This document shows positions 1-64,000 of a stretch of DNA of 64,000 nucleotides, in pieces (the first letter of the stretch is position 1; every line of letters starts with the position of its first letter). Location of the stretch: assembly GCA_044375195.1 (NCBI GenBank), contig JBILNB010000015.1, positions 7,619 through 71,618 of the forward strand, written 5' to 3'. Both the position numbers and the translations under genes were made by a program. The notes under the pieces are model-generated. The model was not told where the DNA came from, ran no database searches, and saw nothing but the letters and a program-made list of their open reading frames with translations. Source of the DNA: Rubrivivax sp. (GTDB lineage: Bacteria; Pseudomonadota; Gammaproteobacteria; Burkholderiales; Burkholderiaceae_C).

Positions 1-2
1 TC

Positions 3-1103
3 GCGTGGCCGCAACCCCCCGATGCCGCAGTGCGCCTGCATGCGCACCAGACCTACGCGCGACAGCAGGGGGCTGGTGCCCTCGTTTCAGTGCCGTTGCG
101 CTTGGACGACGAGGTCGTCGCCGTTCTCTGCCTGCAGCGCAAGGACGCCGGATTCGACGCCCAGGTCATCTGGGAACTGCGATTGATCGGCGAGGCCTGC
201 ATACGCAGGCTGTGGGAGCTGCATCGGACGGATCGGTGGTTCGGAGCCCGCTGGTGGTCCGCGTCGACCCGCTGGGTGGACCAGATGCTCGGCCCGAGCC
301 ACACGGGTTTGAAGCTGGCCGGCTTGGGTGCGGTCGGCACGCTGGCGACCGCAGCATTGCTTCCATGGCCGTATCGGGTCGACGCCCCGCTGTCCCTGCG
401 CAGCGAGGACGTCCTGTTCGTGCCGGCTCCCTTCGACGGCTATCTGCGGCGGGTCGATGTGCGTGTCGGCGATCAGGTGGAGACAGGTCGCGTTCTTCTG
501 GAACTTGATACGCGCGAGCTTGTCCTCGAGGAGTCGATGGCAGTTGCTGACGAATTGAGGTACCGGTACGAAGCCGAGAAGGCTCAGGGCAGCCGGCAGC
601 TGGCCGAAATGCAGATCGCCCGTGCGCGGCAGCAGCAGGCCGCCTCCAAGCTCGGCCTGATCCGGCACCAGCTCTCCAACGCTCATGTGCGTGCGCCGTT
701 CCCGAGCGTGGTGGTCGAGGGGGAACTGAAGAAGAACCTGGGTGCCCCGGTGCGCAAGGGCGATCTGCTGGTCAAGCTCGCGCGCGCTTCCGACACCTAT
801 CTCGAGGTCGAGGTCGATCAGGCCTACGTGCACGAGATCCAGACGGGCTCCAAAGGTGAGTTTGCACTGGTCGGGCGGCCTGACCTGAAGTACGCCTTTG
901 TCATCGACCGCATCGATCCGCAGTCCACCCAGCGCGAGACGCGCAACGTGTACCTGGTGCGCGGTCGCATCGAGGCGGGCTACCAGACGTGGTGGCGACC
1001 GGGTATGGGAGGCAGCGCACGCATCGATGTCGGACAGCGCAGCCTGCTGTGGATCATGACGCACAGGACGATACGGTTTCTGCGGGAGGTGTTCTGGATC
1101 TGA
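3..1103 (+). CDS. GAF-domain HlyD/MFP periplasmic adaptor (5'-partial, runs off window start)
   Basis: GAF-like tail (LVSVPLRLDDEVVAVLCLQR), TM helix, barrel-sandwich motif APFDGYLRRVDVRVGDQV, coiled hairpin, APFPSVV and C-terminal RPGMGGSARIDVG. The frame is open to the window edge. Confidence 0.85.
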   Translation, partial: AWPQPPDAAVRLHAHQTYARQQGAGALVSVPLRLDDEVVAVLCLQRKDAGFDAQVIWELRLIGEACIRRLWELHRTDRWFGARWWSASTRWVDQMLGPSHTGLKLAGLGAVGTLATAALLPWPYRVDAPLSLRSEDVLFVPAPFDGYLRRVDVRVGDQVETGRVLLELDTRELVLEESMAVADELRYRYEAEKAQGSRQLAEMQIARARQQQAASKLGLIRHQLSNAHVRAPFPSVVVEGELKKNLGAPVRKGDLLVKLARASDTYLEVEVDQAYVHEIQTGSKGEFALVGRPDLKYAFVIDRIDPQSTQRETRNVYLVRGRIEAGYQTWWRPGMGGSARIDVGQRSLLWIMTHRTIRFLREVFWI

Positions 1104-1105
1104 GC

Positions 1106-3082
1106 GTGGCAGGGGAGCAGGCTGCGGTCTGGCCGCTGCCCCGTGCTTCTCGCTTGCCCGAGGGCCTGGACCTGTACGCGCACGACGTGCGCGGCTGGTT
1201 GCGCCGCCGTCCTGCCCTTGGGCGTGAGTTGCGGCGGCTGTCGCTGGAGTGCGCGGCGGCCTGCGCCGCGCTGCAGGACTTGGGCGAGGACACATTCGAA
1301 GCCCGTATCGGTGAAGCTCGCGACGCCATGCGCCGAGATCCGCTGCGGGCCCGAGGTGGCCTTGTCGAGGTCCTTGCCGTCGTGGGCGAGGCAGCGGCGC
1401 GCGTCCTTGGGATGCGGCCCTACCCAGTGCAGTTCATGGCCGCCCTGGCGCTGCAGCGCGGCGTGCTTGCCGAGATGGCCACGGGCGAGGGCAAGACTCT
1501 CACCGTCGCGCTCGCTGGGGTGCTAGCTGGCTGGACCGGGCGACCTTGTCACGTCATCACGTCGAACGACTATCTGGCGAGCCGTGATGCGCATGAGATG
1601 GAGCCGCTGTATCGTCGGTGCGGCCTGTCGGTGGCCGGGGTGAATGCCGCCGTCGAGCCTGCGAAGCGGCCTGCGCTGTATGGCCGCGATGTGGTTTACG
1701 TGACCGCCAAGGAACTGTTGGCCGACCACCTGCGCGATGAACTTGCGGCCCGCGCAGGGCGTGACCCCCGGCGCCTGGCTTTCGAGAACTGGCTTCAGGG
1801 TCATGCCACTTCGCCATCGCCATCCACCATACTGCTGGTGCGTGGTCTGCATGCCGCTATCGTGGACGAGGCCGACAACGTCCTGATCGACGAAGCCGTC
1901 ACCCCCCTCATCCTGTCTGCGCCCCGCAACAGTCACGGCCTGGGCGATGCAGCGCGGCTCATGGCCGAGTTGGGGATGCGGTTGCGAGAAGGCGAAGACT
2001 ACGAACTCCTTCCCCAGCGGCGTACCGTGGCCCTGAGGGCTGGCGCACGACTGGCCTTGCGCGAGCTCACGTCTGCCTTGCCGCTGACCTGGCGCGCCGA
2101 GCCGAGGCGTGAGGAACTCCTCCGTCAGGCCCTGACGGTGAAGCACTTCATCCTGCCGAACCATCAGTACGTTGTTGACGACGGGAAGATCGTGCTGCTG
2201 GACGAATTTACGGGCCGTTTGACGCCCGGGCGGACGCTGATGGCAGGGCTGCACCAGGCCGTCGAGGCGAAGGAAGGCCTGGACATCACCGATCCGAACG
2301 AGTCACTGGGGCAGTTGAGCTTTCAGACCTTCTTCAGGCGCTTCCCGCGGCTGGCGGGCACCAGCGGTACGGCGCGCGAAGCGGCAGCCGAGTTCTGGCG
2401 AATCTACGGGCTCGTCGTTCTGCCCATCCCGACCCACCGTCCACGTCTGACGGTGACCGCGCCCGCGCGCGTGTTCGCCACCGCCCACGAGCGGTGGCAG
2501 GTCGTCACGCAGCATGTGGCGAGCCTGCACGAAAAAGGACAACCTGTGCTCGTCGGTGTGCGTAGCGTCGCCGCCAGCCTGGTGCTCGCGCGTGAACTCG
2601 AGGCCCGAGGGCTGCGGTTTGCGTTGCTGAACGCGGTTCTGCACGAGCAGGAGGCAGGCATCGTCGCCCAGGCTGGAGAAGCCGGACGCATCACCATTGC
2701 CACGAACATGGCCGGGCGAGGTACGGACATACGCCTCGGACCTGGGGTTGCAACGCTCGGCGGCTTGCATGTCGTCATCGCCGAGGCGAACGAGTCGGCG
2801 CGAGTGGCGCGGCAATTGGCTGGGCGCTGTGGCAGACAAGGCGACCCAGGCAGCGTTGCGATCTTGCTCAGTCTCGAGGACGGACTCGTGCTGCGCTTCA
2901 TGCCCGCCTTGCTGCGCAGTGTCCTTGCACCATTGGCCCGAACCGGGGCTGACTGGAAGCATGCGATCCTGGCCTGGGGTCTTCGCCTGGCGCAGCGTCG
3001 CGCCGAATCCGAGGCTTTCGCACGCCGCCGGGCCGTATTGAAGGCCGACGACTGGCTCGACAAGGCACTGCCCTTCGAGTGA
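1106..3082 (+). CDS. Short SecA paralog (DEAD motor and preprotein cross-linking region; lacks wing, two-helix finger and C-terminal tail)
   Basis: EMATGEGKT, HVITSNDYLASRD, DEADNVLIDEAVTPLIL, LHQAVEAKEG, TNMAGRGTDI, QLAGRCGRQGDPG. GTG at 1106 follows the upstream stop; only ~658 aa. Confidence 0.9.
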   Translation: MAGEQAAVWPLPRASRLPEGLDLYAHDVRGWLRRRPALGRELRRLSLECAAACAALQDLGEDTFEARIGEARDAMRRDPLRARGGLVEVLAVVGEAAARVLGMRPYPVQFMAALALQRGVLAEMATGEGKTLTVALAGVLAGWTGRPCHVITSNDYLASRDAHEMEPLYRRCGLSVAGVNAAVEPAKRPALYGRDVVYVTAKELLADHLRDELAARAGRDPRRLAFENWLQGHATSPSPSTILLVRGLHAAIVDEADNVLIDEAVTPLILSAPRNSHGLGDAARLMAELGMRLREGEDYELLPQRRTVALRAGARLALRELTSALPLTWRAEPRREELLRQALTVKHFILPNHQYVVDDGKIVLLDEFTGRLTPGRTLMAGLHQAVEAKEGLDITDPNESLGQLSFQTFFRRFPRLAGTSGTAREAAAEFWRIYGLVVLPIPTHRPRLTVTAPARVFATAHERWQVVTQHVASLHEKGQPVLVGVRSVAASLVLARELEARGLRFALLNAVLHEQEAGIVAQAGEAGRITIATNMAGRGTDIRLGPGVATLGGLHVVIAEANESARVARQLAGRCGRQGDPGSVAILLSLEDGLVLRFMPALLRSVLAPLARTGADWKHAILAWGLRLAQRRAESEAFARRRAVLKADDWLDKALPFE

Positions 3083-3194
3083 GGGCGCAGCGACAGGGTG
3101 CGGTTCGGGTCGCAGGCTGCCGCTCTGAGTTGTTCAAGGTCTGGTGCAGACTGCCGCAAGGCGCAGCGCGCCGAGGGCCACAGGCGCCACCTTT

Positions 3195-3668
3195 TCACCT
3201 CTCGCTGGGTGTCGGCGTATGAGCGGACCAGGCATGCCGCATCGTGCTCCAGCCGTCCAGTTCCGCCTGGTCGCGCCGCGCCTGCTCGGCTCGCCGCGCC
3301 TGCTGCGCGATCTCCAGCAGCTTGCGAGCCTGCAGCACGGAACGCTCGGCCTCGCCCAGCGTGCGCGCCGCGGCGTCGCGGAGCGCACGCGCGCTTTGCA
3401 CGTCCGTGCTGAGTTTGTCGGCCATCACCCGCAGGTTGTGCAGGAACAGGCGCTCGTTGCGCGTGTCGGCCATGGGGCGCGGGCGGCGCTGCGCCTCTGC
3501 CAGACGGTGCTGGTAGCCGCCGAGCATCGTGGTCACGCGATCGGCACTGCTCAGCAGCCGAGCCAGGCGCTGCTGGTGCTGCGCCAGTACCTCGGCGCAC
3601 TGCTGTGCGTGGCGTTGCGCCTTGTCCACGAGCACGGCTCGGGCGTCCTGTGATGTTTGGTCGCTCAT
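3195..3668 (-). CDS. fliJ: Flagellar export chaperone FliJ
   Basis: ~157-aa coiled-coil ORF right after fliI, ending EQARRDQAELDGW. Confidence 0.75.
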   Translation of the reverse strand: MSDQTSQDARAVLVDKAQRHAQQCAEVLAQHQQRLARLLSSADRVTTMLGGYQHRLAEAQRRPRPMADTRNERLFLHNLRVMADKLSTDVQSARALRDAAARTLGEAERSVLQARKLLEIAQQARRAEQARRDQAELDGWSTMRHAWSAHTPTPSER

Positions 3669-3678
3669 CCCCTCACCC

Positions 3679-5001
3679 TCAACCGCCCAGCAGGCGCTTG
3701 AGTGCTTCGCGGCACTCCGCATAGGGAGCCGGGGCGTTCATGTCCTGCCGCAGATAGTTCTCGAGCGCGGGACGCAGCTTTATCGCGAGGTCCAGGTCGC
3801 GGTTGCTGCCGCTCTCGTAGGCGCCCACCTGGATCAGGTCCTGGCTCTGCTGATATAGCGTCCACAGACGGCGGAAGCGATTGGCGCGCTCGAGGTCCTC
3901 GGGCGCGAGCAGTTGCGGCATCGCGCGCGAGATCGATCCCATCAGGTCGATGGCCGGGTAGTGCGAGGCATCGGCCAGGCGCCGCGAGAGCATGACCTGG
4001 CCGTCCAGCGAGGCGCGGGCGATGTCGACGATGGGGTCGTTGCCGTCGTCACCCTCGGCGAGCACGGTGTAGACGGAGGTGATCGACCCGTGGCCGCGGC
4101 GACCCGGGCCGCCGCGCTCGATGAGCGTGGGCAGCAGCGCGAACACCGAAGGGGGGTAGCCCTTCGCGGTGGGCGGCTCGCCGATGGCCAGGCCGACCTC
4201 GCGCTGCGCGTGGGCCACGCGTGTCAGGCTGTCCACCAGCATCAGCACATGGCGGCCCTGGTCGCGGAAGTGTTCGGCGATCCGGTGGGTGAGCTGCGCC
4301 GCCTTCAGCCTGAGCACCGGCGAGACATTGGCCGGCGCCGCGATGACGACCGACTTGGCCAGGCCCTGCGGCCCGAGCGACTCGTTGATGAAGGCCTGTA
4401 CCTCGCGCCCGCGCTCGCCGACGAGGCCGATGACGACGATCTCGGCCTCTGTGTAGCGCGTCATCATGCCCAGCAGCACGCTTTTGCCCACGCCGGAGCC
4501 GGCCACCAGGCCGATGCGCTGGCCACGGCCCATTGTCAGCAGCCCGTTGATGGCGCGTACCCCCACGTCGAGCACCTCACGGATCGGGCCACGCTCCATG
4601 GGGTTGAGGCTGTCGCCCTGAAGTACACCGCTGTGGCTGCACTGTGGTGGCGGGCGCCCGTCCAAGGGACGACCGCGGGCATCGATCACGCGCCCGAGCA
4701 ACGCTTGGCCCAGCGCCGCGTGCGCCGTCTGCCCGGTCACGCGCACGCGGCTGCCCGGCCCGATGCCCTGGGGCTCGGTGAAGGGCATGAGCAGCAGGCT
4801 CGAGCCCTGGAAGCCGACGACCTCGGCATCCACCATCTGGCCGTCGATGCCGGTAACCTCGCAGCAGGCTCCCAGCGGCGCGACGAGCCCGCTGGTCTCC
4901 AATCGAAGACCAACCAGACGGGTGACCACGCCGCAACGCGATGGCTCGGGCGCGTGGAGCTCGAGCACCAAGCGTTCGACCTCGAGCTCGAAGGCGGTCA
5001 T
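3679..5001 (-). CDS. fliI: Flagellar export ATPase FliI
   Basis: Walker A AGSGVGKS, GERGREV, DSLTRVAHAQREVGLAIGEPP, LDGQVMLSRRLA. ATG overlaps the fliH stop (ATGA). Confidence 0.95.
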   Translation of the reverse strand: MTAFELEVERLVLELHAPEPSRCGVVTRLVGLRLETSGLVAPLGACCEVTGIDGQMVDAEVVGFQGSSLLLMPFTEPQGIGPGSRVRVTGQTAHAALGQALLGRVIDARGRPLDGRPPPQCSHSGVLQGDSLNPMERGPIREVLDVGVRAINGLLTMGRGQRIGLVAGSGVGKSVLLGMMTRYTEAEIVVIGLVGERGREVQAFINESLGPQGLAKSVVIAAPANVSPVLRLKAAQLTHRIAEHFRDQGRHVLMLVDSLTRVAHAQREVGLAIGEPPTAKGYPPSVFALLPTLIERGGPGRRGHGSITSVYTVLAEGDDGNDPIVDIARASLDGQVMLSRRLADASHYPAIDLMGSISRAMPQLLAPEDLERANRFRRLWTLYQQSQDLIQVGAYESGSNRDLDLAIKLRPALENYLRQDMNAPAPYAECREALKRLLGG

Positions 5002-5879
5002 GACGACGCCGCCGCATCCTCGGCGCCGGTCGCTTGGCTCTGGAGCAACTGCGCGGCCAAGGCGTTGAGCCGGTTCTCCACCAAGTCCTGCACCAGCGTG
5101 CCGTCCGACATGGCTTCGACGCTGCCGCGCCGCAGATGTGCCGCCGGCTCGAGCGTGACAGTCTCGGCGAGCGTCTGGGTGAGCGGCCCCAGTGCGGCGA
5201 GATCCTCGGGATGCAGCCGCACCGTCACGTGCAGCGGATGCGGCCCCAGGGCCTGCAGCGCGTTGTCGACGAGGCGTGCAACCGCCTGCCCGCCCGAGCG
5301 CAGCTCGCCACGCAGCAGCTGCTCGGCCAGGTGCAGCGCCAATCGCCCCAGCGGCGCATGCAGACGCCGCGCGTCGCCGCGCAGCTCGTGAAGTGCGTGC
5401 AGGATCTCCTGTTGCAGGGCTGCCTGCCGCTCGGCCGCGGCGGCCCGGGCGGCGCCTGAGCTGCTCTCCCGGCGTGCGAGCTCGACCTCCGCCCGACGTT
5501 GTCCTTCGCGCACCCCCTGCGCGTGACCTTCGCTCCAGGCGGCCTGACGCTCCTCCTCCAGGCGTCGCTCCAGTGCCTCGCCATGGAGAGTGTGCATCGC
5601 GCCGGCCTGATCGTCCGACCCGCTCTCCCTGGGTTCGATCAGAGTGTGCTGCAAGAGATCGACACCGTCCTCGGTGCCGGGTTCGGAACCGGTGCCAGGT
5701 TTGCCGGCGAAGGGCGAGGGTAGCGACAGCTCGGGCAGGATCTCCCGGGGGCTGAAGCCGCGCGCGGGCTGTCGGTCGAGCGGCCAAGGCACGAAGGGCG
5801 CGTCGTCGCCGGCCGGCAGCAAGGCCGGCTCGGGTCGCCACGGGACCTGCGCGCGATCGGCCTCAGACGAAGTCATCAC
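4998..5879 (-). CDS. fliH: Flagellar assembly protein FliH
   Basis: AxxxGxxxG repeats (AWSEGHAQGVREG), VRLHPEDL; lies between fliG and fliI. Confidence 0.85.
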   Translation of the reverse strand: MMTSSEADRAQVPWRPEPALLPAGDDAPFVPWPLDRQPARGFSPREILPELSLPSPFAGKPGTGSEPGTEDGVDLLQHTLIEPRESGSDDQAGAMHTLHGEALERRLEEERQAAWSEGHAQGVREGQRRAEVELARRESSSGAARAAAAERQAALQQEILHALHELRGDARRLHAPLGRLALHLAEQLLRGELRSGGQAVARLVDNALQALGPHPLHVTVRLHPEDLAALGPLTQTLAETVTLEPAAHLRRGSVEAMSDGTLVQDLVENRLNALAAQLLQSQATGAEDAAASS

Positions 5880-7020
5880 CCCGTCCCGACAGCACCAGCT
5901 CGCCCTTGTCGGAGAGCTTGCGCGCGATGCGCATGATGGCCTTCTGCGCCTCCTCGACGTCGGTGATGCGCAGCGGCCCCTTGGACTCCATCTCGTCGAT
6001 GAACATCACGCGCGCGCGCGCCGACATGTTGTCGAAGAACTTGTCCTTCACGTACTCGTGCGCGCCCTTCAGCGCCGTCATCAGCATGTCGGGCTCGACG
6101 TTGCGCATCAGGGTCTGGATCGCGCGGTTGTCCACGGCCGAGAGGTTCTCGAACGTGAACATGTTGTCCTGGATCTTCTGCGTGAGGTCCGGGTCCAGCC
6201 GTGTCAGCTGGACCATGATCTGCGACTCCAGGTCGACCTTCACGAAGTTCATGATCTTGGCGGCGGCCTTGATGCCGCCGAAGCTCGAGGACTTGGCCGA
6301 CGAGCTGGTCGAGAACTGTTTCTTCATGATCGACTCCAGCTCCTCCATCGCCGAGGGCTGCACGGTCTCGAGGCTGGCCACGCGCTGCATGATCTCGGGA
6401 CGGGCGTCGGGCGGCAGGAAGTTCAGCACGTCGGCGGCGACGTCGTACTCCAGCACCGACAGGATGATGGCCACCACCTGAGGGTGCTCGCTGCGGATCA
6501 TCTCGGCGATGGAGCGCGCGTCCATCCACTTCAGGATCTCCAGCCCCTTGTTGCCCTGGCCCGGCATGATGCGGCTCAGCACCGAGGCGGCCTTGTCCTC
6601 GCCGAGCGCGCGCTTGAGCACCTTCTCGACGTAGTCGCCCGTGCCGAGACCGAGGTTGGTCTGCTTCTTCAGCATGGCGACGAAGTCGTCGAGCACGACG
6701 TTCACCGCTGCCTGCGACAGGTCGGCCACCGACACCATGGCCGCGCCCAGCGCCTGCACCTCCTTGGGGTTCAGGTAGCGGATGATCTCGGCCGCCTGCT
6801 GCTCGCCCAGCAGCAGCATCAGCACCGCGGCGCGCTGCGTGCTGGTGAGGGCGTCGAGCTCCTCGCGGAGCTCGGGCGTCATGACGATGTCGGGCGAGGC
6901 GGCGCCTTCCTCGGGGCCCTTGGCGTCCTTGCCCTCCGGCGCCTCCTTGCCCTTGGCGCCCTTGGCCTTGGGGTCGGCGGCGGCGCCCTTGCTGTCCTTG
7001 GGGTCCTTCTTGTCGGCCAT
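5863..7020 (-). CDS. fliG: Motor switch protein FliG
   Basis: QRAAVLMLLLGE, EHPQVVAIILS, MFTFENL, MSARAR, DVEEAQKAI; Lys-rich N-terminal extension. Confidence 0.95.
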   Translation of the reverse strand: MADKKDPKDSKGAAADPKAKGAKGKEAPEGKDAKGPEEGAASPDIVMTPELREELDALTSTQRAAVLMLLLGEQQAAEIIRYLNPKEVQALGAAMVSVADLSQAAVNVVLDDFVAMLKKQTNLGLGTGDYVEKVLKRALGEDKAASVLSRIMPGQGNKGLEILKWMDARSIAEMIRSEHPQVVAIILSVLEYDVAADVLNFLPPDARPEIMQRVASLETVQPSAMEELESIMKKQFSTSSSAKSSSFGGIKAAAKIMNFVKVDLESQIMVQLTRLDPDLTQKIQDNMFTFENLSAVDNRAIQTLMRNVEPDMLMTALKGAHEYVKDKFFDNMSARARVMFIDEMESKGPLRITDVEEAQKAIMRIARKLSDKGELVLSGRGDDFV

Positions 7021-7056
7021 GGCGTCGGCGGTGCGCGAAAGGGTGGGGCCGCAGCG

Positions 7057-8898
7057 TCAGCTGACGCGGATCATGGCCTTGAGGACGTTGGCCACCCGGC
7101 CTGAGTCCTCGGCCACCAGCATGCGGATCAGCGCCACCTTGTCGTCGTAGGTGTTGGCGGTGTCCAGCAGGTCGGCCGAGATGCTCGACTTCTTGGGCTT
7201 GAGCTTGGCCTTGATCTGCTCCAGGCTCTCGCCCTCGCCGATCTGGATCAGGCGCAGGTCCTCCTCGGTGAGCTCGCCCGATTCGGCGCGCGCCTTGGCG
7301 TCGGCTGCTGCCTGTTCGGCGGCCGCCTTGCGCGCCGCATAGAACTGCTGCAGGACGGGCCGCACGACGACGAAGAGGAAGGCGATGAACGCGAGCGCGA
7401 TCAAGCCGCTCTTGAGCCCCTCGTGGACACGGGTCTCGATGTACCAGGGGATGGTCTCGAGCGGCGGCGCCGGTTCGAAGCGCGCGGGCACCACCGTCAC
7501 CTCGTCGCCACGGCGCTGGTCGAAGCCGACGACGCTGCGCACGAGGTCGCGCATGCGGTCGAGTTCCTGCGGGGTGTAGGCCACGCGGGCGCCGGGCGCA
7601 GGCGCCGAGGCGCCCTCGGCCGGTGGCGGCACGGGGCGCTCGTTCACGACCACCGCGACGCTGATGCGCTGGATGCTGCCGGTGGCGTTCTTGACGTGGC
7701 GAACGCTGCGGTCGAGCTCGTAGTTGCGGGTGGACCGCGAGCTCATCGTCTGGTCCGACTCGCTGCGGCCCTCGGCCGCGTTGGCGGTCGTGTTGGGGGT
7801 CGTGGTGGGCGGCGTCGGCGCGGTGTTGGACAGGGCGCCGGGGATGCCCGCGGCGTCGCGCTTGGCCGCGCGGTCCTGCGCCAGGGTCTCCGAACGCGTC
7901 CTCGGGCCCTGGCCCCGGCTGTCGTAGTCCTCGGTCGTGCTCTCGACCTGGGTGAAGTCGAGCACCAGATTGACCTGGCCGCGCACATTGGTCTCCCCGA
8001 CCACCGGCGCCAGGATCTGCACGATGCGGTTGCGGTAGACCTCCTCGAGCTGCTGCTTGTGCTGCGTCTGGGCGGCGGTCATGCCGAGCTTCAGTTCCGA
8101 GGCCGACTCGGTGAGCAGCTGGCCGATGTTGTCGACCACGGTCACGTGTTCGGGCGCGAGGTAGGGCACGCTCGAAGAGACCAGGTGCACGATGGCCTGC
8201 ACCTGCGAGGGCGAGACCACGCGGCCGGGGTGCGGCGCGACGACCACCGAAGCCTTGGGCGGCGTGCGGTCGCGCACGAACACGCTCTGCTTGGGCTGGG
8301 CCAGGTGCACGCGCGCGCTCTGGACCGTGGCGATCTGCATGACGCTGCGCGCCAGCTCCTGCTCCATCGCCGCGTTGACGCGAACCTGTTCCATGAACTG
8401 GCTCGTCGTCATCGACGACTGGTCCTTCAACGCGTCCAGGCCGGTGTTGCTGGTGCGCGGCAGGCCCTGTGACGCCAGCAGCATCCGCGCCTCGTGGTAG
8501 CGCGTGCTGGGCACGGTGAGCTCGCCGCTGTTCGTGTCGATGCGCGGCTTGAAGTCGGCGTTGCGCAGCAGGTCGAAGGCCGCCTGGCGGTCGCCTTCGT
8601 TCATGCCCGGCAGCAGCGAACGGTAGGGTGTGGCCTGCATCGCCGCCCAGGTGATGGCAAAGATCACCAGCACCGCGACGATGATGATGGCCGGCAGGGA
8701 CCGCCGCACCGCGGGCTGGGCGAGCACGGCCCGCGCCGCCTGGGTCATCTGCTGCAGCGCGCCGCCCCCGGGGCGCAGCGCGGGCGCCGAGCCCGGCGCC
8801 GAGGTCACCGCGGACCCGGCCGCCGGCACGAGCGCCGCGCTGCCCGCCGCGCCTGCGCCTTCGCGGGTGGCCGATGTCGATGCGGGTGAGGTCGCCAC
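7057..8898 (-). CDS. fliF: MS-ring protein FliF
   Basis: Two TM segments, ARVHLAQPKQSVFVRD, KASVVV, NYELDRSVRHV, ISVAVVVN. Confidence 0.95.
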   Translation of the reverse strand: MATSPASTSATREGAGAAGSAALVPAAGSAVTSAPGSAPALRPGGGALQQMTQAARAVLAQPAVRRSLPAIIIVAVLVIFAITWAAMQATPYRSLLPGMNEGDRQAAFDLLRNADFKPRIDTNSGELTVPSTRYHEARMLLASQGLPRTSNTGLDALKDQSSMTTSQFMEQVRVNAAMEQELARSVMQIATVQSARVHLAQPKQSVFVRDRTPPKASVVVAPHPGRVVSPSQVQAIVHLVSSSVPYLAPEHVTVVDNIGQLLTESASELKLGMTAAQTQHKQQLEEVYRNRIVQILAPVVGETNVRGQVNLVLDFTQVESTTEDYDSRGQGPRTRSETLAQDRAAKRDAAGIPGALSNTAPTPPTTTPNTTANAAEGRSESDQTMSSRSTRNYELDRSVRHVKNATGSIQRISVAVVVNERPVPPPAEGASAPAPGARVAYTPQELDRMRDLVRSVVGFDQRRGDEVTVVPARFEPAPPLETIPWYIETRVHEGLKSGLIALAFIAFLFVVVRPVLQQFYAARKAAAEQAAADAKARAESGELTEEDLRLIQIGEGESLEQIKAKLKPKKSSISADLLDTANTYDDKVALIRMLVAEDSGRVANVLKAMIRVS

Positions 8899-8995
8899 GG
8901 CTCAGCGGTCCATCGTCAGGTGGATCGGGCGTGGCATGACCGACGTGCGTCCAGGCCTCGTCATCGCTCGGTCGTCGTGCGTTGGGGCCCCATCG

Positions 8996-9343
8996 TCACA
9001 CCGGCATGTTGAGGATGTCCTCGTAGGCCTTGAGCACCTTGTTGCGCATCTGCAGCGTGGCCTCGAAAGCCAGCGAGGACTTCTGCATCGCCAGCACCAC
9101 GTCCGTCAGCGGGACCTCGCCGCGCTCGTAGGCTTCCTGCATGCCGCGCGAGGCCAGCTGCGTGTCGTTGACCTCGGCCAGGGCCTGGCGCACCAGGTCG
9201 GCGAAGGGCGGCGCGGTCTGGGGGGCGGCCTGGGCGGATGCGGCGCTGCCCGGTTCGATGCCTGCGCCTGCCTCGGCCTGCAGCTTGCGCATGGTCTGCA
9301 GCATCGAGAGGATGTTGGCAGGGGAGGTGATGCGGTCGGACAT
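8996..9343 (-). CDS. fliE: Hook-basal body protein FliE
   Basis: FADLVRQALAEVN...DVVLAMQKSSLAFEATLQMRNKVLKAYEDILNMPV. Confidence 0.95.
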   Translation of the reverse strand: MSDRITSPANILSMLQTMRKLQAEAGAGIEPGSAASAQAAPQTAPPFADLVRQALAEVNDTQLASRGMQEAYERGEVPLTDVVLAMQKSSLAFEATLQMRNKVLKAYEDILNMPV

Positions 9344-9382
9344 GGCGGGGAAATCGGTGCGTGGGAGGTCGGTGTGCGGATG

Positions 9383-10843
<1,461 letters not shown>

Positions 10844-10855
10844 GATTGCGTGAGC

Positions 10856-10870
10856 GCAATTACCGTGCCA
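10856..10870 (-). promoter_or_regulatory. Sigma54 -24/-12 promoter of the fleT-like-fliEFGHIJ operon
   Basis: TGGCAC-GGTAA-TTGC on the minus strand. Confidence 0.85.
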
Positions 10871-10954
10871 GCAATTCAAAGCAGGTCAAGCGGTGACTTC
10901 ATCACCAAAGAGTTGAAAAAACGGCAAAACGGGTAAAACAGCATAACAGCGTGT

Positions 10955-10968
10955 GTCGGTTTATTGAC
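10955..10968. promoter_or_regulatory. FleQ-type binding box
   Basis: GTCGGTTTATTGAC (rc GTCAATAAACCGAC), close to the Pseudomonas FleQ consensus GTCaNTAAAtTGAC; ~85 bp upstream of the -24 element. Confidence 0.6.
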
Positions 10969-11048
10969 GCTTGCGGCTGGCGTGTGTTGTCGTGCCTGCG
11001 CTGCCCGCGGGCCGATTCGCTCATAGGGCCCGCAGGTGGTGCGTGCAC

Positions 11049-11252
11049 TCACCGGCCGGCGCTCTGTGGCGGCTTGGGATCGAACCCGCGACATTCCTGG
11101 CCCGAGGCCCGGTAGACCTCCTCCGAGGGCAGGGCCCGGGTCTTGATCTGCATGTTGCGGCAGAGGTAGGGCAGCCGCACGTCGTAGCTGATGGCCAGGT
11201 GCCTGCAGCGCCAGCAGGAGGGCGGGTCACGGGGAGGCTGACTGACAGGCAT
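11049..11252 (-). CDS. Small four-cysteine protein (putative metal binding)
   Basis: CWRCRH...LPYLC...SGQECRGFDPK, 67 aa, ATG start, directly downstream of fliS. Confidence 0.6.
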   Translation of the reverse strand: MPVSQPPRDPPSCWRCRHLAISYDVRLPYLCRNMQIKTRALPSEEVYRASGQECRGFDPKPPQSAGR

Positions 11253-11300
11253 TCCTGGCCGCGGCGCGCCGGCAAGGGGCAGGGCGGACCCGCCCTGGGA

Positions 11301-11723
11301 TCAACTGGGGCGCGCAGGCGCCGCCACGGGGGCACCGGCCGCCGGCGTCAGGGTGCGCCAGGCGTCGCGGATCTCGCGCATCAGTTCCGTGATCTCGTCG
11401 AGCGCGGCGAGGTCGTTGTAGGCGTGCACGTGCACGAGACGCCGGATCACGTAGCGGTACAACTCGTCGAGATTGCGGGCGACTTCGCCGCCGCGCTCGA
11501 AGTCCAGGCTGGACTGCAGCCCGATCACGATCCGCTGGACCTTGTTCACCTGGACGGACTTGGCCTGCGTCGACTGGTGCAGGATGTGCCCGCGAAGTGC
11601 AACCAAGGCGTCGACCAGGCCGTCGAACAGCATCTGCGTCAACTGCGCGCCGCGAGCGCCTGCCAGGCTGCTGGCGGCGTGGACGGAACCGTAGCTCCTG
11701 ATGGCGCGGGTCTGGTGCTGCAT
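11301..11723 (-). CDS. fliS: Flagellin chaperone FliS
   Basis: QLTQMLFDG, SLDFERGGEVARNLDELYRY, EIRDAW; GGAGG RBS. Confidence 0.9.
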   Translation of the reverse strand: MQHQTRAIRSYGSVHAASSLAGARGAQLTQMLFDGLVDALVALRGHILHQSTQAKSVQVNKVQRIVIGLQSSLDFERGGEVARNLDELYRYVIRRLVHVHAYNDLAALDEITELMREIRDAWRTLTPAAGAPVAAPARPS

Positions 11724-11758
11724 TCCAACCTCCGGGAATCGAATACGTCTTGATGAAG

Positions 11759-11785
11759 GATTCGACTCGAGGCCCCGCAACTTGA
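11759..11785 (-). promoter_or_regulatory. Candidate sigma28 promoter of fliS
   Basis: TCAAGTTG-N11-GTCGAATC; same geometry as the element upstream of flgM. Confidence 0.6.
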
Positions 11786-11819
11786 GTGTGGCGCTGTCGC
11801 GCGGCCTGCGCCCAGCTTT

Positions 11820-12464
11820 TCAGCGCGGGGGGCTGGCGGGGGCCGGCAGGGACGGCGTGGCCGGGGGCGCGGCGTCGGGGTCGGGCCCCATGAGCGTGTC
11901 CGACAGGCGGCTTCGCACCTCCAGGCGCGCCTTGCTGAACAGGTCGCGGACCGCGTCGTCCAGCGTCTGGCGCACCGAGGCCCACTGGGCCGGCCCCTGG
12001 GTCGCGAAGTCCTGCCCGCACTGGTAGACGAGTTGCGAGACGTTGGACGGCAGCCACGACTCCACGCTGCCGCGGGCGGTGTTGATGCGCCGCGCGCTCT
12101 GCGGCGTCTGGAACTTGCCGGCCTGACCGTCGCGCCGACCGTCCTCGAACAGGCCCTCGATGTGGCGGGTGAGCACGGGTTCGTAGCGCTGGCGCAGCAT
12201 CGAATCCTCGATCGCATCCAGCGGGTTCGCCTCGCTCGTCATCGTGTCCCACAGGGCCCGGCCGCTCAGGCTGCCGAAGGGGCCGCTCGGCGCGGCGGTG
12301 GCTGCCTGCGCGCCGCTCAGGCCCTTGACGGCCTCCATCGTGCTGCGCTCGATGCTGTTGACGCGGTCGATCAGGTAGATGGTCAGCAGCAGCACCAGCA
12401 GCATGGCCAGCGCGATCAGTCCCAGGAGCACGAGGTCCATGCTGAACTCAATGGCCCGTGACAC
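11820..12464 (-). CDS. Hypothetical protein with N-terminal TM anchor
   Basis: LVLLGLIALAMLLVLLLTIYLI followed by a globular region; overlaps the upstream ORF; start at 12464 (GTG) or 12440. Confidence 0.7.
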   Translation of the reverse strand: MSRAIEFSMDLVLLGLIALAMLLVLLLTIYLIDRVNSIERSTMEAVKGLSGAQAATAAPSGPFGSLSGRALWDTMTSEANPLDAIEDSMLRQRYEPVLTRHIEGLFEDGRRDGQAGKFQTPQSARRINTARGSVESWLPSNVSQLVYQCGQDFATQGPAQWASVRQTLDDAVRDLFSKARLEVRSRLSDTLMGPDPDAAPPATPSLPAPASPPR

Positions 12465-12984
12465 GGCCCGAAGAGCCGCTGTGGTCCGCTGGCGACGTGT
12501 CGTCCAGTTCTTCTCTCAGGAACTGCAGCACCTGGAACGGTTGCTCGAGCCTGAGTTCGATCAGGAACACGCGATCGGCGAGGTCCTGCATCTGGACGAT
12601 GGCCTGTTCGGCATTGATTTCGACGAGCTGGTACTGGCCGCCCAGGTCGAAGGCCCGCTGGGCGAACTCCTGGGGCAGGTAGACCCAGACCTGGCGGCCG
12701 CCCGCGGCGACGCGCTGGAACTCCGACGCCACCGGGGCTGGGGGGGCTTCCTTCCTGGCGACCAGGGCCCGTGCGGCTTGTGCCCGGTGGGCTGCGGTCT
12801 GCTCCGCGCCTTCGACGAAGGTCTTGTCCAGGTGGGCGCGGCACAGCAGCGCCATGCGGGTGCGCGCGCTGCGGGCGCTTTCGGGGTTGGCGCCGTGGCT
12901 GGCGGTCACCACCTTCTCGTAGGTGAGGCGGGCCTCTTCCTGGTCTTCGCCGGGGCCCGATGAGAAGAGTCGCTTCAGTATCAT
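12448..12984 (-). CDS. Hypothetical protein downstream of fliA
   Basis: 178-aa ORF with ATG 17 nt after the fliA stop; protein-like composition. Confidence 0.7.
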   Translation of the reverse strand: MILKRLFSSGPGEDQEEARLTYEKVVTASHGANPESARSARTRMALLCRAHLDKTFVEGAEQTAAHRAQAARALVARKEAPPAPVASEFQRVAAGGRQVWVYLPQEFAQRAFDLGGQYQLVEINAEQAIVQMQDLADRVFLIELRLEQPFQVLQFLREELDDTSPADHSGSSGRVTGH

Positions 12985-13001
12985 GGACGGTGTCGCAAGG
13001 G

Positions 13002-13715
13002 TCAGGGGGCCGGCTGCAGTTGCGCGCGCAGCTTGCGGGTCAAGCCAGACAGGATCTGGCTGACGCGGGATTCGGTCACTTCAAGAACCGCTCCGATCTC
13101 CTTCAGGTTCAGCTCCTCGACGTAGTAGAGCTTCAGGACCAGCCGCTCGCGCTCGCTCAACTCGTCGATGCTGCGAGCCAGAAGGTCGACCATCTGATGG
13201 TGCTCGAGGAGCGCGTCCGGTTGCCGCCGGCCGTCGTCGGCGACGTTCAGCGCCTCTTCGTCCACGACCTCGATCGAGTGCGTCTCATAGCGGTGCGCGG
13301 CATCGCGCTCCTTGTGGAACTGGGCCAGGTCCATCCCCAGGTGCGCGGCGACCTCGCTGGAGCGCGCGCGCCGTCCCACCTGCCCGGACACCTCGTTGAC
13401 GGCCGCTTCCTCGATGCGCTGGAACGCCACGGCCGAGCGCGGCATGCCCGTCATGCGGCGCACCTCGTCGACCATGGCGCCGCGGATGCGACTGAGGGCG
13501 AAACGCTCGAACTCCTCTCCCTTGGCGGGGTCGAAGGCTTGCGCGGCTTCGATCAAGCCCACCATGCCGACCTGCACGAGCTCCTCGGTGTCCATGAACG
13601 GGGGCAGGCGCACCTTCAGGTGCACCGCAACCCGCTTGACCATGGGCATATGCTCCCGGACCAGCGCCTCGGTCACGCTGGGCGCCGGTCGGTAGAGCTT
13701 CAAGGCGGCGTCCAT
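13002..13715 (-). CDS. fliA: Flagellar sigma factor sigma28
   Basis: ELVQVGMVGLIEAAQAFD, RIRGAMVDEVR, LYYVEELNLKEIGAVLEVTESRVSQI. Confidence 0.95.
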   Translation of the reverse strand: MDAALKLYRPAPSVTEALVREHMPMVKRVAVHLKVRLPPFMDTEELVQVGMVGLIEAAQAFDPAKGEEFERFALSRIRGAMVDEVRRMTGMPRSAVAFQRIEEAAVNEVSGQVGRRARSSEVAAHLGMDLAQFHKERDAAHRYETHSIEVVDEEALNVADDGRRQPDALLEHHQMVDLLARSIDELSERERLVLKLYYVEELNLKEIGAVLEVTESRVSQILSGLTRKLRAQLQPAP

Positions 13716-13737
13716 CCAGATCCCGAGGGCCTGCCGC

Positions 13738-14565
13738 TCAGGCGGTGGCGGACGGCAGCCCGACCATGCGCGGCAGCAGGAACTGGATGCGCCCGGAGGG
13801 CTTGAGCGCGGGCCCGAGTGCGGCCACCTTGCCGGCCAGCTGCCGGAAACTCCGCGCCGCCGTGCTGTCAGGCGCATGGCGATTGACGGGCAGGTAGCGC
13901 TCCTGGGCGGCCTGCACCGCGTCGTCGCGCTCGATCGACCCGAGATACCCCAGCTTCGCTCCGAGAAAGCGCTGCGCGACGTCGGCCATGTGGTTGAACA
14001 ACTTGCGGCCGTGCGCCTGGCTGTTGACCATGTTGGGCAGCAGGTAGACGTCCTCGAGGCCCTCCTCGAGGGTCAGGATCTTCAGCAGGCCGTAGGCGTC
14101 GGCGATGGAGGCGGGCTGGTCGCACACGACGACGAAGCGCCGCTGGCACGCGGCCATGAAGGAGACGACCGACGGCGTGATGCCGGCCGCCACGTCCACC
14201 AGCAGGCAGTCCACCGGCTCGTCCAGGTTGTCCATCACGTGGATCACGGACGAGACCTGCGCCTCGTCCATCGACGCCAGCTCGCGCAGGCCCGACGCGC
14301 CCGGGATGAGCCGCACGCCCGGCGCCGCATCGACCAGCACCTCGCCCAGCGTCTTCTCGCCGCGCAGCACGTGCCCCATGTTGAAGCTTGCGCGCACGCC
14401 CAGCGCCAGCTGCGCGTTCGCCAGCCCGAGGTCGGCGTCGAGCACCATGACCCGCAGCCCCCGCTCGGCCAGCGCAATGGCGAGGCTGACCGAGACCGTG
14501 GTCTTGCCCACGCCGCCCTTGCCGCTGGCCACGCCGATGACCATGGGCCGAAAATAGTCAGGCAT
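13738..14565 (-). CDS. flhG: MinD-like flagellar number regulator FlhG/FleN
   Basis: [33 protein letters not shown]; follows flhF. Confidence 0.9.
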
Positions 14566-15745
14566 GGCGCACCCCCGCGCTGTCGAGTTCGCCTGTTGGC
14601 ACGCTGGTCTCGCTTCTATTTTCGAGTAATGGCGTAAGAGTATCTTCAATCAGTTTACGCGTATTGACGGTCAGGGATGTCTCCCCCGAGGTGGCCCAGC
14701 GCGTTCCCGAGACCGCGCGCACCTGCCATGGTCTGCCGTCGAGCAGGTGGTCGATCAGCGGCCAGGGCCGTTCGGCAATGTCGAGTCGGGTCACGAGCAT
14801 GTTCGGGCCTTCTGCGGTGGCGGCCACCCGGCGCAGGGTCTGGACCGAGGCGTCGGCGGCGACCACTGCATGGAATTGGGCATCGTTTTCTGCGGTGAGG
14901 AAGGAGGCCAGGTCGGCAGCGAGTTGTCGTCCGTCGCTGTGCGCGGTGTCGACGAACACCGCCGAGCGGTCGGACAGCTCGTCGAGCAGCACGCTCAAGG
15001 CTTCGGGGTCGCGGGCGCGGTAGGCGTCGACGCCGCACTGTGCGGCCAGCGCCTGGGTCTGGCTCCAGGCGCCCATGCGCGCGTCCTGGTAGCTGATCCA
15101 GACCACATGGTCGGGGCCCAGACGCGAGGCGGCCTGGGCCACGAGGCGGGCGCACATCAGCGTCTTGCCGGCGCCCGCCGGACCGTAGAGCACGTGGATG
15201 CCGGACCAGTCCGTGTCCGAAGTGGTGCAGAACATCGGCTCCAGCAACCTGCCCAGGTGCTCGCCGAGGCGGCCGAAGGCTTCGGTGGCGGTCTGCGCCT
15301 GCGCCAGCGCGGGTGCCAGCCGCGCCTGCAGGCGCGAGGGCACGCCCTCGTCGAGCATCGCGTTCACCACGGCCCGCACCTCGGGGTGGGCGGTCGCGAT
15401 CGCGTGGTCCGCGCCGAGCCGGCTGCTCCACAGCATGTCCTGGCGGAGCTGTGCGATCTCGGACTTGATGGTGTCCACGATGTCGCGTTCGCGCACGGCC
15501 GGGACCGGCGCGCCCGGGCGATTGCGCTCGTTCGTCCCGGCAGCGGCCCGCGCCGCCTCCACGTCAACGGTCGCGGCCGTGTCGGTGACTGCCGCTGGCG
15601 CCTGCGTCGTCTCCACGGCGATGATCAGCTCGGTCATCCCCTCCAGCTCGGCGCTGGATATGAAGAGCGCGTTCTTGCCGTGCTCGAGAACTGCGCGTTC
15701 CGAGGCGGCGCGCAGGTCCCGGGCAACGATGCGTTTGAGTTCCAT
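14558..15745 (-). CDS. flhF: SRP-family GTPase FlhF (divergent)
   Basis: N-terminal [11 protein letters not shown]-loop [23 protein letters not shown]; lies between flhA and flhG. Confidence 0.8.
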
Positions 15746-15771
15746 GGCGTCTCGAGGCGTGGTTCTTCGGC

Positions 15772-17886
15772 TCAGGCCAGACGGCTTGCGCTCTCGGCCG
15801 CGACCGTGCGGATCACCTTCACCGACTGCTCGTCAGGTATCTCGGCATAGGACAGGACGGTCAGCGTGGGAATGCGATGCCTGGCTGCCCGCGCGAGCCA
15901 GGTGCGGATGCTCGGAGAGACCACGAGAACCGGCGACAGCCCCTGCGTCTCCATCTCTGCGGCACTTTCGCGCAGCGCGCCGAACAGGCGCTCGGCCAGA
16001 CCGGGCTCCAGCATCACGCCGGCACGCGGGTTGCTCTGCTGCACGACGTTGTGCAGCAACTGCTCCAGCCCCTGGTCCAGGGCCATGACGGTGAGGACGT
16101 CGCCGTTGTCGACCAGGCCCTGCACGATCATGCGGCCCAACCGGGGCCTGACGATGGCCATCAACTGATCCGGATCCTGGGTGGTGCCGCCGGCGTCGCT
16201 GAGCGTCTCGGCGATCGTGCGCATGTCGCGGATGGTCACCCCTTCGGCCAGCAGGTTCTGCAGCGTGCGGGTGACCACGCCCAGCGAGAGCTTGCCGGGG
16301 ACAAGTTCCCCGATCAGCTTGGGAGACTTCGCCGCCACCTTGTCGAGCAGCTTTTGCGTCTCGTCGTGGCTCAGCAGTTCCGCGGCGTTGTCCAGCAGCA
16401 CCTTGTTCAGGTGCGTGGCGATCGCAGTCGCCGGATCGACCACCGTGTAGCCCAGGGTGCGCGCGTAGTCGCGCTGGGACGGGTCGATCCAGGTGGCGTC
16501 CAGCCCGAATGCCGGCTCCTTGGTGGGCTGCCCTTCGAGCTTGCCGTAGACCGTTCCGGGGTTGATGGCGAGTTCGCGCCCGACCTTGACCTCGCCGCGG
16601 CCCCGGACCACGCCGTTGAGCACGATGTGGTAGGAATCCGGCGGCAGGTTCAGCGCGTCCCTGATGCGCACGGGCTGCACGAGGAAGCCGAGCTCCGAGG
16701 AGAGCTTCTTGCGGACGCCCTTGATGCGCGTCATCATCTGGCCGCCGCTCTCCGGATTGACCAGCGGTATCAGGCCGTAGCCGATTTCCATGCCGATCGG
16801 GTCGACGTGCTCCACGTCGTCCCAGTCGAGATCCCGGGCGGCTTCTGGCGTGGTCGAAGGGCCGGCCGCGGCCGGCGCCGCGGGCCGCTGCGCCGCGATC
16901 GCGCGGCTGCGCACGATGCCCGCCCCGATGGCCACGGTGAGCCCCGCCAGCAGCAGGAACACCACGTGCGGCATCCCGGGCACGATGCCGATGAGGGTCA
17001 GGATGCCCGCGGCAATGAACAAGGCCGAGGGGTTGGCGAGCTGGCTCTGCGCCTGCTCGGTCATCGACTCCGAGGTGGTGACCCGGGTGACGATGATCGC
17101 CGTGGCCAGCGACATCAGCAGCGCCGGCACCTGTGCCACCAGACCGTCACCGATGGTCAGCAGGACATAGATCCGGGTCGCCTCCGACAGCGGCAGGTTG
17201 TGCTGTGCCAGGCCCACCGCCAGGCCGCCGACGATGTTGATGATCAGGATCAGCAGGCCCGCGATCGCGTCGCCGCTGACGAACTTGGAGGCGCCGTCCA
17301 TGGAGCCGAAGAAGTCCGCCTCCTGGGACAGCTCCTCGCGCCTGCGCTTGGCCGTCTCCTGGTCGATCACGCCTGCATTGAGGTCGGCGTCGATCGACAT
17401 CTGCTTGCCCGGCATCGCATCCAGCGTGAAGCGGGCGTTGACTTCCGAAACCCGACCGGCCCCCTTCGTCACGACGAAGAAGTTCACGATCATCAAGATG
17501 ATGAAAATGATGAAACCGACAAAATAGTTCCCGCCCACCACGAAATGACCGAATGCGGCGATGACCTGACCGGCCGCGTCGGGCCCCTTGTGGCCTTCGA
17601 CCAGGATGACGCGCGTCGAAGCCACGTTCAGCGCCAGGCGCAGCATGGTCGCGAACAGCAGGACCGAGGGAAACGAGGAAAAGTCCAGCGGGCGCCGGGT
17701 GGCGATGGCCACCATGACGACGACGAGCCCGACCACGATGTTGAACGTGAAGAGGATGTCGAGCAGCAGCGGCGGCAGCGGCACGACGAGCATCGCCATG
17801 ATGGCGAGCACCAATGCCGGTATGCCCAAGCCCGAAGGCTCGAACCTGCGCATGCTCTGCCGGAAGATCGCCAGGGTGTCGGCCAT
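15772..17886 (-). CDS. flhA: Export gate protein FlhA
   Basis: RFTLDAMPGKQMSIDADLNAG, FFGSMDGASKFVSGDAIAG, cytoplasmic domain with VVDPATAIATHL. Confidence 0.97.
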   Translation of the reverse strand: MADTLAIFRQSMRRFEPSGLGIPALVLAIMAMLVVPLPPLLLDILFTFNIVVGLVVVMVAIATRRPLDFSSFPSVLLFATMLRLALNVASTRVILVEGHKGPDAAGQVIAAFGHFVVGGNYFVGFIIFIILMIVNFFVVTKGAGRVSEVNARFTLDAMPGKQMSIDADLNAGVIDQETAKRRREELSQEADFFGSMDGASKFVSGDAIAGLLILIINIVGGLAVGLAQHNLPLSEATRIYVLLTIGDGLVAQVPALLMSLATAIIVTRVTTSESMTEQAQSQLANPSALFIAAGILTLIGIVPGMPHVVFLLLAGLTVAIGAGIVRSRAIAAQRPAAPAAAGPSTTPEAARDLDWDDVEHVDPIGMEIGYGLIPLVNPESGGQMMTRIKGVRKKLSSELGFLVQPVRIRDALNLPPDSYHIVLNGVVRGRGEVKVGRELAINPGTVYGKLEGQPTKEPAFGLDATWIDPSQRDYARTLGYTVVDPATAIATHLNKVLLDNAAELLSHDETQKLLDKVAAKSPKLIGELVPGKLSLGVVTRTLQNLLAEGVTIRDMRTIAETLSDAGGTTQDPDQLMAIVRPRLGRMIVQGLVDNGDVLTVMALDQGLEQLLHNVVQQSNPRAGVMLEPGLAERLFGALRESAAEMETQGLSPVLVVSPSIRTWLARAARHRIPTLTVLSYAEIPDEQSVKVIRTVAAESASRLA

Positions 17887-17926
17887 CGGTCATGTCGTCG
17901 GCGGCGGGTCGCCGCCACGCAGTGAA

Positions 17927-17941
17927 GCAACCGCTGTGCCA
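17927..17941 (-). promoter_or_regulatory. Sigma54 promoter of the flhA operon
   Basis: TGGCAC-AGCGG-TTGC on the minus strand, 40 nt upstream of the flhA ATG. Confidence 0.85.
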
Positions 17942-17997
17942 TGCTTTTCCGACACCCCCCGGGGCCGCCGCCCTTCGGCGGGCGCGGCGTCCGCTCC

Positions 17998-18013
17998 CGG
18001 CAAGGGTTTGCCG
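17998..18013. promoter_or_regulatory. Palindromic enhancer candidate CGGCAA-N4-TTGCCG
   Basis: CGGCAAGGGTTTGCCG in the flhA/fliK divergent gap. Confidence 0.65.
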
Positions 18014-18047
18014 GTCACGGTTCTTGCTTTGTGGTGTCACGGTTCTT
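18014..18047. repeat. Direct repeat GTCACGGTTCTT x2, 22-bp period
   Basis: Exact 12-mers at 18014-18025 and 18036-18047. Confidence 0.7.
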
Positions 18048-18103
18048 TCCTGAGACATCCGTGCAAGACGTGTATTCAGAGCAAATGCTAGAAGGGCCCT
18101 CAT

Positions 18104-21073
18104 ATGGCTGATCCGCTGTCCCCGGCTGCGGCGCCGGCGACTGGAGCCGATTTCCTTGCGCCGGCGACGCTCGTGCGCGGCGACGCCGCCCGTGCGCCCG
18201 GCGTGCCGGCGTCCGCCGAGGCGGTCGGCGAGAGCTTCGACGCGCACTTGCAGCGCGCCCGCAGGCTTCAGCGCGGTGAGGCGCCTGGTGCCGATGCCGG
18301 CGCGCAGGGCACCGTCATGCCGCCTCCTGGCGGCATGGTGTTGCCGTCCGGCATGGGTGCGGCCGGTGTGGCGCCCGACGACGTCGTGGCGGAAGCGGTG
18401 CCCTCGCCGCTGGATCCCTTTGCGGCCGTGCCGCCGCCGGGCGTGCCGACATCGCCTGCCGCGCGGGACTTGACCGCCGGGCGGACCGAAGTCTGGTCCT
18501 TAGAAGAGGCGCAGGGGTTTGCGGGGGCGGGTCCCGCGGCGCAGGCGTCTGCGCGCGCGAGCGCCGGCGTCGTCCCTGTCGAGGCCACCGCGGTTGCGCT
18601 TGCCTCCCGTGCGGCGGCCGGGCCTTGGGCCGTACCTGGCCCCACCCCTGAAGCGGGTCGGGCGCCGCAGGCGGCGGAGTCGTCTGCGCCCCCGGGCGCA
18701 CCGGCGCTTTCCGCTGCGGCGCCGACCGACGCTCAGGGGGCGTGGGCAGGCCGACGGCAGCTGGCGCAGGCCGCGGACGGTGCACCGCCGCATCGAGACG
18801 CTCGTGCCGAGGGCGATGGAGTCTTCGCGGGCGCCAGCCTGCGCGCGGAGCTCCTGGCGCGCGGCGACGGCCCGCCCGTCGACAACGTCGCGCGCGCGTT
18901 CGAATCGGACGTCGCGGCCCGGGCCCGGGCGTTCCCGGTCGGCGTGATCGACACCGCGGCGCGGTCTCGCGCTTCCACCGATCTCGATGTGGATGCGGCG
19001 TCGGCTGAATCGGCGCAGGCGGTGTCCGCACTCGGCGCTGCGCCGCAGGCTGCCCCGTTGCAGCAAGACGTTCGCACCGACAGCGGCGCGGCCTTGCAGG
19101 CGCGGGCCTTGTCTGCGACCCGGTTCGAGACCGCGCCGCTGGCGCAGACGCCGGTGCAAGGGCCGTCCGAGCCGAGAACCCTGTGGGCGCCTGGCGTGAC
19201 GGCTGATGCGGCTGCTGCGGGTGGGGGGAGGGCGGCTGCTGACCCGCGCCCTGGCCTGGAGCCGGCCGGCGCGCGGGCACGAGCGCGCGGAGCTCAGGCA
19301 TCCGCTTCGCCCTTGCCCGTGGAGTTTTCATCCCGGCGCGCCGGGCTCGGCCGGCCCGGCTCGGTGCCGCCTCAGGCTTCCGAGCCAGGCCTCACGTCGG
19401 CGGTGTCCGGTTCGGCCTCACTGCCCCCTGGGTCGATCCCGGTGGCGCGAGCGGATGCGTTCGTGGCGGCCGGCGTGAAGGGGTCGACGCCGGGGCAGGA
19501 GGCTGCGGGCGAGGGCGCGCGCGCTGGCGCACCTGCCGCACCGCCGCAAGCCTTCGACCGCACGGTCAGCGCCGCGTCCCCCGACGTGATCAGCGGCGAA
19601 CGGGCGGGCAATGTCTGGCAGAACGGCGCGAGCGCAGGCTTTCCGGTACCGAGCGGTGCCCAGGAGCGCGTGACCACCCGAGCGCCGGGGCAGACGGCGG
19701 CGGGCGAGGGTGCCCGCGCTGGCGCACCGGCCGCACCGCCGCAAGCCTTCGACCGCACGGTCAGCGCGGCGTCCCCCGACGTGATCAGCGGCGAATGGGC
19801 GGGCAATGTCTGGCAGAACGGCGCGAGCGCAGGCTTTCCGGTACCGAGCGGTGCCCAGGAGCGCGTGACCACCCGAGCGCCGGGGCAGGAGGCTGCGGGC
19901 GAGGGCGCGCGCGCTGGCGCACCGGCCGCACCGCTGCAAGCTTTTGACCGCACCGTCAGCGCTGCGGTTTCCGACCTGATCCTTGGCGAGCTGGCGGGCA
20001 AGGCCTGGCGCAACGGCGCGGGTTCAGGCCTTTCGGGACCGAGGGGAGACAACGGGAACGCGGCCAACCAGGCCGCGGCCCAGGCGACCCTGGCTGCCAG
20101 TGGGGCGTCGCTCGATCCCGGGCGGGCCCTGCAATTCGCGCCGCTGGGCCCCGGGATCGACCTGATGGTCGGTCCCGAGCCCGAGCCCGCCATGCAGGAC
20201 CTGCTGGAGTTCGCGCGTGCCAGCGGCATCGGCGCCGACGCCCTGGAGCGTCTCTTCGGGCCGCAGGCGTCTACCGGATCGCGCTTGGGCGGCGGGGTGT
20301 CTCAAACATCGCTACCTACGCAAACAACGCAAACAGCGACATATCAGCAAACGACGCAAGCGCTGCCGGCGCCGCTTCCTGGCGCGTCGGCCTCGACCCT
20401 TGTCGCGCCGCCCTGGCTGGCGGCGGCAAGCCGTGTGGATGCGCGTGTGGACGGGGCGTCGGCGCGTCCCCGGAGCGCTTCGTTCGACGTCGACGGGGTG
20501 GATGCCCTGCTGGCGCCGACCGCCGCGTCCGGCGAGCGGTCGGATGTCCCGGCGTCGCCCGTGCTGTCTTCCGCCGCCGCCCCTTCGTCGGCTGCCGCGC
20601 AGCCCGCGCCCGCGCAAGCCGTGGCCGGCGCGGCGGTGCCGCCCGTCAGCTATGCCGAGATGTCCCATCGCGTCGCCCAGGCCGTGGCTTCGCGCATGGT
20701 GGCGGGTCTGCGCGAGGGCAGCGGCTCCCTGCGCCTGCAACTCGAGCCCCAGTCGCTGGGCCGCGTCGAGGTCCAGATGGCGCTCCAGGACGGCCGGCTC
20801 GAGGCCACCATCGCCGCGCATCAGGCCGGCACGCGAGATCTGCTGACCGACGGCATCGTGCGGCTGCGGGAGACGCTCGGACAGCTCGGCATGAATGTTG
20901 CGGTGATCAACGTCATCGATGGGTCCGGTGGCCGAGGCGACGGAAAGCCGACACGCCAGCGCCCCGGAGATACCGCCTACTCGCGCCAGGGCGCCGGCGC
21001 GGGCCGGGTGGAGGGTGCCTCGGAGGCCGGGCGGCCCAGTCGTGGCGTCAGTGGCCTGGATGTCTGGGCCTGA
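18104..21073 (+). CDS. fliK: Hook-length control protein FliK, 989 aa
   Basis: Low-complexity Ala/Pro N-terminal region, C-terminal T3S4 domain LRLQLEPQSLGRVEV...LRETLGQLG; heads the fliLMNOPQR-flhB run. Confidence 0.9.
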   Translation: MADPLSPAAAPATGADFLAPATLVRGDAARAPGVPASAEAVGESFDAHLQRARRLQRGEAPGADAGAQGTVMPPPGGMVLPSGMGAAGVAPDDVVAEAVPSPLDPFAAVPPPGVPTSPAARDLTAGRTEVWSLEEAQGFAGAGPAAQASARASAGVVPVEATAVALASRAAAGPWAVPGPTPEAGRAPQAAESSAPPGAPALSAAAPTDAQGAWAGRRQLAQAADGAPPHRDARAEGDGVFAGASLRAELLARGDGPPVDNVARAFESDVAARARAFPVGVIDTAARSRASTDLDVDAASAESAQAVSALGAAPQAAPLQQDVRTDSGAALQARALSATRFETAPLAQTPVQGPSEPRTLWAPGVTADAAAAGGGRAAADPRPGLEPAGARARARGAQASASPLPVEFSSRRAGLGRPGSVPPQASEPGLTSAVSGSASLPPGSIPVARADAFVAAGVKGSTPGQEAAGEGARAGAPAAPPQAFDRTVSAASPDVISGERAGNVWQNGASAGFPVPSGAQERVTTRAPGQTAAGEGARAGAPAAPPQAFDRTVSAASPDVISGEWAGNVWQNGASAGFPVPSGAQERVTTRAPGQEAAGEGARAGAPAAPLQAFDRTVSAAVSDLILGELAGKAWRNGAGSGLSGPRGDNGNAANQAAAQATLAASGASLDPGRALQFAPLGPGIDLMVGPEPEPAMQDLLEFARASGIGADALERLFGPQASTGSRLGGGVSQTSLPTQTTQTATYQQTTQALPAPLPGASASTLVAPPWLAAASRVDARVDGASARPRSASFDVDGVDALLAPTAASGERSDVPASPVLSSAAAPSSAAAQPAPAQAVAGAAVPPVSYAEMSHRVAQAVASRMVAGLREGSGSLRLQLEPQSLGRVEVQMALQDGRLEATIAAHQAGTRDLLTDGIVRLRETLGQLGMNVAVINVIDGSGGRGDGKPTRQRPGDTAYSRQGAGAGRVEGASEAGRPSRGVSGLDVWA
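19490..20020 (+). repeat. 195-bp (65-aa) in-frame tandem repeat, ~2.7 copies, inside fliK
   Basis: Units start at 19490, 19685 and 19880 (PGQEAAGEGARAGAPAAPPQAFDRTVSAAS...). Copies 1 and 2 are nearly identical; copy 3 decays. Confidence 0.95.
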
Positions 21074-21155
21074 GGCGTGCGCTTGCTGATGCGCGCCCCC
21101 GCAGGGGGATGGGTCAACCCGGGAGCGGCCCTTCGTTGACTCGAGAGTGACGCAG

Positions 21156-21740
21156 ATGGCTGAGGAAGAAAAGCAGGCAGAAGGCAAACGCAAGCTGCCG
21201 TTGTTGAAGGTGCTCGTGCTGGTGACCGGCGCGCTCGTCCTGCTGGGTCTGGTGGTCATGGCCTCGCTGGTGCTGACCGGCTACTTCGACAAGGTGGACG
21301 AACGCTCGGTCGAGGCGCAGCTCGAGCAGGTCCGCCGCGAGGCTGCGGCGTCGGCGCCTGCGCCCGGCAAGCGCGCCAGTGACGCTGACCGTGGCGCCAA
21401 GGCCAAGAAGGAGCAGCCGCGCTACGAGTACCGGTACCTGGAGTACGAGCGCCCGCTCGTGGCCAACGTCGCCAGCTCGCGCCGGGTAATGCAGGTGCAG
21501 ATCGCCTTCATGACCCGGTTCGACGAGCGCGTGACCAACAACCTGAAGAAGCATGAATTCGCGCTGCGCTCCGCGGCGCTGGATGTCATGCGGCAGGCCA
21601 CCGAGGCCGAACTCGGCAACCCGGACTTCCGCAAGATCCTCGGCGAGCGGCTTCGCACCGAGATCAACGCGGTGCTCGAGAGGCTCGAGGAATTCGGCGG
21701 CGTCGAGGAGGTGTACTTCACCTCCTTCGTCGTGCAGTGA
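21156..21740 (+). CDS. fliL: Basal-body-associated FliL (copy 1)
   Basis: N-terminal TM, LVANVASSRRVMQVQIAF, GVEEVYFTSFVVQ. Confidence 0.9.
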   Translation: MAEEEKQAEGKRKLPLLKVLVLVTGALVLLGLVVMASLVLTGYFDKVDERSVEAQLEQVRREAAASAPAPGKRASDADRGAKAKKEQPRYEYRYLEYERPLVANVASSRRVMQVQIAFMTRFDERVTNNLKKHEFALRSAALDVMRQATEAELGNPDFRKILGERLRTEINAVLERLEEFGGVEEVYFTSFVVQ

Positions 21741-21771
21741 GGGCGCAGCCCGTCAGCGGGGTGTTCGTACC

Positions 21772-22803
21772 GTGAGCATAGATCCGAACCAACCCCTGCT
21801 CTCCCAGGACGAGCTCACCGCCTTGTCGGCGGTCATGGCCGCCTCCTCAGGCGGCACGTCGACCCCGTACAACGTGAACCTGTCCCTGGTCAAGCACGAC
21901 CTGACCTCCGAGGACAGCAGCCTCGGCGTCAACGTCGCCTCGCTCGACATGATCAACGAGCGCTTCATCCGTCTGTTCCGCCTGGGATTGATGGAGTTGT
22001 TGCGCACGAGTCCGAAGCTGAACCCGAGCCGGGTCCAGATCCTGCGCTTCGGCGACTACCTGAAGAACCTGAAGCTGCCGCTGTCGGTCAACACGCTGCG
22101 GATGAACCCTCTGCGCGGCCAGACCATGGTCGTCATCGAACCCGGGCTGATCTTCAGCTCGCTCGACAGCTTCTTCGGCGGTTTCGGGCGCAGCGTGGGG
22201 CACCTCAGCCCGGGGCGCCTGTTCACGCCCACCGAGACGCGCATCATCAACCTGATCCTGCAGGTCTTCTTCCGCAGCATGAAGGAGGCCTGGTCGCCCA
22301 TCGCCGCGGTGGAGTTCGACCCGGTGGGCTCGGAAATCAATCCGCAGTTCGCGCAGATCGCCGACGACAACGATCTCGTCGTGCTCAGCCGCTTCGAGCC
22401 CGAGCCCGCGGGCGAGGCCAGCGGCGCCACCGGTTTCATCGACCTGGTCATCCCCTACATCTCGCTGAAGCCCGTGCGCGATCTGCTGCGCAGCCGGGTG
22501 CAGACCGGCGATGGCAACGACGAATCCGACAAGGTCTGGCGCCAGGAATTGACGGCCGCGGTCGACGAGGCGGCACTCGAATTGCGCGTCAACTTCGGCG
22601 AGATCGACATCTCGTTGCAGCAACTGCGGTCCTTCCAGCCGGGTGACCTGCTGTACTTCAAGAAGCCTGACTGGGCCCGCGCCTACCTGTGCGGCGTTCC
22701 CGCCTTCGAAGTGGAGGTCGGCTCCTCGGGCCAGCAGGTGGCGTGCCGAATCGTGAAATCCATCCGCCCCGAGGCGGATGCCCAGCCTTCGAAAACATCA
22801 TGA
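21772..22803 (+). CDS. fliM: Switch protein FliM
   Basis: LLSQDELTAL, DMINERFIRLFR, SEINPQFAQI, C-terminal SpoA domain; GTG start. Confidence 0.92.
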   Translation: MSIDPNQPLLSQDELTALSAVMAASSGGTSTPYNVNLSLVKHDLTSEDSSLGVNVASLDMINERFIRLFRLGLMELLRTSPKLNPSRVQILRFGDYLKNLKLPLSVNTLRMNPLRGQTMVVIEPGLIFSSLDSFFGGFGRSVGHLSPGRLFTPTETRIINLILQVFFRSMKEAWSPIAAVEFDPVGSEINPQFAQIADDNDLVVLSRFEPEPAGEASGATGFIDLVIPYISLKPVRDLLRSRVQTGDGNDESDKVWRQELTAAVDEAALELRVNFGEIDISLQQLRSFQPGDLLYFKKPDWARAYLCGVPAFEVEVGSSGQQVACRIVKSIRPEADAQPSKTS

Positions 22804-23105
22804 ACCAGACGATGGATGAAGCCCAGACGCCGGCGGCGGAGACCGCGGCGATACGTCCCGAGGTGCTGCAGAACATCTCGGTGACGATGTCGATCGAAGT
22901 CGGCCGGGCGTCGATCAGGATCAAGGACCTGCTGCGTCTGACGCAGGGCAGCGTGGTCGAACTCGACCGCATCGCCGGCGAGCCGCTGGACCTGCTGATC
23001 AACAACACCGTCGTCGCGCAAGGCGAGGTCGTGCTGGTCAACGAGCGCTACGGCATCCGCCTGACGCGGGTGGTCGCCCCTTCGGAGCGGCTGGGCCAGC
23101 CCTGA
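22800..23105 (+). CDS. fliN: Switch protein FliN
   Basis: ISVTMSIEVGR, GSVVELDRIAGEPLD, GEVVLVNERYGIRLT. Confidence 0.95.
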   Translation: MNQTMDEAQTPAAETAAIRPEVLQNISVTMSIEVGRASIRIKDLLRLTQGSVVELDRIAGEPLDLLINNTVVAQGEVVLVNERYGIRLTRVVAPSERLGQP

Positions 23106-23131
23106 AGAGGGCCGGGCGGGCGGCAGCAGGG

Positions 23132-23455
23132 ATGGATTCGAGCGCACTGTCATCGGGAGTGGGTCTGCTGGCTGCGGTGGCTCTGCTGCTGGTGCTGCTC
23201 GCCGCGGCCTTGTGGGCACTGCGCCGCGGCGCCGCGGGGGCCGGCTGGTGGCGCGCGCCGCCGCGGCGCCTGCAACTGGTGGAAGCGCGCGCCCTCGGCC
23301 CGCGGCACCGCGTGGTCCTGATGCGTGTGGACGACAAGGAGGTGCTGATCGGCGTGTCGCCCAGCCAGATCAGCGTCATCGACCGGTGGGCCGTCGACCC
23401 GCAGCCCCTGCCCGTCGCCGGCGACGCGGACCGGGCGGCGATGGAGCGCCCATGA
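23132..23455 (+). CDS. fliO: FliO
   Basis: TM followed by LGPRHRVVLMRVDDKEVLIGVSPSQI. Confidence 0.85.
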   Translation: MDSSALSSGVGLLAAVALLLVLLAAALWALRRGAAGAGWWRAPPRRLQLVEARALGPRHRVVLMRVDDKEVLIGVSPSQISVIDRWAVDPQPLPVAGDADRAAMERP

Positions 23456-24216
23456 ACCGGCGCGTCGTCGCGGGCGTTGCGGCCGGCCTGGCCCTGGCCG
23501 GGCTGGTGTTGATGGGCGGCGCGGCGGGCGCGGCCGAGGTCTTCCCAGCGGTGACGGTCACCAATGCGCGTGGCGGCACGCAGTACAGCCTGACGCTGCA
23601 GTTGCTGGCGCTGATGACGGCGCTGACGCTGCTGCCGTCGATGCTGCTGGCGATGACGTCTTTCGTGCGCATCGTGATCGTGCTGTCCCTGCTGCGCCAG
23701 GCGCTGGGCACCGCGCAGACGCCGCCCAACACCGTCATCGTCGGCATCTCGATGTTCCTGACCTTCTTCATCATGCAGCCGGTGTTTTCCGAGGTCTACA
23801 CCCAGGCGCTCGTGCCCTACATGGATGGCAAGGTCGCCTTCCAGCCCGCGCTCGAGGCCGCGCAGGCGCCGTTTCGGGAGTTCATGCTGCGGCAGACCCG
23901 CCAGGACGACATCGCGATGTTCATGGAGATCGCGCGCGCGGGCCCGGTCAAGTCGCCCGAAGACGTGCCGTTCACGACGCTGGTGCCCGCCTTCCTGATC
24001 TCCGAGCTCAAGAGCGCGTTCACGATCGGCTTCCTGATCTTCATCCCCTTCCTGGTCATCGACCTGATCGTCGCGAGCGTGCTGATGTCGATGGGCATGA
24101 TGATGCTGTCGCCGATGATGATCTCGATGCCCCTGAAGCTGATGCTGTTCGTGCTGATCGACGGCTGGAACCTGATCGTGGGCTCGCTCGCGTCAAGCTT
24201 CGTCATGCCGCGCTGA
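23452..24216 (+). CDS. fliP: Export gate FliP
   Basis: MTSFVRIVIVLSLLRQALG, PAFLISELKSAF, KLMLFVLIDGW. Confidence 0.96.
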   Translation: MNRRVVAGVAAGLALAGLVLMGGAAGAAEVFPAVTVTNARGGTQYSLTLQLLALMTALTLLPSMLLAMTSFVRIVIVLSLLRQALGTAQTPPNTVIVGISMFLTFFIMQPVFSEVYTQALVPYMDGKVAFQPALEAAQAPFREFMLRQTRQDDIAMFMEIARAGPVKSPEDVPFTTLVPAFLISELKSAFTIGFLIFIPFLVIDLIVASVLMSMGMMMLSPMMISMPLKLMLFVLIDGWNLIVGSLASSFVMPR

Positions 24217-24247
24217 AGCGCCTCGGTCTCGACAAGGAAGGGCTCTC

Positions 24248-24517
24248 ATGGATACCGCAGCCGTCATGGAGATCGCGCGTCAGACGCTGTGGGTCACCAT
24301 CATCGTCAGCGCGCCGCTGCTGGGGGCGGCGCTGGTCGTCGGCCTGCTGGTGGGTGTCATCCAGGCCGCGACGTCCATCAACGAGATGACCTTGAGTTTC
24401 ATCCCGAAGCTGCTGGCCATGGCCCTGGCGCTGGCGGTGACGGGGAGCTGGCAGATCGCCACCATCGCTGATTTTGCACGCGCCATCTTCCAGCGCATTC
24501 CGGCGCTGTTCGGGTGA
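24248..24517 (+). CDS. fliQ: Export gate FliQ
   Basis: QAATSINEMTLSFIPK. Confidence 0.96.
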   Translation: MDTAAVMEIARQTLWVTIIVSAPLLGAALVVGLLVGVIQAATSINEMTLSFIPKLLAMALALAVTGSWQIATIADFARAIFQRIPALFG

Positions 24518-24551
24518 CGCGGGATCGGCGCAGCGGCCCGGGACAGCCATC

Positions 24552-25322
24552 GTGAACGTGCTCGCAGGCGACATCGTGGAGCGTTTCCAGACGCTGCTGT
24601 GGCCGCTCCTGCGCATCTCCGCCATGCTGTTGACGGCGCCGCCCTTTTCCACCGACGCCTTCAACCTGCGGCTGCGCATCCTCCTGGCCGCGGTGCTGAC
24701 CTGGTGGGTCTATCCCATGTACGCCTGGCCCGTGGTGGACCCGGTCTCCGCGCGCGGGCTGGCCGAGGTGTTCAACCAGATCCTGATCGGCGTGGTCATG
24801 GGTCTGGTGCTGCAGGTGGTGGTCGCCGCGCTCGTGGTCGCAGGCCAGGCGCTGTCGGCGGCCATGGGTCTGTCGATGGCCAACCTGATCGACCCGACGG
24901 TGGGCAACGTGCCGGTGCTGTCGCAGTTCCTGCTTGTGGTCTCGACCCTGGTCTTCGTCGGCTTCGGCGGTCATGCGCTGCTGGCCAAGCTGGTGGTGCA
25001 GAGTTTCGACACCTTGCCGGTGGGCGCGCAGTTCGCCGGGCAGGAGCTTTACGGCCGCGTGGTGCGCTGGAGCGCGATGACCTTCCTCGGGGCGGTCCTG
25101 CTGTCGCTGCCGGTGCTGGCCACGCTGCTGTTCGTCAACGTGGGCCTGGGGGTCGTGACCCGGGCCGCGCCGAGCCTGAACATCTTCGCGGTGGGCTTTC
25201 CCGCGCTGATCCTGGTCGGCTTCCTGGTGCTGATGCTGTCCCTGGGCAGCGTGGGCGGCCGCATCGAGTGGCTGTGGATGCAGGGCTTTGACGTCCTGCG
25301 TGACCTGCTGGGGCTGGTGTAG
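24552..25322 (+). CDS. fliR: Export gate FliR
   Basis: LLRISAMLLTAPPFS, GLSMANLIDP, RAAPSLNIFAVGFP. Confidence 0.93.
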   Translation: MNVLAGDIVERFQTLLWPLLRISAMLLTAPPFSTDAFNLRLRILLAAVLTWWVYPMYAWPVVDPVSARGLAEVFNQILIGVVMGLVLQVVVAALVVAGQALSAAMGLSMANLIDPTVGNVPVLSQFLLVVSTLVFVGFGGHALLAKLVVQSFDTLPVGAQFAGQELYGRVVRWSAMTFLGAVLLSLPVLATLLFVNVGLGVVTRAAPSLNIFAVGFPALILVGFLVLMLSLGSVGGRIEWLWMQGFDVLRDLLGLV

Positions 25323-25324
25323 CC

Positions 25325-26488
25325 ATGGCAGAGAACTCCGGCCAGGACCGCACCGAAGCCCCGACCGCGCGCAAGCTCAGCAAGGCGCGCGAGGACGGAC
25401 AGGTTGCGCGCTCGGTCGAGCTGCCCGCGGCGGCCGTGGTGATCGGTGCCTTCCTGTTCCTGATGCTGAGCGGCCAGTGGGTGTTCACGCAGGTGGGCGA
25501 GCAGATGATCGCTGCCTTCCGCTTCGACCCCAAGCTGCTCTCGCAGCCCGCGCTGCTGCCCGCGGAACTCGGGCGCCAGATCGTCGATGGCTTGCTGATC
25601 ATCTCCCCGCTGGTGGTGTTCTGTGGCGTGATCGCTGTGCTTGCATCGGGCCTGACGGGCGGCTACCTGTTCAGCCTGAAGAGCGTGCAGCCGCGTGCCA
25701 GCAAGATCAGCCCGGTCGAGGGTTTCAAGCGCATGTTCGGCGCCCATGCCGCGGTCGAGCTGGCCAAGGCGCTGCTGAAGTTCACCCTCGTCGCGGGCAT
25801 CCTGTGGGCCGTCATCATCGCCGACATCGACAGGTTGCTGGCCCTGGGCGGGATGGCCCTCGAGCCGGCCATGGGATCCCTCGGGTCGCTGCTCGCGCGC
25901 TCGGCGCTCGGCGTGTCCCTGAGCCTGCTCGTCATTGCCCTGATAGACGTCCCGTGGCAGCGGCACCGCTTCATGCAGCGCATGAAGATGACCAAGCAGG
26001 AAGTGCGCGACGAGATGAAGGACATCGAGGGCCGCCCGGAGGTGAAGGCGCACATCCGCCAGCGCCAGCGCGAGCTCGCCAACGCGCGGATGATGCAGCG
26101 CGTGCGTGACGCCGACGTCGTCATCACCAACCCGGAACACTTCGCGGTCGCCCTGGCCTACGACGCCGATCGCGACGAGCCGCCCATCGTCGTCGCCAAG
26201 GGGGCCGACCTGATGGCCCAGCGGGTGCGCGAAGAGGCCGCGCGGCACGGGATCCACGTCTTCCAGGCGCCCGAGCTGGCGCGTGCCCTGTACTTCACGA
26301 CCGACCTGGAGAAGGCGATACCCGACTCGCTGTACCTGGCCGTGGCCCAGGTCATCGCCTACGTGTACAGCCTCGAGGGCATGCGCCCTGCGGGTGGCGT
26401 GCCCCGCCGCCCCGAGCCGCAGGTGCCCGGGTCGATGCTGTTCGATGCCCACGGGCGGCGTCAGCCGCCCGCCCAGCCCACCGCCTGA
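25325..26488 (+). CDS. flhB: Export switch protein FlhB
   Basis: RTEAPTARKLSKAREDGQV, MTKQEVRDEMKDIEGRPEVK, autocleavage site NPEH. Confidence 0.96.
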   Translation: MAENSGQDRTEAPTARKLSKAREDGQVARSVELPAAAVVIGAFLFLMLSGQWVFTQVGEQMIAAFRFDPKLLSQPALLPAELGRQIVDGLLIISPLVVFCGVIAVLASGLTGGYLFSLKSVQPRASKISPVEGFKRMFGAHAAVELAKALLKFTLVAGILWAVIIADIDRLLALGGMALEPAMGSLGSLLARSALGVSLSLLVIALIDVPWQRHRFMQRMKMTKQEVRDEMKDIEGRPEVKAHIRQRQRELANARMMQRVRDADVVITNPEHFAVALAYDADRDEPPIVVAKGADLMAQRVREEAARHGIHVFQAPELARALYFTTDLEKAIPDSLYLAVAQVIAYVYSLEGMRPAGGVPRRPEPQVPGSMLFDAHGRRQPPAQPTA

Positions 26489-26517
26489 ATCACGCCGAGC
26501 ACCGGGACCACGACACC

Positions 26518-26859
26518 ATGAAGATACCCTCCTTCAACCCGGCTGGCGTGCTGCGCCCGGCGAGCATGGACCGCAACCGTAGCGACGCGGGCGCGCGGGC
26601 GGCCGCTCGCCAGGGTGCTGCGCGCGTCGACCCGCCGCCCTTCACGTCGATGCAGGTCAAGCGGCTCGTGCCCGGCCGGCAGAACAAGGGTCTCGTCATC
26701 GACATGGAGGACGTCTCCACCGCCGCCGCCCCCGCGACCGTGTCGCCGTCGGACGAGGCGCTGATACGCGCGAGCAAGACCCGGCTGGCGTCGCGGGTGC
26801 AGCGCTTGCGCGAAACGGTGTCCGGCCTGCGGCTGGACATCGAGGCCCTGCGTCGGTGA
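26518..26859 (+). CDS. Hypothetical protein with C-terminal coiled coil
   Basis: 113-aa ATG ORF 29 nt after flhB, co-oriented. Confidence 0.55.
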   Translation: MKIPSFNPAGVLRPASMDRNRSDAGARAAARQGAARVDPPPFTSMQVKRLVPGRQNKGLVIDMEDVSTAAAPATVSPSDEALIRASKTRLASRVQRLRETVSGLRLDIEALRR

Positions 26860-26934
26860 CGAGCCCGACAGCCCTGCCGCTGCGTCCATGCCGCCCTTCG
26901 AGCCGCCCCCATCGAATCATCCAGGAGAAACCCC

Positions 26935-27912
26935 ATGAGCACCGAGTCCCCCACCGACGCCCCCCGACCCCAGCCCGCCCAGGCCGAAGCTGTGGAGCCC
27001 CCTGTCGAAGGTGCAGGGCGGCGGGGCCCGATGCAGGACGTCGAAGATGCGGTGCCGCGTGCTGCCGCGGGCAGCGCCGGATCCGGCGCGCGGTCTGCGT
27101 CGCCCGCGGTGGTCGAGCGCGAGGAATTCGAGGCGCTGAGCAACGCGGTGCTCGAGGCCGCCGACGTCGCCTCGCAGGCGGCGCTCGCCGCCTCGCTCGC
27201 CGGTCGCGAGCTGAAGAACACGGCCGGCTTGCTCTCGGAGGTGACCTTCGGCTTGAACAAGCGTTCGATATGGGCCCTGGGCATCCTGTGCGGGCTGCTC
27301 GTGCTGTCGATCGGATTCTTCAGCGTCATGGCCGTGCGCATGATCAGCAAGACCAACCGCCTCGAAGCCACCTTGCTCGTCGTCGGCAAGCGTGTCGTGG
27401 AGCTCGACGCCGGCCTGACCGGGCTGCGCGCCATCCAGGAGAACCTGGACTCCCTCACCGAGCGCATCGCCACGCTGACCAAGGCGAATGCCGAGCTGGG
27501 TCAGCGTGTGGACAACTCGGTGCAGCAGTCGGCGGCGCTCGTGCAGCAGGTTCCGGAAAAGACCGCCAAGCAGGTTGCCACGACCAGCAGCGACCTGACC
27601 AAGCAGGTCCAGGCCCTGAGCGGACGCATGCAGGCCCAGGCCGGGGCCGTGCAGTCGCAGGCCACGGCGGTGAACGCCCTGGGCGAGGAGCTGAAGGCGC
27701 TGAAGGGCTCGGTGGCGGAGATCGCCGGCGTCAAGCGCGACGTCCAGGCCCTGGTCACGCTGCAGCGCGAAAGGTTCCTGGAAGTGGTGCAGAAGCAGGG
27801 TCAGGTCGTCGCCGACGCCAACGCCTTGCGCTTCCCGCGGCCGCAGCCGGCGCGGCAGGCCGCCGGCGCCGCAGCCCCCGCGGCCGCAGCCAGCGCGGCG
27901 ACCGGCCGTTGA
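26935..27912 (+). CDS. Single-TM protein with long coiled coil
   Basis: AGGAG RBS, TM IWALGILCGLLVLSIGFFSVMAV, then ~170 aa of heptad repeats. Confidence 0.8.
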   Translation: MSTESPTDAPRPQPAQAEAVEPPVEGAGRRGPMQDVEDAVPRAAAGSAGSGARSASPAVVEREEFEALSNAVLEAADVASQAALAASLAGRELKNTAGLLSEVTFGLNKRSIWALGILCGLLVLSIGFFSVMAVRMISKTNRLEATLLVVGKRVVELDAGLTGLRAIQENLDSLTERIATLTKANAELGQRVDNSVQQSAALVQQVPEKTAKQVATTSSDLTKQVQALSGRMQAQAGAVQSQATAVNALGEELKALKGSVAEIAGVKRDVQALVTLQRERFLEVVQKQGQVVADANALRFPRPQPARQAAGAAAPAAAASAATGR

Positions 27913-27962
27913 TCTTGCTGGAGTGTCATCGGCCGCCCGGCCTTTTTCTCGGCCTGCGGTCC

Positions 27963-28553
27963 TTACTGCACGACGAAGGAGGTGAAGTACACCTCCTCGA
28001 TCCCGCCGAAATTCTCCAGCCGGTCGAGAACGGCGTTGAACTCGGTGCGCATCTTCTCGGCCATCAGCTTGCGGAACTCGGGCTTCTGGACCTCGGCTTC
28101 CACGCTCTGCCGCATGATGTCGAGCGCGGCCGAGCGCATCGCGGACTCGTGGCGCTTGATGTTGTTCACGACGCGGTCGTCATAGCGTGTCATGACGGCG
28201 ATCTTCACGAGCATGAAGCGCTTGGACCCCGACAGGTTCGCGAGCAGTTCCTTCTCGAACTCGACGTACCGGTACTCGAAGCGTGCCTGTTCGGGCGACG
28301 CCTTGGTCATCAGCTTCGGCGCGGCGCCTGACGCCCCTGGCGCCGCGCCGTCCGCAGCCCCGCTGCCGGACTGCGTGCCCTTGGCCTCAGCGGCCTCTGC
28401 GGCCAGGGACTCCTTGTTCTGGAAGAAGCCCGTGAAGGCCAGGGTGCCGACGATCGATCCCCCCACCAGGACCAGCACGAGCAGCACCGCCACGATCAGC
28501 AGCAGCATCGAGGGCTTCTTGCCCCCTTCGGTTTCCTGGGTCTCATCGGCCAT
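27963..28553 (-). CDS. fliL: Second FliL paralog
   Basis: Colinear with copy 1 (LLANLSGSKRFMLVKIAV; GIEEVYFTSFVVQ); has its own sigma54 promoter. Confidence 0.9.
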   Translation of the reverse strand: MADETQETEGGKKPSMLLLIVAVLLVLVLVGGSIVGTLAFTGFFQNKESLAAEAAEAKGTQSGSGAADGAAPGASGAAPKLMTKASPEQARFEYRYVEFEKELLANLSGSKRFMLVKIAVMTRYDDRVVNNIKRHESAMRSAALDIMRQSVEAEVQKPEFRKLMAEKMRTEFNAVLDRLENFGGIEEVYFTSFVVQ

Positions 28554-28621
28554 GTGCGTTCATCCCAACGTTCGTGCGCCGGCTGGTCCTGTTTCGCGAC
28601 ACGGGCGCCAGGAGCCAGGAG

Positions 28622-28636
28622 GCAATATCCGTACCA
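28622..28636 (-). promoter_or_regulatory. Sigma54 promoter of the second fliL
   Basis: TGGTAC-GGATA-TTGC on the minus strand. Confidence 0.8.
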
Positions 28637-28725
28637 GCACCCCTAGGTGAGGTGCGGCCGCTTGTCATGCACGTCGGCCGGCGCCGACTGCCGCCGGGGT
28701 CGACCTGGCGAGTCTTCGGTCATGG

Positions 28726-28741
28726 CGGCAGGTTCTTGCCT
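28726..28741. promoter_or_regulatory. Variant enhancer palindrome
   Basis: CGGCAG-GTTC-TTGCCT, 90 bp upstream of the fliL2 -24 element. Confidence 0.5.
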
Positions 28742-29654
28742 AGCGTTGCGCGGTCTTGCCGTGCGCGGCTGGCGCTGCAGCAGGCACCGCCGCCGCGGCC
28801 GGCGGGTTGGCTGGGGTGCCAGCAAGCAGGGCGCGCAACTTCGCCACCTGCTCGCGGCTGAGTCCGACGGGACTGCGCAGCCGGTAGAAGCTCACACCAC
28901 CACTGCAAGGCGGCACCGGCAACACGCCGGTGTAGAGGTCGTAGCCCAGGTTCTCCGGCAGCAGCGATGCCGGGTCCACGGAGACCGTGCCGACCTCGGC
29001 GGGCGCCGCCCCGGCGGCCGGAACGTGCTGCGCCATCGTCCACAGCGTGCGGTTCTGGAACGCCGACTCGCGCAGGGGCACGCTGACGGCGATCAACTTG
29101 CCGTCCTGGGTGCGGTGCACGAACTGGGCGACCAGTGCCGCGGCCATGCCGGCGAAGAGGCCCTGGGGTGGCTGGTGCACGTCCACGTTGATCAACTCGG
29201 CTGTCTCGCCGCCGACCTTCAACACCCCCCCGGGGGCCGGGTAGAGCCTGATCGACTGCCCGGTGTGCGCGACGCGCAGCGGGCCCTGGCGGTAGCGCGG
29301 CTCGAGCGCGGCGGGGCGGGTGTCCGCCTTGGCGGGCTGCGCGGTCAGCGGAGTGTCCCTGGCCAGCTGGCAGGCCTGCTGCGTGTCCGTGCCGGCGACC
29401 GCGACCAGGCCACCCCCCGCCTTCTCCAGCGCTCTCAGCCGCGCCTCCCGGTTGCGGGCCGTCGTCTCCAGCGCCTCGACGTCGGTCTCGAGCGCACTGA
29501 TGCGATCGCGCTGGGTGGCGACGATCTCGGCCAGCTTCTCCGCCTCGGACCGGTGATGCGCCGCCTGTCCCCACTTCACCGCGGCCAGAGTGCCCAGGGC
29601 CGCCATCAGGGCCCCGAGCAAGCCGAACAGAATGATGCGCAAAAACAGTTTCAT
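28740..29654 (-). CDS. Membrane-anchored alpha-carbonic anhydrase homolog, predicted catalytically inactive
   Basis: TM, coiled coil, then colinear alpha-CA motifs with substitutions: HTGQSI (NGHTI), NVDVH (QFHFH), VAQFVH (EAHFVH), LLP..LGY..YTGVLPVPPC (GSLTTPPC). Confidence 0.75.
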   Translation of the reverse strand: MKLFLRIILFGLLGALMAALGTLAAVKWGQAAHHRSEAEKLAEIVATQRDRISALETDVEALETTARNREARLRALEKAGGGLVAVAGTDTQQACQLARDTPLTAQPAKADTRPAALEPRYRQGPLRVAHTGQSIRLYPAPGGVLKVGGETAELINVDVHQPPQGLFAGMAAALVAQFVHRTQDGKLIAVSVPLRESAFQNRTLWTMAQHVPAAGAAPAEVGTVSVDPASLLPENLGYDLYTGVLPVPPCSGGVSFYRLRSPVGLSREQVAKLRALLAGTPANPPAAAAVPAAAPAAHGKTAQR

Positions 29655-29737
29655 TTAGAGAACGTGCTTTGAATTTTTTGAATAACGATCGAGGAGTTTA
29701 TAGTACGCGGGCTTGCATGCACATGGCTGCGACGAAC

Positions 29738-30235
29738 ATGAAACTCCTGCTTGGTGGCGTGGCGCTCGGAATGGCCTTGATGGCGGGCATCGTCGGCATC
29801 GTTTCCGTGGTCACGGGCGACAGCAGTGCGCCCGACATCCCGCAGGACATCGGCGCGGTCAAGCGTGACGGGTCTGTCATTGACCTGATCTGCGAACTGC
29901 AGCTCGATCTGGACGGTCAGGTCGCGCTCGGGATCCAGGCCAACGAGCCGCCGCGCATGGCGATGGCCCAGATCGACCTGGCCAGGAAGTCCGGCTGGTA
30001 TCAGGGACGGCTGGCGATCTCCGAGGGGCGCGGCGGCAATCTGGAGGTGAAGGCGCAGCAGTTCGTCGTCAGCCGGCCTGCGATGTTCCAGCGCTTCGGC
30101 ACCGTCATCACGCGCGAGGCCTTCGTCATCGACCGGGCCACGGGCGCCTTCACGCAGACGCTGGACACCCAGGACGGGCGCACGGTGAAGCTCATCCGCG
30201 GCACGTGCGCGCGGGTGCTGAAACCCCCGTTCTGA
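29738..30235 (+). CDS. Hypothetical exported or membrane-anchored protein
   Basis: Hydrophobic N-terminus and a beta-rich domain with two Cys; divergent from the CA-like gene. Confidence 0.7.
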   Translation: MKLLLGGVALGMALMAGIVGIVSVVTGDSSAPDIPQDIGAVKRDGSVIDLICELQLDLDGQVALGIQANEPPRMAMAQIDLARKSGWYQGRLAISEGRGGNLEVKAQQFVVSRPAMFQRFGTVITREAFVIDRATGAFTQTLDTQDGRTVKLIRGTCARVLKPPF

Positions 30236-30295
30236 ACCTGGCCTCAGCGGTCCGGGCGCTCGGCCTGCCTTGCTGCGGCGCCCCGCGGGTTCACC

Positions 30296-30520
30296 TCAGA
30301 CGAGGCACCACAGGCCCACGCACCAGCCGAACATCCACTCCAGCGCCAGGTCCAGCGTCAGGCCCAGCAGCAGTATGGGCAAGCCGATGCTCCAGACCAG
30401 GAGCCAGGCGCCCGCGGCGGTCATGCGTGGGCCCTCGATGCGATGGCCCATGACGGTCTGCGACGGCGGAATATCCAGGGAAGACTTCTTCGAGGCCTGT
30501 TTCATCATGCGCCCGGTCAT
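30296..30520 (-). CDS. Small membrane protein
   Basis: GHRIEGPRMT followed by hydrophobic segments, ending WCVGLWCLV; start may be at the internal MGHRIEG. Confidence 0.55.
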   Translation of the reverse strand: MTGRMMKQASKKSSLDIPPSQTVMGHRIEGPRMTAAGAWLLVWSIGLPILLLGLTLDLALEWMFGWCVGLWCLV

Positions 30521-30536
30521 CGGCTCGGAAGATTCT

Positions 30537-31475
30537 ATGCAGGGATGGAGCGTTCGCTGGGACCTGGCCGACAGCGGCGACTGGGACCGTCTGCATCACC
30601 AGGCCGCGGGCAGTCTGCAGCAGTCGTGGCGCTACGGGCAGGCCATGCAGGCGCTGGGCATCCCCTGCCTGCGCGCGCTGGTGCGCGACGGCGACCGGAT
30701 CGTCGGCGCAGCGCAGTTCCTGCAGCAGCGCCTTCCCTGGTTCGTCCGTTCTGCCTTGTGCAGCCGCGGGCCGCTGTGGCACCCGGAGCTCTCGGTGGCG
30801 CAGCAGGCAGTCGCAGTCGAGATGATCCGCAAGACTTTGCCGGTGCGGCGCCCGCGCGTGGCCATCTTCACGCCCGAGCTCGAGCAGCACGAGGCCCTGC
30901 GCGCAGGCAACCCCTGCGCCGGGCTGCGTCGGGTGATGACGGGATACTCGACCGTGCTCGTCGACCTGCGCCGCAACGCCACCGACCTGCGGCGCCGGCT
31001 CGACGGCAACTGGCGCAACCGGCTGGTGGCGGTCGAGCGCTCCGCCGTCGAGGTCTGCGACGAGAGCGCCGACGCGCCGGCGCACGAGGCCATGGTGGCC
31101 GCAGAGTGGGAGCAGCGACGCAGCCGGGGCTACTTTTCGCTGCCGCGGGCGTTCGTCGCCGCGTGGCGGGTCGTGCCGCCTGCCGAGGGTGCCACCCTGC
31201 TGCTGTCGGCGCGGCTGGCCGGCGAGCGAGCGGCCGCGGTCCTGTTTCTCGTCCACGGGCGCACGGCGACCTACCACCTGGGCTGGACCGGGCCGGCGGG
31301 CCGGCAGTCCCACGCCCACAACCTCCTGATGTGGCGGGCCTTCGTCGCGCTGCAGGACCGCGGCGTGGAGGTGCTGGATCTCGGCGGTGTGGACACGGTT
31401 CGGGAGCCCGGCATCGCGCGGTTCAAGATCGGCACCGGCGGGCGCGTCTGCACGCTCGTGGGCAGCTACGCCTGA
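30537..31475 (+). CDS. FemAB-like GNAT acyl/aminoacyl transferase
   Basis: LQQSWRYG, RGPLW, TVLVDL...WRNRL, ATYHLGW, HNLLMW, LDLGG, GIARFKIGTGG. Confidence 0.8.
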   Translation: MQGWSVRWDLADSGDWDRLHHQAAGSLQQSWRYGQAMQALGIPCLRALVRDGDRIVGAAQFLQQRLPWFVRSALCSRGPLWHPELSVAQQAVAVEMIRKTLPVRRPRVAIFTPELEQHEALRAGNPCAGLRRVMTGYSTVLVDLRRNATDLRRRLDGNWRNRLVAVERSAVEVCDESADAPAHEAMVAAEWEQRRSRGYFSLPRAFVAAWRVVPPAEGATLLLSARLAGERAAAVLFLVHGRTATYHLGWTGPAGRQSHAHNLLMWRAFVALQDRGVEVLDLGGVDTVREPGIARFKIGTGGRVCTLVGSYA

Positions 31476-31540
31476 GGAGCCGGAGCCCGCCTTGCACGCC
31501 GCCAGGCCCGCAGGCCCGGCCGCTGCCGGGCACCGACCGG

Positions 31541-32005
31541 TCAGCCCGGCGGGCCGTCGTAGTCGGCGCAGACCATGCCGAACAGCAGCGCGAACGGGGT
31601 GCCCGGCACGATCTTGCGCCAGTAACCCATCTCCTGCACGTCGAAGACCTGTGCGCCGCTGAGCAGCGGCCCGGCATGGCTGCTGATCCGGCCGATGCGG
31701 AACATCTGGTGCCGGCACTCGTATTCGGCCGTGTAGCGGCGCGAAAGCACGCCGTCGCTGTCCTTTTCCTTGAGGCTCTGCATCTCGATGACGCGGCGGA
31801 TCTGCCCGTCGCGCTGAAGCGAGCCGGCCTGCACGTAGACGGTGGCGAGCGCCGTCTCGCCCATGCGGCGCCATCCCGGCGGCGACTCCGGGGCTGCGGG
31901 CACCGCGCTGGCGGACGTCTGCCGCGAAGCCGCTCCGAAGGCGGCTGCGCAGAGGGCCAGACAGATGGCGATTCGAGTAGTGTTTTTGATTGTTGGATGG
32001 TGCAT
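31541..32005 (-). CDS. Surface-adhesin E family exported protein
   Basis: Signal peptide, GW...VYV...SLQRDG, EYEC, WRKIVPGT...VC. Confidence 0.6.
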   Translation of the reverse strand: MHHPTIKNTTRIAICLALCAAAFGAASRQTSASAVPAAPESPPGWRRMGETALATVYVQAGSLQRDGQIRRVIEMQSLKEKDSDGVLSRRYTAEYECRHQMFRIGRISSHAGPLLSGAQVFDVQEMGYWRKIVPGTPFALLFGMVCADYDGPPG

Positions 32006-32106
32006 GACGATAGAATCAATTCGCAAAGTTTATTCGTTTGACGCGCGGTGCTCAGCCGGTGACCCGCCGGCCGGTCCGCTGCGGTCATCGATACAGAGGG
32101 TGGGCG

Positions 32107-32970
32107 ATGTTCTTCTTCATTGGACTGATCGTGGTGTTCGTCGCGGTGCTCGGCGGGTACGTCGCTGCCGGTGGCAAGCTCGGCCCCATCATCAAGGCGG
32201 CTCCGTTCGAGTTCGTCATCATTGCCGGGGCGGCCATCGGCGCGTCCCTCGTGGGCAACAGCTTCCCGGTGTTCAAGGCGGCGATGGCCGGCATCGGCCG
32301 CTGCATCTCGGGCCCCAAGTGGAAGCCCCAGGATTACCTGAACCTGATCACGCTCGTGGGCAAGCTGCTGGCCGTGATGAAGCGCGAGGGGGTCGTGGCG
32401 CTGGAGGCGCACGTCGAGAACCCGGACTCGAGCCCGATCTTCGGGGAGTTCCCCAAGCTCGCCAAGGACCATTCGGTCGTGCAGATGATCTGCGACCCGC
32501 TGCGGCTGGCGGTGATCTCCCAGGGCAACCTCGACCCGGAGTCGGTGGAGGAGATCATGGGTACCGCCATCAAGGTGCATCACCACGAGGCGATGCGCGC
32601 GCCTGCGGCGCTGACGACGATCGCCGGGTCGCTGCCGGCCCTGGGCATCGTGGCCTGCGTGCTGGGTGTCGTCAAGACCATGGGCGCCATCGACCAGCCG
32701 CCAGCGGTGCTCGGCGCCCTCATCGGCGCGGCGCTCGTGGGCACGATGCTCGGGGTGTTCCTGTCCTATGCCATGTTCGAGCCCTTCGCCAACCGCCTGG
32801 GGCAGATCGTCGAGGAGGAGGCCCAGGTCTACAAGGTCATCCAGCAGATGATCGTGGCCAATCTGCGCGGGCATCCGCAGCCCATCGTCATCGAGGCGGC
32901 GCGGGCGTGCATCGATCACGCCAACCAGCCGTCCTTCTCCGAGGTCTTCGACACCTTGCGTGGCGCATGA
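32107..32970 (+). CDS. motA: Stator protein MotA
   Basis: Four-TM pattern, KREGVVALEAHVENP (Arg90/Glu98 equivalents), LPALGIVACVLGVV. Confidence 0.95.
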   Translation: MFFFIGLIVVFVAVLGGYVAAGGKLGPIIKAAPFEFVIIAGAAIGASLVGNSFPVFKAAMAGIGRCISGPKWKPQDYLNLITLVGKLLAVMKREGVVALEAHVENPDSSPIFGEFPKLAKDHSVVQMICDPLRLAVISQGNLDPESVEEIMGTAIKVHHHEAMRAPAALTTIAGSLPALGIVACVLGVVKTMGAIDQPPAVLGALIGAALVGTMLGVFLSYAMFEPFANRLGQIVEEEAQVYKVIQQMIVANLRGHPQPIVIEAARACIDHANQPSFSEVFDTLRGA

Positions 32971-32999
32971 CGCAGGGCTTGCAGCGGGTGAGCTGAACG

Positions 33000-33989
33000 A
33001 TGGCTGCTGCCCAGGAGCCGGCTGAGAAGCCCCAGGAGCAGGCCGCGCCGGCCGCCGCGCCTGCTCCTGCGCCCGCCCCGGCGCCAGACGATGGAGGGTC
33101 CGACAAGCGGCCGATCATCGTCAAGAAGATCATCGACGAGGGCCACGGCGGCCACCACGGCGGCGCCTGGAAGATCGCGCTGGCCGACATGATGACGGCG
33201 ATGATGGCCTTTTTCCTGCTGATGTGGCTGCTTGGCGCCACCACCGAGGACAGGCGCAAGAGCGTGGCCGACTACTTCCGCCCGGCTTCTCACAGCCAGA
33301 TCAAGTTCGGCGAGATGGCCGGGTCGGACGGCCTGCTCGGGGGCTCGTCGGTGGTGGATGTCGACGGGTTCCCGTTCACGGCCAGGCAGAGCTCGCTGCT
33401 GGAGCGGCTCACGCCGAAGGCGCAGGGCGGCGCGAACGCGACCGAGGGCGGGGCGGCAGACCAGCGCAGCCGCGACGGCACCAGCGATTCGGAGCCGAAG
33501 CCGCAAGCTTCCGCGGCCGACCAGGAGAACTTCGAGAAGCTCGAGGCCCAGTTGCGCGAGGACCTGTCGAAGAACCCGCAGCTGCAGGCGGTCAAGGACA
33601 CGGTCAGCATCGTGCGCGAGAGCGACGGCCTGCGCATCGAGATCATCGACAAGGCCGACTTCTCGATGTTCCGCCTTGGCACGGCCGACCTGGACCCGCG
33701 CGCTGCAGCGCTGCTGGGCGAGGTTGCGCGCTCGCTGCAGGCGCTGCCCAACCGGTTGGCGGTGCGCGGCCATACCGACAGTCTCGGCTTCGCCGACGCC
33801 AGCGGGCGCAGCAACTGGTCCTTGTCCACCGAGCGCGCCGACGCGACGCGCCAGTTGATGGTCGGCGCGGGCGTGAACGCGCAGCGCTTCTCCCGCATCG
33901 AGGGCGTGGCCGACACGCAGCCGTTCGTGCCGCGCAACCCGGCCGATCCGCGCAACCGGCGCGTGAGCATCACCGTGCTCAATCAGTGA
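33000..33989 (+). CDS. motB: Stator protein MotB
   Basis: HGGAWKIALADMMTAMMAFFLLMWL with the conserved Asp; OmpA-like domain GHTDS...NWSLSTERA...NRRVSI. Confidence 0.95.
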   Translation: MAAAQEPAEKPQEQAAPAAAPAPAPAPAPDDGGSDKRPIIVKKIIDEGHGGHHGGAWKIALADMMTAMMAFFLLMWLLGATTEDRRKSVADYFRPASHSQIKFGEMAGSDGLLGGSSVVDVDGFPFTARQSSLLERLTPKAQGGANATEGGAADQRSRDGTSDSEPKPQASAADQENFEKLEAQLREDLSKNPQLQAVKDTVSIVRESDGLRIEIIDKADFSMFRLGTADLDPRAAALLGEVARSLQALPNRLAVRGHTDSLGFADASGRSNWSLSTERADATRQLMVGAGVNAQRFSRIEGVADTQPFVPRNPADPRNRRVSITVLNQ

Positions 33990-33999
33990 CGGGATGCGC

Positions 34000-35178
34000 C
34001 TAGCGCTTCAGCCCGTACTTGGCCAGCTTCTCGATCAGTGTGGTGCGCTGCAGACCCAGCAGCCGCGCCGCCTGGGAGACGTTGCCCCTGGAGCGGTCCA
34101 TCGCCTGCTCGATGAAGCTGCGCTCGATCGAGTTGATGCGGTCGCGCAAGGAGATTCCCTGCTCGCCCAGCAGGTCCAGGCCGAGCGCCATCCGGATCGC
34201 GTCCTCGGCGGGATTGGTGGCGGCCTCGTCGCCTGCCGGGGCAGGGGCCTGGGCGCCGTCGAGTGTCGCCTCGGCCTCGGCTTCCTGTGCCGTGTCTTTC
34301 CAGGCCGTCTCATGCAGGAGGTGCTCGGCGCCGGGCGCGTCCGACAGCAGCGCCTCGCGCGGCGGCCCGGACGTCTGCGCCCCGCTGCCGGCCCGGGCGC
34401 GGGCCAGTGCCGCCGGCAGCATCCACACCGGGATGGACTCCAGGCTCAGGACCTGGGACGGGTACAGGGCCGAGAAGCGATCCACGAGATTGGACAGTTC
34501 GCGCACGTTGCCGGGCCAGTCGTAGGCGCGCAGCGCCTCCAGCATGCAGGCGTCGAAGGTCACGGGCTCGAAGCCGGGCGCACTGTGATGACGGGCGTAG
34601 AAGGACAGCATCTCCGGCACGTCCTCCGGACGCTCGCGCAAGGGCGCGGTGCGCATCGGGATGACATTGAGCCGATAGAACAGGTCCTCGCGGAACCGAC
34701 CCTGCTGGACGTCCCGCTCCAGGTCGCGGTTGGTGGCGGCGACGATGCGCACGTCGATGGGCACGCTTTCAATCGAGCCCAGCGGCTCGATGCGGCGCTC
34801 CTGCAGCACGCGCAGCAGCTTCACCTGCGTGTCCACGGGCAGGTCGCCGACCTCGTCGAGGAAGAGCGTGCCGCCGTTGGCCATCTCGAAGCGTCCGGTT
34901 CGGTGGGCCAGCGCGCCGGTGAAGGCTCCGCGCCGGTAGCCGAAGAGCTCGCTCTCGATCAGGTCCTTGGGAATGGCGCCGCAGTTGATCGGGATGAAGG
35001 GACCGTCCTGCCGAGGCCCGCTTGCATGCAGTGCCTGGGCCACCAGTTCCTTGCCGGTGCCGCTCTCACCGGTGATCAGCACCGTGGCGCGGGACGCCGC
35101 AACGGTCTGGATGAGTTCGCGCAGCACCCGCATGGGCTCGCTGCGGCCGATCAAGGGCGGTGTGGGGGCTCCTCTCAT
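34000..35178 (-). CDS. fleQ: FleQ/FlrA-like sigma54 activator lacking an N-terminal regulatory domain
   Basis: Starts immediately at the AAA+ domain (LIGRS, GESGTGKE, GAFTGA); FleQ-like HTH AARLLGLQRTTLIEKL. Confidence 0.75.
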   Translation of the reverse strand: MRGAPTPPLIGRSEPMRVLRELIQTVAASRATVLITGESGTGKELVAQALHASGPRQDGPFIPINCGAIPKDLIESELFGYRRGAFTGALAHRTGRFEMANGGTLFLDEVGDLPVDTQVKLLRVLQERRIEPLGSIESVPIDVRIVAATNRDLERDVQQGRFREDLFYRLNVIPMRTAPLRERPEDVPEMLSFYARHHSAPGFEPVTFDACMLEALRAYDWPGNVRELSNLVDRFSALYPSQVLSLESIPVWMLPAALARARAGSGAQTSGPPREALLSDAPGAEHLLHETAWKDTAQEAEAEATLDGAQAPAPAGDEAATNPAEDAIRMALGLDLLGEQGISLRDRINSIERSFIEQAMDRSRGNVSQAARLLGLQRTTLIEKLAKYGLKR

Positions 35179-35249
35179 CCTCTTACTGCTTGTTCGACAT
35201 GACTTTGGCGGGTGCTCCGCGGGGGTGTTGAGCCCGGCGCCCGGGCGCC

Positions 35250-35282
35250 TGTCGGCGATTTGACACCTGTCGAAGAGTTGGC
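35250..35282. promoter_or_regulatory. Tandem FleQ-type boxes upstream of fleQ
   Basis: TGTCGG-CGAT-TTGAC (35250-35264) and TGTCGA-AGAG-TTGGC (35268-35282); same pattern as the box at 10954-10968. Confidence 0.55.
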
Positions 35283-35387
35283 GGATGTTATCCGATGAAT
35301 ATGCAAAAAAAATGTAAAGTGTTCGTAAAGATAGAAACTCTCGCGGAATACATTCCCTGTTCCATGAGGCGACCAGATTCGTTCAAC

Positions 35388-35417
35388 TGCGCGTGCGCGT
35401 GCGTGTGCGCGTGCGCG
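35388..35417. repeat. 30-nt perfectly alternating pyrimidine/purine tract
   Basis: TGCGCGTGCGCGTGCGTGTGCGCGTGCGCG. Confidence 0.8.
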
Positions 35418-35458
35418 GGCGCCGTCCCGCCGGGTGGTCTGGGCCCGGGGGTCGGGTC

Positions 35459-36823
35459 ATGAGCCGCGCCCACTGGCCCGAGGAGACGCTGGACACCGAC
35501 GTCGGCTCGCCGCGGCTGTATGACGCGGGCGCCGTCGAGGACTGGGTGGACATCCTGGTCGCGCGTCGCAGCAGTCTGCTGCTGTGCGGTGACGACTCGG
35601 CCCTGGACCGGCAGGCGCAGCTGCTGCTCCAGGGGCTGCGCAAGGCCGGCGGCGTGGAGACCGCGCTCATCTTCGACATGGACCGCTCGCTGCTGCTCGA
35701 GCGCTTCAACCGCCTGCTGTCCGACATGACGGTGGACCAGGCGCGTGCGGCGGCCCCGGGCGTTGCTCGCGTCTGGGTGTTCCAGGTCCAGGCCGATGCC
35801 GAGCTCGACCAGGCCCGCCTGCTGCTGCGCCTGAGCCAGGACCTGCCCGGCGCCGGCGTGGTCGTGCTGCTGCTCGCCTCCGTGCGGCTGGCACGTGAAC
35901 TGGCGCCCGAGGGCAGTGGCCGGCGCCTGCAGGTGCGCGTGATCGGCGACCCCTGGGCCCGATCCGGCGGCCCCGAGGAGCCGGGCGCCGCGCGCCAGGA
36001 GCCGCCGATGGTGCCACCGTCGGCTGCGTCGGCTTCGGCGTCGGCTTCGGCGTCGGCGACCACGCCGGCGCCCAAGCGCGGCACGAAGCTGCGCACCACG
36101 GTCCTGGCCGGGGTCGCGCTGCTACTGGCGAGTGCAGGTGCGGTCATCTTCCTGCGCCCGGCCGAACTGCGTCTTGCCCTGGGGCCTGTTGCCAAGCCCG
36201 CCGCGGCAGCGTCTGCAGTGGCGCCCGAGGCCTCTGCGCCTGCGTCTGCGGTCGCACAGGCGCTTCCTGCCCCGGCCACGGCATCGGCATCGGCTGCCCA
36301 GGCCGTCGCGGTGGCACCAGCCGCGGCCGCATCCGCCCCTGCCCTCAAGCCGGCGCCAGCGCCCGGGCCGGTTGCAGCGGTCCCGCCCGGCCAGCCGCAG
36401 CCGGCCGCCGCCGGCACGACCGTGCCTGCAGCGGCCGGCAAGAGCTTGCCGCCGACCGGCGACGCCTTGGCCTCGGCGCGCGAGCAGGTGGCACGCAGCG
36501 CCAGCTGGATCGACGCCCAGCCCGAGTCGAGCTGGCTGGTGCAGCATGCGGTGAGCGGGCGCGCGAGCGACTTGCTCGACCTGCGCCTGAGCCAGCCTGC
36601 GCTGGCCGACGCCCGCATCATTGCCACCTTCCGCAGTGACGGGCGCGTGTACTTCGCGCTGGTGTCGGGGCCCTTCGATTCCGCCGCCGACGCGCGCAGC
36701 TTCGAGCAAGGTCTGCCGAAGCTTGCCACGCCCAGCTTCGTGCGCAGCATCTCGCGCGTGAAGAGGGAGCTCGTGGAACCGACGAGCCCGAACGTCCCGG
36801 GCCTGCCGCCGGTCGCGCGTTGA
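35459..36823 (+). CDS. Membrane protein with Ala/Pro linker and C-terminal SPOR-like (DamX-type) domain
   Basis: Cytoplasmic N-domain, one TM, PA-rich linker, WLVQ...YFALVSGPFDSAADARSFEQGLP...FVRSI. Confidence 0.7.
   Translation: MSRAHWPEETLDTDVGSPRLYDAGAVEDWVDILVARRSSLLLCGDDSALDRQAQLLLQGLRKAGGVETALIFDMDRSLLLERFNRLLSDMTVDQARAAAPGVARVWVFQVQADAELDQARLLLRLSQDLPGAGVVVLLLASVRLARELAPEGSGRRLQVRVIGDPWARSGGPEEPGAARQEPPMVPPSAASASASASASATTPAPKRGTKLRTTVLAGVALLLASAGAVIFLRPAELRLALGPVAKPAAAASAVAPEASAPASAVAQALPAPATASASAAQAVAVAPAAAASAPALKPAPAPGPVAAVPPGQPQPAAAGTTVPAAAGKSLPPTGDALASAREQVARSASWIDAQPESSWLVQHAVSGRASDLLDLRLSQPALADARIIATFRSDGRVYFALVSGPFDSAADARSFEQGLPKLATPSFVRSISRVKRELVEPTSPNVPGLPPVAR
36436..36451. 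promoter_or_regulatory. Palindrome CGGCAA-N4-TTGCCG (intragenic)
   Basis: CGGCAAGAGCTTGCCG, ~375 bp upstream of the candidate flgP promoter. Confidence 0.45.
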
Positions 36824-36825
36824 CC

Positions 36826-36840
36826 GGGCTCAAGACTTGC
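36826..36840 (+). promoter_or_regulatory. Candidate sigma54 promoter of flgP
   Basis: GGGCTC-AAGAC-TTGC (GG-N10-GC spacing exact, imperfect -24). Confidence 0.5.
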
Positions 36841-36912
36841 ATGCGGACGCCGAATCCTTGACGGCGGGGCGTCTTGCGCCGCCGTTGTTCGCATCGTCAG
36901 GAGGGAGTGCCG

Positions 36913-37488
36913 ATGTTCAATCGAAGCCGCACGTGGGCGCTGTGCCTGGCAGCCCTGGGTCTGTCGGCCTGTCAGCACGTGGCGCTGCCGCCCATGGGCG
37001 AGAACGCCGCGGAGCCTGCCCGGCCCGTTCGCGACATGAACGCCAAGGAACTCAAGGCGGAAATGTCCGCCGGCGTCCGGGCGCCGAGCCCGCCGGTGTC
37101 GATGATCGAGCCCTTGATCGAGAAGCGCGACACGCTGGTGGCCACGGGCTACGCGGTCGTCAGCGTGCAGAAGCACAGCAACCCGGCCCAGCAGCGCCTG
37201 CTGGCGATCCGGGCCTCCAAGCTCGACGCCTACCGGTCGCTGACCGAGCAGGTCTACGGTCAGTATCTGGACGCGACGACCACCGTGGCCGACATGACCG
37301 TGATGAGCGACACCTTCCGCGCCAAGGTCGAAGGGGTGATCTACGGCGCCGTGCTGGTGAGCATCTCGCCGGTGGGCGACGACACCTACGAGACCTCGCT
37401 GTCGCTGGACAGCGCGGTCGTCAACGACCTGCGGCTGCTGTACCTGGGTCAGCTCGCCTCGAAGCAGCGCGCCCGGCGCGCCCAGTGA
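36913..37488 (+). CDS. flgP: Flagellar lipoprotein FlgP (LPP20 family)
   Basis: Lipobox LSAC; ATGYA, QRLLAIRASKLDAYRSLTEQVYG, RAKVEGVIYGA. Confidence 0.85.
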   Translation: MFNRSRTWALCLAALGLSACQHVALPPMGENAAEPARPVRDMNAKELKAEMSAGVRAPSPPVSMIEPLIEKRDTLVATGYAVVSVQKHSNPAQQRLLAIRASKLDAYRSLTEQVYGQYLDATTTVADMTVMSDTFRAKVEGVIYGAVLVSISPVGDDTYETSLSLDSAVVNDLRLLYLGQLASKQRARRAQ

Positions 37489-37522
37489 CCCGGCCGTGGC
37501 GGGGGGCGCCTTGACCAGGAGC

Positions 37523-38890
37523 GTGGACCGACGGCGCGCAGGCTTGCACAGGCCGCACACCCTGGGCGCGTGCGCGGTCGGCTGCCTGGCGGGTCTGCTC
37601 CTGGCTGCGCTGTCGGAAGGTGTGGCGGCCCAGAACGCACCCCGCGGCGCCGCATCCGCAGCCGCTCCTGCGCCCGCAGCTGCACCCGCACCCGCACCCG
37701 CACCCACAGCGTCTGGTGCCGCCCGCGCGCCTGCGCCTGCTGCCGCGCGTCCGCCCGCCACCGCGCGCGCCCCCGCTGCCGCGGCACGACCGGCGGCCGC
37801 TGCCAGAGCGGGCGCCGTGGCACCCGCCGCCGTTCCCGCGGCCGTGGCTGCTGTTGCGGCGCCGGTGGACGACCCGGAAAAGCTGCTGCAGGCCATCCGG
37901 GCTTCACTCATCGATGCCGCCACCAGCGCCCCCACCCGGGTCGTCAGCTCGGCCTGGGTCGACGAGAGTGGCGCCCTGCACGAATCGACCCAATGGCACA
38001 GCCAGCTTCGCTTGCGGGGGGTGCGGGTGCTGGAGTACCTGGAGCCCGAGAAACCCGAGCGCGACGAAAAGCAACGCCGCTGGAACGTCCAGGCGCTCGT
38101 CGAGCCGGCGGGGCGGCGCTCCGCGGTCAGCGCCCAGGAGTGCCTGGACGCCGTGCGGCCCTGGCGCATGGCCATGCGGCTGGAAGTCAGCCAGGATTCG
38201 CGCCTGCACGGCCCCGATGCCGCGGTGGCGGCGCTGCTGGCCCAGCAGACCCGGGCCTGGTGGGCGAGCCAGGGTGCCAGCCTGCCGCGCTGGTATGCGC
38301 AGGTGCCGGTGCCGGCGTTCGGCCTGCCCGTGGGCACGGCAACGGCCATGCCGCAGCCGCCCTCGGCCTACCAGCAGGCCCTCATCGGCGCGCCGCCCCG
38401 GGTGTCGGGCGCCGTGCTGCGCATGCATCTCACGGCGTCTGCCACCGGTGGCTCCGGCGGGCTGTCTGCCAGCCTCGTCTTCGACGACGGCGACGGCCGC
38501 GTGCTCTGGCGTCAGACCCAGCCCCTCGCCGGCCAGGCGCCGCAGGCTTTCGCCGGGGCCTCCGAACAGGCGGCCCTCGAGGCCTTGCTGCAGCGCTGGC
38601 GCGAGGTCCTGGCCACGCTGGCGCCCTGCGAGTTCCCGCGCTTCGACGTCGTCGCGGCGCCGCAGCAGCGCTGGGTGCTGCCGGTCGGCCCGGAGTCGGG
38701 CTTCCTGCCCGGGCAGCGTGTCTTCATCGCCGACCGTGCCCGCGTGCCCGAGCGCCTGCTCGAGCCCGACGCGCTGGGCCAGACCGCCCTGGCCGAGGTT
38801 GTTTCGGTATCCACCAACGAGGTTGCGCTGCGCCAGGTGGCCGGCCCCCGCCTCAGTGCCGGCGTGCGCTGGGTGGCCTGGCCCCTGTGA
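37523..38890 (+). CDS. FlgT-like periplasmic protein
   Basis: Signal peptide, PA-rich linker, C-terminal PCEFPRFDVV...VGPESGFLPGQRVFI resembling the FlgT C-domain; adjacent to flgP. The N-terminal part is divergent. Confidence 0.5.
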   Translation: MDRRRAGLHRPHTLGACAVGCLAGLLLAALSEGVAAQNAPRGAASAAAPAPAAAPAPAPAPTASGAARAPAPAAARPPATARAPAAAARPAAAARAGAVAPAAVPAAVAAVAAPVDDPEKLLQAIRASLIDAATSAPTRVVSSAWVDESGALHESTQWHSQLRLRGVRVLEYLEPEKPERDEKQRRWNVQALVEPAGRRSAVSAQECLDAVRPWRMAMRLEVSQDSRLHGPDAAVAALLAQQTRAWWASQGASLPRWYAQVPVPAFGLPVGTATAMPQPPSAYQQALIGAPPRVSGAVLRMHLTASATGGSGGLSASLVFDDGDGRVLWRQTQPLAGQAPQAFAGASEQAALEALLQRWREVLATLAPCEFPRFDVVAAPQQRWVLPVGPESGFLPGQRVFIADRARVPERLLEPDALGQTALAEVVSVSTNEVALRQVAGPRLSAGVRWVAWPL

Positions 38891-38900
38891 AGCCCGCACC

Positions 38901-39500
38901 ATGCCCGGAGATGTGCCCATGCAAGCATTCGAGCGCTTCCTGACGGCGGCCCGCCCCCTGTTCGCGCCGATGGCGCGCGCAGGCTCTGCGGGAGCCTGTC
39001 TGTGGCCTGTCGTCCTGGTGGCCGCGGCGCTGGGCGCTGGTCGCGCGCATGCGGCCACGGCCGTCGAGGGGCTGTCCGAGCAGGGTCAGGCGGCGCTGCA
39101 GCACCTGCTGCACCCGCAGGCCGGCGGCGGCGCCGCGCGGGCCGACGGCGCAGCCCATGCCGAGGCCGCCGGGACCCGCGCGCGGGTCGTGCTGCAGCGT
39201 GGCGAGACCCTGGACCGCGTGATCGCCCGCACCCTGCGCGACAGCCCCTTCCGCGTCGAAGTGCTGCGCGAGGCCTACATGCGCCTGAACCGCAGTGCCT
39301 TTCCCCGCGGCACCCCGCAATCGCTCGTGGCCGGCTCGACCCTGGTCGTGCCGACCCCGGCCGACGTGCTCGGTATCGTCGACCCGCAGCGCCAGTGGTC
39401 TGCGCCCCCTGCCCCCGCCCACGCGCCGGCTGCCATGCCGGCACGGGCTGCCACGCCGGCGCTCGACACGGATCGCCGCAACTGGATCCGCTACCCCTAG
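38901..39500 (+). CDS. Exported protein with FimV-type LysM domain
   Basis: Signal ending AHA; RGETLDRVIA...AYMRLNRSAFPRGTPQSLVAGSTLVVP; start at 38901 or 38919. Confidence 0.7.
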   Translation: MPGDVPMQAFERFLTAARPLFAPMARAGSAGACLWPVVLVAAALGAGRAHAATAVEGLSEQGQAALQHLLHPQAGGGAARADGAAHAEAAGTRARVVLQRGETLDRVIARTLRDSPFRVEVLREAYMRLNRSAFPRGTPQSLVAGSTLVVPTPADVLGIVDPQRQWSAPPAPAHAPAAMPARAATPALDTDRRNWIRYP

Positions 39501-39519
39501 CCGGGCGGGGAGCCCGCCC

Positions 39520-40728
39520 GTGAGCCTGCCCCTGCCCGGGTCCGAGACCGTCTCGCTCGCGGCGCGGCCTTCAGCCATCTTCCCGGCGGGGCCCTACCCG
39601 GTGCTCGGCGTGGCGGAGGTGCGCCAGCTCGGGCTGAGCGACTGCCAGATCGTGCGTCCCACGGTCGAGGTCCGCAACGAGCGCCTCACGCTGTTGCTCG
39701 ACGGCAGGGTGATCGAGTGGCCGGGCGGCGCGCCGCCGCGCGTTGGCGCGGGCTCGCCGCTGGCCATGACGGCCTGGATGGTGCGGCTGCTGGCCAACGG
39801 CTCCGCGCAGCTGCTGCCGGTGCGCGGCCGCGAGGCTGCGCCCGAGCCGCCCGTGCCGGCGGCGGGTCTGCCCCGGTCCGACACGCCGGGCGCTGCGGCG
39901 GCGCCCCCGCCGCAGCCGTCCGGGCCGCCGGGCCTGCCACCGCGCTGGGCCCAGTTGCTCGTGCGCCCCGCGACCCTGGCCGCATGGACCGCCGCCCTGC
40001 GGTCCGTGCCCGTCGGCAGCCCGGCACCCGCCCAGGCACCTGCCCAGGTGTCTGCCGGCACCGCCGCCGCGGCGGCGACCCCCATCCCGCCGCCGCTGAC
40101 GTCGTTGATCAGCATGGGCTTGCTCGACGGGGCTGCCCTGCGCGATGCGGTGCGGCGCAGCGGACTGTTTGCCGAGTCCCGGCTGGCGCGCGGCGAGCGC
40201 GTGGGCCTGTCCGACGTCAAGCTGGCCCTGCTGGCGCGGCTCAACAACGCCGACGCCGACACCGGGCCGGCGTCGGCCGCCCTGGCTTCGGCGCTGGAGG
40301 ATGTCGAGGCGGCGCAGTTGCAGTCCCTGGCGGCCAGCGCCGACGGCGGCGTGGTGCTGCATCTGGCGCTGGGTTTCCGGGATGCGCCGCCGCTGTCCGT
40401 GCGGCTGGTCCGCGACCCACCGCCCGCCGGGGGCGACCCTTCGGGTGGCGGCGCCTGGACGGTGGACATTCACAGCCACGGCGGGGCCTGGGGCCCGCTG
40501 TGGCTGCAGACACGCGTCGAGGCCGACGGTCGCATCGGGCTCGTGATGTGGGCCGAGCGCGAAGCGGTGTGCGACGCCGCGCGCGCCGACGCCCAGCGCC
40601 TGGGCGGCCTGCTGAGCGACGAGGGCCTGCGGCTGGAGCGCTTCCAGGTCATTCACGGCGCGCGGCGCGATCCGGTGCCGTCCCAGGCCACTGCGCGCTC
40701 AGGCGCCGTGCTGGACCTCCGGGCCTGA
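39520..40728 (+). CDS. Second protein with FliK-like C-terminal domain
   Basis: WTVDIH...WGPLWLQTRV...MWAEREA...LGGLLSDEGLRL; paired with a FlhB-C-like gene. Confidence 0.65.
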   Translation: MSLPLPGSETVSLAARPSAIFPAGPYPVLGVAEVRQLGLSDCQIVRPTVEVRNERLTLLLDGRVIEWPGGAPPRVGAGSPLAMTAWMVRLLANGSAQLLPVRGREAAPEPPVPAAGLPRSDTPGAAAAPPPQPSGPPGLPPRWAQLLVRPATLAAWTAALRSVPVGSPAPAQAPAQVSAGTAAAAATPIPPPLTSLISMGLLDGAALRDAVRRSGLFAESRLARGERVGLSDVKLALLARLNNADADTGPASAALASALEDVEAAQLQSLAASADGGVVLHLALGFRDAPPLSVRLVRDPPPAGGDPSGGGAWTVDIHSHGGAWGPLWLQTRVEADGRIGLVMWAEREAVCDAARADAQRLGGLLSDEGLRLERFQVIHGARRDPVPSQATARSGAVLDLRA

Positions 40729-40833
40729 ATGGCCGGGAGTCTGTCGCCCATGTCCGCCTTGCACGCCAAGACAGCGCGTCCCGTCCTTGCAAACCCTTGC
40801 CGGGGCCCGAGCCGTGGCTGCGGTTTGCGCCCG

Positions 40834-40848
40834 CGGCCGCATCGTTGC
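40834..40848 (+). promoter_or_regulatory. Candidate sigma54 promoter of the FlhB-C-like gene
   Basis: CGGCCG-CATCG-TTGC, preceded by the variant palindrome TTGCAA-ACCC-TTGCCG at 40787-40802. Confidence 0.4.
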
Positions 40849-40910
40849 GGCGCGCCGAGCGGGCGCGGCGCAAGCCTTCCCGGCCTGTGACGGCCGCACG
40901 AGTGCGCACC

Positions 40911-41222
40911 ATGCCACGTCCACCGCGAGACGCCTACCCCTTCCAGGCCGTGGCCTTGCGCTATGACGGCCTGCGCGCCCCGGTGGTGAGCGCCAAGGGC
41001 GACGAAGACCTGGCGCGGCGCATCGTCGAGGAGGCCCGGCTGCAGGGCGTGCATGTCACCGAAGACCCGCAGCTGCTCGCGCTGCTGGCGCGTCTGGACC
41101 TGGACCAGGAGATTCCGCCCTCGCTGTACGCGGCCGTGGCCGCCATCCTGTCGTGGGTGTACTGGCTGCAGGGCCTGCGTCCGGAGCAGGCGCGTCAGCA
41201 CGACGCAGCCCGAGGGACGTGA
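40911..41222 (+). CDS. Stand-alone FlhB C-terminal domain protein (FlhX/EscU-like)
   Basis: AVALRYDG..APVVSAKG, EDPQL, EIPPSLYAAVAAILSWVY. Confidence 0.88.
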   Translation: MPRPPRDAYPFQAVALRYDGLRAPVVSAKGDEDLARRIVEEARLQGVHVTEDPQLLALLARLDLDQEIPPSLYAAVAAILSWVYWLQGLRPEQARQHDAARGT

Positions 41223-41240
41223 AGCCCACCTCTCAGGCTC

Positions 41241-41651
41241 TCAGGCCTCGGCGATCCCGCGCCCGGCGCCGCGGCCGCGCATCTGCCCGAGGCGGTCGTA
41301 GATCTCCACGCCTTGGAGCGGTGTGCCGGCGGACAGCGCCTGCAGGGCGCCCCGCACGGCTTCGAGGTGGCGCTGCAGCAGCGTCTCGTTGCGGCGGTGG
41401 GCGTCACGGCAGCGCAGCAGCCAGTCGCGGCACTCGGTGTCCTGAACGAAGGTCGCCGCAGCGCGCTCGGGCTCGGTCTGCCAGGCCGACAACTGGGCCA
41501 GCAGCTGTTCCTTGGTGGGCTGCAGACGCTCGAAGTAGCCCAGATCGCGGCGCTTGAGGGCTTCGAACTCCTGGTCGAGCGATTCGAGGAGTTGTTGCAG
41601 CAGTGCGAGCGCGTGCCCGCGGGCTTCCGGGACGCTCCGGGGCTCAGGCAT
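41241..41651 (-). CDS. flgN: Chaperone FlgN
   Basis: EFEALKRRDL...KEQLL, CRDAHRRNETLL, YDRLG; follows flgM. Confidence 0.8.
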   Translation of the reverse strand: MPEPRSVPEARGHALALLQQLLESLDQEFEALKRRDLGYFERLQPTKEQLLAQLSAWQTEPERAAATFVQDTECRDWLLRCRDAHRRNETLLQRHLEAVRGALQALSAGTPLQGVEIYDRLGQMRGRGAGRGIAEA

Positions 41652-41952
41652 CGATCAGCCGCTCGATGGCGACGAAGCTTTCTGCGATGCGGCGGCTGTC
41701 GAGCGGGTAGTTGCCGTCGCGCAGCGCCAGCTTGATGGCTTCGACCTTGCTGCGGTCGAAGGTGTCGGCCTGCAAGGCGCTGCGTGCGGCCTCGCTGAGC
41801 ACGAATTCGTCGCGAGCCGGCGCGGCGGCGACCAGCGCACCGGTGCCGCTGGGGGGCGCATCCGAGGACTCGCTGGCCCGGTCGCTCTGACCGCTGCGCA
41901 CCCCGGCGTCGAACCGCCCGAGGCGGCCGTACATCGAAATCGGGTCGGTCAT
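41644..41952 (-). CDS. flgM: Anti-sigma28 factor FlgM
   Basis: DEFVLS...FDRSKVEAIKLALRDGNYPLDSRRIAES. Confidence 0.92.
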   Translation of the reverse strand: MTDPISMYGRLGRFDAGVRSGQSDRASESSDAPPSGTGALVAAAPARDEFVLSEAARSALQADTFDRSKVEAIKLALRDGNYPLDSRRIAESFVAIERLIDA

Positions 41953-42016
41953 GGTCAGGCTCCTTGAACAGATCGCAGGCTCGGTCGAATGACTGAAATC
42001 CTACTCCTCATGGAGA

Positions 42017-42043
42017 GGTTCGACGCGAAGAACGAGAACTTTA
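42017..42043 (-). promoter_or_regulatory. Candidate sigma28 promoter of flgM
   Basis: TAAAGTTC-N11-GTCGAACC. Confidence 0.65.
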
Positions 42044-42087
42044 GCGTCGAAGCGGAAGTGTCTGGCATGCGGGGCTCCCGGTGCTGC

Positions 42088-42954
42088 TCAGGGTAGGCGG
42101 GCCGCGTTCGGCCCGACGACCACCGCGCTGACGATGCGGTCCGATTCGCGGTTGCGCAGTCGCACGGTCTCGCCGAAGCGCCCGTCCTGCAGGGCTTCGA
42201 GCCTCGCCGTGATCGTCAGTCCGGGCACGCCCTGCATGGTGACGACGATGAACTGCCCTTTTCGCACCAGCAGGGTGGGCTGGATGTCGTTGGTGTAGAG
42301 CACCTGGCCGGCCTGCTTGTCGCGCACCAGTTCCATGTGCTCGAGCCCTGCCGGGTCTTCGATGGGGTCGCCCAGGCCGCGCTGCAGCGGCACGTCGAGG
42401 GTGGCCGCAGTGACGCTCGCGGCCTCGAGCGGCGCGCCGCGGCGCAGGTCCTGGCGCAGCGTCAGCACCTGACGCGGCCGGCTTTCGGGGGGCCGAGGGG
42501 GCAGGGCGGCCGTGGTCGCGTCGCGGCCTGGAGCCGGCGGCGTTGCCGCGCGGCGTTCGGGTGCCACCGGCGGGCCCGCGCCCGGGTCCGCAGGCGGCCG
42601 CGTCGCGGCCGGGTCCTGCGCGCCCCGCAGCGCGACGGTCGAGCGCAGGAAGACCTGCAGGCGCGGCTGGGCGCAGCGCGCCCGCACCGCCTGCAGGTCG
42701 GAGAAGGGCAGGTCGAAGCGCCAGCCGCTGGGGCAGGGCGTCGCGGCCGTGCGGGCGTCGGGTGGCAGGAACAGCGCCCCCGCGGCCGGTGCCGTCGGGC
42801 GCTGCGTCTGCGCCCAGGCCTGGGCGGCCTCGATCAACGGGCCGTCGGCCTTGGGCGGCAAGTCGTTGCCGGCGGCGCCCGTGACCGCGCCGCACAGCAG
42901 GAGTGCCCACACCCTGACGAGCACGAGGAATCGGAAACGGCACGCAGATTGCAT
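42088..42954 (-). CDS. flgA: P-ring assembly chaperone FlgA
   Basis: Signal peptide, SAF domain, LVRKGQFIVV, ALQDGRFGETVRLRNRESDRIVSAVV; start approximate. Confidence 0.9.
   Translation of the reverse strand: MQSACRFRFLVLVRVWALLLCGAVTGAAGNDLPPKADGPLIEAAQAWAQTQRPTAPAAGALFLPPDARTAATPCPSGWRFDLPFSDLQAVRARCAQPRLQVFLRSTVALRGAQDPAATRPPADPGAGPPVAPERRAATPPAPGRDATTAALPPRPPESRPRQVLTLRQDLRRGAPLEAASVTAATLDVPLQRGLGDPIEDPAGLEHMELVRDKQAGQVLYTNDIQPTLLVRKGQFIVVTMQGVPGLTITARLEALQDGRFGETVRLRNRESDRIVSAVVVGPNAARLP
42856..42871. promoter_or_regulatory. Palindrome CGGCAA-N4-TTGCCG (inside flgA)
   Basis: CGGCAAGTCGTTGCCG, 67 bp upstream of the plus-strand sigma54 site. Confidence 0.6.
42938..42952 (+). promoter_or_regulatory. 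Sigma54 promoter of the LysM-transglycosylase gene
   Basis: CGGCAC-GCAGA-TTGC. Confidence 0.75.
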
Positions 42955-43077
42955 GGGAGTCGCGGGTGGCGCTGACGCGAGTGGCGCGCCACAGCCCCCG
43001 GCCGGCGTGCAAGAACGAGGCCAGGGAATCCCGACAGCGCCGCTGCGCAGACCCCCTTTCCCTGGACGATCGACCTC

Positions 43078-44247
43078 GTGCCTCAGGTTCCAGAACGATC
43101 CCCGCTGACCGCCGCGGCAGGCGCGCCCGCCCCGGCACCGCGCCGCGCGGCCCTGGCCGCCGCGGCGACGGACGCCCAGGGCGGCCCTCGCTGGCGCGTG
43201 GTGTCCGGTGCCGTCCTCGGCGAAGCCGGTGACCGTGTCGTGGTGCGCCAGGGCGACACGCTCTGGAAGCTGGTCTCGCAGCGCCTGCAGGCCCTGGGCC
43301 GCGACGCATCGGTGACCGCGGTGCGCCAAGGTGTCAGGGACGTGGCCGCGCGCAACGGCATCGCCGATCCCGCCCGCATCTTCGTGGCTGATGCGCTGGA
43401 CTTCTCGGTGCTGCGCGGTGCGGCTTCGGCGCCTTCTGCGGCCGCGGCAGCCACGCCTGCCGTGCCGTCTGCGGCGCCCGTGGTGCCGCGGATCGCGCCA
43501 GCTGCGGCCCCTGCTGCCGCTCCTGCCACCTCCGCCACCTCCGCCACCGGTAGCGCCCCTGGCACCGGCACCGGCGCGCTGCTCGAGGCCACGCTGGCCC
43601 GGGCGGTGCGCAAGGGCTACGTCCCGGCGGCCGACGTCGATCGCGTGCGCGAGCGCATCCAAGGCATCGCGGCCGCGCAAGGGTTCTCCGTGGACGACCT
43701 GGCCCAGGTGGCCCTGATGGAAAGCGACGGCTTCAACCCCCGCGCCAGCAACGGGCGCTGCTTCGGCATCCTGCAGTTCTGCGAAGGCGAGGGCCGGGGC
43801 GCAGACAGCGTGGGCATGCGCGGGCGCGCCGCCGAGATCACCTCGCGCAGCGTCTGGGAACAGCTCGGCTTCGTCGAGCGCTACCTCGCCGATGTGGGCG
43901 CCGCGAGCGCGTCGCCCAAGGCGCTGGACGACCTCTACCTTGCCGTGCTGATGCCTGCCGCGCGCGCGCAGACCAGTCCGCAGGCTGCGCTCGAGATCCC
44001 CGGTCGCCAGGCGCGGCTGCTGCATGAAGGGGCCGACCGCGCGCGGCCGATCACGCGCGCCTCCCTCGTTGCCGGCCTGCGCCAGCACGCGCAGCAGGTG
44101 CTCGCGGCGGACCTGCCGTCCCGGCCTGCGGCTGCCGCCGGCGGCAATGCGGCGGCCGTGCAGCGGCAAGGCCTTGCCGCCGTCGCGCTGTACGAAGGTG
44201 TCGTCAGCGCCGGTCTCCTGGCCCTGGCTGGCGAGCGGGCGCGTTGA
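43078..44247 (+). CDS. LysM plus lytic transglycosylase (SLT/lysozyme-like) protein
   Basis: LysM VVRQGDTLWKLV...NGIADPARIFV; catalytic-type LMESDGFNPRA and GILQF; no clear signal peptide. Confidence 0.75.
   Translation: MPQVPERSPLTAAAGAPAPAPRRAALAAAATDAQGGPRWRVVSGAVLGEAGDRVVVRQGDTLWKLVSQRLQALGRDASVTAVRQGVRDVAARNGIADPARIFVADALDFSVLRGAASAPSAAAAATPAVPSAAPVVPRIAPAAAPAAAPATSATSATGSAPGTGTGALLEATLARAVRKGYVPAADVDRVRERIQGIAAAQGFSVDDLAQVALMESDGFNPRASNGRCFGILQFCEGEGRGADSVGMRGRAAEITSRSVWEQLGFVERYLADVGAASASPKALDDLYLAVLMPAARAQTSPQAALEIPGRQARLLHEGADRARPITRASLVAGLRQHAQQVLAADLPSRPAAAAGGNAAAVQRQGLAAVALYEGVVSAGLLALAGERAR
44164..44179. promoter_or_regulatory. Palindrome CGGCAA-N4-TTGCCG upstream of the flgB promoter
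   Basis: CGGCAAGGCCTTGCCG, 156 bp upstream of the -24 element. Confidence 0.6.
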
Positions 44248-44334
44248 AGGTGCCGAGGTTCTCTCGCAGCGGCCTGCGCCGGCCCAGGCCCGCGTCGGCT
44301 GCGCCCGCGAGCTTGCCACCCGTCTGGCCCTGGC

Positions 44335-44349
44335 TGGCACGGGAGTTGC
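44335..44349 (+). promoter_or_regulatory. Sigma54 promoter of the flgB-L operon
   Basis: TGGCAC-GGGAG-TTGC. Confidence 0.88.
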
Positions 44350-44430
44350 GGACGGTGTCTGCGTCCACAGCTTCGGTCTGCGCTTGCCGCAGGCCATGAC
44401 CACCAAGGCAGATCGGGAAGGCACGGGCCG

Positions 44431-44823
44431 ATGATGCGCATCCTCGAAGGCAGTCTGGGCTTGCACGAACAGGTGCTGGGCCTGCGCTCGCGCCGGCTCG
44501 AGGTGCTGGCGCGCAACATCGCCAACGCCGACACGCCGCACTACAAGGCGCAGGACCTGGACTTCAAGGGCGCGCTATCGCGCCTGGACAACGAGCCCTC
44601 AGCGATGAGCGCCACCCACCCGAGCCACTTCCCCGTGGGTGATACGGCCGGCTCCGACGGCCTGCGCTTTCGCATCCCGTTCAACACCTCGATGGACGGC
44701 AACACGGTGGAGCTGAGCGTCGAGCAGGCGCACTACGGCAAGGCGGCGTCCGACTACCAGGCCACGCTGAGCTTCCTCGAGAACCGGGTCTCGGGCATCC
44801 GCAAGGCCCTGCGGGGCGATTGA
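44431..44823 (+). CDS. flgB: Rod protein FlgB
   Basis: LARNIANADTPHYKAQDL, DGNTVEL. Confidence 0.95.
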   Translation: MMRILEGSLGLHEQVLGLRSRRLEVLARNIANADTPHYKAQDLDFKGALSRLDNEPSAMSATHPSHFPVGDTAGSDGLRFRIPFNTSMDGNTVELSVEQAHYGKAASDYQATLSFLENRVSGIRKALRGD

Positions 44824-44836
44824 AGGAACCAGGGCC

Positions 44837-45262
44837 ATGGGCTTCGACAGGATCATCGGCATTGCCGGCACGGCGCTGAACGCGCAGATGACGCGCATGA
44901 ACGCCACCGCCTCCAACCTCGCGAATGCCGGCACGGTGGCCGGCACCGAGGCCGGCGCCTTCCGCGCCAAGCGGCCGGTGTTCAAGGCCCTTCTCGACGA
45001 GGCCATGACGCACGAAGCCGCGCCCTACGTCGGCGGCGTCAAGGTCGACCACATCGTCGACGACCCGACGCCGGTGCGCCGCGTCCACGACCCGGCCAGT
45101 CCCCTGGCCGACCCGCAGGGCTTCGTCTTCCAGTCCAACGTCAGCGAGGTCTCCGAGATGGTGGAGATGATGGCCGCGGCGCGGGCCTACCAGAACAACG
45201 TCGAAGTCATCAACACCGCGCGCCAGTTGATGGCGCGCACGATCGAGATCATCCGCGCCTGA
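44837..45262 (+). CDS. flgC: Rod protein FlgC
   Basis: ASNLANAGT, HDPASPLAD, EMVEMMAAARAYQNN. Confidence 0.95.
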   Translation: MGFDRIIGIAGTALNAQMTRMNATASNLANAGTVAGTEAGAFRAKRPVFKALLDEAMTHEAAPYVGGVKVDHIVDDPTPVRRVHDPASPLADPQGFVFQSNVSEVSEMVEMMAAARAYQNNVEVINTARQLMARTIEIIRA

Positions 45263-45293
45263 GCGCCGGACCCGCCACCTTCCAGGACCGGAC

Positions 45294-45998
45294 ATGGCCA
45301 TCGAGAGCAGCCCCACCTCCTCCACCTTCGCGAACCTGGGTTCGATCGCGCGGAAGTCTTCCAAGACCACTCCCGAAGTGACCACCGCTGCCGACGAGAC
45401 GATGGGCCGCGACGCCTTCCTGACGCTGTTCACCACGCAGCTGAAGAACCAGGACCCGCTCGACCCGGTGAAGAACGAGGCCTTCGTGGCCCAGCTCGCG
45501 CAGTTCTCGCAGCTCGAGACGTCCACGCGCATGGCGGACTCGCTCGATGCGATGACGAGCTCGATGCAGAGCGAGCGGATCCTCTCGGGTGCCGCCCTGA
45601 TCGGGCGCAAGGTGGCGGCGCCCGGCGGCAAGGCGCAACTCGTCGACGGGGCCACGATCAGCGGCGTCATCAGCGTCCCCGAGGGAGCCAGCTCGGTGCG
45701 CCTGAACGTCTACGACGAGCTGGGGCGCAGCGTCTACACCGAGCAGCTCGGCCGCCAGAAGCCCGGTGAGGTCGTCGTGCGCTGGAACGGCAGCGACCAG
45801 ACCGGCCAGCGCATGCCCGCCGGGCGCTACACGGTCAACGCGAGCATCGACACCTTCGGCAAGGTGACCCAGGTGCCGATCACGACGCCCACCACCGTGC
45901 GCAGCGTCACCTACAGCAGCGCGGCCAACGGTCTGGTGCTCGAGCTCGACGACGGCTCGACCGTGCCGCTGTCGCAGGTCAAGCGCGTGGACGGCTGA
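45294..45998 (+). CDS. flgD: Hook cap FlgD
   Basis: AFLTLFTTQLKNQDPLDP, AQLAQFSQLE. Confidence 0.95.
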   Translation: MAIESSPTSSTFANLGSIARKSSKTTPEVTTAADETMGRDAFLTLFTTQLKNQDPLDPVKNEAFVAQLAQFSQLETSTRMADSLDAMTSSMQSERILSGAALIGRKVAAPGGKAQLVDGATISGVISVPEGASSVRLNVYDELGRSVYTEQLGRQKPGEVVVRWNGSDQTGQRMPAGRYTVNASIDTFGKVTQVPITTPTTVRSVTYSSAANGLVLELDDGSTVPLSQVKRVDG

Positions 45999-46115
45999 CA
46001 GGCCGAGAGGCTGAGACGCCGAGACGACGAACACCCCCTGAGCGCCGCGCCACCGAATACGCACGAGCGGCATCCGCCTGAACAGAACAGATCACCGACC
46101 GCAGGAGCACCGACC

Positions 46116-48926
46116 ATGTCCTTCTACACCTCGCTGACCGGCCTGAACGCCGCGACGACGCAGCTCAGCGTCACGAGCAACAACATCGCCAACGTCGGCA
46201 CCACGGGCTTCAAGCGTTCGCGCGCCGACTTCGGCGACATCTTCGCCACCTCCCCGCTGCAGCGTGCCTCGGCCGTGGTCGGCCAGGGCGTGTCGCTGAA
46301 GTCGGTGAGCCAGGAGTTCAGCCAGGGCAACATCCAGTTCTCGGCCAACTCGCTGGACATCGCGATCACCGGCGACGGCTTCTTCCCGCTGAAGTCGGCC
46401 GACAGCCTGCAGGACATCTACACCCGCAACGGCACCTTCCTGCTGAACGACTCGTTCGCGGTCGTCAACTCCGCCGGGCAGTCCCTGATGGCCGCGGCGG
46501 TGGACTCCAGCGGCAAGGCCGACCTGGGCAACCTGCGCAAGCTGATCGTGCCGCGCTCGACCACCGGTGACGCGCGCAAGACCACCGCCATCGAGCTTGG
46601 CCTGAACCTGCCGGCCAATGCCCAGGTCATCAGCAACGAGTCCTTCGACCGCACCGACCCGTCGACCTACAACCTGACGACCGCGATCACCGTGTTCGAC
46701 CAGGGGGGCAACGAGTACCTGGCGAACGTCTACTACGTCAAGACCCAGCGCGCCAGCCCCGACGACCAGACCAACAAGTGGCAGACCCACGTCTACATCG
46801 GCGACACCAAGCTCGACGAATTCCTGTCCCAGGCCACCGGTGACACGGGCGAGAAGCTCTTCGTCAACAAGTACGGCCAGGTCCGGCCCGAGAGCGAGAT
46901 CGAGCCGCAGCTGATCGCCCGCGGCGTGAGCAAGCTGTTCAACCTCGACGACCTGAAGAACCTGCAGGCCTCGGTGCCCGCCGAGTACGACGGCGATGCC
47001 TTCGAGGCCGCCGACCTGACCATGCTCAAGAGCGGCACCTTCAGCATCGCCGACAAGCTGGGCACCACCGACGGGCCCAAGGGCATCGCCTTCCGGGTCA
47101 ACATCGACGATTCGCCCACCGACGCGGTGGTCGACCTGTCCGACCTCTACGACGTCGACGCCGACCCGATGAGCGGCGTCGAGATGGCGCGCGTGCTCGA
47201 AGCGCGCATCAATCAGGTCTATGGCGACCGGCGCAACTTCAACCTGTCCTCGCTGGAGGACGGCGCGACCGCCAACAAGATCAATCTGTTCCGCATGCGG
47301 GTGGCCACGGCCACCGAGGGCAATGGCGAAGAGGACATTGCCGTCACGCTGGGCGCAGGCGACGACATCAAGTCCCTCAGCCCTGCGCGCCTGGAGGAGC
47401 TGATCAACGCCGCTCTGGCGCAGAAGTTCACCGACGGTGACCTGCCGATCCAGATCACGGCCGAGTACTCCGCGCCGCAGCAGACCTTCCTGTTCAAGTC
47501 CACCATGGCCTCGGAGATCGGCGTCAAGGCCTACGGCACGACCAGCGCGAACGAGATCTTCAGCCTGACGCAGAACTATTCGACGGTCAACGGCGAGACC
47601 GGCAACTACGGCGGGCAGGTGATTCCCAACGGTCAGGCGCTGCGCGACTTCAACTCCAACTACACGCTCAGCGACCAGCGCTACGGCGTGCGGGTGCGCT
47701 TCGACGACACCGTAGGCGTGTTCAGCATCCTGTCGGGCACCACCGGGGACTCGTCGTCCGTGGCCGTGGTGGCCCCCCCGAGCGGCGACGCCGCGGCCGC
47801 TGCGAAGTTCGCCAACTTCCAGAAGATCTTCAACTTCAACCCGGGCGTCGAGGACGCCGAGCAGGTGCCCACGCGCGGCGTGCAGTCCACCGCGGCCGTG
47901 GTCACCGGCACGGCCATCGGTGTGAACCTGGACAACAAGTTCCGGCTCAACAGCGAGACGAACAAGTTCACGGTCACGGTCGACAACGTCACCGGGCTGG
48001 TGGCGCTGCCGGTCGGGCAGGACTTCACGAAGGAGAGCTTCCGGGTCCTGCTGGAGCAGCGCATCAATTCGCTGCAGGACACGCTGGGCCGCACCGTCAG
48101 TGGCGTGCGCGTGGAGTTCGTGACCCAGGGCACGCAGACGGTGCTGAAGTTCACCTCCGGCACCCAGGGCGACGACTCCTTCCTGAAGATCAGCGGCCCC
48201 AGCTACTGGGGGCTGAACGACCTGGAGAGCGGGCGCGGCAAGACCGAGCGCTGGATCGCGCCGCCGCAGGCGGTCAACGACGCGGGCGTGGCCTTGTATG
48301 TCGACCGCGACGGCAACGAAACCACCGAGGCGGGTGACTTCTCGGAGACCGAGTCGCGCGACCTGTGGTCGGCCATCTACCTGGACAAGGGCGAACTGAC
48401 CTTCGACACCGGCGGCAACCTCGTCTCGCCCTCGGTGCCCATCGCCTTCAAGCCCAACACCATCGGCGAGACCGGCGCGACGCTGGAGTTCTCGATCGAC
48501 TACGAGGGCTCGACCCAGTACGCCTCGGGCTTCGCGGTGCTGGCGCAGAGCCAGAACGGCCGCCCCGAGGGCGATCTGATCGGCCTGAACATCGGCGACG
48601 ACGGCCTGGTGTCGGCCAACTACTCCAACGGCACGCAGAAGAACCTGGCCAAGATCATCCTGGCGAACTTCACCGCGCCCACGGGTCTGCGGCAGTTGGG
48701 CGACAGCAGCTACCTGTCCACGTCCCAGTCCGGCGCCGCGACCCTGGGCGAGGCCGGCACGGCCGGCTTCGGCACGGTGCGGGCCGGCGCGCGCGAGCGT
48801 GCCAACGTGGACCTGACGCAGGAACTGATCGAACTCATCACCTCGCAGCGCAACTTCCAGGCCAACGCGAAGGCGATCGAGACCAACAACACGCTGACCC
48901 AGGCCATCATCAACCTGCGTTCCTGA
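46116..48926 (+). CDS. flgE: Hook protein FlgE, enlarged (936 aa)
   Basis: SNNIANVGTTGFKRSRADF, LDIAITGDGFF, YTRNG; C-terminal ANVDLTQELIELITSQRNFQANAK; large central insert. Confidence 0.95.
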   Translation: MSFYTSLTGLNAATTQLSVTSNNIANVGTTGFKRSRADFGDIFATSPLQRASAVVGQGVSLKSVSQEFSQGNIQFSANSLDIAITGDGFFPLKSADSLQDIYTRNGTFLLNDSFAVVNSAGQSLMAAAVDSSGKADLGNLRKLIVPRSTTGDARKTTAIELGLNLPANAQVISNESFDRTDPSTYNLTTAITVFDQGGNEYLANVYYVKTQRASPDDQTNKWQTHVYIGDTKLDEFLSQATGDTGEKLFVNKYGQVRPESEIEPQLIARGVSKLFNLDDLKNLQASVPAEYDGDAFEAADLTMLKSGTFSIADKLGTTDGPKGIAFRVNIDDSPTDAVVDLSDLYDVDADPMSGVEMARVLEARINQVYGDRRNFNLSSLEDGATANKINLFRMRVATATEGNGEEDIAVTLGAGDDIKSLSPARLEELINAALAQKFTDGDLPIQITAEYSAPQQTFLFKSTMASEIGVKAYGTTSANEIFSLTQNYSTVNGETGNYGGQVIPNGQALRDFNSNYTLSDQRYGVRVRFDDTVGVFSILSGTTGDSSSVAVVAPPSGDAAAAAKFANFQKIFNFNPGVEDAEQVPTRGVQSTAAVVTGTAIGVNLDNKFRLNSETNKFTVTVDNVTGLVALPVGQDFTKESFRVLLEQRINSLQDTLGRTVSGVRVEFVTQGTQTVLKFTSGTQGDDSFLKISGPSYWGLNDLESGRGKTERWIAPPQAVNDAGVALYVDRDGNETTEAGDFSETESRDLWSAIYLDKGELTFDTGGNLVSPSVPIAFKPNTIGETGATLEFSIDYEGSTQYASGFAVLAQSQNGRPEGDLIGLNIGDDGLVSANYSNGTQKNLAKIILANFTAPTGLRQLGDSSYLSTSQSGAATLGEAGTAGFGTVRAGARERANVDLTQELIELITSQRNFQANAKAIETNNTLTQAIINLRS

Positions 48927-48966
48927 TGCGCACCGACCCGACGGCGGCTGACGCGGTGGCGAGCCC

Positions 48967-49725
48967 ATGGACAAGCTGATCTTCAATCCGCTGGCGACGC
49001 TGCGCGAGCAGGCCGTGGTGCGCCAGGCCATCGTGCACGAACTCAGCAACGTGGCCACGGTCGGCTTCAAGCGCAGCTTCGAGACGGCGCTGCGCAGCCT
49101 GAAGTTCGAGCGCGAGGGCTTCGACACGCGCTACCAGGCGCAGGCCCTGTACAGCGACCGCATCGACCTGAAGCCCGGCGCCTTGATGGCCACCGGCCGG
49201 CCGCTGGACGTGGCCATGGTCGGCAACACGGTGCTCACGGTGCAGGCCGCCGACGGGCAGCCCGCCTACACCCGCCGCGGCGACCTGCGCGTCAACCCTT
49301 CCGGCCAGGTCGAGACGGGCAGCGGCGCCCTCGTGCTCGGCGAGGCCGGGCCCTTGTCGGTGCCGGCGGGCTTCGACATCACGATCACCACCGACGGCCA
49401 GGTCTTTGCCCGGGACCCCGGGCAGGTCGGTGTGGCGGCCCCGGCCGCCGTGGGCCGCCTGCGCCTGCGCGACGCCACCGAGACGCCGCTGTCGCGGCGC
49501 GAGGACGGGCTGTTCCAGGTCGCCGGCCAGCCGCCAGGCGCCGAGCTGCCCGCCGGTGGCACGACGGTCGTCCAGCCGCGCGCCCTCGAGGGCAGCAATG
49601 TCGGCGCCGTCGACGCGATGACCCGGATGATCGACCACGCACGCAGCTTCGAGACCCAGATCCGCGTCATCAAGGAGATGAAGGAACTGGATGCAAGCGG
49701 CGCTTCGATGATGAGGCAAGGCTGA
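48967..49725 (+). CDS. flgF: Rod protein FlgF
   Basis: ELSNVATVGFK, TGRPLDVA, YTRRGDL, LEGSNV. Confidence 0.92.
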   Translation: MDKLIFNPLATLREQAVVRQAIVHELSNVATVGFKRSFETALRSLKFEREGFDTRYQAQALYSDRIDLKPGALMATGRPLDVAMVGNTVLTVQAADGQPAYTRRGDLRVNPSGQVETGSGALVLGEAGPLSVPAGFDITITTDGQVFARDPGQVGVAAPAAVGRLRLRDATETPLSRREDGLFQVAGQPPGAELPAGGTTVVQPRALEGSNVGAVDAMTRMIDHARSFETQIRVIKEMKELDASGASMMRQG

Positions 49726-49776
49726 GGCCCCGCCCAGCCGCCGCCCCCGCCCTGATACCCCAGAGGAGACCGCACC

Positions 49777-50562
49777 ATGGATGCGTCGATGTGGATTGCC
49801 AAGACCGGCCTGGACTCGCAGCAGATGCGCATGTCGGTCATCTCGAACAACCTGGCCAACGTCAACACCACGGCCTACAAGCGCGACCGCGCGACCTTCG
49901 AGGACATGCTGTACCAGGCAGTGCGCCTGCCCGGCGCGCAGACCCAGGGCGCGGCGGCTTCGCCGACCGGCCTGATGATCGGCACGGGCGTGCGCATCGT
50001 CGCCACCGAGAAGAACTACCAGCAGGGCTCGATCATCAGCACCAAGGCGCCGCTGGACATCGCGATCGCCGGCGACGGCTTCTTCCCGATCCAGCAGCCC
50101 GACGGCACGACGGCCTACACCCGCGACGGCGGCTTCAAGCGCTCGTCCACCGGGCAGCTCGTCACCGCCAGCGGTGACCTGCTGCTGCCCGCCATCACCA
50201 TTCCGGCCAATGCCACGACGCTGACGATCGGCCAGGACGGCTCGGTCGCGGTGGAGCTGCCCGCAGGAGCGGGCTCGCAGACGCTGGGGCAGTTGCAGCT
50301 GGCCCGCTTCGTCAACCCCTCGGGCCTGCAGTCCGTGGGCCAGAACCTGCTGCGCGAGACCGGTGCCAGCGGCCCGCCGCAGCTGCTCGCACCCGGCCAG
50401 GGCGGGGCGGGGCGCACCTTGCAGGGCTCGCTCGAGGCCTCGAACGTCAACGTCGTCGAGGAAATGGTCAACATGATCGAGACCCAGCGGGCCTACGAGA
50501 TCAATTCCAAGGCGGTGTCGGCGGTCGACGGCATGCTGCGCTTCCTGAACAACAACCTCTGA
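49777..50562 (+). CDS. flgG: Distal rod protein FlgG
   Basis: SNNLANVNTTAYK, YTRDGGF, LEASNVNVVEEMVNMIETQRAYEINSK. Confidence 0.97.
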   Translation: MDASMWIAKTGLDSQQMRMSVISNNLANVNTTAYKRDRATFEDMLYQAVRLPGAQTQGAAASPTGLMIGTGVRIVATEKNYQQGSIISTKAPLDIAIAGDGFFPIQQPDGTTAYTRDGGFKRSSTGQLVTASGDLLLPAITIPANATTLTIGQDGSVAVELPAGAGSQTLGQLQLARFVNPSGLQSVGQNLLRETGASGPPQLLAPGQGGAGRTLQGSLEASNVNVVEEMVNMIETQRAYEINSKAVSAVDGMLRFLNNNL

Positions 50563-50570
50563 GGCGGGCC

Positions 50571-51386
50571 ATGACGATCCAGAAGCAGTCCCGTGAACCC
50601 CGACACGTTCAAGCTGAGCGCGTTGGCGTCGATTCAACTCGTATGCGGGCTTCGATCCTCAGCCTTTCAGCCGCCGCGGGCCCGGGTGTGCTTGCGAGCG
50701 TGTGCCGTGCGGGCCGTCCTGCCGCGGTCTTGCTCATGGCCATGCTGGCCGCCGCGTGTGCCACACCTCAGCCGCCCAAGCTCGCACACACCCCCAGCTT
50801 CGAGCCTGTCCACCCCATTCCCGCCGACCCGGTGCGCCATGCAACTGGCAGCATCTACAACGGCCGGCAGAGCGACAACTGGTTCGGCCGGGGGCGCAGT
50901 TACCAGGTGGGCGACGTCATCACCGTGCTTTTGAACGAGTCGGCGCAGGCCGCGCGCCAGCAGAGCCGCAATGTCTCGCGCGAGTCCAGCAACGACGTGG
51001 TGCCCAGTGGCATCGCTGCGACGCTGGCGGGCCAGAGTGCGCGGCTGGCCGGCCTGAACCTCAACGGCGCCGCCATCTCCAGCGAAGGGCAGGGCACGGC
51101 CGGGCAGCGGGCCAGCCTGACGGGCTCGGTAGCCGCCACCGTGGTGCAGGTGTTGGCCAACGGCAACCTGGTCATCCGCGGCGAGAAGCAACTCGCGCTG
51201 GCCGAAGGTACCGAGCTGATCCAGGTCAGCGGCGTGATCCGCCCCGAGGACATCTCGGCGAACAACGTGGTCCAGTCGCGCCGTCTGGCCAACGCCCAGT
51301 TCACCTATCGAGGCACGGGTGAGCTCGACGATGCCAGCCGTACCGGCTGGGGCACGCGGCTGGCCTTGAAGTTCTGGCCCTTCTGA
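50571..51386 (+). CDS. flgH: L-ring lipoprotein FlgH
   Basis: Lipobox LAAAC, VGDVITVLLNES, LANGNLVIRGEKQ, GVIRPEDI; the true start may be 50643. Confidence 0.93.
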   Translation: MTIQKQSREPRHVQAERVGVDSTRMRASILSLSAAAGPGVLASVCRAGRPAAVLLMAMLAAACATPQPPKLAHTPSFEPVHPIPADPVRHATGSIYNGRQSDNWFGRGRSYQVGDVITVLLNESAQAARQQSRNVSRESSNDVVPSGIAATLAGQSARLAGLNLNGAAISSEGQGTAGQRASLTGSVAATVVQVLANGNLVIRGEKQLALAEGTELIQVSGVIRPEDISANNVVQSRRLANAQFTYRGTGELDDASRTGWGTRLALKFWPF

Positions 51387-51417
51387 GGCTCGTGCCAGGC
51401 AAGCGAAAAGGTTCGTG

Positions 51418-52602
51418 ATGAAGAAGCAAATGACTTGCGCGCGAAAGTCGGTGTGGCAGGCCCTCTCCCGGTGGAAGGCGAAACTGCTGCTTCTCGCGCT
51501 GGGGCTGCTCGCCGCCTCGGGTCCGTCGTGGGCCGAGCGCATCAAGGACTTGGCCAGCGTGGCCGCCGTGCGGCCCAACCAGCTCATCGGCTATGGGCTC
51601 GTGGTTGGCCTCGAGGGCAGCGGTGATGGAGCCGATGTGTCCTTCACCGCGCAGAGCATGCGAGCCATGCTCAGCCGTCTGGGCGTCAACGTCGACGGAC
51701 CTCTGTCGGACTTCGATACCGCCGGCGGTGGAGGCGGCAAGATCGACATCAAGAACGTTGCGGCCGTGATGGTGACGGCCGAGCTTCCCGGGCTGGCCAA
51801 GCCAGGGCAGCGCATCGATGTCAACGTCTCGGCGATCGGCAAGGCCTCCAGCCTGCGCGGCGGCAACTTGCTGCTGACCAGCCTGCGCGGTGTGGACGGC
51901 GAGATCTACGCGCTCGCGCAGGGGCCGCTCACCGCCACCGCCGTGGACGAAGGCGCAGCAGGCTCAAGGGTCAAGGTGGGCGTGCCCACTTCGGCGCGTA
52001 TCCCTGGTGGGGCCTTCGTGGAGCGCATCGTCGACACGCCTTTCGACAAGTCGGACCACGTGGTGCTCAATCTGCGAGAAGCCGATTTCACCACCGCGAA
52101 TGCCATCGTCCAAGCGGTCAACGGCCAGTTCGGCGCGGGGGTCGCGCGTGCCATCGACGCCGTTTCCGTGGCGATCCGCGCCCCGCAGGACCTCTCCAGC
52201 CGGGTGGCCTTCGTCAGCATGGTCGAGAACATGGACGTCAAGCCTGGCGAGCCGCCGGCGAGGGTGGTCGTCAATGCACGGACCGGCACTGTCGTCATCA
52301 GCCGCAACGTGCGGGTCAATGCCGCTGCCGTCTCGCACGGCACGATCTCCGTGGCCATCTCGGCGACCAACGAGGTGTCGCAGCCCAACCCCCTGGCTGG
52401 TGGCCAGACTGCAGCCGTTCAGAACGCCCAGGTGCAAGTGCAGGACCCGAAGAACCCGATGTTCCTCTTCCAACCCGGGGTCGACCTGCGGCAGATCGTC
52501 GATGCCGTCAACCAGGTGGGTGCCACACCTTCGGCTTTGATCGCCATCCTCGAGGCGCTGAAGAGCTCTGGCAGCCTGCGTGCCGACCTGATCGTGCTGT
52601 GA
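51418..52602 (+). CDS. flgI: P-ring protein FlgI
   Basis: ERIKDLAS, NQLIGYGLVVGLEGSGD, SLRGGNLL, VVVNARTGTVV. Confidence 0.96.
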   Translation: MKKQMTCARKSVWQALSRWKAKLLLLALGLLAASGPSWAERIKDLASVAAVRPNQLIGYGLVVGLEGSGDGADVSFTAQSMRAMLSRLGVNVDGPLSDFDTAGGGGGKIDIKNVAAVMVTAELPGLAKPGQRIDVNVSAIGKASSLRGGNLLLTSLRGVDGEIYALAQGPLTATAVDEGAAGSRVKVGVPTSARIPGGAFVERIVDTPFDKSDHVVLNLREADFTTANAIVQAVNGQFGAGVARAIDAVSVAIRAPQDLSSRVAFVSMVENMDVKPGEPPARVVVNARTGTVVISRNVRVNAAAVSHGTISVAISATNEVSQPNPLAGGQTAAVQNAQVQVQDPKNPMFLFQPGVDLRQIVDAVNQVGATPSALIAILEALKSSGSLRADLIVL

Positions 52603-52627
52603 AGACCTGCGTCCCCGCGAATCATTC

Positions 52628-53110
52628 ATGAGCGACGTCGCCGCCACCGCCCGCAGCTTCCTCGACTTCGAAGGTCTCGGTCGACTTCGCGGACAGGCCC
52701 GTGCCGACGGGGCCGATCCCGAGGCTCTGCGCGAGGCAGCGCGCCAGTTCGAGGCGCAGTTGCTGAACATGATGCTGCAGTCCATGCGCAAGGCCGTCGT
52801 GCGTGACGAGCAGAACGGCTCGGGCACGCAGGACCTGTACCAGGAGATGATGGACCGCGAGGTGGCGTTGCTGGTGGCCCGGCGTGGCGGCATCGGTTTG
52901 GCCGACAGCATGGTCAGGCAATTGGGTGGCGCCGGTCTGGCCGGCGGGTCCAGTTCCGGGGATGATCAGGCGACGCGGCTGCGCCCCGCCCTCCCGGCAG
53001 TTGTGCCGTTGGCGCCTGCTGCCGAACCCGACACGTGGCGCGTGCTACGCGACCGCGCAGCCGGTACCGGGCTGCCGCTGTCGCCTGCCGCGCGGGGTGA
53101 AGCGCGATGA
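52628..53110 (+). CDS. flgJ: Single-domain FlgJ (rod cap only, no muramidase)
   Basis: AARQFEAQLLNMMLQSMRKA, YQEMMDRE, GIGLADSMVRQL; ends at 160 aa. Confidence 0.9.
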   Translation: MSDVAATARSFLDFEGLGRLRGQARADGADPEALREAARQFEAQLLNMMLQSMRKAVVRDEQNGSGTQDLYQEMMDREVALLVARRGGIGLADSMVRQLGGAGLAGGSSSGDDQATRLRPALPAVVPLAPAAEPDTWRVLRDRAAGTGLPLSPAARGEAR

Positions 53111-55839
53111 GCGACCTGCTCGGCCTGGGCTCCACCGGCGTGCTGGCCTACCAGCGTGCGTTGACGACGGTCGGCAACAACATCGCCAATGTCGCCACCG
53201 ACGGCTACTCGCGCCAGGAGGCGCTTCTGGTGTCCATGCCGCCGCGGCCTGTGGGCACTCAGTCCATCGGCATGGGTGTGCTGGCGCAGACCGTGCGCCG
53301 CCACTACGACGAGTTCGTCGAATCCAACCTGCGCCAGAGTGCCAGCAACCTGACGAGCCAGGCTCCGCTGGTGCAGTATGCGGGCCGCGTTCTCGACCTG
53401 ATGGCAGGCCAGCAGACGGGGCTGATCGGTGCGATGGCGCGTTTCTTCGACAGCGCCCGCGACGTCTCGGTCGATCCGGCTTCGCCGATCTCTCGCGCCG
53501 CCTTCCTCGGCGAGGCTGGCACGCTGGCGACGACCGTCACGCAACTGCGGGCCCGCATCGACGACATCGACACCGAGACCCGCGGGGGCTTCGACAACGC
53601 GGTTGCGCGCGTCAACACCCTGGCCGGGCAGATCGCGCTCGTCAACCGACAACTGCAGAAGCGTACCGAACTCGACCGCCAACCGCCGGAGCTGTTGGAC
53701 CAGCGCGACCGCCTGCTGCGCGAACTCGCGGAGGTGGTGCAGGTGCGCACGGCCTTCGAACGCAATGGTGAGGTCTCCGTCAGCCTCAGCGAGAGCATGC
53801 GTACCGGCTTGGTGGTGGATCGGGGCCAGGCAGTCGAGGCCACGTCGGTTCACACTCCCGCCACCGGCAGGGTTGAGCTTCAACTCGGCCCGCGCAACCG
53901 GCGCGAGACGATTGCCGGCCTGACGGGCGGAGAGATCGGTGGCCTGCTGGCGTTCCGTGAGCAAGTGCTCGCCCCCACGCGGCAGCGCCTTGACGACATC
54001 GCCAGCGCCTTCGTCGAGGGCGTCAATGCTGTGCACCGCAGCGGCATGGACCTGCTCGGGCAGATGGGTGGCGACCTCTTCGGGGTCGAGGCCGGGCGCA
54101 GCGCCTCGGCCGGACTGCGGGTGTTGGTGAGCGACCCGAACCGCGTGGCTGCAGCTGGCCTGTTCCGTGCCGTGGTCGACCCCGACAACGTGGGCACTGC
54201 CGTCGCCACGGTGGCCTACATTTCACCTCGCCCCGAGGGCCCGGCGCAGGTGCTGGACCAGCGCTTTGCCAGCACCGGACTACCCAGCGCGGCGCAGGAC
54301 GTTGCCATCGGCCTCGGGCAGCAGGCGGTGGCGGTCGTCCCGGCCGGTCTACGTGACGCGGCGGTGTATTTCGACCCGGCCGCCGGACAGTGGCCGCAGG
54401 TGATCACGCGCGAAGGGCGCCACCTTCTGGGCAGCGCGCTGACCGTGGACCAGCAGCGCGACGTCCTCGCCCTGCCAGGCATGACGCCGGGTTCCACCTA
54501 CAGCGCCGAGCACCTGAACAAGGGAGGCACCTCGGATGCCTACCTGAACGGTGACTATTTCCTGGGTGCCCTGGCGCGCTCGGCGGTGGTGCCTTCCTAT
54601 GATCCTCTCACCGGTGAAGAGGTGGGCACCGTCGTCGCGCCGGCCCGGCTGGACGGTGGGCCCATGGCCACGAGCTGGCCTGCTGGTGGCATCCCGGCGG
54701 GCGCGCTCGTGCTCAACGGGACTGCTTTGCCTGCGCTCGCCAACCCGGTCGATGCCTCCGGGATGGCAGCCTGGATCAATGCGCACAGCGCCCAGACCGG
54801 CGTGACCGCCACTGCCACGCAGGCCGTGCGCTTGCCTGCGGGCAGCGTCTTCGCGCTCAACGCCGTGGCCAGCCAGGTGACGCTGAAGGCCGCAGGCCCC
54901 GGCTACGCCACAGCCCAGATCGTCACTCCCGCAGGCGGATGGTCGAGCGTGGACGAACTCGCGGCGGCGATCAACGCCCAGGCGGCCGCCAGCGGCGTGT
55001 GGGCCCACGTCTCGAGCCATGGAGACCTGGTGCTGACCAACCCGGACGCCGAGGCGGTAACCATCGGCGGGGACCTGCTCGCCACGCGCGGCACCTTCGG
55101 CGCGAGCTTGAGCCTGGCTGCTGCGAACTCCGACGATGACATCCGTCTCGGCTTGGGTACCGGCGGCACGCCGGACATGCTGACGCGCCTGGGCTTGCAT
55201 ACCGGGGTGCACTGGCTCGGCGAGGCACCCCAGGACCTGGTCGTGCTGCTGGCGGGCGAAGGCCGGGCGCAGGTGTCGGCGGCCTATGAGACGCAGGCGG
55301 GCTTCGACCTGCGCGACGCCCTTCGCGCTGCGCCGTTCGCCGTCGAGTTTTCTGATCCCACGCGTTACCGGGTGGTCGACTTGGCGTCGGGGTCGGTGTT
55401 GGCCGAGCGCGCCTACGATCCCGCCGACACCGCAGCCGTCATCGACTACCGCGGGCTGCAATTGCGGCTGTCCAAGCCGCCGCTGGCCGGAGACCGCTTC
55501 ACGATCGACGGCAACCGCAGCGGTGTCGGCGACAACCGCGCCATGCTGGACCTGGCCGCCCTCGGTGACGCCGATCTGCTGCCTGGCCGCCTGACGCTGC
55601 AGAACGCCTACCTGCAACACTCCAGCGGTGTAGGCAACGTGGCGCGCCAGGCCACTATCGCCGAGGAGGCCTTGACCGTGGTGTACCAGCAGTCGGTTCA
55701 ACTGCGCGAGAACGTGGCCGGCGTCAATCTCGACGAGGAGGCCGCTGACCTGATCCGCCTGCAGCAAGCCTACCAGGCCAGCGCGCGGGTGATGCAGACG
55801 GCCACGACCATGTTCGACACCCTGTTGCAGATTCGCTGA
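53107..55839 (+). CDS. flgK: Hook-filament junction FlgK, enlarged (910 aa)
   Basis: GNNIANVATDGYSRQ, LLDQRDRLL, SVAGVNLDEEAADLIRLQQAYQASA-type C-terminus; insert with IN motifs. Confidence 0.93.
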   Translation: MSDLLGLGSTGVLAYQRALTTVGNNIANVATDGYSRQEALLVSMPPRPVGTQSIGMGVLAQTVRRHYDEFVESNLRQSASNLTSQAPLVQYAGRVLDLMAGQQTGLIGAMARFFDSARDVSVDPASPISRAAFLGEAGTLATTVTQLRARIDDIDTETRGGFDNAVARVNTLAGQIALVNRQLQKRTELDRQPPELLDQRDRLLRELAEVVQVRTAFERNGEVSVSLSESMRTGLVVDRGQAVEATSVHTPATGRVELQLGPRNRRETIAGLTGGEIGGLLAFREQVLAPTRQRLDDIASAFVEGVNAVHRSGMDLLGQMGGDLFGVEAGRSASAGLRVLVSDPNRVAAAGLFRAVVDPDNVGTAVATVAYISPRPEGPAQVLDQRFASTGLPSAAQDVAIGLGQQAVAVVPAGLRDAAVYFDPAAGQWPQVITREGRHLLGSALTVDQQRDVLALPGMTPGSTYSAEHLNKGGTSDAYLNGDYFLGALARSAVVPSYDPLTGEEVGTVVAPARLDGGPMATSWPAGGIPAGALVLNGTALPALANPVDASGMAAWINAHSAQTGVTATATQAVRLPAGSVFALNAVASQVTLKAAGPGYATAQIVTPAGGWSSVDELAAAINAQAAASGVWAHVSSHGDLVLTNPDAEAVTIGGDLLATRGTFGASLSLAAANSDDDIRLGLGTGGTPDMLTRLGLHTGVHWLGEAPQDLVVLLAGEGRAQVSAAYETQAGFDLRDALRAAPFAVEFSDPTRYRVVDLASGSVLAERAYDPADTAAVIDYRGLQLRLSKPPLAGDRFTIDGNRSGVGDNRAMLDLAALGDADLLPGRLTLQNAYLQHSSGVGNVARQATIAEEALTVVYQQSVQLRENVAGVNLDEEAADLIRLQQAYQASARVMQTATTMFDTLLQIR

Positions 55840-55853
55840 GCGGCCTCGACGCC

Positions 55854-56777
55854 ATGAAGATCTCCACCGCCTACTTCTACGACCGAGCAACCCGCAACAT
55901 CAGTGACGCACAGTTGCGTCTGTCCACGACCCAGGCCAAGCTGGCCAGTGGCAAGCAACTGGCTGCGCCCAGCGAAGCGCCCGATCAGGCGCTGGGCATC
56001 GAACGGCTGCGGGCGGCCGTGCAGCACCAGGATGCGTTGACCGGGCAGTTGCGCTCGGTCCAGGCGCGCCTGGGGGCGGAGGAGACCACGCTCGTATCGA
56101 CCAACCGCCTCCTGATCAGTCTGAAGGAACTGTCGATAGCCGCCGTGAACGACCCTTTCAACTCTGACAACCGCACCGCTATGGCACGCGAGATGACCGT
56201 GCTGCGGGACGAACTGCTCACGCTTGCCAACACCCGCGACGACCGGGGGCAGTACCTGTTCGCAGGCTCGGCTGTGGGCGAGCCACCCTACGCCGCTGAT
56301 GCCGAGGGCCGCATCGACTATCGTGGTGACCAGACCGAGGCTTGGCTGCGCTCGGGCGATCAACGGATCGTGCGCTTCAACCGTGCCGGCAACGATGTCT
56401 TCGTGCGTGTGCTGCGCGGCGGCGAGGACAACCCTGTGGGCGTGCCCTTCTTCGACGTGATCGACGATGCGATCGCCGCCGTCGAGGCGGGAGACTCCGG
56501 GGCGATGAGCCGCAGCATGGGCGAGATTGATCAACTCCTGCGCGGCAACGAACTCGCGCTGGTGCAGACCGGCGCCGACCAGAAGACGGTGGAGAACCAG
56601 ACCATCCGTATCGAGGACAACACGCTGCTGCTGCGTGGCCTCCAGTCCGACCTCGAAGACCTCGACTACGCCGAGGCCATCACCCGCATGAACCAGGAGA
56701 TGAACGCCCTGCAGGCAGCGATGACCAGCTTCGGCAAGGTGTCCCAGCTGACGCTGTTCAACGTGATCGACGTTTGA
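55854..56777 (+). CDS. flgL: Hook-filament junction FlgL
   Basis: KLASGKQLAAPSEAP, GQYLFAG, DLEDLDYAEAI, SFGKVSQLTLF. Confidence 0.93.
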   Translation: MKISTAYFYDRATRNISDAQLRLSTTQAKLASGKQLAAPSEAPDQALGIERLRAAVQHQDALTGQLRSVQARLGAEETTLVSTNRLLISLKELSIAAVNDPFNSDNRTAMAREMTVLRDELLTLANTRDDRGQYLFAGSAVGEPPYAADAEGRIDYRGDQTEAWLRSGDQRIVRFNRAGNDVFVRVLRGGEDNPVGVPFFDVIDDAIAAVEAGDSGAMSRSMGEIDQLLRGNELALVQTGADQKTVENQTIRIEDNTLLLRGLQSDLEDLDYAEAITRMNQEMNALQAAMTSFGKVSQLTLFNVIDV

Positions 56778-56889
56778 TGGACTTGGTGGGGTCCGCCTGC
56801 CGTACCTGCCCGTCTCCTCATCCTCGTGATCGGTTCCTGGATGTCCGCGTCGAGCGCGGCGGGGCCCTCGCCGTCGCCTGGAGGTGCTC

Positions 56890-57585
56890 TCAAGTGAGTA
56901 TCAAGGGACTGCACAGCGTGTAGCCAACCTTGTGGATCGCCTTGATGCCGGGGGGCTCCGCGCCGATTGCGGCGAGCTTCTTGCGCAAGCGCGTGATGCG
57001 CATTTCCAGTGTGCCCGTCGAAGGCAGGTTCTGGCCCTCGCCGCCGATGACCTCGGCCGGTTGCCAGCGCTCCAGCGAACGGCCTGGCGCGCGCGCGAAG
57101 GCGCTGAGAATCGTGGTTTCGCCCGCGCTCAGCGGGACTTCGCCGCCCGGCCCGCTGAGTCTCATGCTCGACGCCTTGAGTGTCAGCGCGTTCGCCGCAC
57201 CGGGCGCACTGCGCAGCCGGAGGGCCAGCGACTCGAGGCTCGCGATCAGTTCCTCCGGGTCCACCGGCTTGGTGAGGTAGAGGTCGGCGCCACTGCGGTA
57301 GCCGAGCACCCTGTCGCCGATCCGCGACAGCGCGGTCGTGACGATGATGCCCACGCCAGGGTGCGCGGCGCGCAGCCTGCGGGTCAGGCCGAGGCCGTCC
57401 TCGGCCGGCAGCATCAGGTCGATGATGTACAGGTCGGGCAGGAAGCCGCCCTCGACGTCGTTCACCTCCTCGGCCGAAGACACCCCCCGCACGTAGTGAC
57501 CGTGGCGCTGCAGGAAGGCGAGCGTGGCCTCGCGCAGCGCATCGTTGTCTTCGACGACCAGGATCTTGAGTGCGAACTTCTGCAT
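56890..57585 (-). CDS. OmpR-family response regulator
   Basis: ILVVEDND, DLYIIDLMLP, GADLYLTKP, winged HTH LEMRITRLRKKL. Confidence 0.92.
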   Translation of the reverse strand: MQKFALKILVVEDNDALREATLAFLQRHGHYVRGVSSAEEVNDVEGGFLPDLYIIDLMLPAEDGLGLTRRLRAAHPGVGIIVTTALSRIGDRVLGYRSGADLYLTKPVDPEELIASLESLALRLRSAPGAANALTLKASSMRLSGPGGEVPLSAGETTILSAFARAPGRSLERWQPAEVIGGEGQNLPSTGTLEMRITRLRKKLAAIGAEPPGIKAIHKVGYTLCSPLILT

Positions 57586-57659
57586 GGGACATTCGGCGCG
57601 GCAGCCTCGCCTGGGAGGCTCTCAGTGTGCGGTGGCGTCCAGCGCAATCCCAACGAGTC

Positions 57660-58010
57660 CTAACGGCTGCCTGTCCGCGCAGGCAGCCAGAACTCGAACA
57701 CCGCCCGACCCTCTCGTGCCTCGAAGCGGATCGTCCCCTGCATCAACTCGAGGATCCCGCGCACCAGGAACAGGCCGAGCCCGGAGCCCGACTGGTGCCG
57801 GGCGCCGGGGCTTCGGTAGTACTTCTGGAACAGCCTGCCGGCGTCGGGCAGGCCGGCCGGCCCTGGCTGGTTGCAGATCTCCCAGGCCCAGCCGGCGCGG
57901 CCGTCCAGGCTCTGCGCCCGAAGGTGCACGGTGGTCGGGCTCTGCGGCACGCCGTACTTGGCGGCGTTGTCCAACAGGTTGACCAGCACGATCGACAGCA
58001 TCTGCAGATC
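57660..58010 (-). pseudogene. Histidine kinase fragment (HATPase domain only)
   Basis: N box NLLDNAAKY, F box LFQKYYR and G2 box GSGLGL; no H-box or sensor domain upstream. Confidence 0.8.
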
Positions 58011-58535
58011 GGCGACGGTGCGGCCGCCATCGTGCTGTGCTCAGACGCCATGGTTCGTCGCGCTGGCGTTTCCCGGCCGGTGTGGATCCGCGCCAGCACC
58101 GTGGTGACCGCGCTGCCCGACCAGCCCCAGGCGTCGGTGTGTGCCATCCGCGCCGCGCAGGCCGCCTACGAGCAGTCCGGCATCGGCCCCGGCGACATCC
58201 ACGTCGCGGAATTGCACGACGCGTCGGCGCCGGCCGAGTTGATCCACTACGAGAACCTGGGCTTCTGCAAGCCGGGCGAAGCCGGCGACCTGCTGCGCAG
58301 CGGCGCCACCGAGCTGGGCGGCCGCGTCAGCGTCAACCCGAGCGGCGGCTTGCTCAGCAGGGGCCATCCGGTGGGCGCCACCGGCGCGGCGCAGATCGTG
58401 GAGATCACCCAGCAGCTGCGCGGCCAAGCCGGCGCCCGCCAGCGGCCCGGCGCGCAGGTCGGCTTGGCCGAGAACAACGGCGGCCAGGTCGGCCATGACG
58501 CCGCCGTCGCGGTGGTCACGCTGCTTTCCACCTGA
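58008..58535 (+). pseudogene. Thiolase (SCP-x type) C-terminal fragment
   Basis: IGDGAAAIVL, VAELHDA, VNPSGGLLSRGHPVGATG; the N-terminal half is absent. Confidence 0.85.
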
Positions 58536-58542
58536 GGACACC

Positions 58543-59535
58543 ATGCACACACCCGTCTTCCGCACCCGCATCACCGAGCTGTTCGGCATCCGCCACCCCA
58601 TCCTGTGCGGCGGGCTGCAGTGGCTGGCCGACGCCCGCTACGTGGCAGCCGTGGTCAACGCCGGCGGCATGGGCTTTATCACCGCCATGTCCTTTCCGGA
58701 CGATCCCGACGGATTCCGCGTCGCGCTGCGCCAGTGTCGCGATCTGACCGACGGCCGAGACTTCGGCGTCAGCTTGGCCATCTCCCGCCGCCTGGGCGCC
58801 AACGAGCGCCTGGTGCCGTACATCGATGCGGCGATCGAGGAGCGCGTGAAGTTCATCGAAACCTCCGGCGACAGCCCGGAGCGCTTCCTGTCGCGCCTGA
58901 AGGACGCCGGCTGCATCGTGATCCACAAGGTGCCCGCCGTGCGCTACGCCGTTAGCGCGCAGAAGCTGCCGGTTGACGCGATCACCGTACTGGGCGCGGA
59001 GGCGGGCGGCCATCCCGGCACGCGGCTGGTGCCGCAGATCATCCAGGCGCCGCTGGCCGCCGACGCGGTCACCAAGCCCCTGGCGCTGGGTGGCGGCATG
59101 TCCACCGGTCGCCACCTCGTCACCGCGCTCGCGATGGGCGCCGACGCCATCCTGCTCGGCTCGCGCATGGTGGTGGCCGAGGAAGTCTGGGCCCACCGGC
59201 GCTACAAGCAGCGCATCGTGGAGCTGGACGAGACCGGCCACCGCCTGCAGATGCGCGTGTTCAACCACCACCACCGGGTGCTGGACAACGAGACCTCGCG
59301 CGCAGTCGCGGCGCTGGAGGATGCGGGCGTGGGCGACTTCGCCCGCTACCAGCCGCACGTGCGCGGCGACCTGGCGCGCCGCGCCTACGAGAGCGGCGAA
59401 TGGGAGCGGGGAATGCTGGACATGGGGCCCTCGGCGGTATTCGCACGCGAGGCCAAGCCCGTGGCGGCCATCTTCGACGAAATCCTGGACGAGGCGGCGC
59501 GCGCGCGGGAGCGGGTGCAGGCCTTGTCCGTCTGA
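58543..59535 (+). CDS. Nitronate monooxygenase / FabK-like flavoprotein
   Basis: GIRHPILCGGL, GAEAGGHPG, ALAMGADAILLGSR. Confidence 0.85.
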   Translation: MHTPVFRTRITELFGIRHPILCGGLQWLADARYVAAVVNAGGMGFITAMSFPDDPDGFRVALRQCRDLTDGRDFGVSLAISRRLGANERLVPYIDAAIEERVKFIETSGDSPERFLSRLKDAGCIVIHKVPAVRYAVSAQKLPVDAITVLGAEAGGHPGTRLVPQIIQAPLAADAVTKPLALGGGMSTGRHLVTALAMGADAILLGSRMVVAEEVWAHRRYKQRIVELDETGHRLQMRVFNHHHRVLDNETSRAVAALEDAGVGDFARYQPHVRGDLARRAYESGEWERGMLDMGPSAVFAREAKPVAAIFDEILDEAARARERVQALSV

Positions 59536-59563
59536 CGACATGCAACCCGTGAGGAGATAGACG

Positions 59564-60553
59564 ATGAGCAAGCGTTCCACCTTCAACCTGCGCCGGGGCC
59601 TGTTGGCGGCCGGCCTTGCCCTCCCGTTCGCGGCGCCGGGCCGCGTACTGGCACAGGGCACATACCCCGACAAGCCGCTGAAGCTGGTTATCCCCTTCGC
59701 TGCCGGCGGCGCGATCGACGTGCTCGGCCGCACCTTCGCCTCCCGGCTGTCGGAGGAGCTGAAGCAGCAGATCGTGGTCGACAACCGCGCCGGCGCCACC
59801 GGCCACGTGGGCAGCGAGTACGTCGCCCGCTCGCCCGCCGATGGCTACACCCTGCTCTTCACGCCCAGCAGCACCCAGGTGGTCAGCCCGCACGTGCTGA
59901 ACCTGCGCTACAAGCCGATGGAGGATCTGGTGCCGGTGACGCTGGCGGCCACGGTCCCAAACCTGGTGGTCGTCAACGCGGCCCTCCCGGCCACCACGCT
60001 GCAGGAGTTCATCGACTACGCCCGGGCGCGTCCGGGCCAGCTTTCGTATGCCTCGTGGGGCATCGGCAGCAACCTGCATCTGGCCACGGAGCTGCTTTCG
60101 CTCCAGTCGGGCCTGAAGATGGTTCACGTTCCGTACTCCGCGCCGACGCTGGTGCAGGACCTTGTGGCCGGCCGGGTGCAATTCCACATCGGCAACATCG
60201 TGGAACTGGAGTCCTTCATCCGCACCGGGCAGGTCCGGCTCCTGGCGGTGACCGGGCCCGAGCGGTTGCCTGCGTTTCCCAACGCGCCGACAGTGGCCGA
60301 GAGAATTCCGGGCTACGTGGTGCGCTCCTGGGGCATGCTGATGGCGCCAGCGCGCACGTCGCCGGAGGTGCTGGCGCGGCTCAACGCGGCCAGCGTGCGG
60401 GCGCTGGCCAGTCCGGAGTTGCGCGAAGCCTTCGAGAAGCTGAGGTTCACACCGGCGCCGCTCTCGCTCGAGCGCACCGCCGAGTTCCTGCGCGCTGACA
60501 ACGATCTGTGGGGCCGCGCGGTGCGAGATGCCAACGTGCGCTTGAACAACTAA
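59564..60553 (+). CDS. Bug/TctC tripartite tricarboxylate transporter substrate-binding protein
   Basis: Tat-like RRGLL, YPDKPLKLVIPFAAGGAID, VDNRAGATG, ADGYTL, PNAPTVAE. Confidence 0.92.
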   Translation: MSKRSTFNLRRGLLAAGLALPFAAPGRVLAQGTYPDKPLKLVIPFAAGGAIDVLGRTFASRLSEELKQQIVVDNRAGATGHVGSEYVARSPADGYTLLFTPSSTQVVSPHVLNLRYKPMEDLVPVTLAATVPNLVVVNAALPATTLQEFIDYARARPGQLSYASWGIGSNLHLATELLSLQSGLKMVHVPYSAPTLVQDLVAGRVQFHIGNIVELESFIRTGQVRLLAVTGPERLPAFPNAPTVAERIPGYVVRSWGMLMAPARTSPEVLARLNAASVRALASPELREAFEKLRFTPAPLSLERTAEFLRADNDLWGRAVRDANVRLNN

Positions 60554-60564
60554 GAAGGCCGATC

Positions 60565-61080
60565 ATGCAGACATCGGCCATTCTTTCCGGCTCGTGGCGA
60601 AGTTCTCATCACATGATCAAGGAAGTTGCCGTGAAGGCGGAACCCGCCGACGAGCGCGAATGGGTTCCCCAAGGCGACCAGATCTGGTTTCGACCATTGC
60701 TGCTGGACCGCACGACCGGCACCGTGGCCAACTTGCTGCGTGTTCGCCGCGGGGGCCAACTCGGCCGTCACATCCACCATGCCCCCGTCTGGGGCTACGT
60801 CATTCGTGGCAGCTGGCGGTATCTGGAGCACGACTGGGTGGCGACGGCCGGCAGCTTCGTATTCGAGCCACCCGGCGAGGTCCACACGTTGGTGGTCGAC
60901 CACATCACGCACGACGACGAGATGGTGACCTTTTTCGTCGTGCAGGGCGGGCTGGTTAAGGTGGACGATGGCGGTCGCCCATGCGGTTGGGAGAACGCGC
61001 TGACCAAGATCGAGTTGTGCGAACAATGGTACGAACAATGCGGGCTCGGCCGAGAATTTGTCGAGCAGTACGTGCGTTGA
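60565..61080 (+). CDS. Cupin dioxygenase, 2,4'-dihydroxyacetophenone dioxygenase family
   Basis: WVPQ...WFRPL, RHIH...GSWRYLEHDW, EPPGEVHTL. Confidence 0.8.
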   Translation: MQTSAILSGSWRSSHHMIKEVAVKAEPADEREWVPQGDQIWFRPLLLDRTTGTVANLLRVRRGGQLGRHIHHAPVWGYVIRGSWRYLEHDWVATAGSFVFEPPGEVHTLVVDHITHDDEMVTFFVVQGGLVKVDDGGRPCGWENALTKIELCEQWYEQCGLGREFVEQYVR

Positions 61081-61117
61081 AGCGTGAGCGGCTGGGCATC
61101 TCATGCGCATCGCCGCG

Positions 61118-61428
61118 TCACGGGATGCGCGGCAGCTCGTCGGGCTCGAAGATCGCGAACTCGCACACCAGGCCGTCGGCTATCAATGCCTTGTGGCCGT
61201 CCCCGGTGTTGGTAAAGGCCCAGTCCGGCGGGCGCGCGACGGCCAGCCAGTCCAGGTTCGCCAGGTAGCGCGGCCTCGCGCCCTGCCGTACGACGACGAA
61301 AAGTCCAGGTCCGACCAGGCGTCGGCGCGCGCCGTCTCCTGCCTGATCGAGCCCAGGCCGAGCAGGCCGAGCGCGTCCTCGCGCGAGGCCAGCGGCGCCG
61401 GCAGCGGGGGGTGCGTGGGGGTGTTCAT
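61118..61428 (-). pseudogene. Frameshifted nucleotidyltransferase-like gene
   Basis: LLGLGS...DAWSDLDF, then a -1 slip at the T4 run (61299-61302). The other frame continues FVVVRQG...DGHKALIADG..CEFAIFEPDEL to a stop. Confidence 0.6.
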
Positions 61429-61464
61429 CGTCTGTGGGGCGGGTGGTGATCCGGGTGTCGGCGC

Positions 61465-61974
61465 TCAGCGGCAGCGTCGGCTGGTCTGCACGACGCAGCA
61501 GCCGCTCCAGTGGCGCACCGCCTCCAGCGTCCAGCGGCGGTCGGCGGGCAGCGTGCCGAACAGCCGCCGGCCCTGGCCGATCAGCACCGGCACCGTGGTG
61601 ACGGTGACGCGTTCGATGAGGTCGTCGCGAAGGCAGGCTTGGATCAGCTAGCCGCCGTCGAGGTTGACAGGCCGCACGCCTGCCGTGCCCAGCGCGGCCA
61701 GCGCCGGCTGGAGCGTCAGCACGTGCACAGGCGTGCAGGGGTAGGGCCAGGGGTCGAAGCCGAGCACTGTGTCGAAGCTCTTGCGCCCCATCACCGGCGC
61801 GTCGACGCCGGCCATGAACGCAGCGTAGCCGAAGTCCTCGCCCGCCGGCGCCGCTGCCTGGGCCTGTATCAGCCAGTCGAGCGTGCCGTCAGGGCGGGCG
61901 ATGAAGCCATCGAGCGAAGTGGCGATGAAGACCTCGACCCGGGGCCAGGCGGCGGGCGAGGGCGAGGGCGGCAT
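61465..61974 (-). pseudogene. Dihydrofolate reductase/RibD-C family pseudogene
   Basis: FIATSLDGFIA, MGRKSF, DGG then in-frame TAG at 61648-61650, after which LIQACL..DLIE..TVPVLIGQGRRLF continues; internal segment missing. Confidence 0.8.
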
Positions 61975-62016
61975 GGCGGGGGGAGGGCGGGTCGGGAGCT
62001 CAGCGGGTCAGCAGGA

Positions 62017-62400
62017 TCAGAGGTTCGGGCACACCGCGTCCGCCGCCGGATCGACGGCCAGTAGCGCGCTGCCCGCGGGCGGGTCGACGCAGTCCTGTGG
62101 CGAGAGCACCACCACCAGGCGGCCTTCGGCCACGCGCACGCGCAGCGCCGCGGCGGCGACGCCGGGGACGCCGCCGGTGTGGCCGATCAGGCGGCCCTCG
62201 TCCATGCCGCTGACGCCGAAGCCCCAGCTCCAGCCCCAACCACGCGCGATGCCGTCGGCGCGGCGCGGAGTGAACTCGTGCTGCAGCGACGTCAGCGCCT
62301 CGAAGGTGACCGGGCGCAGCAGCCTGCCTTCGGCCAGCGCGCGCGAAGCGGTGCAGGTCATGCGCGGTGGCGAAGGCGCCGCCCTCATGTCCGCGATTCT
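62017..62400 (-). pseudogene. Serine hydrolase (beta-lactamase family) C-terminal fragment
   Basis: GGAFATAHDLHRFA in one frame, LAEGRLL...GHTGGVPG in another; slip at a (GC)n run near 62340. Confidence 0.6.
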
Positions 62401-62469
62401 CCTGATGGGCAGAACCCTTCTCGTTTACGTTGGTACGGCTGGAGGGGAGCAGGTCACTGAGCTGGCATA

Positions 62470-62745
62470 TGCCCCCGGGAGTGGCCACCGGGTCTGAAGC
62501 TGCGGCTACGGCAGCGCGAGCTCGAATTACCACACCCCGGCCACCGGGTCCGGCGCCGGCCAGCGCCTCGGCATGCGAGTCCTGGCGCGAGTTCATCCAG
62601 GCCCGACTGCGCCAGCGTGACCCCGAGCAGTTCGACCGCCTGGAGTTCACCCCCGGTGAGGGGGCGCAGGTCGATTGCGGTGAAGGCGTGCTCACCTTCG
62701 ACGCGATCACCCAGCGCTGGCGCCGCCCGAGGCCGACTCCCGGAA
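62470..62745 (+). mobile_element. IS21-family transposase (IstA) remnant
   Basis: SACESWREFI joined to FDRLEFTPGEGAQVDCGEG...RWRRPR; no complete catalytic core and no istB. Confidence 0.6.
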
Positions 62746-62787
62746 TCAGGCTAACTTGGGTGGCTCGACACTTTTGGCCTCTTGCGG

Positions 62788-63876
62788 TCAGCGGGGCAGC
62801 GACAGCGGCACCCTCAGCTGCATGCCCGGCACTTCGATGCCGCCGCGCGCCCCGATGGCCAGTGAACCGTAGCGAGCGGCGAAGGCCGGCGGCAACTCAC
62901 GGGCGCCGGGTGCGGCCAGCCACAGGCGCAGAAGGTGCCGTCGCTCCAGGGGGTCGGGGGAGTCCTCGAACGCCGTACGGTCGTGGAGCAGCACGTGGTT
63001 GTGGACGAACTGGATGTCGCCGGGTGCGAGGCGCATGCGCAGGTGCAGTCGCGGATCTTCGGCGAGGCGGTCGAAGGCGTCCAGCGCTTCCACGTCGGCA
63101 GGCTGCAGGCGTGGGGCCGCTTCGAAGCGCTGCGCGCTGTCGACGTACTGTCGCTGGTAGAACACGGTGAGCTCGTTGGCGTACCAGCTGAGCACAGGGA
63201 TCATGAAGAACGGCATCTGGCCCGCGGGCACCTCGCCCCGGCGGTCATGCGCCATCGGGCTGAGCAGTCGTACCGCCAGGTCGGGGCGATCGCGACGCAG
63301 CTCGTTGAACAGCGTCAGTGCGCTCACCAGCAGCGAGTCGCCGCCCTTTCGTGCTTCCTGAAGGCACAACAGGCCGACGATGTCGCAGGAGTCCGTGTGA
63401 AAGGTCTGACGCTCGCGGGTCTGGTACAGGCGGACGTGGGGATCGCTGCTGGACAGCCCCATGTCGCGTACATGACCCAGCACATGACCGAGCGCGTTCT
63501 GCGATCGGGCCCGACCCAGATGCGCCCCCAGCCCCATGAACAGCACTGCAGACTCGACCATCGAGTAGCGTTCCACGGGCAGCCGCCGGATCAGCGCGAA
63601 TCCACGGCCGTGCAGCAACTCTCTTCGAAGGTCCGCGAGTCTTCCCTCCAGGCGGGGCAGGGGGAAGTCAGCGGCGGTGATGCCCCCCAGCCGTTCAGCC
63701 ACATCGTCGCCGCGAGCGAGAAAGCGGCGCATCGCCCCCTCCAACTCGAGGATGTCCGCCTCGTCGAGCGGCTCGATCCAGTCGTTCGAATCGATCCAGT
63801 CGGCACCCCGCCAGGCGGCGGGGCCCTGCTGGATTTCCGGGAGCAGCGCAGGACCAAAGGTTGGATGCGTGACCAT
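62788..63876 (-). CDS. TauD/TfdA-family Fe(II)/2-oxoglutarate dioxygenase
   Basis: GPAAWRG, GRGFALIR, HxD motif FHTDSCD, distal His in FVHNHVLLHDRTAF, RHLLRLWL. Confidence 0.88.
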   Translation of the reverse strand: MVTHPTFGPALLPEIQQGPAAWRGADWIDSNDWIEPLDEADILELEGAMRRFLARGDDVAERLGGITAADFPLPRLEGRLADLRRELLHGRGFALIRRLPVERYSMVESAVLFMGLGAHLGRARSQNALGHVLGHVRDMGLSSSDPHVRLYQTRERQTFHTDSCDIVGLLCLQEARKGGDSLLVSALTLFNELRRDRPDLAVRLLSPMAHDRRGEVPAGQMPFFMIPVLSWYANELTVFYQRQYVDSAQRFEAAPRLQPADVEALDAFDRLAEDPRLHLRMRLAPGDIQFVHNHVLLHDRTAFEDSPDPLERRHLLRLWLAAPGARELPPAFAARYGSLAIGARGGIEVPGMQLRVPLSLPR

Positions 63877-64000
63877 ATCTGACGACAGGATAGCAAGGCT
63901 CGAGCGCTGAACCGACCTTCCCATCGACGAGTTGCCGCCCCATCTCGATCAGACTACAACCACGGGTCCCGAGATGACGCGCTGGTAGCGCCGCATCGGC

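What the first reader, a model, noticed from the sequence alone, without database searches (positions are those of the whole stretch)
28740..29654. Zinc-less alpha-carbonic anhydrase pseudoenzyme tethered to the membrane inside the flagellar locus
Seen: TM anchor, coiled-coil stalk and an alpha-CA domain in which two of three Zn-His ligands (QFHFH to NVDVH; EAHFVH to VAQFVH), the proton-shuttle His (GHTI to GQSI) and the gatekeeper Thr (SLTTPPC to VLPVPPC) are replaced, while both structural Cys remain. It lies directly upstream of fliL2. Established: such substitutions inactivate alpha-CAs, as in eukaryotic CA-related proteins that act as binding modules. Inference: a bacterial CA-fold pseudoenzyme recruited as a periplasmic motor or stator accessory. 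I know of no described equivalent.
Basis: partly seen in the sequence, partly recalled or inferred. Interest (0 to 1): 0.75.

Follow-up and report, generated by a model that had tools for sequence, protein, structure and literature searches.

The report
Dead carbonic anhydrase beside flagellar stator genes
A lake bacterium encodes a membrane-anchored protein with a carbonic-anhydrase fold and a degraded catalytic centre, kept under selection and always found next to the flagellar stator genes, so it is probably an enzyme fold reused as a periplasmic motor or envelope part, though that role is untested.

Summary
Window 28740-29654 (-) encodes a 304-aa protein. It has an N-terminal membrane helix, a heptad-repeat helical stalk, an alpha-carbonic-anhydrase (alpha-CA) domain and a Pro/Ala-rich tail.

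The CA homology is significant: Pfam is above its cutoff, PDB E = 9e-18, and the AlphaFold model matches bacterial alpha-CAs at TM about 0.7.

- In 33 distinct relatives, E106 is never Glu and T199 is always Pro.
- The three zinc-ligand positions drift (D-H-Q, D-Y-H, H-V-H, L-M-L, and a few H-H-H).
- The N- and C-terminal CA segments are missing.
- Both cysteines and the fold are retained.

The gene is not decaying. dN/dS is 0.16, similar to flhB and fliL2. A new invariant motif, VP(L/M)RESAFQxRxxW, has appeared. Lake metatranscriptome assemblies contain the gene.

In all 24 loci recovered (freshwater Burkholderiales MAGs and metagenome contigs), wherever the contig extends far enough, the gene pairs divergently with a conserved 165-aa unknown. 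It also lies beside an Adhesin_E protein, a FemAB-like GNAT and motAB.

The fliL2 adjacency holds only in one subgroup, and fliL2 has its own sigma-54 promoter.

The pseudoenzyme reading is strongly supported. A motor or stator role is plausible but rests on gene linkage alone.

The parts
28740..29654 (-). CA-like gene: 304 aa with a membrane anchor, helical stalk, degenerate alpha-CA domain and Pro/Ala tail.
   Evidence: ORF and GC3 0.90. Pfam PF00194. PDB phmmer E 9e-18. AlphaFold mean pLDDT 89. Foldseek top hits are bacterial alpha-CAs.
29574..29642 (-). N-terminal transmembrane anchor, aa 5-27. Residues A18, T22, V26 and K27 are conserved across the family.
   Evidence: Kyte-Doolittle mean is 1.85-3.0 in all 33 family members. 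It is part of helix 2-80 in the model.
29415..29573 (-). Heptad-repeat helical stalk, aa 28-80 (probable coiled coil).
   Evidence: The a/d register is hydrophobic over aa 38-76. The model shows a continuous helix at pLDDT about 90. There are weak coiled-coil Pfam hits.
28809..29399 (-). Degenerate alpha-CA domain, aa 86-282. D158, H160 and Q177 replace the His3 triad. Q164 replaces E106, P246 replaces T199 and Q133 replaces H64. Cys95 and Cys250 are kept.
   Evidence: Domain pLDDT is mostly above 90. TM is about 0.7 to 5hpj, 6eki and 1kop.
29040..29078 (-). Family-specific invariant motif P-L-R-E-S-A-F-Q-N-R-T-L-W, aa 193-205. It spans a strand end, a loop and a short helix. This is the candidate new interaction surface.
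   Evidence: It is invariant or nearly so in 33 members. Entropy over aa 190-205 is 0.47 bits in the family against 1.76 in canonical alpha-CAs.
28743..28808 (-). Pro/Ala-rich low-complexity C-terminal tail, aa 283-304.
   Evidence: pLDDT is about 50. Length and sequence vary among relatives.
28621..28636 (-). Sigma-54-type promoter TGGTACGGATATTGCC, about 70 bp upstream of fliL2, inside the gap between the CA-like gene and fliL2.
   Evidence: The same pattern lies at the same place in L001, L002 and L009. Similar sites precede flhA and flgB in the window.
27963..28553 (-). fliL2, a second FliL paralogue, 49% identical to fliL1 at 21147-21740.
   Evidence: PF03748. NCBIfam FliL models hit well below their curated cutoffs.
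29738..30235 (+). hyp165, a conserved unknown transcribed divergently from the CA-like gene. It has an N-terminal hydrophobic helix and an 8-strand beta domain.
   Evidence: It is adjacent in every locus whose upstream flank was recovered. It has 156 homologue clusters, all unnamed. The model has pLDDT 78 and no PDB match at E < 1e-3.
30270..31475 (+). FemAB-like GNAT acyltransferase. The true start is probably later, because homologues are 308-320 aa.
   Evidence: PF13480 and PF02388. It is conserved in all loci.
31541..32026 (-). Adhesin_E-domain protein with a predicted signal peptide.
   Evidence: PF16747 E 1.3e-15. It is conserved in all loci. The same domain is fused to active-looking alpha-CAs elsewhere.
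32038..33989 (+). motA and motB stator genes.
   Evidence: PF20560 and PF01618 for MotA; PF13677 and PF00691 for MotB.
26935..27912 (+). ccTM325, a membrane-anchored coiled-coil protein between flhB and fliL2. It is conserved in related flagellar clusters.
   Evidence: Only weak coiled-coil-type hits. Homologues sit after flhB in L025, L026 and L032.

Best explanation
The gene encodes a bitopic inner-membrane protein.
- A conserved N-terminal transmembrane helix holds it in the membrane.
- A helical stalk of about 50 residues, probably a coiled coil, projects into the periplasm.
- The stalk carries a disulfide-containing alpha-carbonic-anhydrase fold that no longer hydrates CO2.

Selection no longer acts on the old zinc pocket. 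It now acts on the fold and on a new surface motif, VP(L/M)RESAFQxRxxW.

The most likely role is as a non-enzymatic structural or adaptor module of the stator-proximal periplasmic apparatus of a polar flagellum that uses sigma-54, FlhF and FlhG. It would act together with its constant divergent neighbour hyp165, and possibly with the Adhesin_E protein, FliL2 or the MotB periplasmic domain.

Shown here: the fold, the loss of catalytic residues, purifying selection, transcription in nature and invariant linkage to motAB.

Inferred: periplasmic topology, the disulfide, oligomerisation through the stalk, and any physical contact with motor parts.
For: Fold:
- Pfam, PDB and AlphaFold/Foldseek results agree on an alpha-CA domain.

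Loss of catalysis:
- In 33 distinct members, E106 is G, S or Q and T199 is always P.
- H64, H94, H96, E117, H119 and T200 all vary. Some triads, such as L-M-L and L-V-L, cannot bind metal at all.
- Active-site entropy is 1.23 bits against 0.47 in 83 canonical alpha-CAs, although the domain as a whole is less variable in the family (1.19 against 1.65 bits).

Not a pseudogene:
- dN/dS is 0.156 (0.16 in the CA domain), against 0.147 for flhB and 0.122 for fliL2.
- There are exactly two Cys in every member.
- The new motif over aa 190-205 has entropy 0.47 bits against 1.76 in canonical alpha-CAs.
- Contigs from four lake metatranscriptomes cover the gene at depths similar to fliL2 and motAB.

Linkage:
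- All 24 loci place it divergent to hyp165 and beside Adhesin_E, GNAT and motAB, wherever the contig extends far enough.
- This holds across at least three different gene orders, including loci where the module is isolated from other flagellar genes.
- Where the CA-like gene is absent, hyp165 lies directly after motB.

Setting and precedent:
- The window is a polar flagellar cluster with an FlgP-like LPP20 protein, which points to a motor with extra periplasmic parts.
- C. jejuni PflC is an HtrA-derived protein with an atrophied catalytic triad that forms a motor disk (PMC12222027).
Against: - No direct evidence places the protein in the motor.
- All carriers belong to one group of freshwater Burkholderiales, so part of the synteny may be inherited rather than selected.
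- No sigma-54 or sigma-28 promoter was found upstream of the CA-like gene.
- fliL2 has its own promoter, so operon coupling to a known motor gene is not shown.
- Many relatives with the same flagellar cluster lack the gene, so it is dispensable for that motor type.
- Active CA-Adhesin_E fusions sit in non-flagellar contexts. The tie between CA and Adhesin_E may therefore be an envelope function unrelated to rotation.
- A few members keep His-His-His (L003, L004, P0008), so some metal binding cannot be excluded.
Confidence: 0.45

Rival explanations
1. It is a general cell-envelope protein. It would work with the Adhesin_E-domain protein and the FemAB-like GNAT, for example in a peptidoglycan or outer-membrane task. 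It would lie near motAB only by shared descent within one lineage, and it would have no role in rotation.
For: - Adhesin_E domains are fused to active-looking alpha-CAs in loci with no flagellar genes. That link between CA and Adhesin_E is therefore independent of flagella.
- All carriers are related freshwater Burkholderiales.
- No flagellar promoter was found for the gene.
- The same flagellar cluster exists without it.
Against: - Adjacency to motAB survives at least three rearrangements, including loci where the module is detached from all other flagellar genes.
- Adhesin_E, GNAT and hyp165 are themselves fixed members of the flagellar cluster in CA-less relatives.
Confidence: 0.25
2. It is a transient assembly or regulatory factor for the flagellum rather than a permanent structural part. 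For example, it could be a periplasmic chaperone or gate for stator incorporation, or a sensor domain that binds a small ligand and modulates stator engagement.
For: - The linkage evidence is the same as for the main explanation.
- The membrane anchor and conserved transmembrane residues would suit signalling or docking in the membrane.
- Its patchy presence among related motors suits a modulator.
Against: - The old ligand pocket is the least conserved part of the domain, which argues against a conserved small-molecule site there.
- There is no cytoplasmic domain to transmit a signal: only about 4 residues precede the transmembrane helix.
Confidence: 0.15
3. It is still an enzyme or metal site. 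It would be a membrane-tethered CA with an unusual Asp-His-Gln metal centre that handles CO2, bicarbonate or protons close to the proton-driven stator.
For: - Asp and Gln can bind zinc. hCAII H94D and T199P variants have solved structures and appear among the fold matches (1cvc and 1lg5).
- Otherwise canonical soluble alpha-CAs carry natural D-H-Q or H-H-Q triads with E106 and T199 intact (P0010, P0013, P0021, P0026 and others).
- A few family members keep H-H-H.
Against: - E106 and T199 are absent in every member.
- Triads such as L-M-L, L-V-L and H-V-H occur in orthologues with the same architecture and context.
- H64, Y7 and the N-terminal active-site wall are gone.
- Selection on the pocket is relaxed.
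Confidence: 0.07
4. It is a decaying remnant of a periplasmic alpha-CA gene with no function.
For: - Many catalytic residues are lost and the ends of the domain are trimmed.
- It diverges fast relative to MotA: 35-39% identity against 81-87% between subgroups.
Against: - The reading frame is intact in all 33 distinct variants.
- dN/dS is 0.16.
- The Cys pair is invariant and a newly invariant 13-residue motif has appeared.
- The AlphaFold model is confident.
- The gene is present in metatranscriptome assemblies.
Confidence: 0.03

Closest known systems
Bacterial periplasmic alpha-carbonic anhydrases (Photobacterium profundum 5hpj, Persephonella 6im0, Neisseria gonorrhoeae 1kop)
   Same: - Homologous domain: E 9e-18, 23-31% identity, TM about 0.7.
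- Same conserved Cys pair, the LLP and PPC motifs, and H122.
- Periplasmic setting.
   Different: - Membrane anchor and helical stalk in place of a cleaved signal peptide.
- No E106, T199 or H64.
- Drifting zinc ligands.
- N- and C-terminal CA segments deleted.
- A new invariant RESAFQ..W motif.
Eukaryotic and viral acatalytic alpha-CA-fold proteins (CARP VIII/X/XI; the CA-like domains of RPTP gamma/zeta and of vaccinia D8, cited from established knowledge and not retrieved here)
   Same: An alpha-CA fold kept as a binding module after loss of zinc ligands. CARP VIII (2w2j) is among the fold matches.
   Different: - Independent origin: the nearest sequence relatives are bacterial alpha-CAs, not CARPs.
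- The loss here is deeper, with E106 and T199 also gone.
- The setting is bacterial and periplasmic, and the gene is linked to the stator genes.
PflC of Campylobacter jejuni (HtrA-derived medial-disk protein)
   Same: A periplasmic enzyme fold with an atrophied catalytic centre, co-opted as a lineage-specific flagellar motor scaffold (PMC12222027).
   Different: - Different fold and phylum.
- PflC is located in the motor by in situ cryo-EM, whereas here only gene linkage exists.
- PflC is soluble, whereas this protein is membrane-anchored.
FliL and its paralogues (e.g. MotF of Sinorhizobium meliloti); the MotX/MotY T-ring of Vibrio (cited from established knowledge, not retrieved here)
   Same: - Single-pass or periplasmic accessory proteins encoded next to stator genes.
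- A second FliL paralogue sits directly downstream here. The MotF paper was seen only as a title and abstract start in a search listing (PMC9541039).
   Different: There is no sequence or fold relationship. A role in stator activation or anchoring is only hypothesised for the CA-like protein.
Membrane-anchored, apparently active alpha-CA P0142
   Same: An N-terminal transmembrane helix, a helical linker and an alpha-CA domain with V at position 117.
   Different: P0142 keeps HWGY, H64, the His3 triad, E106, T199 and the C-terminal strand, and it lacks the RESAFQ motif. It illustrates a plausible ancestral state and is not a member of the family.

Membership tests
alpha-carbonic anhydrase (PF00194, EC 4.2.1.1) | Homologous alpha-CA fold | tested here: met
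   Pfam 30.7 bits against a cutoff of 27. PDB E 8.9e-18. AlphaFold domain pLDDT above 90 and Foldseek TM about 0.7 to 5hpj, 6eki and 1kop.
alpha-carbonic anhydrase (PF00194, EC 4.2.1.1) | Zinc triad His94-His96-His119 | tested here: not met
   The window has D158-H160-Q177. Across 33 relatives the three positions read D/H/L/Q, H/Y/F/V/M and Q/H/L/N.
alpha-carbonic anhydrase (PF00194, EC 4.2.1.1) | Glu106-Thr199 network that orients the zinc-bound hydroxide | tested here: not met
   E106 is G, S or Q, and T199 is Pro in all 33 members. Both are invariant in 83 canonical sequences.
alpha-carbonic anhydrase (PF00194, EC 4.2.1.1) | Proton-shuttle His64 and the N-terminal active-site wall (Tyr7 region) | tested here: not met
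   H64 is Q, S, A, E or T. The HWGY...SQSPI segment is absent.
alpha-carbonic anhydrase (PF00194, EC 4.2.1.1) | CO2 hydration activity and bound zinc | not testable with these tools
   This needs purified protein, ICP-MS and a stopped-flow assay.
Acatalytic CA-related proteins (functional class) | alpha-CA fold retained under selection after loss of catalytic residues | tested here: met
   dN/dS 0.16. The constraint pattern is inverted: pocket entropy 1.23 against 0.47 bits, and new motif over aa 190-205 0.47 against 1.76 bits.
Acatalytic CA-related proteins (metazoan CARP VIII/X/XI clade) | Orthology to metazoan CARPs | tested here: not met
   The best sequence and structure matches are bacterial alpha-CAs. 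CARP VIII ranks only 43rd among the fold matches.
Flagellar stator or periplasmic scaffold accessory proteins | Encoded within a flagellar cluster or next to stator genes across genomes | tested here: met
   All 24 loci place it beside motAB wherever the contig extends far enough, in three different gene orders.
Flagellar stator or periplasmic scaffold accessory proteins | Periplasmic or inner-membrane location | tested here: inconclusive
   This is predicted only, from the transmembrane helix, a conserved Cys pair homologous to the disulfide of secreted alpha-CAs, and periplasmic homologues.
Flagellar stator or periplasmic scaffold accessory proteins | Member of the flagellar regulon (sigma-54 or sigma-28 promoter) | tested here: inconclusive
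   No consensus site lies in the 83-bp region upstream of the gene. A sigma-54 site precedes the downstream fliL2. The gene is transcribed in lake metatranscriptomes.
Flagellar stator or periplasmic scaffold accessory proteins | Physical presence in the motor, or a motility phenotype | not testable with these tools
   This needs cryo-ET, pull-downs or genetics. No cultured carrier was found among the GTDB species representatives.

The most novel reading that the evidence does not exclude
Freshwater Burkholderiales have added a previously unseen periplasmic component to their polar flagellar motor. It is built from a catalytically dead, membrane-tethered alpha-carbonic anhydrase. The protein would oligomerise through its stalk and dock, through the RESAFQ..W surface, onto hyp165, the Adhesin_E protein, FliL2 or MotB around the stators. 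That would be a second, independent case, after PflC, of a periplasmic enzyme turned into motor scaffold. As far as these searches found, it would also be the first described bacterial alpha-CA-fold pseudoenzyme.
Probability: 0.35. Interest if true: 0.75.

Novelty: new variant of a known kind. Interest (0 to 1): 0.55.

Why it matters
- Acatalytic alpha-CA-fold proteins are known from animals and poxviruses. My literature searches found no bacterial example.
- This family gives a clean natural case of constraint moving from a catalytic pocket to a new surface.
- If the protein is a motor part, it adds a data point on how flagellar motors gain lineage-specific periplasmic parts by co-opting resident enzymes, as shown for PflC.
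- It also flags a set of unannotated genes in abundant lake bacteria as candidate stator-associated proteins: hyp165, ccTM325, the Adhesin_E protein and the GNAT.
- The family is small, confined to uncultured organisms and dispensable for the motor type, which limits its general reach.

Tried and rejected
- **Promoter search upstream of the CA-like gene.** No sigma-70, sigma-54 or sigma-28 consensus was found, and alignment of upstream regions across loci gave only a short AAACTCC-like motif of unclear meaning. A GCCGATGA box in L003, L004 and L011 lies too close to the start codon to be taken as a sigma-28 -10 element.
- **hyp165 structure.** The model is moderately confident overall (mean pLDDT 78) and high in the beta domain, but there is no PDB match at E < 1e-3, so the fold gives no functional clue.
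- **NCBIfam.** No model hits the CA-like protein, hyp165, the Adhesin_E protein or the GNAT.
- **Rosetta-stone test.** CA-Adhesin_E fusions exist, but they have intact catalytic residues and lie in non-flagellar loci. They support a link between CA and Adhesin_E, not a flagellar one.
- **Neutral decay.** Rejected by dN/dS and conservation.
- **P0142.** It first looked like a family member with an intact site. On alignment it is a canonical anchored alpha-CA without the family motif.
- **Mapping conserved residues in 3D.** The position of the motif is therefore given only from the secondary-structure string.
- **Literature.** Searches for a CA-like flagellar protein or a bacterial acatalytic alpha-CA found nothing relevant.
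Full report
**1. The observation**

The ORF at 28740-29654 on the minus strand encodes 304 aa. Its third-position GC is 0.90, like its neighbours.

- It passes the Pfam alpha-CA model, 30.7 bits against a cutoff of 27.
- It matches solved bacterial alpha-CAs by sequence: 5hpj E 8.9e-18, then 6eki, 6im0 and 1kop.
Both cysteines are retained.
- An AlphaFold2 model built on a 98-sequence alignment has mean pLDDT 89. It shows one long helix over aa 2-80, a beta-rich domain at pLDDT mostly above 90, and a disordered tail after aa 282.
- Foldseek against the PDB returns bacterial alpha-CAs first, with TM about 0.65-0.71 normalised to the target over about 180 aligned columns.
- Residues 7-25 are strongly hydrophobic, and a/d heptad positions are hydrophobic from about aa 38 to 76.

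**2. Source organism and locus**

A Rubrivivax sp. MAG carries a 99% identical copy (L002). The sequence occurs in many lake-water metagenomes.

The window is one large polar-type flagellar cluster. In order it contains:
- fliG, fliF, fliE, a sigma-54 activator, fliS, fliA, flhG, flhF and flhA;
- fliK, fliL1, fliM, a gap at about 22800-23130 that was not scanned and would fit fliN by position, fliO, fliP, fliQ, fliR and flhB;
- an unknown 113-aa ORF, a coiled-coil membrane protein (ccTM325), fliL2 and the CA-like gene;
- hyp165, a FemAB-like GNAT, an Adhesin_E-domain protein, motA and motB;
- a second sigma-54 activator, an FlgP-like LPP20 protein, flgN, flgM, flgA and flgB to flgL (flgJ was not scanned).

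**3. Is it a dead enzyme?**

The family is small. The 90%-clustered database gave about 11 clusters. A full HMMER pass over 1.84 billion representatives gave five matches spanning the full query length; one of these (P0142) turned out to be a canonical anchored alpha-CA, and the other high scorers are multi-domain or canonical CAs.

With genome and metagenome loci added, I assembled 33 distinct sequences.
- In all of them T199 is Pro and E106 is Gly, Ser or Gln.
- The three ligand positions read D/H/L/Q, H/Y/F/V/M and Q/H/L/N.
- The resulting triads include D-H-Q, D-Y-H, D-F-H, H-V-H, H-Y-H, H-Y-N, Q-H-H, L-M-L and L-V-L. Only a few are H-H-H.
- The family also lacks the N-terminal HWGY...SQSPI segment and the C-terminal NxRPxQPLNxR strand of canonical alpha-CAs.

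I quantified the shift in constraint.

| Region | Family (33 sequences) | Canonical alpha-CAs (83 sequences) |
|---|---|---|
| 22 active-site positions | 1.23 bits | 0.47 bits |
| Whole domain | 1.19 bits | 1.65 bits |
| Segment aa 190-205 | 0.47 bits | 1.76 bits |

Constraint has left the pocket and moved to a loop-helix carrying the invariant motif VP(L/M)RESAFQxRxxW.

It is established that single H94D, H119Q or T199P changes in hCAII weaken but do not always abolish zinc binding or activity. Such variants are in the PDB (1cvc and 1lg5). The case for inactivity therefore rests on three things together: the combined loss of E106 and T199, the free drift of the ligands among orthologues, and the missing active-site wall. 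It does not rest on the two ligand changes in this one protein.

**4. Is it decaying?**

No.
- Against the 94%-identical orthologue in L001, dN/dS is 0.156 for the whole gene, 0.15 for the anchor and stalk, and 0.16 for the CA domain.
- For comparison, flhB is 0.147, fliL2 0.122, hyp165 0.133 and motA 0.050.
- Every member has exactly two Cys and a hydrophobic N-terminal helix with conserved A18, T22, V26 and K27. That conservation suits a true membrane anchor better than a cleaved signal peptide.
- Contigs assembled from four lake metatranscriptomes cover the gene at depths similar to fliL2 and motAB. One contig (X27, 28406-28749) bridges the 5' part of fliL2 and the 3' end of the CA-like gene. 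Carry-over of DNA in such libraries cannot be excluded.

**5. Context across genomes**

In all 24 loci recovered, wherever the contig extends far enough, the CA-like gene is divergent from hyp165 and next to the Adhesin_E gene, the GNAT and motAB. Three gene orders occur.
- **Window-like subgroup** (58-100% identity): flhB, ccTM325, fliL2, CA-like, then hyp165, GNAT, Adhesin_E and motAB.
- **Second subgroup** (35-39% identity, Lake Mendota and other lakes): hyp165, then CA-like, Adhesin_E, GNAT and motAB. There is no fliL2, and housekeeping genes lie on the outer flank.
- **L007**: fliI lies upstream.

The fliL2 adjacency is therefore specific to one subgroup. In addition, the 186-bp gap before fliL2 holds a good sigma-54 promoter (TGGTACGGATATTGCC). 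It is conserved in L001, L002 and L009 and resembles the sites before flhA and flgB.

hyp165 is far more widespread, with 156 clusters. In relatives without the CA-like gene it sits directly after motB in the same flagellar cluster (L025, L026, L032). The CA-like gene is thus a lineage-specific addition to a broader, unannotated motAB-proximal module, and it is dispensable for that motor type.

**6. Leads from relatives**

- Many betaproteobacterial proteins fuse Adhesin_E domains to an alpha-CA with an intact catalytic site. Those genes are not in flagellar loci. This suggests that alpha-CAs and Adhesin_E domains can work together physically. It makes the neighbouring Adhesin_E protein a candidate partner, but it is not evidence for a motor role.
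- P0142 is an anchored alpha-CA with a helical linker and all catalytic features. It is a plausible picture of the ancestor.
- The hyp165 model is a transmembrane or signal helix plus an eight-strand beta domain, with no significant PDB match.

**7. Mechanism**

The best-supported reading is a membrane-anchored periplasmic module on a stalk. It keeps the CA fold as a rigid scaffold and presents a new conserved surface. It would act with hyp165 and perhaps with the Adhesin_E protein, FliL2 or MotB in the stator-proximal periplasm.

A helical stalk of about 50 residues would be roughly 7-8 nm long. That would place the domain near the peptidoglycan and the MotB-domain level. This is inference only.

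The co-option of HtrA into PflC of the C. jejuni motor, with atrophy of its catalytic triad, is a direct precedent for this kind of evolution (PMC12222027).

The rivals are an envelope function unrelated to rotation, a transient assembly or regulatory role, a residual metal or enzyme function, and a pseudogene. They are weighed in their own sections. Only the pseudogene is excluded by the data.

**8. Novelty and verdict**

Searches of the paper library found no bacterial acatalytic alpha-CA and no CA-like flagellar protein. Acatalytic alpha-CA folds and pseudoenzyme co-option into motors are both known kinds of thing, so I rate this a new variant of a known kind.

The motor role is a reasonable hypothesis at about 35-45%, and it needs localisation, interaction or genetic data.

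Noticed in passing
P0010, P0013, P0021 (D-H-Q); P0026, P0027, P0034, P0040, P0049 (H-H-Q); not in the window: Otherwise canonical, signal-peptide-bearing alpha-CAs from cable bacteria (Candidatus Electronema and Electrothrix) and other Desulfobulbaceae carry Asp or Gln at zinc-ligand positions 94 and/or 119. They keep E106, T199 and the rest of the site. This looks like a natural variant metal centre and may be worth testing for activity.
   Followed up: no
P0075, P0092, P0093, P0104, P0109, P0110, P0112, P0116, P0117, P0119; loci L029-L031: Proteins of about 440-540 aa fuse Adhesin_E (PF16747) domains to a catalytically intact alpha-CA. They lie in housekeeping contexts, not flagellar ones.
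   Followed up: partly
window 29738-30235 (+); L025 8001-8498, L032 7001-7492: hyp165 is a widespread unnamed family (156 clusters). It sits directly downstream of motB in CA-less relatives and divergent to the CA-like gene otherwise. It has a transmembrane or signal helix plus an 8-strand beta domain with no PDB match. It is a candidate unannotated stator-associated protein.
   Followed up: partly
window 28621-28636 (-), 17926-17941 (-), 44335-44350 (+): Sigma-54-type promoters (TGGCAC-N5-TTGC) precede fliL2, flhA and flgB. Two sigma-54 activators (9383-10879 -, 34000-35178 -), fliA, flhF and flhG are in the cluster. This is a polar, sigma-54-tiered flagellar regulon.
   Followed up: partly
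window 36874-37488 (+) and 35393-36823 (+): An LPP20/FlgP-like protein and an unknown 476-aa protein lie beside the second sigma-54 activator. Homologues of the 476-aa protein follow flhB in related loci. Together they suggest a motor with extra periplasmic or outer-membrane rings.
   Followed up: no
window 26935-27912 (+) and 26518-26859 (+): ccTM325 is a membrane-anchored coiled-coil protein conserved after flhB in related clusters (41% identity in L025 and L026). A 113-aa ORF with no family match lies beside it. Both are unannotated residents of the flagellar cluster.
   Followed up: no
window 46116-48926 (+), 53107-55839 (+), 18104-21073 (+): The hook protein FlgE (936 aa), the hook-associated protein FlgK (910 aa) and the FliK ORF (up to 989 aa) are unusually long.
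   Followed up: no
window about 37500-41200: This stretch has very high GC (0.73-0.77) and many overlapping ORFs. I did not annotate it. Related loci hold an unknown of about 360-420 aa, one of about 190 aa, a second Flg_hook-domain protein and a short FlhB-C-like protein at this place.
   Followed up: no
P0142 (not in the window): A 292-aa alpha-CA with an N-terminal transmembrane helix, a helical linker and a fully canonical active site. It is a possible model for the ancestor of the dead family.
   Followed up: partly
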